Shown here: positions 1 to 64,000 of the stretch, piece after piece
How positions within the stretch are numbered: position 1 is the stretch's first letter
Layout of the letters: every line of letters starts with the position of its first letter
Source of the DNA: Lytechinus pictus
Taxonomy: Eukaryota
DNA: 64,000 bases
NCBI RefSeq assembly: GCF_037042905.1
Contig: NC_087250.1
Coordinates: 22,756,001 to 22,820,000 of the forward strand
Direction: 5' to 3'
Notes under the pieces: model-generated
Seen by the model: only the letters and a program-made list of their open reading frames with translations
What the model was told of the DNA's origin: nothing
Database searches by the model: none
Made by a program: the position numbers and the translations under genes

Positions 1-197
1 TACAATGTACATCATATCTAGAAAATATTTTGAAGAAACGTGTATTTTAGATATTGACGTTGCAGGCTTTCCATAGTTGTGATTGATTGGATCAGTCGTA
101 AGTTTTTGGAAGACAGGGCCTTGGTGATGTAATGATATAACACTACAACCCGTACACATCTTCTATTCTTTGTCCACATTTATTCTTAATTGAACAG

Positions 198-303
198 AAG
201 TCAATAACGAGGACCTCTTTGTTGAACGATTACCGGAATATTTAGTTGGGCTATCGCAAGTAAAAAAGACTGTTCTTACTTATATGATGAAACATATGAA
301 GAG
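198..303 (+). CDS. RhoGAP-domain gene (p190RhoGAP/ARHGAP5/35-like), shared upstream exon; earlier exons lie outside the window
   Basis: aacAG|...AG|GTACGT boundaries; reads (E)VNNEDLFVERLPEYLVGLSQVKKTVLTYMMKHMKR and ends in phase 2, matching the RhoGAP helix that precedes the N-x-M motif. Confidence 0.8.
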
Positions 304-325
304 GTACGTATCTTAGCTTAAAGCG

Positions 326-910
326 TTCACACTTAACATGCTATTGCCCTGGCTGCATTCACACTTTTCATCCATAAATCAGTAACATAATTCATTTGCT
401 GCACTCACACTTGTTTCCCTGTCACGTAATGTATTCAGAAACTGTGTCCAAACTTGTTTTCCCATTACATAACAAATTGAGTAGCTGTGTCTACACTTGT
501 TTTCCTATTACATAACATATACAGTAGGTTTTCCCATTACATAACATATTCAGTAGCTATATCCATACATAATTCTGTATTACAAAAACATATTCAGTAG
601 TTGTGTTTACACTTGTTTTCCTCTTACATGACATATTCAGAAACTGTGTCCACACTTGTTTCACTATGACATAACATATTCCGAAGTAGTGTCCACACAT
701 GTTTTCCTATCACATAACATATTCAGTATTATGTCTACACATATTTTCCCATTACATTACATATTTAGTAGATATGTCCACACTTGTTTCCCTATTAATA
801 TATTTAGAAGCTGTGTCCACACTAGTTTCCCTATTACATAACAGATTCAGTAGTTGTGTCCACACTTGTTTTTTATTACATGACATATTCAGAAACTGTG
901 TCCACACTTC
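326..910. repeat. Minisatellite, about 43-bp unit, about 12 or more copies
   Basis: Repeated cacacttgttttcccattacataacatattcagtagctgtgtc; it produces the spurious ORFs at 656-934. Confidence 0.9.
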
Positions 911-1247
911 CCTTTTTATAATAATATGAAACATCTGTCAGATTCACACATGGTGAAATTTACCACACAAACATTGATGATTTGCACAAGCTCAGTTACA
1001 TTTCTATAGGGTAAGCCCAGCAAATGATTTCTTCCCCCAAGATTGTGGAGATCAAATATGTGATTTTCGGCCCCATTCGATAAAATTTACTATTATGGAA
1101 CATTATTCAATCAATTACCATTGATGAAATGAGTTATAGAGGTAAGTTTTAAGCTTAGCATCCTCAATGATGAACACTATAGTTATTTTTTTTTTTAAAT
1201 AGAAAATGGGACTGAGATGACTAATTTGCTATTTGATTGTATAGATT

Positions 1248-1558
1248 GGCCCGTATTCTGAAGTCGGGTTTAAGTTAAACTCAGGTTTAAAGTTGTGGTT
1301 TAAGTATGGGAAGCCAAAAGTATCAAATTTGTTATTAAGTTGTATGTTTCTTATGTTAACTGTGCTCTGTCCTAATTCATCGATGGTGAAGCCAATAATC
1401 TTTTTATACTTCCTAGACAATTATGAATGATTTGAGAGCCAAATGAGCTGAAGTATGATATCTCTACTGTTAGTGATTTATGTAACAATTGGCTCGCCAT
1501 ACTTAAACCACAACTTTAAACCTGAGTTTAAGTTAAACCCGACTTCAGAATACGGGCC
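1248..1558. mobile_element. MITE with long TIRs (GGCCCGTATTCTGAAGTCGGGTTTAA); related copies at about 7084-7387, 31029-32030 and 41048-41359
   Basis: About 60-bp inverted termini; four copies in the window. Confidence 0.85.
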
Positions 1559-3654
1559 ATAGAATTCAGAAGAAAGAAATAAAGCACCGCTTGCAGCTGA
1601 AAGATAGTTTCACAATCCGCCCTAATGCTTACAAGTATTTTGATTCACGTAATAGAAATGTAGGCTGTGCACAACCTGACCATTAATTGTGGGCGTTTTG
1701 ATGTGTTGCACTGAAAGACTTACAAGGATGGCACTGTAGAAATTCATCAAATTATCCAATTTATTTCCCCTCTGTTTGAATGCCTTGCCCTACATGTATG
1801 TAAAATGGACCAGCCCACCTACCATGCATGCTTGTGCACTATAAAGACACCCACCACCTTCCCCAGTCTATATTTATTGTGTGATCTGCTGTAGGATTTT
1901 ACACGTATGCACCTGCCGTTTCCTTTTATTTTTACCTGAAATACCTGCTTGGCAAATGATTTGTGTCCTTATAAGGAAAATTAGTGATGTAACTAAGCAA
2001 AATATTTAAATATTATTGATAAGTAAGGTCATTGTGAAGGAAGAGTATTGAAACTTAAATAACTGCAATATTTTTTACAATGTATATCTGGTATTCCATT
2101 CTTGAATTAATTTCATTTCTAGAATAATCCTTTTGGTTTTATCTATATTTTCCTTACTTTTTGCTTAGCATAGAATTTTCTCAATCGACTTTTTTCTTAG
2201 TTACTTTCAGAAATATTTTATGATGTTAGTTGGATATTTGATTAAAAAAAAAAAGCTGAAGCTTATTGTTGAAGTATTACTTTGTTAATTAATTACTTTT
2301 TCCTCTCTGAAATGTTAGCAATATTTTATCAGAAATGTTTGATATGAGGAAAAATTGGCTTGTACATTTGTTGTTGATTCTAGTTAGTATTATATATGCA
2401 AATATGTCCTTAGATATGAAAAAAAATATTGAGTATTTGATATGAGGAGAAGATGCTGAAGTGTATTTTCTGATACTACTGTAGTATTACTGCAAACATA
2501 TATCTTTTATCCTTTTATTAACTTTATGAATATTGTAGGGACTGTCCATGTGATATGATTTGAAGAGAAATAACTCACGAGCTGCATGCAAAACTGAATT
2601 GCTTGAAAAAAAATATTTTTGTTGAAATTTGAATGTAAATTGACAGAATAGATTATCAAAAATGTTTATAGCATGAGTAGAATTCACATGGCATGATAAT
2701 TTTTTTTTTAGTATCACTTTTTGGTCCCAAATTTATAGCTTATTGTAAGTAACGGTTTATGTGGTTGAATAGACATCTGGGCTAGGTACACAAAGATTAG
2801 TAATTGATCGTAGGGCTAATCTTATGATTGACTGCATTGATCACTATGTGCAATTGAGGATACAAATCAACTGTAAGATTAAACGCTAAGCTTTGTGTTA
2901 CCTGCCCCAGGTTATGGAACATTCAGTAAATTTACGAGTTTTGACGCTTTGATGATATCCATACTCGCTTAAACTAAAAGGAAACCCAAAGTTTCGGTCA
3001 TGTGATGGATGTGAGTGTGGATTGTTGTATTGTGTCTTGGCATGAAATTTGTGAGGTCAACTACGCTTAATTGTATGTCTTGAAATAGCCTTTAAAAAAT
3101 TTTGTTTGTAAATACTAAAATAATGTACGTGAATTAGAGCATCTGAGATACATGTATATATAGAATGTAAGCCTTCATTTTATTTCCAAATATTGACATT
3201 TATTTACCCAGAGGTCACATTAATTAGTACTGGGCTTGATGAAATTATTTTTAAATTATAATAATATTGATAAGAGACATCTATATATTTCTGCTTATTG
3301 ATATTTAGATAAATCGATTCCTTGCTCACTTTTATTTTGCCTGGCTCCAGTTCGGTTATTAGGTTATGTTTAGATTATATATTTGAACTAGTATTCGAAA
3401 AAAGAAAAAAAAAGAGCAAATTCTAATTCTTTCCATGTTGATTAAAAGACACCATAGAATGATACAAAAGCTCCATGTGCTTATGTTGACAGTTTTTACT
3501 TAGATGTCATTTGCATTGGACACAATGTGGGATACATGTATGATTAATAAGTTGGCTATTCTAAATCACAAATAGATCAAGATATTTACATTTATTAGAC
3601 TCCTTTCTTTACCTTATGACTTTTCATAAAGATGGTGCCTACTCCGACAGTTTA

Positions 3655-4066
3655 ATTTCATAATGCACAATTGTACAGTACTCCATCATGTGTATAATTT
3701 TGACTATTTCACTTTGCCCAAGAGTTAAACTCAATGCCCTCTATATATACTGTCATAATGCACAGGCTTACACCGTTGTGTGTATAATTTGGACTATTCC
3801 ACTTTGCACAATAGTTAAACTTAATGCCCACTACTTAGTGTCATAATGCACAGGCTTACACCATCGTGGGTATAGTTTGGACTATTCCACTTTGCCCAAG
3901 AGTTAAACTCAATGCCCACTACTTACTGTCATAATGCACAAGCTTACACCATCGTGGGTATAGTTTGGACTATTCCACTTTGCCCAAGAGTTAAACTCAA
4001 TGCCCACTACTTACTGTCATAATGCACAAGCTTACACCATTGTGTATAATTTGGACTATTCCACTA
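3655..4066. repeat. Tandem repeat, 88-bp unit, 5 copies, running into the exon A acceptor
   Basis: cataatgcac starts at 3659, 3754, 3842, 3930 and 4018. Confidence 0.92.
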
Positions 4067-4071
4067 TATAG

Positions 4072-4252
4072 GATAACGCAGTGCTCCGAGGAGAATCTCA
4101 TGACCGCCGAAAATCTGTCCATATGCTGGTGGCCTTCCATGCTGCACCCGCAAAGCAAATCATTTGACGACCTCGCAAACGAAGCACTTCTCGCGGCAGT
4201 CTTCAAGCTCATAGTAGAACACTCAGAAACGCTCTTTGATTTTTTCACGTGA
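4072..4252 (+). CDS. RhoGAP C-terminal exon, variant A
   Basis: tatAG acceptor, phase 2; (R)ITQCSEENLMTAENLSICWWPSMLHPQSKSFDDLANEALLAAVFKLIVEHSETLFDFFT*. Resembles the p190 RhoGAP motif NLMT..NLSICFWP. Confidence 0.85.
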
Positions 4253-7200
4253 GCACGGGTGCCCCATAGACTTCACGCACTGAACCACTGATGTTCAGTT
4301 TAAAAGTATAGCCAGCCTTAATAAACTGCGAGATTATACTATTATATATAGCAAGGTATTTCCAGCGTCTTATCCGCGCCTATATGCAGCGGAACAGACT
4401 GGTGTATTTCTACTTTATTTTCTACACTGTATTAAAATAAGGCACCCACAGTTATATTTGTTATATATCGAGCACTGGAGGAGAGGATATTTGTTATTGT
4501 TTTAAAATGAATTCTGCCCTCGCTTGGTGATGGAAAGAAGATAACCCTCGTTTCCTGATTACGGGGATGTAGCACTCTTGAATGATGTCAGTTGGTGGAA
4601 CGGGAGACTCGGTGATCATTCTGTCTGGAAGAAGATCTTCAGTGATTTATCTATCGGCTGAGGGAATGACCATACCGGAAATCGCTCTGGCGCATCGATG
4701 AGGGGATGATTCTAGTTGGTTCAAAGAAGCAGATATATGTCATTTTTTAATCATTAACCGGAGCTGTCAATGTGGATAGATGTATTGATGCTGTAGCGTT
4801 TGAATGACAGAATCTCTTTGAACTGAATCACTTATTTGATTTTTAATACAACGGCATCATTTATGGATTCCAGTCATCTCTAACTGTCGCAAGGATTAGT
4901 GCATTCAGTTAGCAGCACTCATATGCACTCATGGTTATCAATCATTACCACCATGCGATCTTGATTACCCACAATGCATCACTGATTACCCATGATGCAT
5001 CACTGACTAACCCTGTCACAGGGCCATGTTCACTCAACACCAGACACCTCAGAAAACATTGAGACTGTTTAGTCACTGTCCTAGCAAGATTCCTGGGGAG
5101 GGATTCACAAAGATTTACGTTAACAAAAAAATACTTTTAAGTTACCAGTAATGTGTTGTAGATAACGCAACACCGGAATGGTCAGATCATTGGATGTTCT
5201 TAACTGGACATTAATCAATGAGATGGCATGTTGAATTTGATGTGCGTGTTGGAGCATGATTTTTCCAGAGACCTAAATCTTTCTGAGACACCTTCCAGAT
5301 CAAGAAAATCTTACTATTATATTATGAAATGATATTATTATTATTATTAATTTGATTTAAAATGAAATGAGTGACAGTGAGAAACTATAGTATGTTATCA
5401 AATGGGGCCTAGACACTTGTCCACTTACGTAACGTCATGATTATAATTTCTGAAATAGTCTTGGCTTGGTCAAGATTTGTTTTACGATGGGCAATGAAGA
5501 GCGATGACTTTTTACATTCACTTTTGAACTTTCTATCATCTTTTTAGCCTATGTAATTTCAACATTAGCAGGGTTGTCTATATAGTAAAGAACTAGTATT
5601 GACCTTTTTTCTTGATGGCAAAAATGAGTAAACTTTTAAACCTTTTTCGTTATTCGGATTTAAAATCATGAATTGAAATAGGGCCCCATGTTGAATGTAT
5701 TGTCAGTTAAGTTTATTTCAAATTGTTATATTTTTCACTTTCTGTGAAAAAGATGGAACCTACATTGTCATAAAGGTACTGCTAAAAACAGATCAAATCT
5801 GTTTTGAAATTATATGGAGGTATAATTTGTTGAGTAATCATTGAGTGTTTATTCAGCCGCTGCCTTTTTTAATTGGTTCAAGGTATTATATTGTTTTCAA
5901 ACTTGTTTATATGTAGGGGTAATACATGCCTAAACCTTAGGACGATGGTAAATCCAGATCTATATATTATGCTTCAGGCGTTATTAAGAAAACATGTAAA
6001 GTAAAGCCTGATCATGAGTATCTTGAGTAGTTTTCAACGTCATGGTGATGAGTATTAAATCTTGCTTTTGAAGAAATTTGATATTCTATACATTCCCAGT
6101 TATGTAGGATTTTTTTTTTTACAGTGATTGAGCTGTATACATGTTTTTATTGCTCATATCTCTTGGTAGAGTCATAGCAATGGCTTAGTGTATTTTTTTA
6201 ATGAAAAATAGAGGTCCAATGAAGGATCCTTGTGGCACACCACTTTTTGCTTCAAATGCCTACTTGTAAGCCTCATATATACTGGTTATTGTTTCTGCCA
6301 GGTCTTGTGTTTCTCACATTTCTTTGAAGGAAAAAAGTGATACATGCTATGTTAGATTTGGTGGCATTTGTCAATTTTATAGTTTTCCAAATCAAGGTAT
6401 TATTTTCTTTCTTAGCCTCGATTCAATCGTAATTGAACTCATATAATTGTATATGGATTATTAATGCTTATTCGATTTTTTGTACCATCCATGGCTTAGC
6501 AATTCAATTTTCACCTGTTCCAAACAAATTTCACTATGTTTAAATTCTTACATGTTTTCCACTCATTACTTTAGAGAAGTGGTTATTCAACATCATTTGT
6601 ATATTAGTTACCAAAGTTTAATTTGAAAATCATTCATTATCTTACCATACATTGTATTTCTCATTCATTTAACTCTCATTATTCATCCATACCCCTTCAT
6701 TACACTTGGAAATATCAAAAGCTTTTCCCCATTTCTGTACTCTACTTCATCTTATACCCTGGGAAAGTTTGCTTTAGAGTTAAAAAGACTTGATGGGCCG
6801 GTAACGTAAAGCTTCGCGATTGATCGTAGGGCTAATTTCTATGATTGATCATACACAATAGTCAATGCAATCAATCTTAGAAATTAATCGCTAAGCTGTA
6901 TTTTACAGGGGCCCAGATGTGCAATCCTTTCCTGTTTTTCTCAAGCTGTTTTAAACAATTTGGCTTCCATCTCAGCAGTACACACCAAAATACCCCTATG
7001 AATAAAATGGAATCATCCAACTTGCTTCTCTCTGTTATTCGCAAAGTCATTGGGTGATAGATAACACATACATGTAAAGTCACTGAACCGTATTCTGAAC
7101 TCGGGTTTCAATTAGACCCTGGTCTTAAGTTGTGGTTTTACTATGGAGAGCCAATTGGGGCACAAATCCCTAACAGTAAAAATCCACTTTATTAACTCAT

Positions 7201-9054
7201 TTGACACTCAAATTGTTCATAGTTGTCTGGGGTAATAACTCAATTATTTGTCTTCATTATATAAGCAAAAGGAAACTAAATAGTAAATATGAGAAATATA
7301 TAGTATAAACAGAATTTTTGGCTACCCATAATTTTAGCACAGAGTTAGACTGGGGTCTAAGTGAAACCTGACTTCAGAATATGGTCCCTAGTCAAAAGTT
7401 GCTGGGTCATGTTGCAAAGTGTTTAGTGACTGATCATATGTTAAGAATTTACGATTAATTATACATTGTGTTCTTGCGTTCAGTTGGTAAGCTTTGTATG
7501 TGTGGTTTCTGAAAAGACAAAAATCGTACGGTTGTATGTTAATTTCATCAGCAGAAGTCAGAAATTTACAAGCATACATGTAGGTGAGCATTGTTTTAAT
7601 TGCAGGTGCCAATTTTGGCTATACATGTAACTGAATAATTATGATAATAGAGGTATACAGTATTAACAACACTTTCAAATTTCTGAGAATTTGTGAAGAT
7701 TTATTTTCTTTTATACACTTGAAGTTGTTTGCAAAGTCTTTTAAGAAGATACTCTCTCTCTCTGTGTTACCTGTACCACATATGTGTGAGACCATCACCA
7801 TTTTTTTACTGCATACCGAACATCAAAATCTATTAAAATGTAATCCATGCTTCAAGCAGTTAGAGGAAAAAATGTAATTAACATGCATTTTCCTCTTTTC
7901 ATTTTGATATAAAAAGCATATAAAATCATTTACTCCTCTGAAACAGGCAGTGTGATCATATTGGTCATTTCATTTTCATTAATAAATAATTTGATGATAC
8001 TGATAATGCTCATAATGATGACAAAGATAATGGTATTGATTATTATATTTATAATGATACATACAGTATTATAAGGATAAAGATAGTGATAATGAGAATG
8101 ATAAGAGTAATGATGATATTAATAATATCATCATCATTATTAATGATAATTATTGATGATGATGATGATATTGTAGTAAAAATGCAAATATACATTTATT
8201 ATGCAGAATTATCAAGGCACTAATTTTCTATATTACCCTGGCTTTACAGCTATATGAAGGCTATTAGTAGCAAAGTTAATGGGTTGATAGAGAACATGGA
8301 TTGATTATCTATTCTGTGCATTTGAAGGATAGTATAGCCATTGTTCAAACAGATGATGATTTTCTGTTTACATGTAGATGATCCTAATAGAACAGAAGGG
8401 CATTCCACGAAACAAACAGTTTGCAATTTTCACTGGCAATGTCATTCTGAGCCAATCAGGTGCTGGGATTTCAGTAGCTTAGAACAAATAATCAGTGAAA
8501 GCCACAACCTTTTGTCTATTGAAATGCTCCTGTTGTGTATATGATCTGGGCTCCGTAACACAAAGGTTTACGATGAGACGCAAATATGAAAGAGCCGCAC
8601 TGATTGGTTCCTGGTCAGAATTTTAAACCAAATGTGCGTGTAACGTTGATATTGAATCGTCAGTTCATTTAGCGATTGTTCGCTAATCTTTGTGTTACGG
8701 AGCACAGAAATCATATGGATAGCCTCTGAATAGAAGCTGGTTGGTGTACATGGGTACTACTAAAACCTGAATATATGGATTTGATTTAAAAGGTACACGT
8801 AATAATGCATGTGGGTCTAACCTAAAGCCACTGCGCATCTTACAATTGGTCTGCTCTGATTTTGGAAGAAAATGTAGTAAAATTTGATGTGAATATTGAG
8901 ATATGGAAATATCTTACTGTGCAAGGTTCTAAATCATGGTATGAACACTTGTATGTTCAAATTTGTTACTATGCTACCTTAACCATCCTTAGAATAAAAG
9001 CGATCTAATTTTAATGTCATCATAGCAGGAACTAATACAAAGGTTAGTGATTAA

Positions 9055-9425
9055 AGGTATTGTTTAACTTTGTGAGCAGCCGATTTAAAAAATTCTCAAA
9101 CCAAGATGAAACATGTGTACAAGTGCATGTATTAGAACTAATAAACCCTGAAAACAACCATTATTGAGAATGAAAAGCTAAAACTACAAGGCAAACCCCG
9201 ATTTTTTAAATAGGCGTCTTATAGACGCATGAATAGTACACATAAGTGTATGGGATGAAATTAAGATGGTGTTTTCGGTCACTTTATATATTTTTCAATT
9301 TAAATAATTATTTTCGAACGCAATTTTTTCTGGGCTTCATTTTTGTAACATATCACAGACACAGGTGACAAGTGTGACCTTCTAGCTCAGATTTTTAAAA
9401 GTCAAACCAATGTTAACCAATCACT
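9055..9425. mobile_element. Kolobok-like non-autonomous element nested in a small MITE
   Basis: TTAA on both sides, AG..CT termini, imperfect 18-bp TIR. Confidence 0.65.
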
Positions 9426-9770
9426 TTAATCTTATGCTTGACTTTCACGATTAATCGTAAGAAAATGTTCCTTTGAATTCTCAGCTTTGTGTTATTGGCC
9501 CCTGGCCTTCAAAATAAAGGCCTGCAATCAGCCAAAATTGTTATATTTGTATTTTACAATTAATTTGAACCTGAAATAAAAAGAGATCACTCACATTTTC
9601 AGAAAATAAGCAAAATGCGATTTGTTTCAAAATCAGATCATGGATCAGTCCTAAGTTGTGCGGTGGCCTTAAGGTTCATACGCAAGCAAAAGCCTGAAAA
9701 CTGCAAAAAAATCTGCTGGCATGGCAGGCAAACCTGTGTGATAACGTGGATCGTTCCATTATTCCTGTAG

Positions 9771-9942
9771 GGTGACAGGTCACCATGATGGAAACAAAAT
9801 GAAGGCAGAGAACGTTGCTATATGCTGGTGTCCATCCATCCTACAAGTCCCCCCGGAGGACTTCCATACAAAGTGGATGATCCTGACACGAATCCTCCAA
9901 CTGATGATTGAGAACGAGGATGTCTTTGATATCGCCGAGTAA
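9771..9942 (+). CDS. RhoGAP C-terminal exon, variant B
   Basis: ttcctgtAG acceptor, phase 2; (R)VTGHHDGNKMKAENVAICWCPSILQVPPEDFHTKWMILTRILQLMIENEDVFDIAE*. Confidence 0.8.
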
Positions 9943-10135
9943 TTCAATCCCTCCGGAGGACTTCCATACAAAGTGGATGATCCTGACACGAATCCTCCAA
10001 CTGATGATTGAGAACGAGGATATCTTTGATATCGCCGAGTAATTCTGTCCCTCCGGAGGACTTCCATACAAAGTTGATGATCCTGACACGAATCCTCCAA
10101 CTGATGATTGAGAACGATATCGCCGAGTAATTCTG
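9849..10135. repeat. Tandem triplication (100-bp period) of the 3' end of RhoGAP exon B, including its stop codon
   Basis: ggaggacttccatacaaag at 9855, 9955 and 10055. Confidence 0.93.
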
Positions 10136-10495
10136 CTAAATTAGGTAGTCTGTAATAGGCGCGTGGACTGCTGCGCTACTTTTGATAAGTAGAATCCTGT
10201 ATGCTTTTTGATACGGTTGTAAAAAAAACCCATCTCATTCATAGTTTTATAGTCTTAGCATTGTAAAATTTCTTTTATTTTCATTGTAAGCGGTCTGGGC
10301 CTAATGGGAAAAGAACTGTATAAGTAATAAGTATCATTATTATTATTATTACCATAAAATAAAAGATCGTGAAGATCGAATACTCCCATAGATGATAGAG
10401 AATAAAGGAAGTGTCTGTGATATCGCTGGTTAGTTGTGTTAATACAGGGTCTTCAGTAGGCTTGTGTAGCAAGGTGTTGTTCTTGATGTACTTAA

Positions 10496-10775
10496 AGGCC
10501 TGGTCCCACTGGCCGACGGACACAACGTATTCATAACGGATACATCGGTCCAAGCAAAATTTTTGGGTGGCTCCATCCGTTTTCATCCGCTCCAGACAAT
10601 GGACAAAATGGGCGAACTATGAAATCACAGTGGACGGATGCTCGATGGATATAGAGCGTATGAAACACGTATGCAAGGAGTACACAATGGATACAAAACG
10701 TTTTCCAACGGATGGCAAAATTCTTATCCGTTTTATCATCCTCTCTGCATCCGTAAGTGCAGTGGGACCAAGCCT
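10496..10775. mobile_element. PIF/Harbinger-like MITE
   Basis: TIR aggcctggtcccactg / cagtgggaccaagcct with TAA target duplication. Confidence 0.75.
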
Positions 10776-10789
10776 TAAACATTTTGATA

Positions 10790-11770
10790 ATATGACTTTA
10801 GATTGTATTTTCAATTATTCAAAGTCTATTATCCTGACATGAATACTCAGACTGATGTTTGAGATGAGGATCTTTGACATCAATGATTAGTTCTGATAAA
10901 TTGGCTGGTGATCTGTTACAGAGGAGTCAGTCTTTACATGTATTCATTCTTATTTTATAGTTTTTGATTGTATTGTCAGTTATACAAAATAGATGATCCT
11001 TATACAGATACTGGAACTGATGCTGAAGAAAGAGAAGGGTAGGCCTATCTTTAATAACACTGATTAATTCTGATAAAATGGCTGGTGGTCTAAAATAGGC
11101 TTGTGTACAGAGGAGTGAGTCTTAACATGCAGACATTATTATACAGTTTTAGATCGTATTGTCAATTATACAAAATGGAGCCTTACACAGATAATGGAAC
11201 TGGTGTTTAAGAAAGAGAAGAGTATCTTTAATATCACTGATTAATTTTGATAAAATGGTTGGCGGCTTGTGATAAGCTTGTATTCCAAGGTGTTTATAGC
11301 CTTGATATATAGGATTTTTAATACAATTATGAATTATGCAAAATGGAAAATACATAAATACCCAGAATACACTAAGCGAAGGTAGAGAAAGATGAGAGTA
11401 TCTTTAATAACACTGATTGATTCTGATAAGATAAGATGATGGTGGGCAATTCCATAAAATATGCACGTCCGACCCCAAGTACGTGAGACCTTCATGGCAT
11501 TTTCTGTCTCTGATTTCTGGTTCTTTTGACAGTCTGTAATGCTCTCAAATGATCATGACTTGGTCAGTTTATAAAGTGGAGTAAAACTTGGGGGTCGGTT
11601 TAGTATTTTACAGAATTGCCCTGGTGTATAATGGGCTTGTGTTCCAAAGTGTTAGTCTTGATTTATGTACCATTTAATACAATTATGAATTATACAAAAT
11701 GGAAAATAATTACCAAGAATACACCCAGTGAAGGAAGAGAAAGAGGAGAATGTCTTTAGCATCACTGACT
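10790..11770. repeat. Degenerate tandem repeats of about 180-200 bp
   Basis: Recurring blocks such as tatctttaataacactgattaattctgataaa and aattatacaaaatgga. Confidence 0.65.
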
Positions 11771-12196
11771 GATATTGTTGCTAGGTTACACTTAATGAGG
11801 TATTTGGAACCTTGATTATCTGTAATAGACCCTGTGGAACTGTTTCATAAAACTTGTTATAATAGCAAACATGCAGCAACTGTTTAAAGCTACTGAAATC
11901 ATTCAATCTGATTGGTTGATAGTAAACTTTTTATCAATTTTTACAATGGCAATTCTCTGTGAACCCCACCCCCCTGAATTAGAATGAATGCTCCTTATTG
12001 CAAAACAAAAAGAGGAGTGCCAAAATGACGAAGTAAAGTAAGTATGAGTCTGGCTATGTAAATCAATTTGAATATTATCAGTGGACCCATTAATTAAGAA
12101 TTGAGTTTTATTTATGCTTAACTGTAGCAGTAATCATGAATGTATAGTGTCCTGTGAAAAAACATGCATTTGATTATTGGGCTCATTTTCAATGCA

Positions 12197-12427
12197 CAGT
12201 TGTACTTTAAAGTTAGTGAACCCCGCTACAAAATGCACTCCTTCATGCTGAGTGTTGTGTGTAGACATGACTACAATGTTCTGTATTAAAGCCCAGAGAA
12301 ACAAACTTTATTGAATGTCATATTTTTTCACCTAACTTCACAATTAATTTTCTAAAACATGGCAGAATGTGGACACTTTAAATATGTTCATTTTCTGGTA
12401 GGGTTCCCTAACTTTTGAGCACCACTG
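12197..12427. mobile_element. Tc1/mariner-like MITE; partial related copy at about 34677-34860
   Basis: CAGT...ACTG termini with an imperfect TIR of about 27 bp; TA at the right flank. Confidence 0.6.
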
Positions 12428-13295
12428 TATATGCTGTAGCATAATTTGGTTGTGAAATCTGTATGTTATGTTCTCAGAGCAGGCTTTCAAACCACAATGG
12501 GTGATTTCAAGTTCAGTGTTTACCTTTTGGTGTTGGTGTTAGGTTAATTTTTACACGATTATAACACCAAACCTAAAATGAAGATGGTCCCGAAAAGTCA
12601 CTCACTAGTTGTTGAGATGTCAATAATGTGATCTGGATCAGTTTTACAAACTCTGAATAAGTTTTGGAGCTAGGGGAAGCAATCCAAATTTCAACACCAA
12701 CACCAAGGCCAACACCAGACTTGAAACCACAATCAGGTTGTGGATTGTCATACTTGAAACAATTGTTTCATGTAATGCTGTGTATCCTTTCAAAAGGAGA
12801 TTATTGTCTGTGTTTATGGGGAACTCGACACTGTTATGATAAAAATCACCCAGACGAGAACAAGATTTATGACAAGGAGATGTTATCTTATGCCACTGAA
12901 AAGGCCTTATAGTAAGGTCATCATCTCAGTTTGCCTGGCCTGACAGGTGCCCAAGGCTAAAGCAGGCTTGGCTGAACAGTTTTTCAGTGGTACGCGTTTG
13001 CTGTTCCCCAAAAGATGTCTCTTATACAGGCATCTTCTGTGCTTTTCATAAAGTCTGGTGTCGGCAAATGATAATCCACTCCCAAAGATGAAGGAAGCTG
13101 ACGCCCATCAGACTTTTGATAGCGTATCGTCCTTTTTGTCTTTAAGGGGAATTGCCCTTCCTGCCCTTTCAATTCACTGTTCGTAGTAACTCACTTTCAT
13201 CTGACTCTTCATTCAGAACACTCTTTAATCAATATTAATTCCCTAATCACACTAGGCTCTATTAGTAGCCAGGCCATCACTCATATTACATTTAT

Positions 13296-13825
13296 AATTA
13301 TATCCTACTTAGAGTAAATCCTGTATAGTGATTGGTTCAAGTAGCATCATGTGACCTAATATATTTCAACTATGATGTTGCGTGACGTCAGACCTCGATA
13401 TATTTTTGGATATACCAATATTATGACGTCATTATTTCACAAAACTGGATATCTCGGCGCACCGGCTTGCGCGCTCTCTCTCCCGGGCGCGCAAGTCCAG
13501 CGCGATGCGTCAGCGCAGACACTAATCTGCGTTCCGCTGAGCGCGGTGGCTCGGAGAAAAGTAGGTAATTCAACGCAAGTAACAGGACTTTGCATGCTCA
13601 GCGCATAGATTTTGGTTATAAATTATTAAAAGTAGGATATAAAACAAATATATCAGGCGTTTCATTCGAAAGCATAGTGGGAATTATTAATCCTCGGTTG
13701 GACTGGCAAAACTACTATATTTCCCTCGGGGCTTCGCCCCTCGGGGAAAAATAGTAATTGCCAGACCAACCTCGGATAAATAATTCCACTATACTTTCTC
13801 AAAGCCTGATATATTTGTTTATTAT
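13296..13825. mobile_element. Unclassified element with a 12-bp sub-terminal inverted repeat and a terminal palindrome of about 180 bp
   Basis: tatatcctactt (13299) / aagtaggatata (13630); arms 13642-13730 and 13738-13820 around GCTTCGC; CpG-rich core in an AT-rich intron. Confidence 0.65.
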
Positions 13826-14679
13826 CTTTAAGTTATTTGTAGATATGAAAAGCACACACAGCTGAAGCTAGATGGCATTCTCAAAAAATAATTTCATATG
13901 ATTATTATAGATAATGATAATATGCAACATATATATAGTGCTTAATACACATGTTTATGAATATTGCATATTATTATTTTGTCTTTTGCATGGTCATTAT
14001 GATCTGCCACTTTAACATTCAAGGAATTTCTTTCTATAGGTACCCATTTCTTTCAAATATAATTTGATTTCATACCAGTGGCCTTTGTAATGGTATTTGA
14101 AGATTATAATGACATCACCCCTGTGATTTATTCTAATGCCAACACGTTTTCTTGATTTTATTTATAAAAAAGGGCTATTGAAAATTGTAGATATTTGGTA
14201 GCTCAGTTAAAAGTGACACTGCTGGCCATGATGTAACCACGGCCCTTATTGGTTGTTACTGAAGGATGTCCCATAATGGTTGGGGATAGGTTTGATGGTT
14301 TCAAGTTCGGTGATGCCCTCTTGGTGTTGGTGTCAGGCTGATTCTGCACCAGCACAGCACCGAATGGCAATCAAGATTGTGATTCCAGCACCAACACCGA
14401 ACCGTTAACTCACATCAGGTATTGAAGCTGGGAAAGACAGTCTAAAATGTGCTTCAAACACCAACACCAAACTTTAAGCTATGGAAGTTGAACCGTTAAC
14501 TCGCATTAGGTGTTGGAGCTGGGATAGGCAATCTAAATTGTGCTTCAAACACCAACACCAAACTTTAAGCTATGGAAGACATTCTAAATTGTGCTTCCAA
14601 CACCAACATGAAACTTCCAATCACCCTGTAAGTAAGATCACCTTTGCTTATTTGGATCGTTCCGCTGTTCCTAACGTAG

Positions 14680-14857
14680 GGTGACTGATCATCACGAAGG
14701 AAACAAAATGACCGCAGAGAATCTCTCTATATGCTGGTGCCCATCTCTTCTACAGCTCTCCATGGAGGACATGCGTACCAAGTTGATGCCTCTAACCCGT
14801 ATTCTGAGCCTGTTAGTTATTAATGAAGAGACTATTGCGGATATTATAGGTTGGTAA
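14680..14857 (+). CDS. RhoGAP C-terminal exon, variant C
   Basis: ttcctaacgtAG acceptor, phase 2; (R)VTDHHEGNKMTAENLSICWCPSLLQLSMEDMRTKLMPLTRILSLLVINEETIADIIGW*. Confidence 0.8.
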
Positions 14858-16879
14858 CACCATTGTTTCTCTCTATGTGCCAGGATCTAGCCAGGGTCCC
14901 GTTGCTTAAAAGTTACCATTATGGTAACTTTGCCATCCAATGGTAGTTACCATCTGACGGCAAAGATATCCATAATGGTAACTATTCTGCTGCTGGACCT
15001 GGGCCAGGTTGGACACAAGACCATTTAGGGGCCATACTGTTTTTGCAAAATAGTTGGCCTTTAAAAGTTATTGTGTCTAATATAGCTGGATCCGTGCCTG
15101 CTATGGACCGTCCATTCTTTGCTGAAAATTAAAAGGAGATTGTGTGTTTTGATGTGGAATTTAACACCATATGAATATACATTAATACTCATAGTAGCGG
15201 ACATTTTGTAATGCCACTGGTAATTGCACTGTGGTGAAGTCATTATCTCACTTTCTCTGACCCGATGGTTGTCTGAGGCTAAGCAGGCTTGGCCGAAGAT
15301 TTTTTTAGTGGTACACCAAGTTTGCTGTCCCCCAAAGATATCTGTGTTACAGGTATTTCCAATGCTTTTCACAAAGTCTGGGGTCAGCAAATGATAATCC
15401 ATTCCTCCTGAACGCTAATGCCCATCTGACTTTAATGATCCATTTTGTTCCAACTTTAACTTTTCTTCTCTTGAAGAAAATACGAACCTATTGAATTATG
15501 AATTTTATCTTTCCGTTTTCAGTTTCTAGCAGGGTTATTGAACAGGGTTTATATTGATGAAAAAAATTTGATAAATCAATTTGCATTATTTTGTGGTGAA
15601 AGAAACTGGATGGGAGTTAAAAACTTGGAGTTAAAAAAATTGGATCATCCAGCAGATAAGGGGCCTGTTTCATAAAGACCTACTACAATTGTAACTGGGC
15701 CATTGTTGTAACTTCCGTGGAAACCCTTGATTGTGATTGGCTGCTGAGCCCTGTTACCATGGTAATTACCATAATGGCAAAGTTACCATATAGTTGTTAT
15801 TCTTTATGAAATTCCTGTGATACAAAGGTTCCCATGACACAAAGGTTAGCGATTAATCGTACGCTTGATTTTCACAATTAATTGTACATTGTAGTCAATG
15901 CAATCAATCATTAAAAAGATGTTCTATGATGATTGCTAAGCTTTGTGTTACAGGCCCGAGGTATTGGTCTGGTATGTGAGTTTTCATCCCACCGCTGCCA
16001 CCAAAACTATTTTTTTTTTTCACTTGTAACTTTTCATGAAATGCCCCCCCATAGCTATATATGAGGAGCATCCCAATCCCGAAATGACAAAGTAAAGTGA
16101 CATTTAAAGAAAAAAAGATACTTTGGGCATGCCCTAATCAACCACTAGCCATATGAGTATAGGCATGTAGAGAGTCTAATGGTTGTTCATGTAAAATGTA
16201 CTAAATGTAAAACTTTTGAACTGAAATATACTGCATCCTACAGAGCTATCGCTGTGCGAAGAACAAATTCAGAGTTTGCAAGAGAAACCTTTCACTGGTG
16301 TAATTTCACCCGGGATTCGGATAAAATGTCTATCAAGTCATATCATGAAACCCCCTCCCTCCCCTGCCATTGTTTATGGCAATTATCATCCAACTTTGGC
16401 TCATTTACAATTTGCTGTATTCTTGTCGGTTCCAATGCATGTGAATGAAGCCTACAGTTATTAATTACCTCGCTTTGCTGTTCATACACACAAAAAGCTG
16501 CCAAATTGAAAATATATGGAAATGTAGCTTAGTAACTTTGCATTCATAGAAGAGCTAAGTATAAGATTGTGTAGATTGGGATTATATTGATTTATAGTTG
16601 ATAAATGTGACTAAGCAATTATGTTTGTATGCCAGGTAATTTATTTCAGTACATTTGTAGCTTTTCTAAAGACTCTGAAGGTTTGAAAGTAAGGTCAGAA
16701 AGGAAGAAAATAGAATTTCTTTCAGAACATTGCCTACTCCAATTTTGATGTTTCTGTTTATTTTACATGTATTTCATATTTGTTTTTGCCCTGTAGCACT
16801 GTAATTGTTATCAGTCGCAATGAGATGATACATCCAGCTCATTTTTGCTTGTGCATTTTTTCCAGACTATTAACAGACC

Positions 16880-17034
16880 AGGGCCCCGTTGCATAAAAGT
16901 TACTATTACGGTAATGTTGCCATCCAATGGTAACTACCATGGTAACGCTGTGCCAATCAAAATCAAGGATTTCATGACAGATACCATTGGATGACAAAGT
17001 TACCATAATGTTAACTTTTATGCAACGGTGCCCT
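16880..17034. mobile_element. Palindromic CWG-flanked MITE (PIF/Harbinger-like); related copies at about 14892-15000, 42576-42716 and 44348-44508
   Basis: gggccccgttgcataaaagtta...taacttttatgcaacggtgccc inverted termini. Confidence 0.8.
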
Positions 17035-19224
17035 GGGGTGTTTCACAAGCATAAATGCACCGCTAGTTAAACAGTTTGGGAAAAATTTTTAAAGATCCAA
17101 ACTGACCCTTGCTCGATATAGATGCTCGTTCAAGATAATGAATTCATACAATGATTACATTGTGAATATGCTCATTCTGAGAAGTGTTAAACGACTTACA
17201 ACTGGATTGTGTGTCTATATGTATGTATTCTAAACCAATGTACTTATCAATTCAATAATTCAGTATACCATGATGTTCTTTCAAAAAGAAAACAAAAATT
17301 ATTTTCAATATCTTTTGTCAAACATATGCCAGGTTTGTAAGACGTAATTGAATTCATTCATTTCAATCAAATTGTGTGAATTATGAGTACCTTTTTTTTT
17401 AAATCTATGTCAATGCATTGCCTTTCAGCTAATTTTGTCTTTTCTTTGATCACCATGTATGTTGACTTTATCAATAGCTTTCAGCCTTGGAAAACACATT
17501 TTCTGTCTTCAAGATGATTTTCATGCTTATAGGAAAAGAAATCTTGAACTTGGCACCCCTGACATAGCGACATTAAGAAGTGTCTTGATGTTTCCCCACA
17601 ATTTTAAAGTGACTCTTCATTCATGCCAATAGCGCCATCTAAGGACTAGATTTAGGATGTGTGCCATGATAGGTACCCATAATGCAATACTTTCCCCCTT
17701 TTCATGATCATTCATCTTCAAATTATTTCACAAAGTTGATTAAAAAAAAAGATCAGTGATGCAAGGTATATTTATAAAAGGAATAATGGTGCATAATGGG
17801 TCTGTCTTGGCACTTTCCAAACCTCAACTATAGTTGGCGCTATTCAATATGTGTCTGTTTAAATTAAAAATGTAAGAGTAACCACTACCACAAAAATAAA
17901 AGTTGAATAAAATCACATCTGAAATGTTTGTAATATTACTTGGTTCAGGATAACACTGGTGTTAATATTCTAAACATTTTAGCTGAAGTCATCAATCAAA
18001 GATGCTATATCGGTAGTCATAAATGTATATGTTTTCTTTCATATATCAATTCTGGTTGCTGACATATTATAATTGATTGACTAAAAAAAATCACTCTTAC
18101 CATCTTGATTTTTCTTTTATTACCCTACCCATATCACTTCTGTTTTGAAATACTTTGAAAATATATCTTTGTTTTTTTTTTCTTTCAATTTTCATGTGTT
18201 CAAAATCTTGTCCTATAAATCCAAGTTATTGAAAGGGTATGTAACATTGTGGAAAATGATTCTTCATTGCAGAGCTTTCTGAGTTATGTGTCATGTTTGT
18301 TTTCATTTGCTTTGAAGAGTGAAGAAATTGCGGGAAATGTGTTTATGTTTAAGATTTTGTTTATTCCAACCATAAAGTGATTATGTTATAGACCGTTTTG
18401 AAAAAAAAAAGGATGAGTGCCCAACATTTTGTGGTCATCCCCAAATCTAGCTCTATACATACATACATACTTGTAGGTGTGCAGTCCTATAATACAGTGC
18501 TTATGTAGAAACAAATTTGATATTATGTTTGAATCTGGTACAAGTCTATTATTCTAAGGCTCAAAATGCTTTCTTTTGTAAAATATGATTGTTTTTGTAA
18601 CCCATTACTGAGAGAAATTTATTTTATGTGAACTTGCAAGTTATACTGATGCTCTATGTTATCGCATGACAGAAACTGCAATGTCACTTTCCTATTTGGT
18701 TGTTTTGTTTGCTTGAAATATATTTTCATACTCTGAACTTAAAGTAACTAATTCAAGGGGGGCGGGTTGGCTTGGCGGGACCATTTGTGGTAAGGATTGT
18801 TTGATGGTCAACAAGGGTTTATGTAAAATTGTACCTTTGGGATTTTTATTAATTCCGACGAGATTGAGATGAATATATACATGTGGGGTTACCAATCCTG
18901 TGTGTATACTTTATGATTTATGTCTATTTTTAATATAACCAGTTGCGAGATTTATGATATATATTAACCAATACCGGATGTTCTAATAGTAAAATGTCTC
19001 TTTCCTCATTAAATCTCAAAGGTATGTATTATGTGAATATCAATCTATTTCAAGATGTAAGTTACCCTACCGAGGAGTGTTTTCACTTTGTATGAAAACA
19101 CATTAAAATGTGCATTTACATGTAAGGTAAAATGTAATGTACATGTAATTATGGTGTAAGGGAATGTATTGAATATATATGATTCGTATGTAAGAAACTT
19201 ATAATGAAACTTTAAAAAAGAAGA

Positions 19225-19230
19225 AATAAA
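19225..19230 (+). terminator. Putative distal polyadenylation signal of the RhoGAP gene
   Basis: AATAAA at the end of a long UTR-like AT-rich stretch, followed by GT-rich downstream sequence. Confidence 0.5.
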
Positions 19231-19249
19231 AATGTGTACCGAGTATTTC

Positions 19250-19590
19250 TTTAGTTGTGTGAATAATTTGTTATATATTTATTTCATCTTGTGTTGTTTG
19301 TGAGTGTGATTTATACACCAATGTATCCCGTGTGTCTCTGTAGTTCACAATTGTATGAATAATTTTGAACATCCGTTTTGTGTTGTTGGTTTAGTGTGAA
19401 TTTATACAGCGTTGTATCATGTGTGTTTTCTTATTTGTTCACTGTTGTGTGAATATCTGTTAAATGCTGATGTTGGTTGCAAGTGTGAACTTATACAGCA
19501 AAGTATACTGTGCATTTCTTCTTTTGTTCACTGTTGTGTTGAATATTTTGTGTGTGTTATTGTTCGGTTGTGAGTGAATTTTTACAGCAT
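19250..19590. repeat. Degenerate GT-rich tandem repeat just downstream of the RhoGAP poly(A) signal
   Basis: About 4 units containing ttgtgtgaata...gtgtga(a)tttatacagc. Confidence 0.6.
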
Positions 19591-20153
19591 AAATTGCACT
19601 CGTCACATGGATGAATCCGACTCGATATAATGTGAATTTGTATGGATCAGCCTCGACAGTTCTCTAAAGTGCTTTGATGTTTAATACTACAAAGACCGAT
19701 GCTTCCCACGGAATCCTCCTTGCAGAAATGTATGTGAGATGTATTGCATGTGTGTATAAAGGGGTGCGCAGATGATAAAGGAGTTTTTGCTCCGCGACCT
19801 TTAGTGTTCATGAACAGAGGAAATGCATTGCCCTTCATAACAAAGTCGTCTTTGTAAAAAATTGATGAATCTGGACGAACGACATGTCTGTAATTTCTCG
19901 TCAGCTCTGAAACTTACACAAAACTTGTTTTGGTTCACCAATTTTTGACAAAGCCCTCTCAGCTGTTCTTTGTCATTGACAGGTATTTTCAATACATTTA
20001 CTGTGTTCTTGAACCCTCTGTTCATCGCGGACCAAAAACTCACTAACAGGAAGACCAAACAACCTCAAAGTGACCACAAACTTGCTTAGTCGTTCGTGAT
20101 GGATAATTTTCACTTATAAATGAACAAAGATAACCATGTTTTCTTTTCATTCT

Positions 20154-20159
20154 TTTATT
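20154..20159 (-). terminator. Putative polyadenylation signal of BAZ1B
   Basis: TTTATT on + (AATAAA on -), followed on - by T/GT-rich sequence; would imply a 3' UTR of about 4.5 kb. Confidence 0.45.
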
Positions 20160-21637
20160 TAATATATATACTGCAACCATACAAGACAGGTATCCTATAT
20201 TACAGACACAGACAATGTAAAACATACAGGAAATATATTGAAAATAGGATCAACACCACTCCCTTTATCCTCCATCTTTGAATTAAAAGTAAAATCAATT
20301 AAATTACATAGTTATGAATCATGATATACATTAAGAAATCTCCATGATATTGACAAGGGAAAAGTGCAATTACCATTGTATACATGTAGTATTAGACTAT
20401 CCAGAGAGTAATTTGACTTCTTAAATGAGCATTTCTGGATGTGAGAGGCTCTTTCTGTAAAGTTATGTAAAAAAAAAAAAAAATGCTCCACAAGCAGCAG
20501 TCATAAAAGATGTCGGTGCTAGTCGCGCAAAGAGTTGCAACTGATATGAGCAACCATGACTATGGAAAGCCAGCAATGTCAAAATGTTCTCTAAATATGC
20601 TGTAATATACATGTACATTCGTTGTCTTTGAAAGTTCAGTGTGCTTCTCTTGTTAACAAATGACACCGTACGTATTTCCTGTCAAAAATTGACGTTGATC
20701 GGATCAATCGCAAGTATTATAAAAGACGGGACCTAGGAAATTGCCTGACCTACATGTACCTACCAGTTAGCATCCAAAATAGGAGTCACAGCATATTTCC
20801 CATAGATGACTGTCTATATCTGGACAAAAAAAATTATTACCCCAATTACTCCTTTTAAAAAGGAGGCCTGTGATAGTAGGCCTGTGATATATATTCAACT
20901 TCCATTACAGCTTTTTAGAGTGGAAAAAACCACCAAATCTTGATTTCATACAAATTGTCTGTTTTCTAAAAAAATTATCTACTTTAAAACATCCAGGATC
21001 TTATATTTTTGTCTGGAAAATAACATTTTTGTTCTAAAAACAGAATTTAAACCATTGGTATCCTTTACAAATCTCAGCTCTCGCTTTGATGAATTGTGAA
21101 TTATAAAGTTTTAGAACTAAAATAAGTTTAATAACGAATGAGACCATGTATTACAGCAGTTTGTGTATATAACTTAAAATTTCATAAATTTGCCTGAACG
21201 TGTGATTAATAGAAACAATATTTTTGCACCATAAAAAAAAGAAAATCACACAAAGAAAATAACATAAAAGCCTCGCCACATCTAATGTAGTACAGGGGAG
21301 CATTTCAAGATGTCAACTTTCTTTGATTTTAACTGCCTGAGTAGCATAGTTTCAATGAGAACTGTTCGATAAAACACACTTTGTCGGATAATACAGGTTG
21401 ATGTGTCCAAAAACCATATAAAATAGCCTGGGAGGTGTTTAACAGAGAGTTTAATTGCTGACATGCACATATGTAACACATTACACAATAACAAATTCAC
21501 AATAACGGTTAAAAGCTACTGAAATCCTTCAATCTGATGGTTATTTGTTATAGAAATTGAGCATTTGTTAATATATTTTTATGCAAAGGGACCCTGATAG
21601 ATGACTAGACACTAGCGCACGTCATAAAGCACATGAT

Positions 21638-21910
21638 CTGGACCCCGTCTTACAAAGAGTTGCGATTGATCTGATCAACCACAACTATGGAAAGCTAGCA
21701 ACCCCAACATCTAAAATTCATGTTTGTTCGAAACGTTTTCTAGATATGAATGTATATTCATAAATTCATTGTTTTCTTGACAATTTGGTGTGTTTGCCGT
21801 TGTTTACAAAGGACATTTTGCAAATTTCCTGCAGAAAAAATTATGACACTGATGGATTTCCATAGTTACAACTGATTGGATCAATCATAACTCTGTAAGA
21901 CGGGGCCCTG
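21638..21910. mobile_element. CWG-flanked MITE; related copies at about 1-121, 20520-20735 and 35037-35305
   Basis: ggaccccgtcttacaaagagttgcgattgatc...gatcaatcataactctgtaagacggggcc. Confidence 0.8.
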
Positions 21911-22020
21911 ATAAATGCGATGATGCGTTATATACCGGACAGTGCACACAACTAGGAATTTAAGGACTAGTAAGTCACACCTAAATCTTTGTGAAATACC
22001 CCCTCCTTGAGAGTGACCTG

Positions 22021-22238
22021 GAGGCGCCATGGTGTAGTGGCTCTGATCACTGTCTCTTAATAAGAGGATCGTGGGTTCAAATTTTTACTCTGGGAATTGA
22101 TTTCCTTCAGCAAGAAATTCATGCGCATTGTGCTGCACTTGACCCAGGTGAGGTAAATCATAGGTACCAGGCAGGAATTTATTCCTTGAACGCACAGCAT
22201 TGGAACGGCAGTGAGCCAAAGCTGGGGTAATAATAATA
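22021..22238 (+). mobile_element. tRNA-derived SINE; related fragments at about 38307-38480 and 45625-45900
   Basis: A-box tggtgtagtgg, B-box ggttcaaat, core tgtgctgcacttgacccaggtgag and (taa)n tail. Confidence 0.75.
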
Positions 22239-23220
22239 ACAAGTGGAATGCCTCTGGCCGTCTCACCTGCATCACGCAATTCAATATAGCAGCAGTGCTG
22301 ATTTTGAAAACTACTATAACTCGCACAAGATGTTCAGTGATACTTGGTTACTCTTATTTCCACGTTTTATGAACTAGACCAATACACTTATAGAGATATG
22401 ATGGCAATTCAACAAATACCCCCAACATGGCCAAAGTTCTTTGACCTTACATGACCTTTGACCTTGATCATGTGACCTGAAACTCGCACAGGATGTTCAG
22501 TGATACTTGATTACTATTATGTCCAAGTTTTATGAACTAGACCAACACACTTTCAAATTTATGGCTGTAATTCAACAAATACCCCAATTTGGCCAAAGTT
22601 CATTGACCCTAAATGACCTTTGATCTTGATCATGTGACCTGAAACTTGCACAGGGTGTTCAGTAATACTTGATTACTATTATGTCCAAGTTTCATGAATC
22701 AGATCCATAAACTTTCAAAGTTATGATGGTAATTCAACAGATACCCCCAATTCGGCCAAAGTTCATTGACCCTAAATGACCTTTGACCTTGGTCATGTGA
22801 CGTGAAACTCATGCAGGATGTTCAGTGATACTTGATTAACCTTATGTATAAGTTTCATGAACTAGGTCCATATATTTTCTAAGTTATGATGACATTTCAA
22901 AAACTTAACCTTAGGTTAAGATTTTGATGTTGATTCCCCCAACATGGTCTAAGTTCATTGACCCTAAATGACCTTTGACCTTGGTCATGTGACATAAAAC
23001 TAAGGCAGGATGTTCAGTAATACTTGATTAACCTTATGGCCAAGTTTCATGAACTAGGTCCATATACTTTCTAAGTTATGCTGTCATTTCAAAAACTTAA
23101 CCTCAGGTTAAGATTTGGTGTTGACGCCGCCGCCGCCGTCGCCGCCGCCGCCGCCGTCGCCGCCGCCGTCGGAAAAGCGGCGCCTAGTATAGTCTCACTC
23201 TGCTATGCAGGTGAGACAAT
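22238..23220. mobile_element. Helentron-type non-autonomous element (HINE/pearl-like) with an internal tandem array
   Basis: Starts AACAAG; sub-terminal IR gtctcacctgcat / atgcaggtgagac; about 5 internal units of about 178 bp (gacctttgaccttg); (GCC)n; terminal hairpin. Confidence 0.75.
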
Positions 23221-23930
23221 AAAGCACAATGGAATAGATTATTTTTGAAAGATGGCTCTATACAAATAGCTATTATTTTTATTTATTTTTAATTTTACAA
23301 AGGCATGGTGCATGTTTGAAGAGAAAAACCCAATTGGAAAACACACAAATGGTTAATGTCCAATGTAGTCATGAATCATTGTGTCAAAACGTTTTTTGTT
23401 TTTAAATAGGTGCCTTGAATCAGGTACTGGGGATTTCCCTTTAGTTTCACTTTGTGGAAATTAAAAAGTTAAATTAGATAAGATCGGTTCATACTTGACT
23501 TTATATATACAATTCACTTGACCAGGGGAGTGTTTCATCAATATTTTCATCCGACAAGTTGTCAGATCTGACATCTTTCCATGATTTTGATTGGCAGAGA
23601 GGCACTGTTCCTATGGTAACTGTCGGATAAAACGTCCGACAAGTCCTTTCATGAAACACCCCCCAGCTTGATAAATTATCTCTTGGCGGGAGTATGGGTC
23701 AGCATATTAGAAGAATAAAAAAATTAGTATCAACTCTCACTAGAATTAACTCATCAAGTACCAAGAGAACATTTCTGATAAATTTCTCTTCTGTTCAGCG
23801 ATTTCTTCGCAAAGCGTGCTTTCCTTTGCTCAACAATATACATGCATTCCGCTTAAATATCAATAAAAACTTCACAGACTCCTGAAGAACTTCACTGTCC
23901 TGTTCTTCCATTTTAGTGAAACATATTTAA

Positions 23931-24442
23931 AGGTCAAGTCCACCACAGGAAAATGTTGATTTGAATAAATAGAGAAAAATCAAACTAGCATAATGCTGAA
24001 AATTTCATCAAAATCGGATGTAAAATAAGTTATGACAATTTGAAGTTTTGTTTTTTAATGTTTGAATTATACAATATTTCATTTTTTTACAAATTTGACA
24101 ATATGGACTAACTTTACTGAACTATATGGTATGAAACAATGCTAATTCCATATGTTCAGGGAGGAATTATTTTTGTTTCGCTTGACAATGAGGAGAAAAT
24201 TAGAATTTTTCATATTTAATATAATAAAATACAAAAGAAATAGTGAGTGGATGATGTCATCAGTCTCCTCATTTGCATACTGACCAGGATGTGCATATAA
24301 CTGTTTTGTGAAATTAAGCGATACTTTAAAATGTCATAACTTTCTTATTTTACATCTGATTTTGATGAAATTTTCAGTGTTATGTTTGGTGGATTTTTCT
24401 CTTTTTATTCAAGTAAGCTTTTTGTTGGGGTGGACTTGTCCT
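23931..24442. mobile_element. Kolobok-like MITE in the BAZ1B 3' region; related copies at about 36128-36553, 46996-47467 and 52755-53320
   Basis: TTAA|aggtcaagtccac...gtggacttgtcct|TTAA. Confidence 0.8.
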
Positions 24443-24657
24443 TTAAAGGAGGTTCAACTATTAGAGGGGATCACACTCTCTGGATGATGAAAAGGTCAAA
24501 TTTGAAGAAAGTCCCATGGTCTATCATGGAAGATTAGTCGTTTATCTAGCCTCCCTAATTAGAGTAGACAAAGTATTCTCTGAGGGGCTGTCCCATTCTT
24601 TGTCTCTATGATAAAGTTGGCTTTTCATTTCGCCCAACCCTCACTTCTCCGTGATAA

Positions 24658-24987
24658 CTATCTCCGTCTAGAACGTCGAGATGAACGAGTTGGCTTTTTT
24701 ATCACGACTTCCTCATCTTCTTCTTCCTCCTCCTCCTCTTCTTCTTCCTCCTCTTCTTCTTCCTCCTCTTCTTCCTCCTCTTCTTCCTCCTCTTCTTCTT
24801 CCTCCTCTTCTTCTTCCTCTTCTTCTTCTTCCTCCTCTTCTTCCTCCTCTTCCTCCTCCTCTTCCTCCTCCTCGTCTTCTTCTTCCAGATATTTCTGCCA
24901 AAGGTCACGACCTGCCGATAGATGCCACTTGATCAAGTTTGAGAAGTAATCTTTGGTCTTCTGGACTTGCTGTAGGACGTAGTTATC
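24658..24987 (-). CDS. BAZ1B: BAZ1B last coding exon (end of bromodomain, poly-Glu tail)
   Basis: DNYVLQQVQKTKDYFSNLIKWHL...KYL, then 59 E/D residues, then VVIKKPTRSSRRSRRR*. Confidence 0.87.
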   Translation of the reverse strand, partial: DNYVLQQVQKTKDYFSNLIKWHLSAGRDLWQKYLEEEDEEEEEEEEEEEEEEEEEEEEEEEEEEEEEEEEEEEEEEEEEEEEEEEEEEEEDEEVVIKKPTRSSRRSRRR

Positions 24988-25254
24988 CTGAATTACAGAA
25001 AAACAGGAAGATCATTTCAGTTAGTATTTTCAAGATGTGTTTAATGACTAGTACAGGGTTAAATGATGGTTATCTTAGAACACTATACTACTACTTCTGC
25101 CGCTACCACCACCACCACCACCCCCAATGATACTATTGCTACTACTATTACTACTATAATACTACTACTACTTCTACTGCTATCACTACTCCCACTACTA
25201 GTTCTACTACTACTGCTGTTACTGCTACTACAACTATTACTACTACTACATCTA

Positions 25255-25285
<31 letters not shown>

Positions 25286-28200
25286 ATCTACTACTACTAC
25301 TACATCTACTACCACTACTACTACTACATGTACTGCTAGTACTACTACTACTACTGCTGCTGCTACTACTGCTACTGCTGCTGCTACTACTACTACTACT
25401 ACTACAACTATCACTACTACTACGACTACAACTTCTACTGCGACTACTACTGCTACCACCACCATTACTACTCCTACTACTACTACTACTACTACTACTG
25501 CTGCTGCTACTACTACTTCTACTACTACTACTACTACTTCTACTACTACTACTACTACTACCACCACTACTACCACTACTACTGCTACTGCTACCACTAC
25601 TACCACTACCACTACTACTCCTAAACCACCAATACTATAACTACCCCAACACCACCATCAGCACCACTAATGTTATTACTACTACTTCATACTATTAATA
25701 CTTCTTCTACATGCATATATCCATATTGAGGGGATGAAAACAATGATCATTTCATGAACAGCGCCAAACACAGAGATCCACTTACATCATACATCTTGGT
25801 TGCGTTATTGAACATCAGCTGCACATCATCAAAGAACTGATGATACCTAGAGTAATCCTCGCTCTCACATTTTGTCTTCATCACCTGAAGATCCATTGGA
25901 TTCTTGATCAACTTCTTGTAGTTTGGAACCTGGAAAAAAAAAACAGAAAATAGGTTGGTCCGATTCAGATTTTTCACAATTTCAATCAGAATATGGGACT
26001 TTTGATTATCTACTTCGCTCATTTTTTTTTTTTTTTTTTTTTTTTTTGGGGGGGGGGGGGGGCAGGTGTAGTCTAGAACCTCAAAACACAGAAAAATGGG
26101 TTTCAATATAGTGATGTTAAATTTTTTACACTCCTGGGGGCCGTTTCATAAAGCTGTTCGTAAGAACGACTGGTGATCCTTTCTTATGGTAAATAATATG
26201 TTCATTGGTGATTACTTAGCGCATGAAAAATGTTCACCAGTCGTTCTTAAAGTCGCTCTTAACTTACAAAGAGCTTTATGAAATACCCACCCGGTTCAAA
26301 TATATATTTTTTTAATTTCCTTGTAGTTTGGAACCTGACAATGGGTTGGTTGGATTAAGTGTTTCAAAACAGTGAAATTGTAATTTTCACAATCCCAATC
26401 CAAAAATAAGATTTTTGATCATTTTCTTGTAGCTGGGGAACCTGTAAACACACAAGATATGGGTTGCTTAGATTTAATATTTCAAAATAGTGAAATAGGT
26501 ACTGTTATTTTCTGTTTATAGGTTAAAATCAAAAAGGAAAATCTCTTTTTGGTCCTTTACTTTTAATGTGAAAATTTATTCAATTTTAATACCTTGGCAA
26601 AACAGAATTCATGCTTTTGGAGTGTACATTTTCTCTGACACAGGAATTTTCATTTTAGATCATGTTTGAAATGGAAAGGACCCCAAACAAACTCAACACA
26701 AGGTAAACTAACCTCAGATTTAGTAGGTGGTTGTCTGAGTGGTTTGCTGTCTCGGTATTTTAACATCTTGGATATCACACCATCAGCTGCCTGTAAAGAA
26801 TAATTGAATATAAGAATCCTTACTTTCTTCATATTGGCAACATTAACTTTCACTATTGCATCTTCCCATAGCATAAATGTAAAAATTCAGTTTCAGTTTG
26901 GTGTCTTTTTTTCATATCTCACAAAATATTCAATACAATGTAACGTCCATCAAAAGACAATAAATCATTAATGATAAAGTAATACAATACATCACAATAA
27001 TTCAATATAAATAAGACAATGGTTATAAAATTGAACGTACCAGATCAGGGACAGATATAACAATAAGATTAGGATATGAAGGGCAAACTATTAAAAAGCT
27101 AATTTATAGTTTCCCTATTAAAAAATTATAATTATAATCCTGACGTTTTCAAATTTCTCTGAATTACTTTAAATCTCAAACTGAATTACTTTAAAGTCTC
27201 AGACCTCATTTTGACGCACGGCTATGCGGTTACACAATCATGCAACATTATATAAGTGTGTCAGTCTCAAAATTGTTCAAAAGTGGGATTTCATGTACAA
27301 AGTAAATATAAAATGTGTTTTCAGCTACAATTCATAAATTTTACTTTTATTGACAAGCAGTAATTTGATGCAATTATAACATTGCTGACAAAATTTGTCA
27401 AGAAAACAATAACAATAAAAAGAACAAATACATAGGAAATTAAAAAAAAATATCATACTAAAGAAATTGATTTTGGTACCAGAATTTGTTTTCATTTACA
27501 ATTGTTTGGGGTGCTGTAAAATTGTATTTAAACAAAAAATTAGCATTCCAGGTATTTATTTAGTGGATTGGAGCAAAAAGCATGATTTCATGAATGAATT
27601 AGCATAATTAATTCATACAAACTAACATATGTCAATTCAGCATACCTCAATGTCTAGTTTAGGTAATCGCTTTGGAGGAGGGGCCCTCGGAGCTGGCTTC
27701 TTTTTAGCCTGCTGTCGGGTCCGACCTCTCGTGGATTTAGTCTGCGGCGCCCTTTTTCTTTCCCTCAGTCGCGCCCTCGTCTTGCGCAATCCTGCTTTGA
27801 CCCCTCGCAATGACCTCTTAAAGTTTGTATCATCGTCGTCGGATTCATCCTCAGACTCGTACTCCTCAGAATCTTCCTCTTCTTCTTCTTCCGAGCTCTC
27901 GGATTCGATCTCGGCGTAATTTCGGTTCCTCACGGCTCGTACTGTGCTAGGCTGTCGAGATATGATGAAAAATGGGATGGAATGTTAGAAGTTGATTAAA
28001 AAATAATCAAAGTTCTTGAATTAATTCCATGAACTTGTAATTCAACAACTGGTTGTGGGGAGTGCCTGAAACGCAGACCTGCCAACCTCTGGGAATGAAA
28101 AACTGTATTCTGTGATTTAAAAAACTGTATTTTTCCCCCAAAAAGTGTATTTCATAATAAAATGCGTGGCGCACTCGCTCATCACGGCGCTCAAGCTGCA

Positions 28201-29942
28201 TGCAAGCTAAAATGCGCACTGCTCTTGCAGATGAAAAAAAACAAACATTGAAACATGTGTATAATTATCTCACCCTGGTTTTAACAAAATGATTGAAAAA
28301 AAAAAAAACAAGTTACCTGAAATAACATTGATCTAATAACCATATTTGTGTACGTTTTATGAAACAAAGACATATAGAGATGATTTTTCTCAATAAATTA
28401 CGATTTTGTAAAGAAAATGAAATAAAAAAAAAAAAACGTATTTTTAAAAGAAAAAACGTACTGCCGTATTTTGGTTGAAAAACATACTAAGTACGCCAAA
28501 AACGTACTGGTTGGCAGGTCTGGAAATCTAAGTAAAATGGGAAAGTTATGAATAGATGAATAGGTACATGTATGAGCCCTGGTCAAGTCTTTTGGATGGT
28601 GATGTTAAAGGTCAGTCCCAGCTTAAAAATCATATCTCATTGATATGCGTCTGTAAAAACAAACTCACACACTTTCTAAAACAATTTAGTAGTCTCATTT
28701 TTTTGTTCATATTTTAATTTCAATTTAATGTGGACAGATTCTCCCTACCCCTAATAAACATAATAGAATAGTCCAAGCTACTTCACTTACTGCGCATGCT
28801 GGATGCACCCATTCTCTAGTAGAGAGATCAGCTGGAGCACTATCCATTTTAATTTTCATATGGACAGATCCTCCCTACCCCTAATAAGCATAATAGAATA
28901 GTCCAAACGACTTTGCTTCCTGCACAAGCTCGACACATCCATACTCCAGTAGGGAGATCATCTAGCCCACTATTAATTCTTTAGTATCATATGAACTAAT
29001 CCTCCCTACCCCTATCAAACATAATAGAATAGTCCAAGCCATTTTACTTACTGCGCATGCTGGACACATCCATTCTCCAGTAAGGAAATCATCTAGCCCA
29101 CTATTCATTCTTTAGTATCATATGGACTAATCCTCCCTACCCCTATCAAACATAATAGAATAGTCCAAGTCATTTTACTTACTGCACATGCTGGACACAT
29201 CCATTCTCCAGTAGGGAAGTCAGCCAGAGCAGGGCGTAGGCAGAACAGATGGAATGGCTGATTACACTTATCACACATAATGACCTTATCCTCGTTCCCT
29301 TTCCGTCTGCAGATCTTGCACTTTGCGTTCGCGGCCGACTTCTCCCACTTGACGGAGATCTCGTAAATGCAGAGTAGGACGTGGAGGCGTGAAAGAGTGG
29401 TGGCTCTGTTGACAAGCTCACGCCACTTCACTACTTTCTCGGACTCGCTTGGTTTTTCGTCTGCACAGGAAGAATCAATCAGTAAATTAAGAAAGTGATC
29501 TTTCGTCCATTATCGTTCCTTGACCTTAGCTTTCCGTGGTACATGACTTATCCACTTTCTGGTGCCCGTTTGCAATCAAATGCAGAATATACAATGAAAT
29601 TCAGAATTAAAAATCAAACGAGACTTGATCTTTAACCAGTCAAAAGAGTAAAATTATGATGCCTTTAAATGCATCTCTTTCTTTGTCATTATTATTATTA
29701 ATATCAATCAATATCATAATTATCTGAAACAGGAATATTTGAACTCTGATCTTCTTCCTCAAAATGGTATCCAATTTTAGGCTTAAGTTTGGTGAGAGCC
29801 ATCTTGCCTTGTTATTATCATGTATTTAATAATTTATTTATTCAGTTACTTATTTATTTATGATGTATTTATACTAAACAAATTAATACATAAATATTAT
29901 CATTATCATCATTTCATTAATATCATCATCCTCCTCACCACC

Positions 29943-29976
<34 letters not shown>

Positions 29977-30049
29977 TCATTTCATTAATATCATCATCAT
30001 CATTATCATCATTTCATTAATATCATCCTCCTCCTCATCATCATCATCG

Positions 30050-30089
<40 letters not shown>

Positions 30090-33000
30090 TACTATTATCT
30101 CAAACAGGAATATTTGAACTCTGACCTTCTGCTTGGTTTCCGTCTTCATCTTCATAATGGTATCCAATTTTAGGTTTAGGTTTGGTGGGAGCCATCTTAC
30201 CTTGGAGGAACTTCAGATTCACGCAAGCCTGACTCTCAATCAAGAGTGGTTTCTGAAATAAAAGAAAGAAAAATTAAAAATCCATATTTCAATGACCAAA
30301 ATAGAAATCTGAGAGTAGAAATATTCCAAACATTTATTTTATCGTGGGATCTGCAGCTACTGTGCAGCACCAGATCGACGAGGAACGCCAAACAGGCTAG
30401 CAGCAACTCCCATTCTTTTTACGTCTTTTGGTCTGACGCAGATGGGGTTTGAACTCCCAACCTCCCGATTGTGAGACGGACACTCTACCAACTGAGCCAA
30501 CATACCAGGGAAAAAATTACACAAAAAGACATTACAGGATAGATCTTCATGCACTCCGATCTTTCTCAACAATCATTATGAGACGGCCTTCACCTCTTAC
30601 GTGTACTTCGCACCAATGCACACTCGGTGCCGCGGGAACTTTGCATTTCACACTCAAACAAACATTGTTTTACCCTTTTTACAATAACTGTTTTACCCTT
30701 TTACAATAATACATTATATGAGAGAATTTAGGCATTATTTACCAAATTTCTGGTCATTATAATTTAAAACAATCTATATAGTCAGAAAGCTTGTGAAATT
30801 CTCTAAAACTTTGCTATGAAACATTCTCCTCAAAATGTAGTGAAAAGTTATAGCGAGTTGAACTGAGCAAGTCCATTTTGTTTACCGCTCCTGATCCCTC
30901 CCTCAAAATAATTCAGCACAGAGTTAATGAAGAGGGCCAATCCCAATGCACACCTCACTCATGATTAAGAGCAGTTTCTGAAAACGAGAAATTACCCAGT
31001 AGTTTGAATACTCAAATCGTGATCATATTGGCCCGAATTCTGAAGTCAGGTTTAACTTAGACCATGGTCTAACTCTGTGCTAAAATTATGGGAAGCCAAA
31101 AGTGTCAATTTTTTTTATTAAGTTGTATGTTTCTTATGTTTACTATGCTCTTTCCTGATTCATCGATGGTGAAGACAATCTAATTATACTTCCTACACAA
31201 TTATGAATGATTATATCCCTACTGTTAGTGATTTATGTAACAATTGGCTATCCATACTTAAACCACATCTTTAACCCGAAAAGAACTGGGGGGCCATGAT
31301 GGCCCACGTCTCGATGCAAAATTTTACGTATTTTTTCTTTGAAGTCTCACGCAACTTTTGAGACCAAATTCACGACATACGGGTATAGCATCGCGATGTC
31401 ACGTGACTTTTTACGAGACAATGTCATGCCGAAAATGGCTCATTTTTAAACTTTGTGTACAAAGTCTATGGGAGATGAAATTCATAAAGGGGTGATTATT
31501 TTTCCTTCTAATTGGTCTGCTTAATTAATTTAGGGTTTAATTTAGTTGTTAAATGGTCTGTAATAATTCCCATTGAGAAAAACAATAAAAACAAGATGAA
31601 AAAACAAAGAAATACATAAGAAATTCTAAAAACAAAGAAATACATAAGGAAAAAATTGGCTTTCACAATTTTTCTTTGTAGAAACCTTTAAATTAGATTA
31701 CAAAGATGACATCTGCAAAAAAAGAAGAAAATTTGAAGTGAAATTGGGTGTTAAATATGCAAATAATGTTTTTCATGAATAAATTTGCATATTTTATTCA
31801 TAATAAATAAAAATGATTATTTTCAGAATTTTTTATATACTAGCTTGTAGTTTATGTGATAAAGAATGTGCGTGCCAAATTGCGGCACGATCGCGCGAAT
31901 GGCGGCCGAGATCAGAAGGGGGGCCATCATGGCCCCCCCCCCCCTTCCCGTCCTCAATACATCTCAAATGGCCCAGTCCTTTTAGGGTTAAACCCGAGTT
32001 TAAATTAAACCCGACTTCAGAATACGGACCATCGAGTTCAAAATCATGAGTATCCCACGATAGAAAACCATGAATTACAATATAAATATCTTACCAATTC
32101 CTTTAGTTTAGTAGCGTTGTCCAGCTGTTTCTCCCACTTTTCAAACTTGGTGACCCCTCCAAGATTCCCCTGTCTGATGTGAGTCTCTATGTCCTTGAGA
32201 TCTTCCTTGAAGGAGTCTAGGAGCTCCCGAGGACCGTCGGAATCACGAAGCTGTTGACTAGACCTAGATAAAACAACCAAACCAGTTAGAGATGATATGG
32301 CTCAGTGGATAAGTGGATTTTGAATCACAAAGTCTGAGGTTAAAACTCCTTATGATCTTCTTTAAAGAGTCTAAGAGTTCCCTGGGACGGTTGGGTTCAC
32401 AAACTCTGGACCAGACGTTGACAGAATCACAATCAAAATGTTTAGAGTTGTTGTGGCTTAGTGGATAAGTGTCCAGACTTTGGATCACAATGTCCCAGGT
32501 TAAAATTCCTTATGATCTAGATAAAGTCATTAAAACAGAGATGTTGTGACTCAGTGGATAAGTCTGGATTTCAAATCGCAAATTAATTTCAATTATCTTT
32601 GAAGGAGTCAGAGTTCCCTAGGACCGTCAGAATCATAAAGCTGCTCACCAGACCTTGATAAAAACAACCAAAACATTTAGAGGTGTTGAGGCTCAGTGGA
32701 TAAGTCTCCGGATTTTGAATACAAGGTCTGGGGTTCAGATCCCACCACAGCACTCGCGTACATCAACAACGCAGTTAGATAATATTTAAAAAAAACAATC
32801 AAAATGTTAAGAATTGTTGTGGGTCAGTGGATAAATCTTCAGGCTTTGAATCACAAGGTTTGGGGTTCAAATCCCACCATATTGATAAAGAGTTGTGACA
32901 TTGATGGCCTTCCATAATTGAAATTAATTGAATTCATCACAAGTACTTGTGTAAGCTCTACAAATAAATTATCAATTTCATCAGTCTGCCTTTCTGTGCT

Positions 33001-36000
33001 GAATTTGAAACCTATTTAATATTGCCAGTTTTTTCTTCAATACTGTTCATTAAATCTGGGGAAAAACTCAAAACTAATTGGAACAAGTGAAGCACCTCTG
33101 GCATTCTCACCTGCATTACACGATTCAATATAGCAGCAGTGCTGACTCTGAAAACTACTATAATATGAATATTCACAAAAAACACCATTCATATAATCAT
33201 ACAATACTACGTTCAGTGACCCTAAATGATATTTGACCTTGATCATGTGACCCAAGACTTGTCAGTGATACTTGATTACCCTTATGTCCACATTTCATAA
33301 ACTACATCCATAAACTTTGAAAGTTATGACAGCAATTTAATAATTACCTAAAACATGGCGAAAGTTCATTGACCTTAAATGACCTTTGACTTTGGTCATG
33401 TGACCTGAAACTTGCATGAGATGTTAAGTGATACTTGTAACTCCTATGTCCAAGTTTTATGAGTCAGATCCATAAACTTTCGAAGTTATAATGGTAATTC
33501 AACAAATACCCCCAACTTGGCCAAAGTTCATTGACCTTAAATGACCTTTGACCTTGGTCATGTGACCTGAAACTCGCACAGGATGTTCAGTGATACTTGA
33601 ATACTCTAATTTCCAAGTTTCATGATATGCTGTCATTTCAAAAACTTAACCTTTGGTTAAAGGGGAATCCAGCCATGGCCATAAAATGCTGTGTTGGGAA
33701 GGAGAAAAATAAATGAAACAGAATGGTGAAAATTTGAAAGAAATCGGACAAGAAATAAGAAAGTTATAGCTGCTTTAAATTGGGATCACTAATAGTATGT
33801 AGATTTCAAACTGGCAACTGGGTAAGTAAATTATGACAAGGGGCAAGGACAACTTTCCCATAGGCCATGTACTTTATTATCAGGGAATTGTGGTTTTCTC
33901 CTAAGTACCCATTCCCCTGGGGCAGTAATCTAAATATAACCCAGGTAGTATATTGTTTAATGTCCTCATGAAAGAAAAATATAATTTGAAATAAAACTTT
34001 GAGGAAAAATGACATTTTAGCAATAATATGTAGTGGAGTACATGGAAGAGTAGTCCTTGCCTTACATCACTATGACATCCCATATGCGGCCAATTTGAAC
34101 TCTCCATGAGTATAGTGATTACCAATATTTACAACTTTGAAAAATTCATAACTTTCTTGTTGTTTGTCCAATATTGTTCAAACTTTCACATATCAACTTG
34201 TCTGATTTTTCTTTTTCTTATAAAAACAAGTTTTTATTTGGGTTGGATTCCCCTTTAAGATTTTATGTTGACGACGCCGGAAAAGCGGCGCCTATAGTCT
34301 CACTCTGCTATGCAGGTGAGACAAAAATGAATTGTTAATGGTGATTTCTCTTTTTTCTTCAAAACTTACCTCCGAGCAGCTATGACGAGTTTTGAATACT
34401 CGCTGTAATGTTTCTGAATCTCAGCAAAGAGGGCGCTTTCTCTAATTCCTCTGTTGTCTAAAATTGTCTGTAAGCTCTCTAATTCCTTGATTGTGTCATA
34501 CTGGAACCACATGTTCTGACCAATCTTTGGAAAGCTGTTCAGAAAAAAAAAATTTAGTTACAAATACATAATCTGGTAAAAACAATAAAGCTGAACTGAA
34601 ATAGTTCAGATTTTTAAAACAAATAAATAGAAATTCCAAAGGCCTAAAAACTTTGTAATCATTCGCAAAACAGTTACAGTGGGGCTCAAAAGTTAGTTAA
34701 CCCCACAGTAAAATGAACATAGTTAAAGTTCTGCCATGTTTTAGATATTTTATTGTGAATTCGGGTGATAAAATATTACATTTAAAATGTGTTTTTCTGG
34801 GCTTCTCGAACATTGTAGTGTTGTTGTCCATGTTCAACACTCAGCATGAAGGAGTATATGTACAACACAGTGATATGCAAATGAGAGAGTTGATGATATC
34901 ACTTTCTCACTATTTTGTATTTTATTGTTTGAATCAAACAACTTTTAATATCTTACAAATTTGAGAATAAGGAGACTATTCATCGCAATATAATAGGTTA
35001 CAATGGAAATTCAACATGTTCAGGGAGGAATCAAACTCTTCGCAAAGAGTTATGATTGATCCAATCGATTGTAACTCTATGGAAATCCATCAAAGTCTTA
35101 ATTTTTTCTACAGGATATGTGCAAAATGTCCTTTGTAAAGAAAGGAGATCACACCAAATTGTCAAGAAATCAATGAATTTATGGATATGCATTCATATCT
35201 AGATTTAAAAAAAAAATAAACATGCATTTTATATGTCGACTTTGCTGGTTTTCCATAGTTGCAATTGATTGGATCAATCGTAACTCTTTGTATGACAGGG
35301 CCCTGTTTATCATAACACTGAATCCCCGGATGCTGTTTCACTCTTCAGAACATTTAGCCATTTGAGAAAGAATCTGAAATGAAACTCACGTTTTCTCTTT
35401 CCATACGGGATTCTCTTCCTCTCCTGAACCCTCATCAACCTCCATCACATCGTCGTCATCATCGTTAGTCTCACAATCGGACTGAGCGATGGAATAGTCC
35501 ATTTCCTTTGAGGCCCACCCCTTCTCTATGAATAGTCCAGGGACGACTGAAGAGAAGATCCAGTATCGACTGTGATTCCTGTCGTAGCCGATCGGTTGTT
35601 TCCGTAATACCAACTTTGCGTTGTCCATTCCCTCCTGAAGAAAAAGGGGGAAAAGTAATCATATCTCATTTGAAATATATCCACTTTTAAAGAGGTACTT
35701 CATGCTGAAAAGTATTTCTTTTGAATTGATAGACTATAATCAAACAAACAAAAAACTGAAAATTTCATCAACATGGACACGAAATAACAATGTTTCAAAA
35801 TTGTTATCATTTTGCATTACTTGGGTGAAACAGCTCTATGCAAGTCCTTGTGAATATGCAATGAACGAGCTGATCATGTAATCTCTCCACCAATTATTTT
35901 CTTGCGCAAGACATGAAAGCTAAAGCCGGGGTAATAATAATAATAGCAGGGCCCGCTAAGAGAACAGTTTACAGAACTGAAGTGGCTTCCCTGGGTAAAT

Positions 36001-39000
36001 ATACCTATATTATTATTATTATTGTCAATATGAAAGAAATTAAAAAGTCATGAAACGGCCTGGCAACTGCTTTCTCCTTTGCAAACATATGACATGAAAC
36101 ATGAAGGGGTGGACTTGGGTCTCTTTAAGGACAAGTCCACTCCAACTAAAAGTTGTTATGGATAAAAAGAGAAAAACCCAACAGCAATCCTGGTTGGTAT
36201 GCACATGAGGAGACTGATGAAGTCACCGACCAACTACTTCTACTGTATTTTATGATATGAAATATTCTAAATTGCTCCTCATTGTCCTGTGAAACAAAGT
36301 CTTCTCCACACCGAACATGTGGAATTACCATTGCTCTAACATTTTATGGTTCAGTTAAGTTGGTCCTTATTGTCAAATCTGCAAACAAATGAAATATAGT
36401 ATAATTCAAACAATAAAAAACGAAATAGTGAGGGACATCTTCGACTCCCTCATTGGTATATAACTGAGTTGTGCATATAACTATCAGCATTATGCTTGTT
36501 TGATGTTTCTCTATTGATTCAAATCAACATTTTTTCTGGGATGGACTTGGCGTTTAAAGGGAAGAACAATCCTAAAAACTGGCAACATATAAAATATGTA
36601 CCTTAAATGTCTTTTCAAACTGCTCCTCTTCCTTCTGCTTCCGGAGTTCCTCTTGTTCTTTCAAACGTCTGGGGAAAGAAAGAGGGATGATACGAGAGAC
36701 GGAAAGAGAGCAGTAGAGGCAGAGAAAACAAGAGTGAGAGTGAGGGAAGGGAGAGAAAGAGATTGTATGAATACATATATATATAATCTCTAAGCGTGTG
36801 GAAGGCTTTTTGTTGGGCTAATACAACTGCTTCTTTAAAAGGTATGTATTTTAACACAGATATGAATCTGTCAAAGTTTGTTATTGATCTGATATCATGA
36901 GGTGGGTTGTCCACAATTGAGCTGCCATTTTCCCAAAAGCTCTTTATCCTAATTTATACAACTCCCTTTAATATAAGCATCTTACCTCTCCTTTTCAATC
37001 TTTTCTTGGACCTCTCTCTCTGCTTTGGTTTTGGCTGCAAGGAGTCGTCTCCTCTTGACTACAGAAGCAAGGTCCAGACACTCCTCTTCCTTCTCTTCCT
37101 CTTTCTTTGGTTCGACTTTCGGCTTCTTGCTGGCCTTGGGAACTGGCTTAGAAGATATATCTGAAAAAGAGAAGGTTTTTATTTTGCGTTCAACATATCA
37201 TTTTGGGGAAAGAAAATGGTATGGTAAGCTGAGTCACAAGCTTAAAACATTTGCAAGATGTTTTGTTTGAAATTATCATATCATCATCATCACCACCATC
37301 ATCTTCATCACCACCACTATCACCCCCCACCATCACCGCCACCACAATCACCACTACTACCACCACCACCACGATCACCACCACCATAATCATCACCCAT
37401 AATCATCACCCTGAAGTCATTCCTTACCTTGCTTTTCTTCACCAGCTTCATTCTTCTCAGCTGCTGCTTTTGCTTTCTCCTCTTCTTTCTTCTGCCTCTC
37501 CACCTCTCGCTCTTCCTTCAGTTTCTTCTGCTCTTCCTTCTTCAGCTTATTCTTCTCCATCTGAGCCTTAGCCCTATCATTCCTAAAGAAAAACAAAACA
37601 AAGAGAGAGAGAGATAAAGAAAAGACATCACATAGGGATACAGCTGCAGTAAAGCGTGTCAATCAAGGTGACACATTTTCTCTGGTGACAATTGCTCCAG
37701 GCTTTATTTTGTCTAAGATATAGGGTTAGGGTTGCAATAGGGTTTTATGTTGGGATTAGGATAGGGTATAGTTTTAAATCCAGGTTTAAGGTGGTCATTT
37801 GATTAGTGCGTGGACTTAATTGTCGCCATAGCAAATGTCATGGACATACGAAGGCCAATGGAGGGGGAGGTGGGGGGGGAGACAGCTCAAGGGACGGTTT
37901 AAGGAAGTGACGGTAAAAGATACAGAGAGAACATCTCTCTGACGCTCCTATGGATAAATTTTGATTTAGAAAGGGCCTTAAATTCTCAGGAGGCAGAGGG
38001 CGATTTTCTGTAGCTTATTCAGAAGCGTGAGCTTTCTTGCTGAAGGAAATAACGTCAGGGCCGTGATTTGAACCCACAAACCAAAGTTTCAAGTCAGGAG
38101 ACTAATACCCTGGCCCACATTGCTTAAAATTTTACCCTTCTTTGGGGCACGACATTTCTGAGACCTACACAAAGATGATTAGGGGCCTGTCACATAAAGC
38201 ATATCGATCGATTGTGGGGCTGATTTTGCGATTGATCATACACAATAAATCAGCTCCATGATCAATTGCTAGGCTTTATGTTACTGGGACAAGTTTATTT
38301 TTGTGTAGCATTGTGCTGCACTCAACCCAGGTGAGATAAATGGGTACCTGGCAGGAATTTATTCCTTGAAATGCCACCGCGCCGTAAAAGGCTACGGGGC
38401 TAAAGCCAGGGTAATAATTTCGAATTGAGCGCATAGGGACGCATTTGGCAGTGATATGCGCAATATTAGCATGTTGGTATTAATATTTGTTTAGCGGGAT
38501 TAAAACAAATAATCAATTAACTCCCCCCAATCAGTTATATTGGGAGAGACCTGCAGGTCATAGTGATTCAGTTTGCTTTTCGCCTCGCAGGCACAGGTGA
38601 CGCCAAACAAATAATAAAATTAAAAATCAAAACCTACCATAGAGTTGCTGCCTGGCGCTGTTTCTCGTCCATGAATTCAATGACTGCGTAAGAGGCCAAG
38701 ATACGATGACACAAACAAACCATGATCGTCAATTTCTCCGTCGGTTCCAACTCAAAGAATTCGCAAGATTCCAGTTGTTCAATCAGATCTTGAGGCTTTA
38801 AGGGAATGTAATCAATATCAGAATTGCAGGGATGTTGAAGTTTACAAATATTGGTTTGTAATCACAGTCCTGCCATCAAATGTGGCTGACAATCAAATTA
38901 TTTTCTAATCGCATCCTAAGGCTGCAAATGTTATTCCATTCAAATTTGTTAACTAAAATATTATGTCATCAAAATCCTGCACTCAAATGTAACTTGTAAT

Positions 39001-42000
39001 CAAATTATTTAGCATTGATTGTTAAAACAGGTCCTGAAGCTGCAAGGAAATGTTATCAAAATTAGAATTAGATTCAAAGATGTATTCACAAATATTACTT
39101 GCAATCCAAATCCTGCACTCAAAAGTACGGAGCAATCAAATGATCTTGCACTCACTAATAATTCAATCAAGACTTGAGGCTGCAAGCAAAAATTATCAAA
39201 ATAAGCATTGCAATCATAATTACTCCCACAATCCTACATTCAAATATAATTTGCAATCAATCACAATCTGCACTCTTTAAAATAAATGGCATTAACAGAA
39301 TGCATTCAATGCAAACTTTTCTCCAAACATTTTGCATAGCATGGATATTAGATATCACTGCTGCATTTATCACTCAGAATGCCATCAAAAGAACTTGCAT
39401 TCACTTGCAAAATGCAGTCAAGACTTTGCACTCACCACATCGACGTCATCGTTGTCTTTGATGTCACTGCTGCACTTGCTACTCAGATCATCATCACTTG
39501 CATCAAACTCGTCAGACTTTCGCAGACTCAACCGGAGAAGCTCGCTGCACGTATGCATGTTGACAGGAATCTCAGAAAGAGATATGTCCAATTCTGTATA
39601 ATCCTGAATGGCATACATGACAAACAGGTAAAAGAAGGTTGGAACAGGTACATGGCAATTAGATAGGTTGAATTAAAAAACTTAGTACATATGGAGTTGT
39701 AGACAGAACCGTGTACAACCCAGAATATCCAAAAATAATAAATGAGTACATTTAAAAAAATAAAACAAATGTAGATGATGTAAATATGGCCTTCTGTATC
39801 TTTGCATAATTGGAGTCAATGTTTAACTTGAGCAAGCAAAGACAAGAAACATTAAGAGAAGCTTTTGCAAGTTGAGGAAAAATGCCCCTCTTCTCCTTCT
39901 CTTTCTTCTTCTTCTTCTCTTTCTTCTTCTTCCTGTTCTTCCTCTTCTCCTTCTGTCTTTCTTCTACAAGATAGAAGATAGAATATATTTTATTTTGTCT
40001 TTGCAATATAATCACAAGGTTGCTTTCCATTGGTATAAGAGCAAGACCTATACAAAACAAAGAAACAAACATATGTTACTTATATAGAAATTGAATAGAC
40101 ATGGATATCTAATTTACAAAGAAAACTGTCCAAGTAGTCCAACAAAATACTTATCATTGTTGTTATTCTTCTTCTACTAATCCTTTCTCCTATCCTCAGC
40201 TTCTCATACTCCTCCTCCTCCTTCTCCCCCTCCTCCTTCTCCCCCTCCTCCTTCTTCCCCTCCTTCTCCCTCTCCCCTCCTCCTTCTTCTTCTCCTGCTC
40301 CTCCTTCTTTTTCTTCTTCAGAATCAGAAGAGGTAGATTTGATTTCTTCTACTTCCATCTTCTTTCTTTTCCTTCTTTTTCTTTCTTTTCCTTCTCCTCC
40401 CCCTTCTCCTTCTGCATAAAAATACTTCATAAATGGAATATGGCGCACTATAAATATTATCATCATCATTTTTACCTCAGCGATTTTATCCTGAAGAAGT
40501 GTCTTAAGTAGTATAACAAGAACCCTGGCTAGATAAGCAAAGCCTTCCTTTCCACAAACGAGAGCTTTCATCAAAGAATCTGCAAAAAATAAATGTTAAT
40601 TTAAATTCTTTTAGAATATGGGATTATGAAGATAGCATCTTTAGTCAAAGATCAAATATACGTAGCATAATTTGTTATAACAATCTGAAAATGAAGTTCA
40701 ACAGAATATACCATTTCTAGAGTTTCTTCTATAAATGATGTACCAAATAAAAAAAGAAAATAAAAGTATGTGCCAAATGATTCTCATATAAAGTGCATAA
40801 AGTTTAAAATGTTAGCTAAATAAAAATAACATTCCTGCCACACAAATAATACAGTCCCATATGTGATTATTGGTGTGTTGCCGATCTTTGGCGTGCTCAC
40901 TTTTCAGCTGAGATAGCTGGATGTCACAAATTTAAGTTTACGTAATTATACTTCATGTACATGTAGAACTAGAGCTATGATGATATGGTAATAACTGACA
41001 TTGTTTTTAATTATTTCATTTTTAGAAATCATTTGTTGCAACTATACGGCCCGTATTTTGAAGTCGGGTTTAATCTAAACTCTGGTTTAAAGATGTGGTT
41101 TAACTATGGATAGCCAATAGTGGCATAAATATCTAACAGTAGAATTTCAATGCATCAGATCTTTTTTCTCTCAAATCATTCTTCACTGTTTCGAAATGAT
41201 AAATAACATAGCTTTCTTCACCATTCACGAGTTAAAGAGGAACATAGTAAATATAAGAAACATACAATGTAAGAAAAATTTTGACATTTTTGGCATTCCA
41301 TAACTTTAGCACAAAGTTAGACCATGGTCTAAGTTAAACCTGACTTCAGCATACGGCCTATGAGTTAAGCTTTCAATACTACCTCCAGATTTCCCATAAA
41401 GTGTAAAGAGTGACAGATGTTCTACACACCTTTTCATGACCATAGCCATCTTTCTAAATGGAAAAATTTACAGCCTCTTGGGTGTATACAAGTGCCATTA
41501 GCTACTGTATTTCATTCGGGATTGACTTCTGCTAATTTATAGAATGTGATTAGAATTCATAAAATGATTCATAAAATAACGAGTTTTCGCAATTGCAACG
41601 AGGACGGATTCTAAGTTGAAAATGCCCGTTAAATCACAGTGGACAGCTTACAGGTCTTTGACGAACACTAGTGAACCGGGAAAGATGATCGTCGTAAAAT
41701 TCTGAGCTAAGGAAAAACTCAAATGTCGTTTGTCAAGAGTCCAGTGCGGGCCGCACATAAACGTTGTAAGCCCAACAGAGCGCTAACAGTAAGCCAAGTC
41801 ACATATTTCGGATTGTGAAGTCAAAACATTTATTTCAACATGTAAGCAGTGCATTAGTGTAACATTAGGCATCGCTGCCACATTACCGGTTGGCACACTG
41901 TCAGCACTAACATTTCTGTGCGGTCAGTAGACAGTCCAGGGTGGCGTTTCATAAAGCTGTTCGCAAAGTTACGCACAACTATACGAACGACTGGAACATG

Positions 42001-45000
42001 TTCTTATCCATAAGTCAGCTACATAGGAATATATCATATAGCACAAGAAAGGGTCACCAGTCGTGCGTAAAGTCATTCGTAACTTACGAACAGCTTTATG
42101 AAACGGGCCCCAGGACGAAACTGCTGTTTTGATTATCAATTTTCGACAGACTGCTTTGTCATGAAGGGCTTTAGACCATAGATTCTCTATGTTGTAGAAT
42201 CTGTCCCCGTCGCAGTTGCAAAAGCTCCCTCATGGCAAATGTTCATACCTGCAGTGACTGGGTACGGATCGTTGGGCATGAGGAGACCACTGAAACAATC
42301 CAGGAATTCAACGACCATCGCCACGTCACCAAAGAGAGGGTTTGGTATCCCATCAGGCATTGGAACAGGCTTCGGGACCGGGAGGGGTAACAGGTCTAAG
42401 TCCTGGTCCTCAAAGCGCTGTGGGTGTGGGAGTGATGAGGATAGAGAAGAAAACAAATTGTAAGTTACACTTGATGGTTGATATTCAAGTACAGACTTCT
42501 TTACGTCTCTCTTTGTTTTTTCTTTACAAATTCAACAACCATTAGTGACTAGAAGAAGTAACAGGGTCCAAGTCCTGGGCCTCATTGCATAAAAGTAACT
42601 AGTATGGTAACGTTGCAATGGTAACGATCAACAGCCAATCAGAATCAAGGATTCCATGCAAATTTCCTTTGGATGGCAAAATTACCACAATGGTAACTTT
42701 TATGCAACAGGGCCCTGGTTCTCAAAACGCTTTTTTTTTTGGGAGGGGGTCAGAAGATGAAGGTCAGAAGATAAAGAAAAAAAAGCAAAGAAAGGGATTT
42801 TTAAAAAGTCTGTACAATAATACTAATTGAACAAAACAAAGTAAATGCATGTTAAGTATTGCTTCTTTTTTTATACACTTATGCAAAATATTACACCCTT
42901 TCCTATGCATCAAAGATAAAAATGCATCCTTCCCTATACAATTGTAAAAATGCATCCTTTCCTACACATATTTGGTGAATATTGCAACCTTTCCTATAAC
43001 GCAATGATAAAAAATGCATCATTTCCTATAAAGCAATGGTAAAAATTGTATTCTTTTCTATAAAGCAATGTAGAAAACTACATCCTTTCCTATACAGCAA
43101 TGCTAAAAAATTGCATATATTTTCCTATCAAGCAATGGTAAATATTCATCCTTTCCTATACAACAATGCTAAAAATCACATCATTTCCTTAAACAGCAAC
43201 AGTAAAAATTGCATCCTTTCCTACACAGCAATGCTATAAAAATTGCTTCTTTTCCTGTATAGAATGCTAAATATCACATCCTTTCCTATGCATGAAAGAT
43301 AAAATTTGCCTCCATCCCTATACCACTATGCATGGAAATGGCATAGTTTAGTGTACAACATCAGGGTTCCAAGATAAAGAAATTCCCTAATATTTCCCTG
43401 AAGAAGTTTTAAAATTCCCTGATAATTATTTAAACCCATTCCCGGTTCTGCATCTTTTCGAAGATGTTGCAGTGAATTACATGCATTTTCAGTATAAAAA
43501 CAATAAAGGAAAACTAATCAGTACCACCATAACCAGTCATTCAATGAATGTTGTTTCGATATGCAACAAAATATAACAGAGTCTGACTGACTTGACTTTT
43601 GGGCTGATCAAAATTCCCTGATTTTTCCCCCACATTTCAGGCATTTTTCCCTGATTTGAGATAATTTATATCAAATTCCCAGATTTTTCCCTGACTGGAA
43701 AAAAGTAAAATGATTTTCCCTGATGGGCTGGGGTCCCTGAACATTAGTCCACATTGCATTCTCCCCTTTTCCACAAATTCTGCCTATCCCACGATGAAAT
43801 CATCTCATACCTTCGCTCTTTCCATCCTGAGTTCCCTCTCCTCCATCCTCTTTTTCTTTTTCCTCTCATTTTCCCTCTTCTTTCTCTCTTCCATCATCTT
43901 CTTCCTCTCCTCTTTCTTTGCATCCATCTCCTTCTGTCGTTCCTCTGGCGTCATCTGCTTCCTGCATATAAGAGAAATTATTTCAGTGAAAAATGCATTA
44001 TACAAAATAACATAAATACAATATTATTGGCAAACAAAAAAAACACATCAAAATGACATAGAACAGCAAAATACAATGCAAGACAAAAGGACAAAGAGGC
44101 ATTAAACAATATGACAAGATAATACAACAAACAACAGGGAAATATTACTTCAGATATAAAAATGAAACTCGCAAACATATCTTTGTTTAATCACGCCAAC
44201 TTTTGTATCAAAGAAATATATAATTTTCAGCGTAAGCATATCAAAATATCATAACAAATTATTCAGATTCAAACTTAAAAGTGAATTGAATACGAGTTAA
44301 AGCATTATGCTTAGCCATGTTAAATGCAAGTAATTTGTTATTCCATCAGGGCCCCGTAGCACAAAAGCAACCATTATGGTGACGTTGCCATGCAATGGTA
44401 ACTTGCATGGAATCCTTGATTTTGATTGGCTGTTGATCAGCGTTACCATGGTAGTTACCATTGGATGGCAAAGTTACCATAATAGTAACTTTTATGCAAT
44501 GGGGCCCAGTACTTTTAACCCTATCTAGGCCGGGGTATTTTGGGAGTTCATATAGCAGGGGGGAGCGGCCTCCCAGGCCCGCCCCTTGAGATCTCGGCCG
44601 TCGATCGCGCTGAAAATTGGCACACAGGTTGTCTGGGATATAATCTCCAAAATTGTATAGTGGTTTATTTCATGCAAATTGTTATTAAGTAATTATGCTA
44701 ATTTATGCGTAATTAGTATGCGAAATCATATTTTTTCCTCTAACTCCATAAATAAAGCTCAAAATTTTCTAATTTTTGGCATAGAAACTCTTTGTGGCAT
44801 TCTTAGCAAGTTTACATTAAAATATTGTGATATCAGATCAATTCCTTATGTATCATATTGTTTTTTGCAATTTCTTATGTATTTCTTTGTTTTTTTTACC
44901 CTTTGTTTTTCACTGTTTTTTCAATGAAATTCGTTAGGGACTCTTCTAAGATCATAAACAGCATAAAATACATACATTTAGACCAGTAAAACTAGAAATA

Positions 45001-48000
45001 ATCATACATTTATGATTTTTGGTTGAAAACACAATTTACATTGACTTTGTACACAAAATCACGTTTTGGAGCAATTTTTGGTCTGACATGCACTTACATA
45101 ACGTTGCGTAATTTCGGAACTGCGTACCCGGGTGACGCAAAATTGGTCTCAAAAGTTGCACAAGACTTGAAAGTAAAAAGTCAGCGAGCAGCTCGGTCAA
45201 AAAAATTTGCACGGCGAAAATATCGCGCGGCTTGTTGAGGGGGGGGGGACCTTGGAGGCCCCCCCCCCCCCGGCCTAGATAGGGTTAATCGTAGAAGGGC
45301 CAACTTACCATCGTTTCTTCTCCTTGATTTTGCAAAACTTCTGCCAAACCTCGTATTTGATCTCCGATCTAAGATTCTGACACTCTTTCTCAGAGAGAAT
45401 CTTGGCTGCTTTCAGGAGTAGAGCGCTGTATGTCGGCTTATCATTTAACTTCTTGGCCCTGAGTAGTCTAAGAAAACATTCCAGCAAAAACCAAAATCAG
45501 GATTCATTTTAGTTCTTGAATTCAATTAGCATGTTTGGATGTAAGAGAAAAGCTTTCAAATATGTTCTGTACACTGAATAGTCCTATGTAAAGAAAAATT
45601 GCATTCATGGGACAATCCTGCCAGGTACCCATTCATCCCATCGGGTGGGTGTTTCAAAAAGCTGTCCATAAATTAAGAGCGACTTTAAGAACGACTGGTG
45701 AACCACGCTGAATAATCACTGACGAACGTTTAATGGTGAATATCATTTACCACAAGGAAGAATCACCAGTCATTCATAAAGTCACTCCTAACTTACGAAC
45801 AGCTTTATGAAACGTCCCCCTGGGTCGAGAGCAGCAGTGTGGATAAATTTCTTGCTGAAGGAAAACACACCATGGCTAGGATTTGAACCAAAGACCCTCT
45901 GATCAAAGAAGCAAGTCTGATTAACAATAGGCCTACTGCTTTAATGGGATAATTAAGCCCTATTAAATTCCCAACGGGTAGTATTTCTGATGTCTTTTTA
46001 TCTTAGAGAGTCAAAAGGGGCCTAAGCTTTCGATCCTAGCAGAATCTTTGTCGGAGGCAAAATGACAAACATAATTATAAAGTGGAACAAACATAATATA
46101 GACCAAAGACATGCAACAGCAACACTTGAATTAAGGAGACAAAAAGGGCATTAGAGAGTCTTTTTATCTTTTAAACTTTTTACTTTATCTTTTAAAATGA
46201 AGTTGGTATTCTGGGATGACAAGTTATCTCTCAGACAAATTTTGACATTTTATCTGCGATCAAATTTTATCTTCGCAATCTCGCTCCTTGCCACACCTCC
46301 TGGCAGAATGAATTTTCATTGTTTGAATGAGCCGAGTGTGCTACATAAAACAGCGTTTCTCATTGGATATTGCTTCAAAAATAGGCAAGTTTTTATATTG
46401 CAAAATCTCCCTCCTCGCCACACCTCCCGACCTAATACATTTTCATTGGTTGAATGAATGTGCTGTCAAACAGCGTTTCTCATTGGATATTGCTTCAAAA
46501 TGTGTCTTACAGAGATAAAATGAAGATAAAATGGTTCGCAGAATTCCAATTCAGAGAGATTTTAAGGGCATTCTATGTCACTGATTTTAACGGAAATAAT
46601 ATACCTCAGAATACAATGACATGATACTTACTTTATTGCGATAGGTGGCTGCTTTGGGCTTGAAACTGTCTTTGAGAGACGATCCCGAATGTGTGAGTTA
46701 TCTTTGTCATAGATCGGTTTCTTCTGCCCAGATTGCGTCTTGGTGATATCGAAGAGCGTTGCCTGCTTCAGGTGCTTCTGTATCAATCAAGAGTCAACAC
46801 AAATGGGCCTATGACATTACAGTAGCAGGCAAGAAATCAAGCTTTTGGATCTTGGTGATATTTTACCTACACCAATTCGATCAGAAATGAGGGGTTTACA
46901 GCATTTTACTAGGAAAAAAAACCCTCCTAAAATCCTTGGATCATACAGGTCCATTGAGGAAAGAGCGATTAAATGCAACCGGCAAAAAATGTTAAAGATC
47001 AAGTCCACCCCAGAAAAATGTTGATTTGAATAAATAGGGAAAAATCAAATTGGTCAGTCGATGATGTCCATCACTCACTATTTCTTTTGTTTTTATTGTT
47101 TGAATTATACAATATTTCATTTTTTACAGATTTGACAATAAGGACCAACTTGACTGAACAATATAGTATTAAACAATGCTAATTCCACATGTTCAGGCAG
47201 GAATTAATTGTTGTTTCACTTGGTAATGAGGAGACAATTAGAATATTTCATATACAAAAATAAATAGCGAGTGGATGACGTCATCAGTCTCCTTATTCGC
47301 AAACCGACCAAGATGTGCATTTAACCGTTTTGTGAAATTAAGCAAAACTTTAAAATGTCATAACTTTCTTATTTTACATCCAATTTTGATGAAATTTTCA
47401 GTGTTATGCTTGTTGGATTTTTCTCGTTTTTATGCAAATCAACGCTTTGTTGGGCTGGACTTGTCCTTTACAACAAAATCCAAATATATACATTGGGTTA
47501 GATAAGAATCAAGGTGCATTTGAACTGTTAGTGCAGTGGAGGATCAAGGGGGGGGGGGCATTTCCGGCCCGAGCCCCCCCCCCCCCCTCCATGAGAGTCA
47601 ATTTAAATATTTTTAATGAAAATATGTTAATACACAAGGATCCCCCTTTCAGAATCACACCAACTATTGTATTTGGGAATATAAACTTTTTTTGCAGAAC
47701 GCGAAACAACATGACCTTCACTTTTTAGTTAAAACATTTTTTTGGCTTGTCAAATTTTCCTTGGAATATGTGCCCCCCCCCCCCCCCCGGAAAATCCTGG
47801 GTCCTCCCCTGGCTTAATGCATACTCCTTGGAACTATTTCGTAAACTTTTCATTAGTTTCACACGATTTTGTGCAAGATTAAAGACCCTTTCTTGTACTA
47901 AATAATACGCCCGTATGGACCTAACTTGCACCTAAGAACGTATCCTAGTCATTCACAAAATGGCATGTAACTCATGATCAGTTCTATGAAACATGACCCC

Positions 48001-51000
48001 TTCAATAAACTTTTACCTTTGCTGATGCTGCAGGAGACTTCGAAGCTTTGGTCGGTGAGGTAGTCTTTTTAACAGGAGTTTTCTTGGTTGGAGTGGCCTT
48101 GGCTGCAGCCTTGACAGGTGTCTTCTTCGGAGAAGCCTTGGGTGAAGCCTAATGTGAGATTCAAATCAAAGATTGTCCCTGTCAGAATCTAATAAAGGTT
48201 GGTATTCCAAAATCTTACATCAAATGAATAAAAGTTAGGTTGGAATTATACACACGCAAAAATGACACTTTACCGGTGAAACACACTATAGAAGGGACTC
48301 TTAGTTCACAAGTCAATATTCCTGGGGAGTGTTTCACTTAAGCCTGTCTCACACTGTGCGATGTGATTTTTCAAGAAATCTCATTTTGCATTAAATATGA
48401 AAGTTCCAAGAAGTAAAATTATTTTATTTAAAGTTTGGCATGTTGTTAGGAAAACTAAAATCATGTTTTCACTTTGCGGCAAGCCCTATGGTCGGAACAA
48501 GTCCAAAGCGGCCTCAAGTTGCAGCCGATTATTGTAGATTAGGTGGTGGTGGTGGTGATTTTTTACCTGATTGCTAAGCATGAATGCTTGTAAGCAAGCA
48601 ACCAGAGGACCGACGGCTTAAGGTCCTCTCCGAAGGACCTGGTACTGAGGATTAATGCCTTACCAAAGGGCACTAGCGCACCACGTGGGAATCGAACCCG
48701 GGTCACCGGAATACGAATCCCCCGCTCTACCGACTGAGCTACCGCGCCTCATTATGACGTCATTACGATTTGGAACTGAATTTGTTATTCATTCAGGGAG
48801 GCTCTAACTGGACTGAATTTTGATTTCAGTAGTCCTACCACTATTCTGAACTCTGATCCGCAATACATTAGTTGGAATATCCATATCAAATGTTGTCACT
48901 AATTTGAAATTCTGATCGCAACGAATCGCATAGAGCGAGACAGGCTTTAGGATCATGCTTAAATGGCAACGTGCACATATTTAACGCATAATCTTTTTAA
49001 TACCCAGTAGCGCACGTCCTTAGCACGATTTTGCCACTACGGTGATGCCTTTTATAATGGATACAACTGGGAATCAAAGTTTCAAGACTTAAACCTTTGG
49101 GAAACACTCTCCCCCCCCCCTCGCAGAAAAGCGATTCAGTACACTCTGCTTAATACAACCTTCTATGAGTCCAATAATCGCCAAATTTGAAGCATTTTTC
49201 AGCCCAGAATATGCAACATGTCCTATTTACATCTTCTTAGTCAAATTATGTCCAAGTCAAAAAGATTTTTGTGATCCAGAAAGATTTGACATGGGCAAAC
49301 TCACATGCATTTCTCTGTAAACCAATCAGCTAACTTTGAAATGCACATATAACAAGGTGATGAAGGTGAATGCCTTGAGAACTCACCTCAAATGCCTTAA
49401 TTTAAATAAAAGAACGTAGTGTGAGGGTTACCAAGTGCATTACCACTGTTCTCAACGTTATTCCAGTACCTTTCAAGACAATGACACCCAAGTCTTGACA
49501 AAAAATACAAGGTCATTTGCCGAGGCTGAGGTAACTTAAATCTGAAATTGTTTTTTATAAATCTCCATCAAACCATATTTCGGCAAGAGGGAGTTGTTGA
49601 TGATTATTTTGAAGATACCATACACTGACCTTGACATTAGCCTTCTTGACCTTGCTTGCTAAGGTTTTCTTAGCAGGAGTCTTCTTCAGAGGCATTTTCT
49701 TTGGTGTCTTCTTGGGCGTGGCTGCAGCTTTCTTGGGCGTGGCCACAGCTTTCTTGGGCGTGGCTGCAGCTTTCTTGGGTGTCGCCGAAGCTTTCTTAGG
49801 TGTGGCTGTCTTGCCAGAGACGCTCTTCACCGGACTGGATTTCCGCGGGGTTGCTTTCCTTGGGGTTCCCTTTTTAGGTGTAGCCGTTCCCTTTTTGGGC
49901 GTGGTTGCTTCCTTTTTAGGCGTGGCCACCTGCTTTTTAGGTGTGGCAGTTTCTTTTTTAGGCGTGGTGCTGACATTAACCTCCTCCTTTGATGACAAAG
50001 TGGTTAGTTTCTTTGTAACAACTTTCAGTTTCGCAGTCTTTACACTAATCTTCTTCTTTGGGGTCGCCTTCTTCTTCTCCGCAACCACTTTCTTTACACT
50101 TTCTTTTGGGACATCATTCTTTGTGGTCTTTTGTGCTTCAGTCTTGACCTCCTTAACAGGACTTGCACTCGTTTTCTTTTCACTTTCTCTAACCTTCTCT
50201 CGGTTTTCACCAACTTCACTATCCTTTTTAGAGGAGTCACTTTTTGGCATGGGTTTAAAATGATCTGTTAACTTCCTTTTAGCGGGAGTCTTTTTCTCTG
50301 ACTTCTTTGGGGACTTAGTTGGTGAAGTCTTCTTGGAGTTCGATGTTGGCGTTTTGCTCTTGCTCACTGATTTACTTGGAGATTTATTCTGAGGCACTAA
50401 TTTGCTTAAAACGAAATCATCCTCATTATCATCGCTGTCTTTGCTTGATTTGTGCTTAGTCCTTCCATTATTCAATTTCTGCTTCTTGTCCTTCGATTCT
50501 GAGGAAGACTTTTCTTCCTCCGGATGTTTCCTCTTCTTAGCTTTCTTTTCTCGATCCTTTTTCCTCTCCTTCTTTTCCTTCTTCTCCTTAACATCCTTCT
50601 CTTTCTTTGACCCTTCTTTAGCCTTCTTGTCCTTTTTTCTGTCTTTCTTATCTGGGGAGGAAGTCGTCTTTTTAGGCGATTTGCTTGATGATCGCTTCGT
50701 CGAGGCATTCTGTTTATGAGGAGGTGAACTATACGAGTGATCCAAAAAGATCTTTTCTGGTGAAGGGATAAACTGAAGTGGCGTGATCTGGACGGTGGGG
50801 TTCGGTCCCTCCCTGATTGTTGATTTCTGCCTCTTTAACGGTGTCTCCGGTTGCTGGTTTCCTGCCGACTCGCGTTTGACGGCAAGCTTTAGACCCGTCG
50901 CAGATATCTATGGTGGAAAAAATAAAGACGAGAGCTTTAAAGACTTGCACGGTGGTAGGACCAGGCGATGGGGTTTGTGGATGCATGGCAATGAACCAGA

Positions 51001-54000
51001 CCATCATTTTTTAGGGGTGCGATTGCGCCGGCGCTTCTACCGCGCTCCTAAAAAAAAATAAGGAGAGCAAAAAATCGCGCTCCTAAAAAAAAATTATTTT
51101 AATTTAGTTGAAAACTATCAGAAAAATTAAGAATGTTCATCTCTTTCCCCGACTCTGATTTGAATTTAAACTCGGTAAATATTGTAGTCCCATATGTAGA
51201 TTTTCATGGCAAGGAATTATGGAAAATAGATGGCCATTTCATGGATTTAAAGATGTAAATTGTGAAATTTTAGCAATTTTTTATTTTTTAAATTTTTTTA
51301 GCAGGAGCGCGATATTATGTAAACGTATTGACCCAGGCCTAGTTTCACCACAGATTAATTAATAGCTACACAGCTATTGCATATACGATGTTAAGAAAAA
51401 TCTACAATTTATCATACGTGTATTTTATTGAATTGATTTGAGCTCCTCAAGGAGAGCGATTCTGAGGAGCTCAATTGAGCTCCTCAAAAAAATAAGGAGA
51501 GCGATTTATAGAGCTCCACGAAATTATAAACGTGAAGGACTGAATGAACCTGATTACACAACATTTACTTCAGGGCCCCCTTTTACAAAGAGTTGCAATC
51601 GATTTAAATGGAAGTCAAATTGAAATTGACTTGTCCTTTAATAATACCGTGAAATGGCGACCACCTCTAAAGTGGGTCCAGCTGGAATACAAGTCTTGAG
51701 GTGGCACTTTTCAAAGTGACTGAGGCATAGTGACTTTAAGTTGAAGAGTAGAATATCAAATTCATGCTTACCCTTGTTGGGGAGAGAAGAGATGGAATAA
51801 GTCGACCAACGAGGGCGTGCTTCCTGACCAGATCATCGTGAACGATCCACGGACTGTTTGGTTTGTTGCCTGCTTGAAGAGCGCTGCTTCGTATAAAGAT
51901 TTCTAGGAGATCCCTTGGCGGCAGTGGGGTGCAACGTCTTTTATGAGATCAAAAGAAAAAAATACAGTTAAACCTGTCTTGGCGGCCACCAAAATTGTCT
52001 CCCATTTGAAAGAAAATACATGTTCACCCCAACCAACTAAAGGATATTTTGTTGCTTTCCACAAGATCTAATGAAAATCACAATTTAAAAGCAAACATGT
52101 AAATGAATAATCAAGACATCAAGGTTTGTTGCTAATCTGACGCCTTGTTCTCACTGTCATTCGATCCGTTGTGAACACCACGATTGGCCTTTCGTAACTG
52201 TTCGCAATTTTTTTTTACCATTCACACATTTTCTATGATCAATACCATTACCACAAGTAATCTGATCGGATACGATATATGACATGATACGATCACTACG
52301 ATTAAGAACACAGTTCAATTGTGCGAATAGTGAAAGTGGGAACTCGGTATAAAGAATATCAAACAATCAACCCATTTGAGTTTACATGACCATCTTCTGG
52401 TCCTGCAGAGATTCGAACGATGGGGGGGGGGGGGGTTTCACAAAGAGTTAAAAGTGACTTAAAGTCACACTTAAATTGCCAGTTGCGTACAGTATAAGAG
52501 GCATCACCGCACTGGTCGAATCCTGCTATCACGATACACGCTCCTGCGTTACCAATAAGTAAGATTGTGCATTACACACCATATGCACGTAACCTTTTTT
52601 ACACTAAGTCACACTCATCTCTTTTTAAATGCCAACGCGTACATGATATGCAACGCGCAATCTAATTGATCAATACGCAATAGTGCGCGTGCTCTTTGCA
52701 TGATCTGACCAATGTGGTCATGTCTTTTATACTCCATGGTAACTAGACATTTAAAGGGATGGTACGGACTGAAAATATTTATATCTTAATACATAGAGTA
52801 GAATTCACTGAGCAAAATGTTGAAAATTTCATCAAAATCGGATAACAAATAATAAAGTTATTGAAGTTTAAAGTTAAGCAATATTTTTTTTAAACATTCG
52901 TCATGAATATTCATTAGGTGGGCTGATGATGTCACATCTCCACTTTCAATTTTCTTATGTTATTACATAAAATCATATTTTTATTATTTCATACTTGTGT
53001 GAATTATATGTCTCCCTTATAATGAAATAATTTGCAGCAATAAATATCTAATGCACTATTCAGTTGTCAATCCAATTTTTCTAGTTCTTGGAGGAAAAAA
53101 TTTGAACAAAACTAATTTTATATAACAAAATACAAAAGAGCAAGTGGGGATGTGACATCATCAGCCCACCTAATGAATATTCATGACGACTGTTTCCACA
53201 AAATATTGCTTAACTTTAAAATTCAATAACTTCGTTATTTGTTATCCGATTTTGATGAGATTTTCGGCATTTTGCTCAGTGAATCATAGGCTATAAATAC
53301 TTTCACCCCGGACCATCCCTTAAAGCGTGACTCTAAGTATACTTTAAATCTTTGTGAAACACCCCCTCCCCTAGGTTTTTTATAACTGGAATAGGACTCA
53401 CATAAGATCAGAGCCAGGAATTGAGCTGATAATCTTCTCCTCATTTTCCAGCTGGATGCTGTACCTATATACTGGGCTCTGAAAGAAAAAGAAAAAAAGG
53501 TTGCCAGTTTGAATATTTAAATTAGTGCTGCAAGTCAGGCGGCATGTTTGGGTTCGGTTCGGCAGGGTTCGGCAATTTTTTTCCGAACTTTGGTTCGGTT
53601 CGGGGTTCGGCTATTAATGCTAAAATTAAATTATTAATATAAAATAAGGAAATGCCGACCCTCGAACAGATAATCTCGACAAAGATATGTCATATATTTA
53701 TAATAAATTTTGTTTCTAAAAAGAATAGTTATAAAAAATTGTTGCATAACTTTCTTTTATTTATTTTAATCTTTAAACAAAAATAAGAGTCACTTCTACT
53801 TTCATTTTAAAAATTAAATAAAAAAAAACAAAGCAGTTCGGCTACAGCACTAATATAAATAGTGATCAAATATACACTGCATTGCCATGTAACATCAGTC
53901 AATGATGAAAATACATTTAACTCTGCCATAGTTTCTATATCATTCTATAAAAGAATGCTGTACTTACAAACTACACTCTCAAAATATTATAGCCAAAAAA

Positions 54001-56577
54001 GGAGATAAAAAGGAGAGTAAATTCCGGGGGCACAGAAGGCGGCGTCAACTGTCACTTGAAAGGAAAGCTCTTTATTTTTCACCTAAGCCTCAGGCAACTA
54101 ACTGGAAAATCAGAATCATTTTCTTTCCAATATTATGATTATGTTCTTTAAAGTACTTAAATTGGCAACAAATTGCAACAATTGAAAAATAATTCTGAAG
54201 ATGTTCGTCATCGCGGAGAAATTAATAGAGTTGACTGATCAGTTGTCTCACGAAGTGGTTGAAACTGTATTAAGAGAGTTCATGTTTCGTTGGCTGCTGC
54301 TCAACTTTGACAAGTGATGGAGACTAGTGTGACTGTTGCCATTTTTATGAATGTTAGGGATAAAAAATCGCATAAAAAGTAATGATTCTACATACTTGGT
54401 TCTTCTTCTTGGTCTTGGATGATAGTCCCTCATCAGACGAGTTTCCATGGTTCTCCTTGTCACTAGAGGGCGAACCACTGACGCTTGCTACCTGAAATAG
54501 TCAACATATGAGAAGTTTTTAATGACATGTTTTTTGTTTGAAGAATCTATCATGACCACCACTATCATGAACACCACCGACACCACCACCACCACCACTA
54601 TCATGATCACTACCAACACCACCACCACCAACACCACCACCACCACCATCATCACCATATTTATGATCACTACTAAATGTTTCACCACCACCATAATCAT
54701 CACCACCACCATCATCATAGAATTCATGACCACCACCAGCACAACGCCATCACCATCACATTCAGTGCACTTACCCCCGATGAGCTGTCTCGTTCTATTT
54801 TGACAATGTCCCCTCTGAATCTAAAGAAAAACGTAAAGAAAGCAGTATGAATGAAATGAATAGTTGGAAATCAAAATGAAGTTAATTTCAACGATGCACA
54901 ACAAATATTTCATTGATCTGATCTCATTAACACTCTTAACCAAGATGTTAAATGATTTGTTTATCGATAAACACCATGTTTGATTTTAATAATACTATCC
55001 ATTGACCCTAGAACAAGAACAAGCCAAGCAGCAGTTCTACATGTATTCATTGGAATTCTGCTTTTCTTTTGGAAATATAAAATTTATCATGATAAATTAG
55101 ACATGTATTGAATTTTACTTACAATCGACCCTTCACTTTGACCTTGAGCTCGACCTTCTCTCCAAGAGCAAAGGTTGAATTGAGGATATGTGTAATCTCC
55201 TGCACCAGGCTTTCCAATGAACTTGCACCTGTAATGAAACCATACACAGATCATAATCACACATTTTGGGATGTGAAATTAATGAGTGCCTGTTCAGATA
55301 TTCGTCCACATCAAGTTATAGCAGTACCTAAGCATTGTCTTGGATTACATGTACGTATATTACTTTTGTTGTCGATTTATGTTTTCCTTTATGTCTTTAT
55401 TTTTACTATTGGATTTTTGTATTTTTAAATGTATGAGTACTGGACCCCTCTGAAGAACAGGCTGTGGCTTAAGAGGGACATCCAGCCCACGGGTGGAAAA
55501 TAAATAAAATATCTAGACACTTCAATAAAGTAATAGCATCAAGAGCATGAAAATATACAAACTTGTTCATCCATTACTCCTCGCACCAGGGAAAAAATTG
55601 CACGGGGGCTGGGGCATTCAGCCCCCCATAAGCTCAAAAGAGCCCCGGAAAATCCCAATTCACTCTTATGATAAACCTTATCCTAAGCTGCAGATTAAGA
55701 CAGTTGGTTATGAGAAGTCAGTAGCCCCCCTCCCCCCCCAAAAAAAAAAAATTGCCCGATAATAATTATGTGACTTATAAAGCGCCAAATCCACTCTGTA
55801 GAGTGCTCAAGGCGCATAAAGAGCTAAGAGTTGAATAGAAAAGTTTTTAGAAGATATTTTAAAGTTTAAACAGAGGTACATTTTTGTATGTCTTTAGGAA
55901 GGCTATTCCACAAAGTGGGGCATGCAAAAGCAAATTATCTCCCCCCCCAGGTTTTTGAAACTTTTGGAATAACAAGGAAGCCAGAAGTGGATGAGCGCAA
56001 AGACCTGCTTGGTCTGTAGTAATTGATAACTGAAAGACTGTATTGTGGTGCTGATCCAAGAATACTATGAAAAGCAAGCAACAAAATCTAAGATAATCCG
56101 ATTTTCGATAGGGAGCCAGTGCAGCGAATTCAAGATGGGAGTGATATGAGAGCGTTTATTTGACAAAGTGACGATGCGAGCAGCTGCATTCTGAAGCTTC
56201 TGAAGCTTATATAACTGAGCCTGCGGTAAATTGAACAAAAGGAAATCAAGGCGGGAGGAAATCAAGGCATGTACTATCTTTTCGGTCGCAGACTTTGATA
56301 AATATTTCCAGATTAAACCTAGGTTACGTAGATGGTACCGATGCGCCTCAATGGCAAGTGTAGACCAAGTTGAGCTTCATCGAGCACGCCGAGCCCCTAC
56401 TTACTGTGATGCACATGCTGCAGGATTGGTTTCTCAAACTGGGTCGGAAAACCTTGAAGACGTTGCTTGGCGACGACCTCCGACATTTGTGCTTCCTCAA
56501 AGGTCAGGCCGGTCTGCCCTGTGCACTGGCATGTCCACAGTGACTTGGCATACACCTCAAGTTGGTTGTCATAGTCA
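24658..56577 (-). CDS. BAZ1B: BAZ1B/WSTF (WAC-DDT-WHIM-PHD-bromodomain ISWI partner), 27 spliced exons, 5'-partial
   Basis: All 27 exons have GT-AG boundaries with compatible phases (5368 nt, one open frame to the stop). WSTF-type motifs SPSSDKEN, AKLVLRKQPIGYDRNHSRYWIFS..PGLFIEKGW, KFLQGKMAP and PHD FHLFCLRPAL favour BAZ1B over BAZ1A. Confidence 0.93.
25082..25700. repeat. (TAC)n compound microsatellite in the last BAZ1B intron
   Basis: About 600 bp of TAC/TGC/CAC triplets. Confidence 0.95.
25786..25929 (-). CDS. BAZ1B: BAZ1B exon (bromodomain core)
   Basis: VPNYKKLIKNPMDLQVMKTKCESEDYSRYHQFFDDVQLMFNNATKMYD. Confidence 0.93.
26134..26293. mobile_element. CWG-flanked MITE; related copies at about 41937-42113 and 45643-45822
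   Basis: ggggccgtttcataaagctgttcgtaag...cttacaaagagctttatgaaatacc. Confidence 0.75.
26713..26790 (-). CDS. BAZ1B: BAZ1B exon (bromodomain, N-terminal part)
   Basis: AADGVISKMLKYRDSKPLRQPPTKSE. Confidence 0.87.
27646..27951 (-). CDS. BAZ1B: BAZ1B exon (acidic/basic PHD-bromo linker)
   Basis: PSTVRAVRNRNYAEIESESSEEEE...PKLDIE. Confidence 0.9.
28074..28522. mobile_element. hAT-like MITE
   Basis: Perfect 14-bp TIR cagacctgccaacc / ggttggcaggtctg; TSD imperfect. Confidence 0.7.
28715..29230. repeat. Tandem repeat (about 130 bp, 4 copies) of the PHD exon 3' end plus its donor site
   Basis: ctccctacccct at 28741, 28871, 29002 and 29132. Confidence 0.9.
29183..29460 (-). CDS. BAZ1B: BAZ1B exon (PHD finger)
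   Basis: C4HC3 finger CKICRRKGNEDKVIMCDKCNQPFHLFCLRPALADFPTGEWMCPAC. Confidence 0.95.
30126..30252 (-). CDS. BAZ1B: BAZ1B exon (possible internal alternative donor after 30201)
   Basis: KPLLIESQACVNLKFLQGKMAPTKPKPKIGYHYEDEDGNQAE. Confidence 0.82.
31275..31987. mobile_element. piggyBac-like MITE nested in the 31029-32030 MITE
   Basis: TTAA|ccc...ggg|TTAA; TIR cccgaaaagaactgg / ccagtccttttaggg. Confidence 0.8.
32095..32263 (-). CDS. BAZ1B: BAZ1B exon
   Basis: SSQQLRDSDGPRELLDSFKEDLKDIETHIRQGNLGG...KEL. Confidence 0.9.
32200..32880. repeat. Degenerate tandem copies of an exon start, its acceptor and a tRNA-like SINE head
   Basis: About 5 copies of gctcagtggataagt; exon-derived gaaggagtc..ggaccgtc..aatca recurs at about 32360 and 32600. 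Confidence 0.75.
33081..34325. mobile_element. Second Helentron-type element, interrupted by a Kolobok-like MITE at 33661-34254
   Basis: Same termini as 22238-23220; insert is TTAA|aggggaatcca...tggattcccct|TTAA. Confidence 0.75.
34370..34534 (-). CDS. BAZ1B: BAZ1B exon (WHIM3/WSD)
   Basis: FPKIGQNMWFQYDTIKELESLQTILDNRGIRESAL...AARR. Confidence 0.92.
35390..35634 (-). CDS. BAZ1B: BAZ1B exon (WHIM2/WSD)
   Basis: EGMDNAKLVLRKQPIGYDRNHSRYWIFSSVVPGLFIEKGW. Confidence 0.93.
36602..36668 (-). CDS. BAZ1B: BAZ1B exon
   Basis: RLKEQEELRKQKEEEQFEKTFK; phases 2/0. Confidence 0.85.
36986..37160 (-). CDS. BAZ1B: BAZ1B exon
   Basis: DISSKPVPK...DLASVVKRRRLLAAKTKAERE. Confidence 0.87.
37428..37582 (-). 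CDS. BAZ1B: BAZ1B exon (coiled coil)
   Basis: NDRAKAQMEKNKLKKEE...EEKQ. Confidence 0.87.
38638..38795 (-). CDS. BAZ1B: BAZ1B exon (WHIM1)
   Basis: PQDLIEQLESCEFFELEPTEKLTIMVCLCHRILASYAV...ATLW. Confidence 0.9.
39436..39603 (-). CDS. BAZ1B: BAZ1B exon
   Basis: DYTELDISLSEIPVNMHTCSELLRLSLRKSD...DV. Confidence 0.9.
40476..40579 (-). CDS. BAZ1B: BAZ1B exon (DDT domain)
   Basis: DSLMKALVCGKEGFAYLARVLVILLKTLLQDKIAE. Confidence 0.92.
42249..42417 (-). CDS. BAZ1B: BAZ1B exon (DDT domain)
   Basis: RFEDQDL...PDGIPNPLFGDVAMVVEFLDCFSGLL. Confidence 0.92.
42880..43325. repeat. Minisatellite, about 33-bp unit, about 14 copies
   Basis: catcctttcctatacagcaatgctaaaaaattg-like units. Confidence 0.85.
43362..43739. 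mobile_element. hAT5-like MITE (5-bp TSD)
   Basis: AACAT|caggg...ccctg|AACAT with repeated aaattccct sub-terminal motifs. Confidence 0.65.
43811..43961 (-). CDS. BAZ1B: BAZ1B exon (coiled coil)
   Basis: KQMTPEERQKEMDAKKEE...RMERAK. Confidence 0.88.
44519..45284. mobile_element. piggyBac-like MITE; truncated copy at about 57519-57780
   Basis: TTAA|ccctatctaggccgggg...ccccggcctagataggg|TTAA. Confidence 0.85.
45309..45467 (-). CDS. BAZ1B: BAZ1B exon
   Basis: LLRAKKLNDKPTYSALLLKAAKILSEKEC...KEKKRW. Confidence 0.88.
46632..46777 (-). CDS. BAZ1B: BAZ1B exon
   Basis: KHLKQATLFDITKTQSGQKK...PPIAIK; cAG/GTAAGT. Confidence 0.85.
48017..48148 (-). CDS. BAZ1B: BAZ1B exon (H1-tail-like)
   Basis: ASPKASPKKTPVKAAAKATPTKKTPVKKTTSPTKASKSPAASAK; phases 0/0. 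Confidence 0.85.
48341..48946. mobile_element. PIF/Harbinger-like MITE carrying a SINE insertion
   Basis: TTA|agcctgtctc...gagacaggct|TTA. Confidence 0.75.
48541..48750 (-). mobile_element. tRNA-derived SINE with a (CAC)n tail
   Basis: Minus strand GGCGCGGTAGCTCAGTCGGTAGAGC...GGGTTCGATTCCC; A and B boxes intact, acceptor stem unpaired. Confidence 0.8.
49630..50907 (-). CDS. BAZ1B: BAZ1B large exon (426 codons, Lys-rich, TPKK repeats)
   Basis: Open 1278-nt phase 0/0 exon, catAG/GTCAGT; contains ORF 49555..50745. Confidence 0.85.
50997..51542. mobile_element. P-element-like MITE (7-bp TSD)
   Basis: AATGAAC|cagaccatca...tgaaggactg|AATGAAC. Confidence 0.55.
51772..51937 (-). CDS. BAZ1B: BAZ1B exon
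   Basis: RCTPLPPRDLLEIFIRSSALQAGNKPNSPWIVHDDLVRKH...PTR. Confidence 0.88.
53402..53478 (-). CDS. BAZ1B: BAZ1B exon
   Basis: SPVYRYSIQLENEEKIISSIPGSDL; cAG/GTGAGT. Confidence 0.88.
53523..53852. mobile_element. hAT-like MITE
   Basis: tagtgctg / cagcacta termini, 7/8 TSD match (atttaaat / atataaat), gttcgg sub-terminal repeats. Confidence 0.65.
54396..54491 (-). CDS. BAZ1B: BAZ1B exon
   Basis: VASVSGSPSSDKENHGNSSDEGLSSKTKKKNQ. Confidence 0.88.
54775..54820 (-). CDS. BAZ1B: BAZ1B exon
   Basis: FRGDIVKIERDSSSG; tttAG/GTAAGT; phases 2/0. Confidence 0.8.
55123..55228 (-). CDS. BAZ1B: BAZ1B exon (end of WAC domain)
   Basis: SASSLESLVQEITHILNSTFALGEKVELKVKVKGRL; phases 1/2. Confidence 0.88.
55760..56355 (-). 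mobile_element. 5'-truncated, degraded L2/CR1-type LINE (end of ORF2 plus 3' tail)
   Basis: HALISSRLD...LQKLQNAAARIV...HITPILNSLHWLPI with frameshifts; 3' end gcgccttgagcact...ggcgctttataag-(tta)n. Confidence 0.85.
56405..56577 (-). CDS. BAZ1B: BAZ1B exon (WAC domain)
   Basis: DYDNQLEVYAKSLWTCQCTGQTGLTFEEA...PILQHVHH; cAG/GTAAGT. Confidence 0.92.
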
Positions 56578-56712
56578 CTGATAGATAGAGAATGGGCGTG
56601 GTCAAGGAATACAATATAAATAAATGGTCTGGGGAGGATTTCATCAACATTCTGGTCCCATAAAGCTGTCAGATCGGACAACTTTTCTTGATTTTGATTG
56701 GATGATAAGCCA

Positions 56713-57520
<808 letters not shown>

Positions 57521-58418
57521 CAGGCCCCCTCCCCCCTTGAGATCACGGCCATCGATCGCGCCGAAAATTGGCACGCAGGTTGCCTGGAACGTAATCTACA
57601 AAATTCTGTATTAATTATTTCATGCAAATCGCTATTAACTGACTACGCTAATTTATGCGTAATTAGTATGCAAAATCATACTTCTTCCTCTAATTACCTA
57701 AATAAAGCTCCAAATATTCTAATTTTTGGTGTAGAAAGTCTTTGTGGTGTTCTTAGCAAAGGAACGTGAAAAATTGCAATAAAAGTTTGTTGTACATATG
57801 GCTGAAAAAATAATTAAAAATATTGGTAAAGATTTTCACGAAAATCCATTAAGATCAAGAAAGTAACTAGAATTTTAAGTTTTGGATTGGATTTGTGACG
57901 TCATAAACGATCAGCTGCCCTATATGTTATTAAATGCACAAATTTCAATGTTTTAGTGGTTCATCAATAGAGCTGCTGGTCTGAAAATTGGGATTGTCCC
58001 AGAAAACAAGGGATATGCTCATAAACCAAGACAAATCATGTCTTGATAAATTGAGATTGTCCTTGTTTATGGGGACAGTTTTTGTTTTCGCTTACCCCTG
58101 CAGGACATAGACAGCAATTTCAGGGATTGAGAGTGCTAAAAATATATTCAGTGACCTCAATCCCCCCCTGTTCACCGTCTATTTTTCACGACTTGCAATC
58201 TTCCAATTATCTTGCAATAAAACCTGATATGTTTACATTGACTAGCTCACTTGATTTGTGTCGGCACTTGATAGGTGAATGAACTTTCCTATTTAGTATC
58301 TAGCTAACCTCGCACTAGTGTGAGTGCTTGATTTCTTATCTTGTGTACAACATGGAGAAATCTGTGAAAACTGAGACAGTCCCTGTAAACTGGGATGATC
58401 CCAGTTGTTGGACCAGCG

Positions 58419-59627
58419 CACAGTGGGCCAGAATGAGTTGAAAGTGCACCAAAATTATATACCGTGTTATACTTTATTATTTCAATTTGTTGATTAAGGG
58501 TACTTTTGGGCGTAGAATCGACAGAACATAATTTAAAGCCGATATGACGTCACTTTGATACCAAATTCTGATTGGCTACTTAAAACCTATCTGTGAAAAG
58601 ACAAATTACGCTAAACAATGTGCAGTATATAAACTTTGAGTTATGTGTTACTTTAAGATTGACCAGAGTGAATGATGGTTTATGCTTCTCACATGCCTAA
58701 AAGTGTGTATGAGATCCTGAAAATAATTTTATGGCATCAAAATGATTAGATTTAAAAAATAAAAAAACTTAAAAATCTGAAAAATATTAACCGTGCTTTA
58801 TCAAGCGGCGTAGACTTGGGTAAAACGCAGAGTATATAACACCACAAATGTTTTACTATGAGGAGGGCTTTTGGCTGAAATTACAAGTAACTTTTATCTC
58901 TGGAAGAGGGGCGGGTAACCCTAATATGCGTAATCAACCTATATTTTGTTTGCATTATGCCCGGAATTCATGTCATTTCATGGAATGGAAGGGGAATCGT
59001 CCTCGCCGTGCAAAAATGAACGGCAATGTACACCCCACACGGTGCCCTGCGATGACTGCGCGGTATGAAAATGACCGTTTTTGAACAGGTTTTGGGGGTG
59101 TTGTGTCAAGTAAAATCGGCTTTAACATGAAAACGGGCAAAAACCGGCAGCTAAATTTGGTATCAACTTAAAGGTTAGAAATCTAGCAAAATGATGATAG
59201 AATTTAAACGGAAATCCACCGAAATCCAAAGGTTTCTAATGTTAATGCAAAAAACATGGATTATCAGCCTATTTCGAGGAATAATTATCCTATAAACCTC
59301 CTGAAATGTGTCTTTTATCTAATTTGAACCCTTCCACACGAAAAAAGAATATCAGGATCTTGTGGGTGCCATTTCAGATTCCTACATAAAAAACCTCCTG
59401 TGAAATGGCTTGTAAAATTCTACATATAGTTATAGGCGGCATTCCGCAAAATGTCACATTTTACGATTTGAGGTAGGAAATTAACCTCTATGCAAATTCC
59501 CGAATGAAATATTTTGCTGAAGTATTCTTCAAAGTGTTGTCTTTCAGCTGGGCATGACAAAAATTAAAAATCTGAAATTGCCCAAAATGACTTTTGGCGC
59601 ACTTTTGTTTCGCCCCGGCCCACTGTG
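58419..59627. mobile_element. Non-autonomous Transib-like DNA transposon
   Basis: CAGCG|CACAGTGGGCC...GGCCCACTGTG|CAGCG: perfect 5-bp GC-rich TSD and CACAGTG termini; no transposase ORF. Confidence 0.85.
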
Positions 59628-59763
59628 CAGCGCCCCTTGCCCCCTACTATTCATGATGACTTAATTTTGTTTTCTTTCGAGAAAAAGGTGCAAAATCATT
59701 TGTCTATTGTTATTCTGAAGCCCAGGAAGTTCACTCATTCAATGAACAAGGTTATGACATAAC

Positions 59764-60556
59764 TAGGGACAGTGATTTTCCGTTTCAAAAAATTGCCTTT
59801 TCCGTTTCAGAAAATTTCAAATTCTGTTTCAGCATGTCAGAAAACGGAAATTCCGTTTCCCCATAGACTTTGTACACATGGAAAAGTGACAATTCCGTTT
59901 ACACATTGAATAGCAAAATCACAACACGTACACTCGCAATTTGTATCTGCTACTGTACCTACATCACAATAGAATCCGTTCTAATCGGATCTATGCGGGT
60001 GCATAAAATATTTTTACAAACCCATTTAGCATGCATACATCCTCACCTTTCACATTATTAGCATTATTTCACGGTGAAATGATATTTCATCGATAATTTT
60101 GGGGTTTTTTGGACATCGTTATCATCAGTCAACGGCTTTTGCCAATCCGCCATCTTGGATTTTAAGACCACGATATCGTGCTGTTACATCTTCAAACGTA
60201 GAGGGCAGCAACACACGACTGTGTAGTTGAACGATATGTGTGCATGTGAAGCCCAACGTGCAACCCGGCCGGCCGGGTACGGGGTACAATCGAGTGTGCT
60301 GATGTCGATCGAGTGCAGTCACGATGTGTGAATTGTCATGATAGTAGCGAAGTGAGATCGTGTTTTCTGGGGTTTTGTGGCCATTTAATATTCTTGTTTT
60401 GTTGTGATTTTTTAGTAATTTCTGTTGCTATTCTGTGTATTTTGAGGGAAAATACGTTTTCCGTGATTTTCCGTTTGAAATGCCACTTTCCGTTTCAAAA
60501 GGCCCTTTCCGTGAATTCTGTCCGTTTTCCGCGATTGCGGAAAATCACTGTCCCTA
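59764..60556. mobile_element. hAT6-like non-autonomous element (6-bp TSD)
   Basis: CATAAC|tagggacagtgattttccg...cggaaaatcactgtcccta|CATAAC; many ttccgttt sub-terminal repeats. Confidence 0.8.
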
Positions 60557-61129
60557 CATAACCTTGTTCTCTGTTACTACTCCCTGGGAGGGGAAATAAG
60601 GTTGGCAATGTTTGACTTACTTTCTCTTGTTCTTGGGGACCCTTGGGGACAAATGATTGTTTTATGCTGTCAGTTTCCATTACAGCTATTTCATCATAAA
60701 ACTTGGATCTTAAAGGGGTGGTCCAGGCCAGGTTTAATTTATATCCACTAGATAGACAAAAACCTCTTTCCTATACTATATTTTTTTAAAGAAATAAGAG
60801 GAACAGTTATTTTTTATTGAATTTTCAATTTTGCCAAAATCATATTCTGGCACGAGTCTGTACGATCCCAGAATGCAATGCGCAGCTTTTTCTGTGACGT
60901 AGCATCTCCACTTTGGCTTCGCTGGCTGCTGCTACGAGCGCGAGCGAGCTAGCTAGCTAGCTAGCTATCGCTCGCACGTATGCGTATAGATCATCAGCGC
61001 CGGCCGCATACATACGGTATTAATTAGCTACATGTAGTTTTCGACTTGCATTGATTGCGGTCACCGTCGACCCTGTAATTCACAATTTGTTTGTTTCTCG
61101 CCGTTTATTTCATAATTTGAACAATTAAT

Positions 61130-61296
61130 ATGTCGGGTCCTGCGGGATATGCATTCCAACCAAGGTGGAATGCGGAAGAGTTGGAGAACCGTCGAAGAAT
61201 AGAAGTACAGCAGCCAGCGGCCGATCGAGTGGGGAGAAATGACTGGTGTCGGTGCGGGAACTGCCCGGTGATGCCGACGGCCAGAGAGAGCATTTG
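61130..61296 (+). pseudogene. Truncated KolX-like (P2X7 ballast/nanor-like Cys-rich) ORF of the Kolobok element
   Basis: MSGPAGYAFQPRW...RVGRNDWCRCGNCPVMPTARESI, broken just before the expected CC. Confidence 0.7.
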
Positions 61297-61482
61297 GTCC
61301 TCGCAAACGACTCTACTCGCGTTATATTTGTGTGTTTTTATGTCAAACTTGTCAGTCCCAATATTGTGAAGCCACTGGGCACATCTCTCTCGATCTCGGA
61401 TCGGATTTGGTATAGAAAACGCACTTTTATGGTTATTTTCTCCCGGCCGAACCGAGCAGCCGTATGCCTGACACATAGGCAT
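61295..61482 (-). pseudogene. Truncated THAP zinc finger (N-terminus of the transposase)
   Basis: MPMCQAYGC...FSIP...RCAQWL...VCED: C2CH THAP pattern broken at the expected His-Phe. Confidence 0.8.
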
Positions 61483-62137
61483 ATTGCAGCTGTGAGACGT
61501 CGCGCGCTGGATTGTTGCGAAACCAAAGTGGAGATGGTACGTCACAGTCACGTGACCGATCTCGCTACATGTGCGCGAAATTTAATTCTTTTTGCCCCAA
61601 ATAACCGTGACAAGAAATGCTCTTAAAAATCTCCAAAGTCGAGTAAGGAGATAATACTTTTTGAAATGGCTCCTGTAATTATTTACTACGGGCTAAATAT
61701 TTTTTGGAGCTGGCCTGGACCACCCCTTTAAGTAAATTGAATTCTTTTAATTACTGTTTATGAAGTTATTGGCACTTTGACACTCATCCAAACTTTCTCA
61801 TTCTTTTGTTTCTTGTGCGCCTCGGAATAAAATATTTCTAGATAGATGGCGCTATATAAATGCCTATCATTATTATGAATTAAAAATAGAGATTGAAAAA
61901 TGACAATTTTCTGGCAATATTACTTTCCACCAAAAGAGGGCATACACAAAATATGCCAAAAATTCAGGTTTTTGAGCGCTCTGGTGAATACAAAAATAAT
62001 CTCCAGGTTACTAATGAAAAAATAAGTTGCAACTGTAGGCCTATGGAAATTGATATTTTTGGATACAAAAGTGATAATTTAATGAACTTTTTAAGTGTGT
62101 CCTGTGTACTGCATTGGCATACCATAGATCTACGGCT

Positions 62138-63418
62138 GGGCAAGTCCAAGAATTCGCACATTTCAGAGGCTCTAATGACCTGAAAATAGTGTTAAATGAC
62201 TTTGATTAGATTGAATACCCTCATGATGGTAGACATCTAGGAGAAGAATAATCATGCAAAAAATGGTGACATACATGTATGACCTTGACCTTTTAGAGAG
62301 AAAAGATGTGCCGTTACGTATGGGACGCAGAAAAAAGACAATTTTTAAAACATTTTGTTCAAGTTGAGAATTCTCTGAGAGTATTTCATTTGACAACTTG
62401 TAACTTAGTGTGATAGAAGTCACAATACTCTAGTATATCTAAGGCAAGTTTCAGGTCATAAGCCAAATCCCTCTAATTACAGACTCTAATTAAACAAATT
62501 AATGACATGTTACGTATGGGACACTTTGTCCCCATAGAGAACGTACACAATTTTCCCTATAATTCAAAAAATTAAAATAATTTAAAATATGGAAATAACA
62601 AGAGTTTCTTTCTTTTAAAATGTTATATTGAGACATGTTTGATATGACTGAAAGGGAAATTAGCCATTTCAACATTCCCCCCCCCCTTTTTTTCATGGTT
62701 TCATGAATTTCTTATGTATTTCAAATGTTTTTTTTTTTTTTCATATTTTACCATTTTCACAATTTTTTCGCTTCGATTGTTTTCATTTATCAGTATTCAT
62801 AACAAATCAGTCTTTAAAAACTAAAGAAAAGGTAAATAATCACTTTTTAGAGCACTCTTGAAATTTGTTTTTCTCAATTCACTTTTTACACAAATCTCCC
62901 CATTGACATTGTGTGTAAATGTCCCATACTTAACAATTTTTTTATTTTTGAAACTTTTTGTGGTATAACATTCTCATACTTAATAAATTAGAACTTCCCA
63001 GAGATGCAACAATACAAGTATTGTATTATGAGAAATAACTTTAAAAAACATCCTCAAAATGTTACGTATGGGACATTCCATCCTTGGACAAGACCTAATT
63101 TGCATAATTAATTAGATGACACCACTTTTTCCCCCAAAAAGTAATAAGATGTTAGGGGGTCCATGTCCCACCTATGACTGAGTCTCAGAAGTTTTGTTTT
63201 CATTTTCTATGAGTTTTTTTAATTGTCCCATACATAACGCCCATTTTACCAATTATGCAAATTAGGTGCCCCAAATAAGCATAAATATGCATATTATCAA
63301 ATTTTTCTTAATGAAATTTTGAAATTCAACATTTGGGCTTTCTTACCCCACCAAAGATAACTTCTTAAATTAAAGATGAAATTTTGCCTTCTAGGGTGAC
63401 CTTTTCTTGGACTTGCCC
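62138..63418. mobile_element. Unclassified non-autonomous TIR element
   Basis: 15-bp TIR gggcaagtccaagaa / ttcttggacttgccc; internal repeated ttacgtatgggac motifs; TSD unclear. Confidence 0.65.
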
Positions 63419-64000
63419 GTCTATATTTAGGTTCCCCACAGGCAGGGTGGTTGCAGTGAACAAGTGAGGAAGTCTAGCTTAACCATTTTCAATTTTCTGA
63501 GATAGGTAGGACCATAAAATAAAAGCTCTGAATTTGTCATGAAAAATACACAAAAATAATCCTTGATTGCTAAAACATAATAAAGATTACTTTAAAAATA
63601 CAGAAATTCCATATAATTTCTGAAAAAGTAGCCAAATAGATCCATTTTTATTTGCCAAAAAATACATAGATCCAGAAGAAATTGTACCTCGCTTAATGAA
63701 CGTTGCACAGATACACGCACACATGTAAAATGAAGTAATAATACATATTTCAGGTGTAAACATCGCACCGTGCGTCAGCGAGAATCCACGAAAATCCATT
63801 AACTTCATCATGCAATCCTGTATAGTCTATAGACTCTGTTAGCGATTCGCTGAGATATTGGCATCAACGCATTGACAAGCAAACTAACGTGCCTATCCCT
63901 AGACCTAGTCTACCATGTCTACACAAATTTTTGTGCAAATCGCGCTATGGCCGTGCCTGAGAAAATGACATTTCATTGATAGATTTTTACTGTCATGACT

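Follow-up and report, generated by a model that had tools for sequence, protein, structure and literature searches.

In animal cells, p190RhoGAP is one of the main inhibitors of RhoA. The sea urchin embryo has long served as a model for cytokinesis and morphogenesis driven by Rho. The vertebrate proteins p190RhoGAP-A and p190RhoGAP-B (ARHGAP35 and ARHGAP5) begin with a GTPase-like domain, continue with FF and pseudo-GTPase domains and end in a RhoGAP domain that contains an arginine finger; the urchin gene described here is alike in all of these parts. Tandem-duplicated homologous alternative exons are portrayed in three papers as rare, mostly ancient and functionally important (PMC9741552, PMC8373072, PMC9013439). 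In our literature searches, no published description of alternative last exons in the GAP domain of p190 was found. We analysed a stretch of 64,000 nucleotides of Lytechinus pictus DNA (the window), in which an earlier note had read, from the letters alone, a RhoGAP gene with three interchangeable last exons. The explanation that we favour, and consider likely, is that a single p190RhoGAP gene had its last exon A duplicated in tandem to B and C and uses the three as alternative last exons.

Gene identity and the three last exons

The region appears to be the 3' end of a single L. pictus p190RhoGAP gene of the ARHGAP35/ARHGAP5 type. When the arginine-finger exon was used as a query, 100% matches were obtained to L. 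pictus RefSeq isoforms named 'rho GTPase-activating protein 35/5-like'. In the PDB, isoform X1 matched 6d4g and 3c5h with its N-terminal GTPase domain, 5u4u and 5u4v with its middle domain and 5irc, 3fk2 and 2ee4 with its GAP domain. For the RefSeq proteins with 100% identity, the precomputed Pfam domains are PF00071, PF16512, PF23083, PF19518 and PF00620, and N-terminal GTP-binding, FF and pseudo-GTPase domains precede a C-terminal GAP domain, which is the architecture of the p190 family. The exons of isoform X1 were traced on the DNA from residue ~1047 onward. As the earlier note had expected, the exon with the arginine finger (GIYRVSG) is found further upstream, at window positions -1655..-1440, i.e. 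1.4-1.7 kb upstream of the window, and PF00620 matches this exon with E=1.1e-16 (L002:8300-8590), as in a RhoGAP domain with an arginine finger. In A, B and C, the same profile was matched at positions 121-147, 124-147 and 123-145 of its 148 positions.

The coordinates are collected in Table 1. All four exons were found where the earlier note had placed them, except that the coding part of B ends at 9942 and not at 9943; the three last exons have AG acceptors and stops of their own. The constitutive exon E0 translates after its two leading bases to VNNEDLFVERLPEYLVGLSQVKKTVLTYMMKHMK and aligns at 100% with residues ~1809-1843 of RefSeq isoform X1. A, B and C share one phase, and each is preceded by AG and completes the split codon AG/G with its third base. 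Directly before the three acceptors, the introns have a motif in common; beyond it, the introns flanking A, B and C cannot be aligned. No Rfam families were found in positions 1-20000. A likely poly(A) site of B would be the AATAAA pair at 10358 and 10401.

Table 1. Exons, 3' elements and repeats at the 3' end of the gene, in window positions (a slash marks an exon boundary)
Feature	Position	Strand	Details or basis
E0, constitutive penultimate GAP exon	198..303	+	AG at 196-197; donor AG/GTACGT; ends with two bases of the split codon
Last exon A, canonical p190 type, GAP helices F-G	4072..4252	+	stop TGA 4250-4252
Alternative last exon B, probable diverged duplicate	9771..9942	+	stop TAA 9940-9942
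Alternative last exon C, probable diverged duplicate	14680..14857	+	stop TAA 14855-14857
3' UTR of the A isoform, minimum extent	4253..6597	+	spliced RNA contig, sense-only read depth
Poly(A)-signal hexamers downstream of A	4320, 4431, 6054	+	hexamer scan
Two AATAAA hexamers, 415-460 nt past the B stop	10358..10406 (hexamers 10358, 10401)	+	likely B poly(A) region
ATTAAA downstream of C	15128	+	hexamer scan
Acceptor-proximal intron motif TTGGA-3 bases-TTCC...TAG before A	4047..4071	+	alignment
Acceptor-proximal intron motif before B	9746..9770	+	alignment
Acceptor-proximal intron motif before C	14652..14679	+	alignment
Three tandem 100-bp copies of the exon B 3' half	9848..10147	+	repeat search 100%, 96%, 76%; blastn and tblastn agree
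Decayed partial copies of the B 3' half, exon-derived minisatellite	10817..11784	+	blastn and repeat families

The homology of the last exons was evident in tblastn searches of the window (A with C, E=2e-9; A with B, E=2e-6). When the 811-Mb genome was searched with C, B was matched at 3.3e-16, A at 1.7e-4 and nothing else at E<=1. The search with B returned this locus alone, apart from one weak match (E=2.8) on another contig. B and C were identical in 32/51 residues (ungapped first 51 residues, by eye) or 34/56 (MAFFT), and A and C in 16/26 over the first 26 residues (by eye); the homology seen in the earlier note stands, with counts slightly lower than its 33/50 and 17/26.

A second copy of E0 was not found in the window, where no tblastn match was better than E=0.59. 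When the three full isoforms were compared with 124 kb (the window and 60 kb in front of it), each GAP exon was found once and the last exon three times. This bears out the claims that no copy of the upstream exon lies between the last exons and that whole-gene duplicates are not involved: there is one gene with one arginine-finger exon, and the last exon alone is triplicated. The 124 kb contained no separate upstream paralogous exons to which B and C might belong, and the RefSeq models join them to the same upstream exons as A. The three are homologous, same-phase exons in tandem with functional-looking acceptors.

The best PDB scores were 32.2 bits for A with human p190A (5irc), 17.5 bits for B with chimaerin and 19.8 bits for C with p190B, whereas B reached 14.3 bits with p190B. 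Since A scores far higher against human p190A than B or C against any p190 in the PDB, A appears to be the ancestral, canonical p190 last exon, and B and C its diverged duplicates. The p190-type signature SICW/AICW-x-PS is kept in A, B and C.

The 3' half of B has itself been multiplied. The first of the three tandem 100-bp copies is the coding end of B, and the other two are in its presumed 3' UTR. The decayed copies further downstream were matched by blastn with 76% identity at 10817-10893 and 67% at 10982-11070. A very high sense depth at 10341-10857 belongs to a ~290-bp interspersed repeat with 990 first-look candidates in the genome.

Isoform models, conservation and RNA reads

In the RefSeq models of L. 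pictus, L. variegatus and S. purpuratus, one and the same set of upstream exons is followed by A, B or C. Among 41 full-length models, 35 end in A, four in B and two in C. Those ending in B are L. pictus X2 (P0025; exactly exon B), L. variegatus X1 and X13, and S. purpuratus XP_030848927. The C-ending ones are an earlier L. pictus model, XP_054757541.1 (P0038; 56/58 identity), and S. purpuratus X1 (P0043), whose last exon is the orthologue of C with 42/58. Two fragment models end in B (P0011) and in C (P0045), and Diadema setosum XP_072163201 (P0020) has the A exon and then a B-like exon. In the current L. pictus annotation, the C isoform is present in 0/15 models. All of these models are computed. 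Isoforms with B and C are already in RefSeq in this form, and the finding is less new than the earlier note assumed.

The three exons were then compared between species. For A, the identity was 55/59 (93%) between L. pictus and S. purpuratus and 43/58 between L. pictus and Diadema; between L. pictus and L. variegatus, 0/59 residues differed. For B, it was 50/56 with L. variegatus, 41/56 with S. purpuratus and 29/53 with Diadema, and for C 42/58 with S. purpuratus; across genera, B and C have kept 72-73% identity. Paralogous exons, with 33-37 of 56-57, resemble each other less than orthologous ones do. Between L. pictus and L. variegatus, 6/56 aligned residues of B differ, mostly in the tail, and since A differs at none of its 59, the recent constraint on the tail of B is weak. 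When B and C were compared by the method of Nei and Gojobori over 51 codons, dN was 0.27, dS 1.36 (saturated) and dN/dS 0.20, with 13, 9 and 26 differences at codon positions 1, 2 and 3. The ratio is not near 1 and B and C have orthologues in other urchins, as the reading in the earlier note would predict. B and C thus appear to be conserved under purifying selection.

A profile of B and C was run against 1.84 billion protein representatives (one per cluster) and gave four matches, of which P0020 (Diadema) and P0011 (Strongylocentrotus-like) are real. The other two are not of the B/C type: P0047 is a repeat protein and P0048 has an A-like end. Word-based protein searches for B/C-type ends, again with one representative per cluster, returned urchin proteins alone.

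B and C might be relic duplicates that have ceased to serve as coding exons, and their splicing rare noise that was caught by the prediction pipelines. Such relics would fit the preponderance of A among the models, the rate of change between species, which is two to three times higher in B and C than in A or the constitutive GAP exons, and the position of the 3' half of B in an unstable tandem repeat. However, in three to four genera B and C have kept their frames open, with >50 codons free of indels, and the low dN/dS with a saturated dS also argues against relics. In addition, the orthologues have been kept in Strongylocentrotus, with a B-like exon in Diadema, and the acceptor-proximal motif is conserved although other intron sequence is unalignable. 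We regard the loss of all protein use as improbable.

Splicing was followed in three stranded RNA runs (raw reads) that carry the same species label, and in one contig run. The junction 303->4072 was found in all three raw-read runs, with 22, 23 and 8 reads, and in one spliced contig (run X1), in which 196-301 is joined to 4070-6597. The sense-only depth falls from ~16 to ~2 between 4137 and 6721. The E0 depth at 214 was 18, 32 and 6, about equal to the counts of the E0-to-A junction, so that B and C can account for little of it in those samples; that A explains about all of the E0 depth also speaks for B and C as relics. We conclude that A predominates in the runs examined. The junctions 303->9771 and 303->14680 were not among the 15 of 210 junctions listed; those listed from raw reads alone all have at least 48 reads, and B or C junctions with fewer reads would therefore stay hidden. 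Of the three isoforms with alternative last exons that the earlier note had proposed, all are represented by junctions in RefSeq models, and the one ending in A also by RNA reads.

Over B and its presumed UTR (bin 9824-10340), the sense-only depth was 13.9, 21.1 and 8.3, compared to 2.9, 3.0 and 2.5 upstream of B and 3.9, 4.6 and 0.3 in the downstream bin 10858-11374. The depth over B may be inflated, because its bin includes the three 100-bp repeat copies and at 9852 every read has the base found in copies 2 and 3. No pile-ups of molecule ends are listed in the RNA read data. We infer the use of B and C in L. pictus tissues from the RefSeq models and the strand-specific coverage over B.

The coverage of B without a lower count of the E0-to-A junction would also be obtained if the exons were used serially. 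The stop codons of all three overlap a GT in the phase of the E0 donor: AC/GTGAGC in A, GA/GTAATT in B and TG/GTAACA in C. A could then be spliced on to B or C, with the loss of its stop and a further F-G unit after a complete GAP domain. The Diadema setosum model P0020 reads ...FNFT/VTEY..., with A passing into a B-like exon at precisely this point. However, a G preceding a TAA or TGA stop can be due to chance, and no junction from ~4249 to 9771 or 14680 was observed among those listed. The depth in the 3' UTR of A at 4623 (25, 31 and 5) was about that of E0, and 0/41 full-length models of the other three species have the form of A joined to B or C. Serial splicing is therefore very improbable here. 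B and C could also be part of a different transcription unit, either a truncated RhoGAP gene of its own or a non-coding RNA of the 3' flank. This would account for patchy sense reads between the UTR of A and B (e.g. 8-19 reads at 8425-8726) and for a depth over B that exceeds that over A in run X21, but is scarcely credible, as the window holds neither a further RhoGAP exon or a start exon nor a second E0, the open frame of B (65 aa) extends just 9 codons ahead of it, models in three species join B or C to E0, and the next gene downstream is convergent, on the minus strand from ~25.7 kb.

For the alternative last exons of a single gene, the following course of events is proposed. The ancestral exon A with helices F-G would have been duplicated in tandem, together with ~25 nt of the preceding intron, in an echinoid ancestor, and the first copy would have been duplicated again before Lytechinus and Strongylocentrotus separated. 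B and C would have kept the acceptor, the phase, the frame and a stop and would serve as alternative last exons. The E0 donor would join A in most transcripts or pass over A with its poly(A) sites and be spliced to B or C, a choice that may be set by the competition of A splicing and polyadenylation with the downstream acceptors. Every isoform would keep the arginine finger and helices A-E and end in a different F-G unit and 3' UTR.

Differences between the isoforms

According to a modelling paper, the helix-F motif with the conserved asparagine is the part of this segment that contacts the GTPase (PMC12240320). The alignment showed that this motif is common to A, B and C, and that most of the divergence falls within the F-G loop, helix G and the tail. 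The same motif is reported from work on p50RhoGAP to contact the GTPase. Just before the asparagine, only one or two positions differ: A has Leu where B and C have Lys, and B has Lys where A and C have Thr. The 'swapped GTPase-binding surfaces' of the earlier note are unsupported, because the GTPase-contacting motif is precisely what the three exons share, and with the differences located where they are, its 'specificity switch' is likewise unsupported as written. A structure prediction of the B-type GAP fragment P0011 from an 11-row alignment was unusable (mean pLDDT 46, pTM 0.34, last-exon part <50).

It may be by helix G and the tail, and not by a wholesale change of the GTPase face, that the isoforms come to differ in their regulation, their stability or the partners that they bind. 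A more far-reaching proposal, which we consider speculative and rather unlikely, is an echinoid cassette that swaps helices F-G of p190RhoGAP and has been kept since before the Diadema/camarodont split. B and C would have acquired the change from NLM to NKM (the p190-specific Leu to a generic Lys) and a new helix G and tail, and the isoforms would differ in Rho/Rac preference or in GAP regulation by stage or tissue. A would be terminal or, via the in-phase GT at the stops, internal as in the Diadema model.

Should certain stages or tissues employ the B and C isoforms, this would amount to a natural experiment with three versions of the last two helices on an otherwise identical protein of 1,900 residues. 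One could then test directly what helices F-G and the C-terminal tail contribute to the choice of substrate or to regulation.

Comparison with known systems

The p190-type signature ICW-x-PS in B and C is unlike the IVFGPT of chimaerin. The best PDB match of B is nevertheless to beta2-chimaerin, at a marginal E=0.03, and includes a common IENEDV near the end. A chimaerin origin of B and C was rejected on the basis of the signature and of the lack of any other match in the genome, and the resemblance is read as chance or convergence. The C-ending fragment P0045 was once named 'beta-chimaerin' by NCBI.

No docking/selector RNA pairing was found with RNAduplex when the 45 nt before each acceptor were paired with the 3.7-kb intron after E0. 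The best energies, -23.5 to -24.9 kcal/mol, were no better than the means of shuffled selectors (-23.7 to -28.9), and the three selectors paired at different sites. Like tandem-duplicated mutually exclusive exons, the urchin exons are homologous, in tandem and in the same phase, with one per transcript in isoforms that are otherwise identical. In contrast to internal mutually exclusive clusters, they are terminal, with their own stops and presumably their own 3' UTRs, and the choice between them would therefore couple splicing with polyadenylation. Since tandem exon duplication that leads to alternative homologous exons is well known and the isoforms already are computed RefSeq models, the finding refines the annotation and is not a new mechanism.

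With human p190A, the likeness is closest in exon A, which aligns to the last ~46 residues of the GAP domain and has NLMT-x-ENLSIC-x-WP in common with it. Whereas p190 exists in vertebrates as two whole-gene paralogues, the single urchin gene is multiplied in its last exon only, of which it has three versions.

Anatomy and gene identity of the last exons

The window DNA is AT-rich and eukaryotic. The penultimate GAP-domain exon, E0, and the three last exons downstream of it, A, B and C, were all found where the earlier note had placed them, except that the stop of B finishes one base earlier than it had stated. A, B and C each supply the third base of the split codon AG/G and have an open frame of 56-59 codons.

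Coordinates of the exons, repeats and open frames in the window
Feature	Position	Strand	Details
E0	198-303	+	AG just before; donor AG/GTACGT at end
Exon A	4072-4252	+	AG acceptor; own stop
Exon B	9771-9942	+	AG acceptor; own stop at 9940-9942
Exon C	14680-14857	+	AG acceptor; own stop
In-phase GT at stop of A	4249-4250		AC/GTGAGC
In-phase GT at stop of B	9939-9940		GA/GTAATT
In-phase GT at stop of C	14854-14855		TG/GTAACA
43-bp tandem array	388-909		~11 copies; intron right after E0
88-90-bp tandem repeat	3679-4044		four to five copies; directly before A
100-bp copies of B 3' half	9848-10147		three in tandem; copies 96% and 76% to first
Interspersed ~290-bp repeat	10490-10780		genome copies 88-93% alike
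Decayed copies of B 3' half	10817-11784		continue for ~1.7 kb
63-nt repeat	14891-14953; 16878-16940		first just past exon C
Bromodomain frame	25747-26145	-	E=9e-15
PHD finger frame	29105-29509	-	E=1.5e-12
Long open frame	49555-50907	-	450 codons
Long open frame	56624-57769	+	381 codons
THAP-domain frame	61105-61581	-	E=2.7e-6

The homology of the three exons, also claimed earlier, was clear within the window (A against C, E=2e-9; A against B, E=2e-6). When the C peptide was searched against the whole 811-Mb assembly, the matches at E<=1 were B (3.3e-16) and A (1.7e-4) only. The B peptide matched this locus only, plus one weak match at E=2.8. The final 25-27 positions of the Pfam RhoGAP profile were matched by each exon. 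Judged from these alignments, the likeness of A, B and C is not due to chance.

Of the 60 kb upstream of the window, the first 20 kb were searched for Pfam domains in their open frames. A single RhoGAP exon with the arginine finger GIYRVSG was found at -1655 to -1440 (negative coordinates lie upstream of the window start). It was 100% identical to the L. pictus isoforms of 'rho GTPase-activating protein 35/5-like' and 96%, 88% and 79% identical to the exon of Lytechinus variegatus, Strongylocentrotus purpuratus and Diadema setosum, respectively. Since isoform X1 (1903 amino acids) matched solved p190 structures in the GTPase domain, a middle domain and the GAP domain, we assign the locus by similarity as the urchin p190RhoGAP gene. 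With tblastn of three full isoforms against 124 kb, each exon from residue ~1047 onward was placed once, the last four coding exons being at -2796, -1655 and 198, followed by A, B or C. None of the upstream GAP exons had a further copy in the window, which rules out whole-gene duplicates, as the earlier note had argued.

Further upstream, the loci L003-L007 (-55255 to -16615) hold a long series of tiny p190RhoGAP exons of 18-43 codons. Some of them are alike, one query stretch matching at -19758, -18171 and -16833. These small exons probably underlie the 15 annotated isoforms.

Origin, conservation and surroundings

Exon A matched human p190A (5irc) with 32.2 bits, both having NLMT-x-ENLSIC-x-WP, and is the canonical p190 exon. 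The best structure matches of B and C were chimaerin (17.5 bits) and p190B (19.8 bits), respectively. Because the p190-type ICW-x-PS signature is retained in both, B and C derive from A and not from another RhoGAP gene. For A, the L. pictus exon was identical at 59/59 residues to L. variegatus, 55/59 to S. purpuratus and 43/58 to Diadema. The values for B were 50/56, 41/56 and 29/53, and C was identical at 42/58 between L. pictus and S. purpuratus. B and C shared 34/56 residues inside L. pictus and 33-37 of 56-57 between species. Since orthologues are closer than paralogues, both duplications are dated by these identities before the Lytechinus-Strongylocentrotus split, and the split into A and B types is older than Diadema.

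In the 51 ungapped codons of B and C, dN was 0.27, dS 1.36 and dN/dS 0.20; the first, second and third codon positions differed 13, 9 and 26 times. Compared with A or the constitutive GAP exons, B and C evolve 2-3 times faster, and the tail of B differs markedly even from L. variegatus. The introns flanking the three exons are unalignable, except for about 25 nt before each acceptor, where TTGGA-3 bases-TTCC...TAG is common to all and is probably a conserved splicing element.

Several repeats surround the exons. The copies of the B 3' half form a minisatellite of exonic origin, which lies in the presumed 3' UTR of B and its flank. Every copy of the 88-90-bp repeat bears the motif TTGGACTATTCCAC, also present at the real A acceptor. 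A first look at the genome gave 990 candidate copies of the ~290-bp repeat, whose RNA depth was strongly sense-biased (~132 vs ~15). The 63-nt repeat contains a palindrome (GTTACCATTATGGTAAC), and reads connect opposite strands within it at 14945-14953. Downstream, the bromodomain and PHD finger frames belong to a convergent neighbour gene. The two long open frames had no Pfam match. Both strands are open in several overlapping frames around 56.6-57.8 kb, as would be expected of low-complexity or repetitive DNA.

RNA reads and gene models

Raw reads from three stranded RNA runs with the same species label were mapped to 1-15500, together with one contig run. The joint 303->4072 (GT..AG), proposed in the earlier note, was present with 22, 23 and 8 reads, all oriented as plus-strand RNA. 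One contig joined 196-301 to 4070-6597, so the 3' UTR of A is at least 2.3 kb long. The E0 depth at position 214 (18, 32 and 6) was about equal to these joint counts, showing that A dominates in the three samples. The joints 303->9771 and 303->14680 were outside the best 15 of 210; those of the 15 found in raw reads only had at least 48 reads, so moderately used joints could be absent from among them.

Over B and the 400 nt after it, the sense-only depth was 13.9, 21.1 and 8.3; in the unique bins to either side it was 2.9, 3.0 and 2.5 (upstream) and 3.9, 4.6 and 0.3 (downstream). With AATAAA hexamers at 10358 and 10401, this profile resembles that of a terminal exon. Since the bin includes the three 100-bp copies, and every read covering 9852 shows the base found in copies 2 and 3, the depth over B may be an overestimate. 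The bin holding C was dominated by repeats on both strands and its coverage is uninformative.

The C-termini of all proteins returned were inspected, including 41 full-length RefSeq models of L. pictus, L. variegatus and S. purpuratus. Most ended in A (35/41). Four ended in B (L. pictus X2; L. variegatus X1 and X13; S. purpuratus XP_030848927) and two in C (XP_054757541, an earlier L. pictus model; S. purpuratus X1). In the current L. pictus set, A ends 14 models, B one and C none. Of two protein fragments, P0011 has a B ending and P0045 a C ending. The annotations of three species already include the alternative endings, as computed models.

On paper, A and B could also be used serially. A G precedes every stop, which creates a GT in the phase of the E0 donor, and the Diadema setosum RefSeq model P0020 joins A to a B-like exon in one frame exactly at this point. 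However, no read supported such a joint among the best 15 of 210, and the form was absent from 41/41 full-length models of the other species. For A, B and C alike, the anatomy, conservation and existing models support one gene with alternative last exons; among the listed joints, reads add to this for E0 to A only.

Proposed consequence for the GAP domain

Normally, the E0 donor would be joined to A and the transcript would end at the poly(A) sites of A. When the A acceptor is skipped, the donor would join B or C, either of which brings a separate stop and 3' UTR. The protein would keep the arginine finger and helices A-E and exchange the F-G unit, the C-terminal part of the domain.

Within this unit, the GTPase is contacted by the helix-F residues that flank the conserved Asn, according to a modelling paper (PMC12240320) that equates this Asn with Asn194 of p50RhoGAP. 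In our alignment N-x-M-x-A-E-N-L/V-x-I-C-W-x-P-S is common to A, B and C; just before the Asn one or two positions vary, with Leu (A) vs Lys (B, C) and Thr (A, C) vs Lys (B). The exons diverge all through the F-G loop, helix G and the tail. The predicted structure had a pLDDT of 46, too low for use. Since the contact stretch is common to all three exons, the specificity switch by a swapped GTPase-binding surface, as first proposed, is not supported. More likely than a wholesale swap is a change in how the protein is regulated, how stable it is or which partners it binds, or else a slight adjustment of the GTPase contacts.

We found no paper that describes these p190RhoGAP alternative endings, and the isoforms are already annotated in RefSeq. 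The locus is probably a conserved, echinoid-wide case in which an exon duplicated in tandem supplies alternative splice choices, a type of event already described in three papers (PMC9741552, PMC8373072, PMC9013439).
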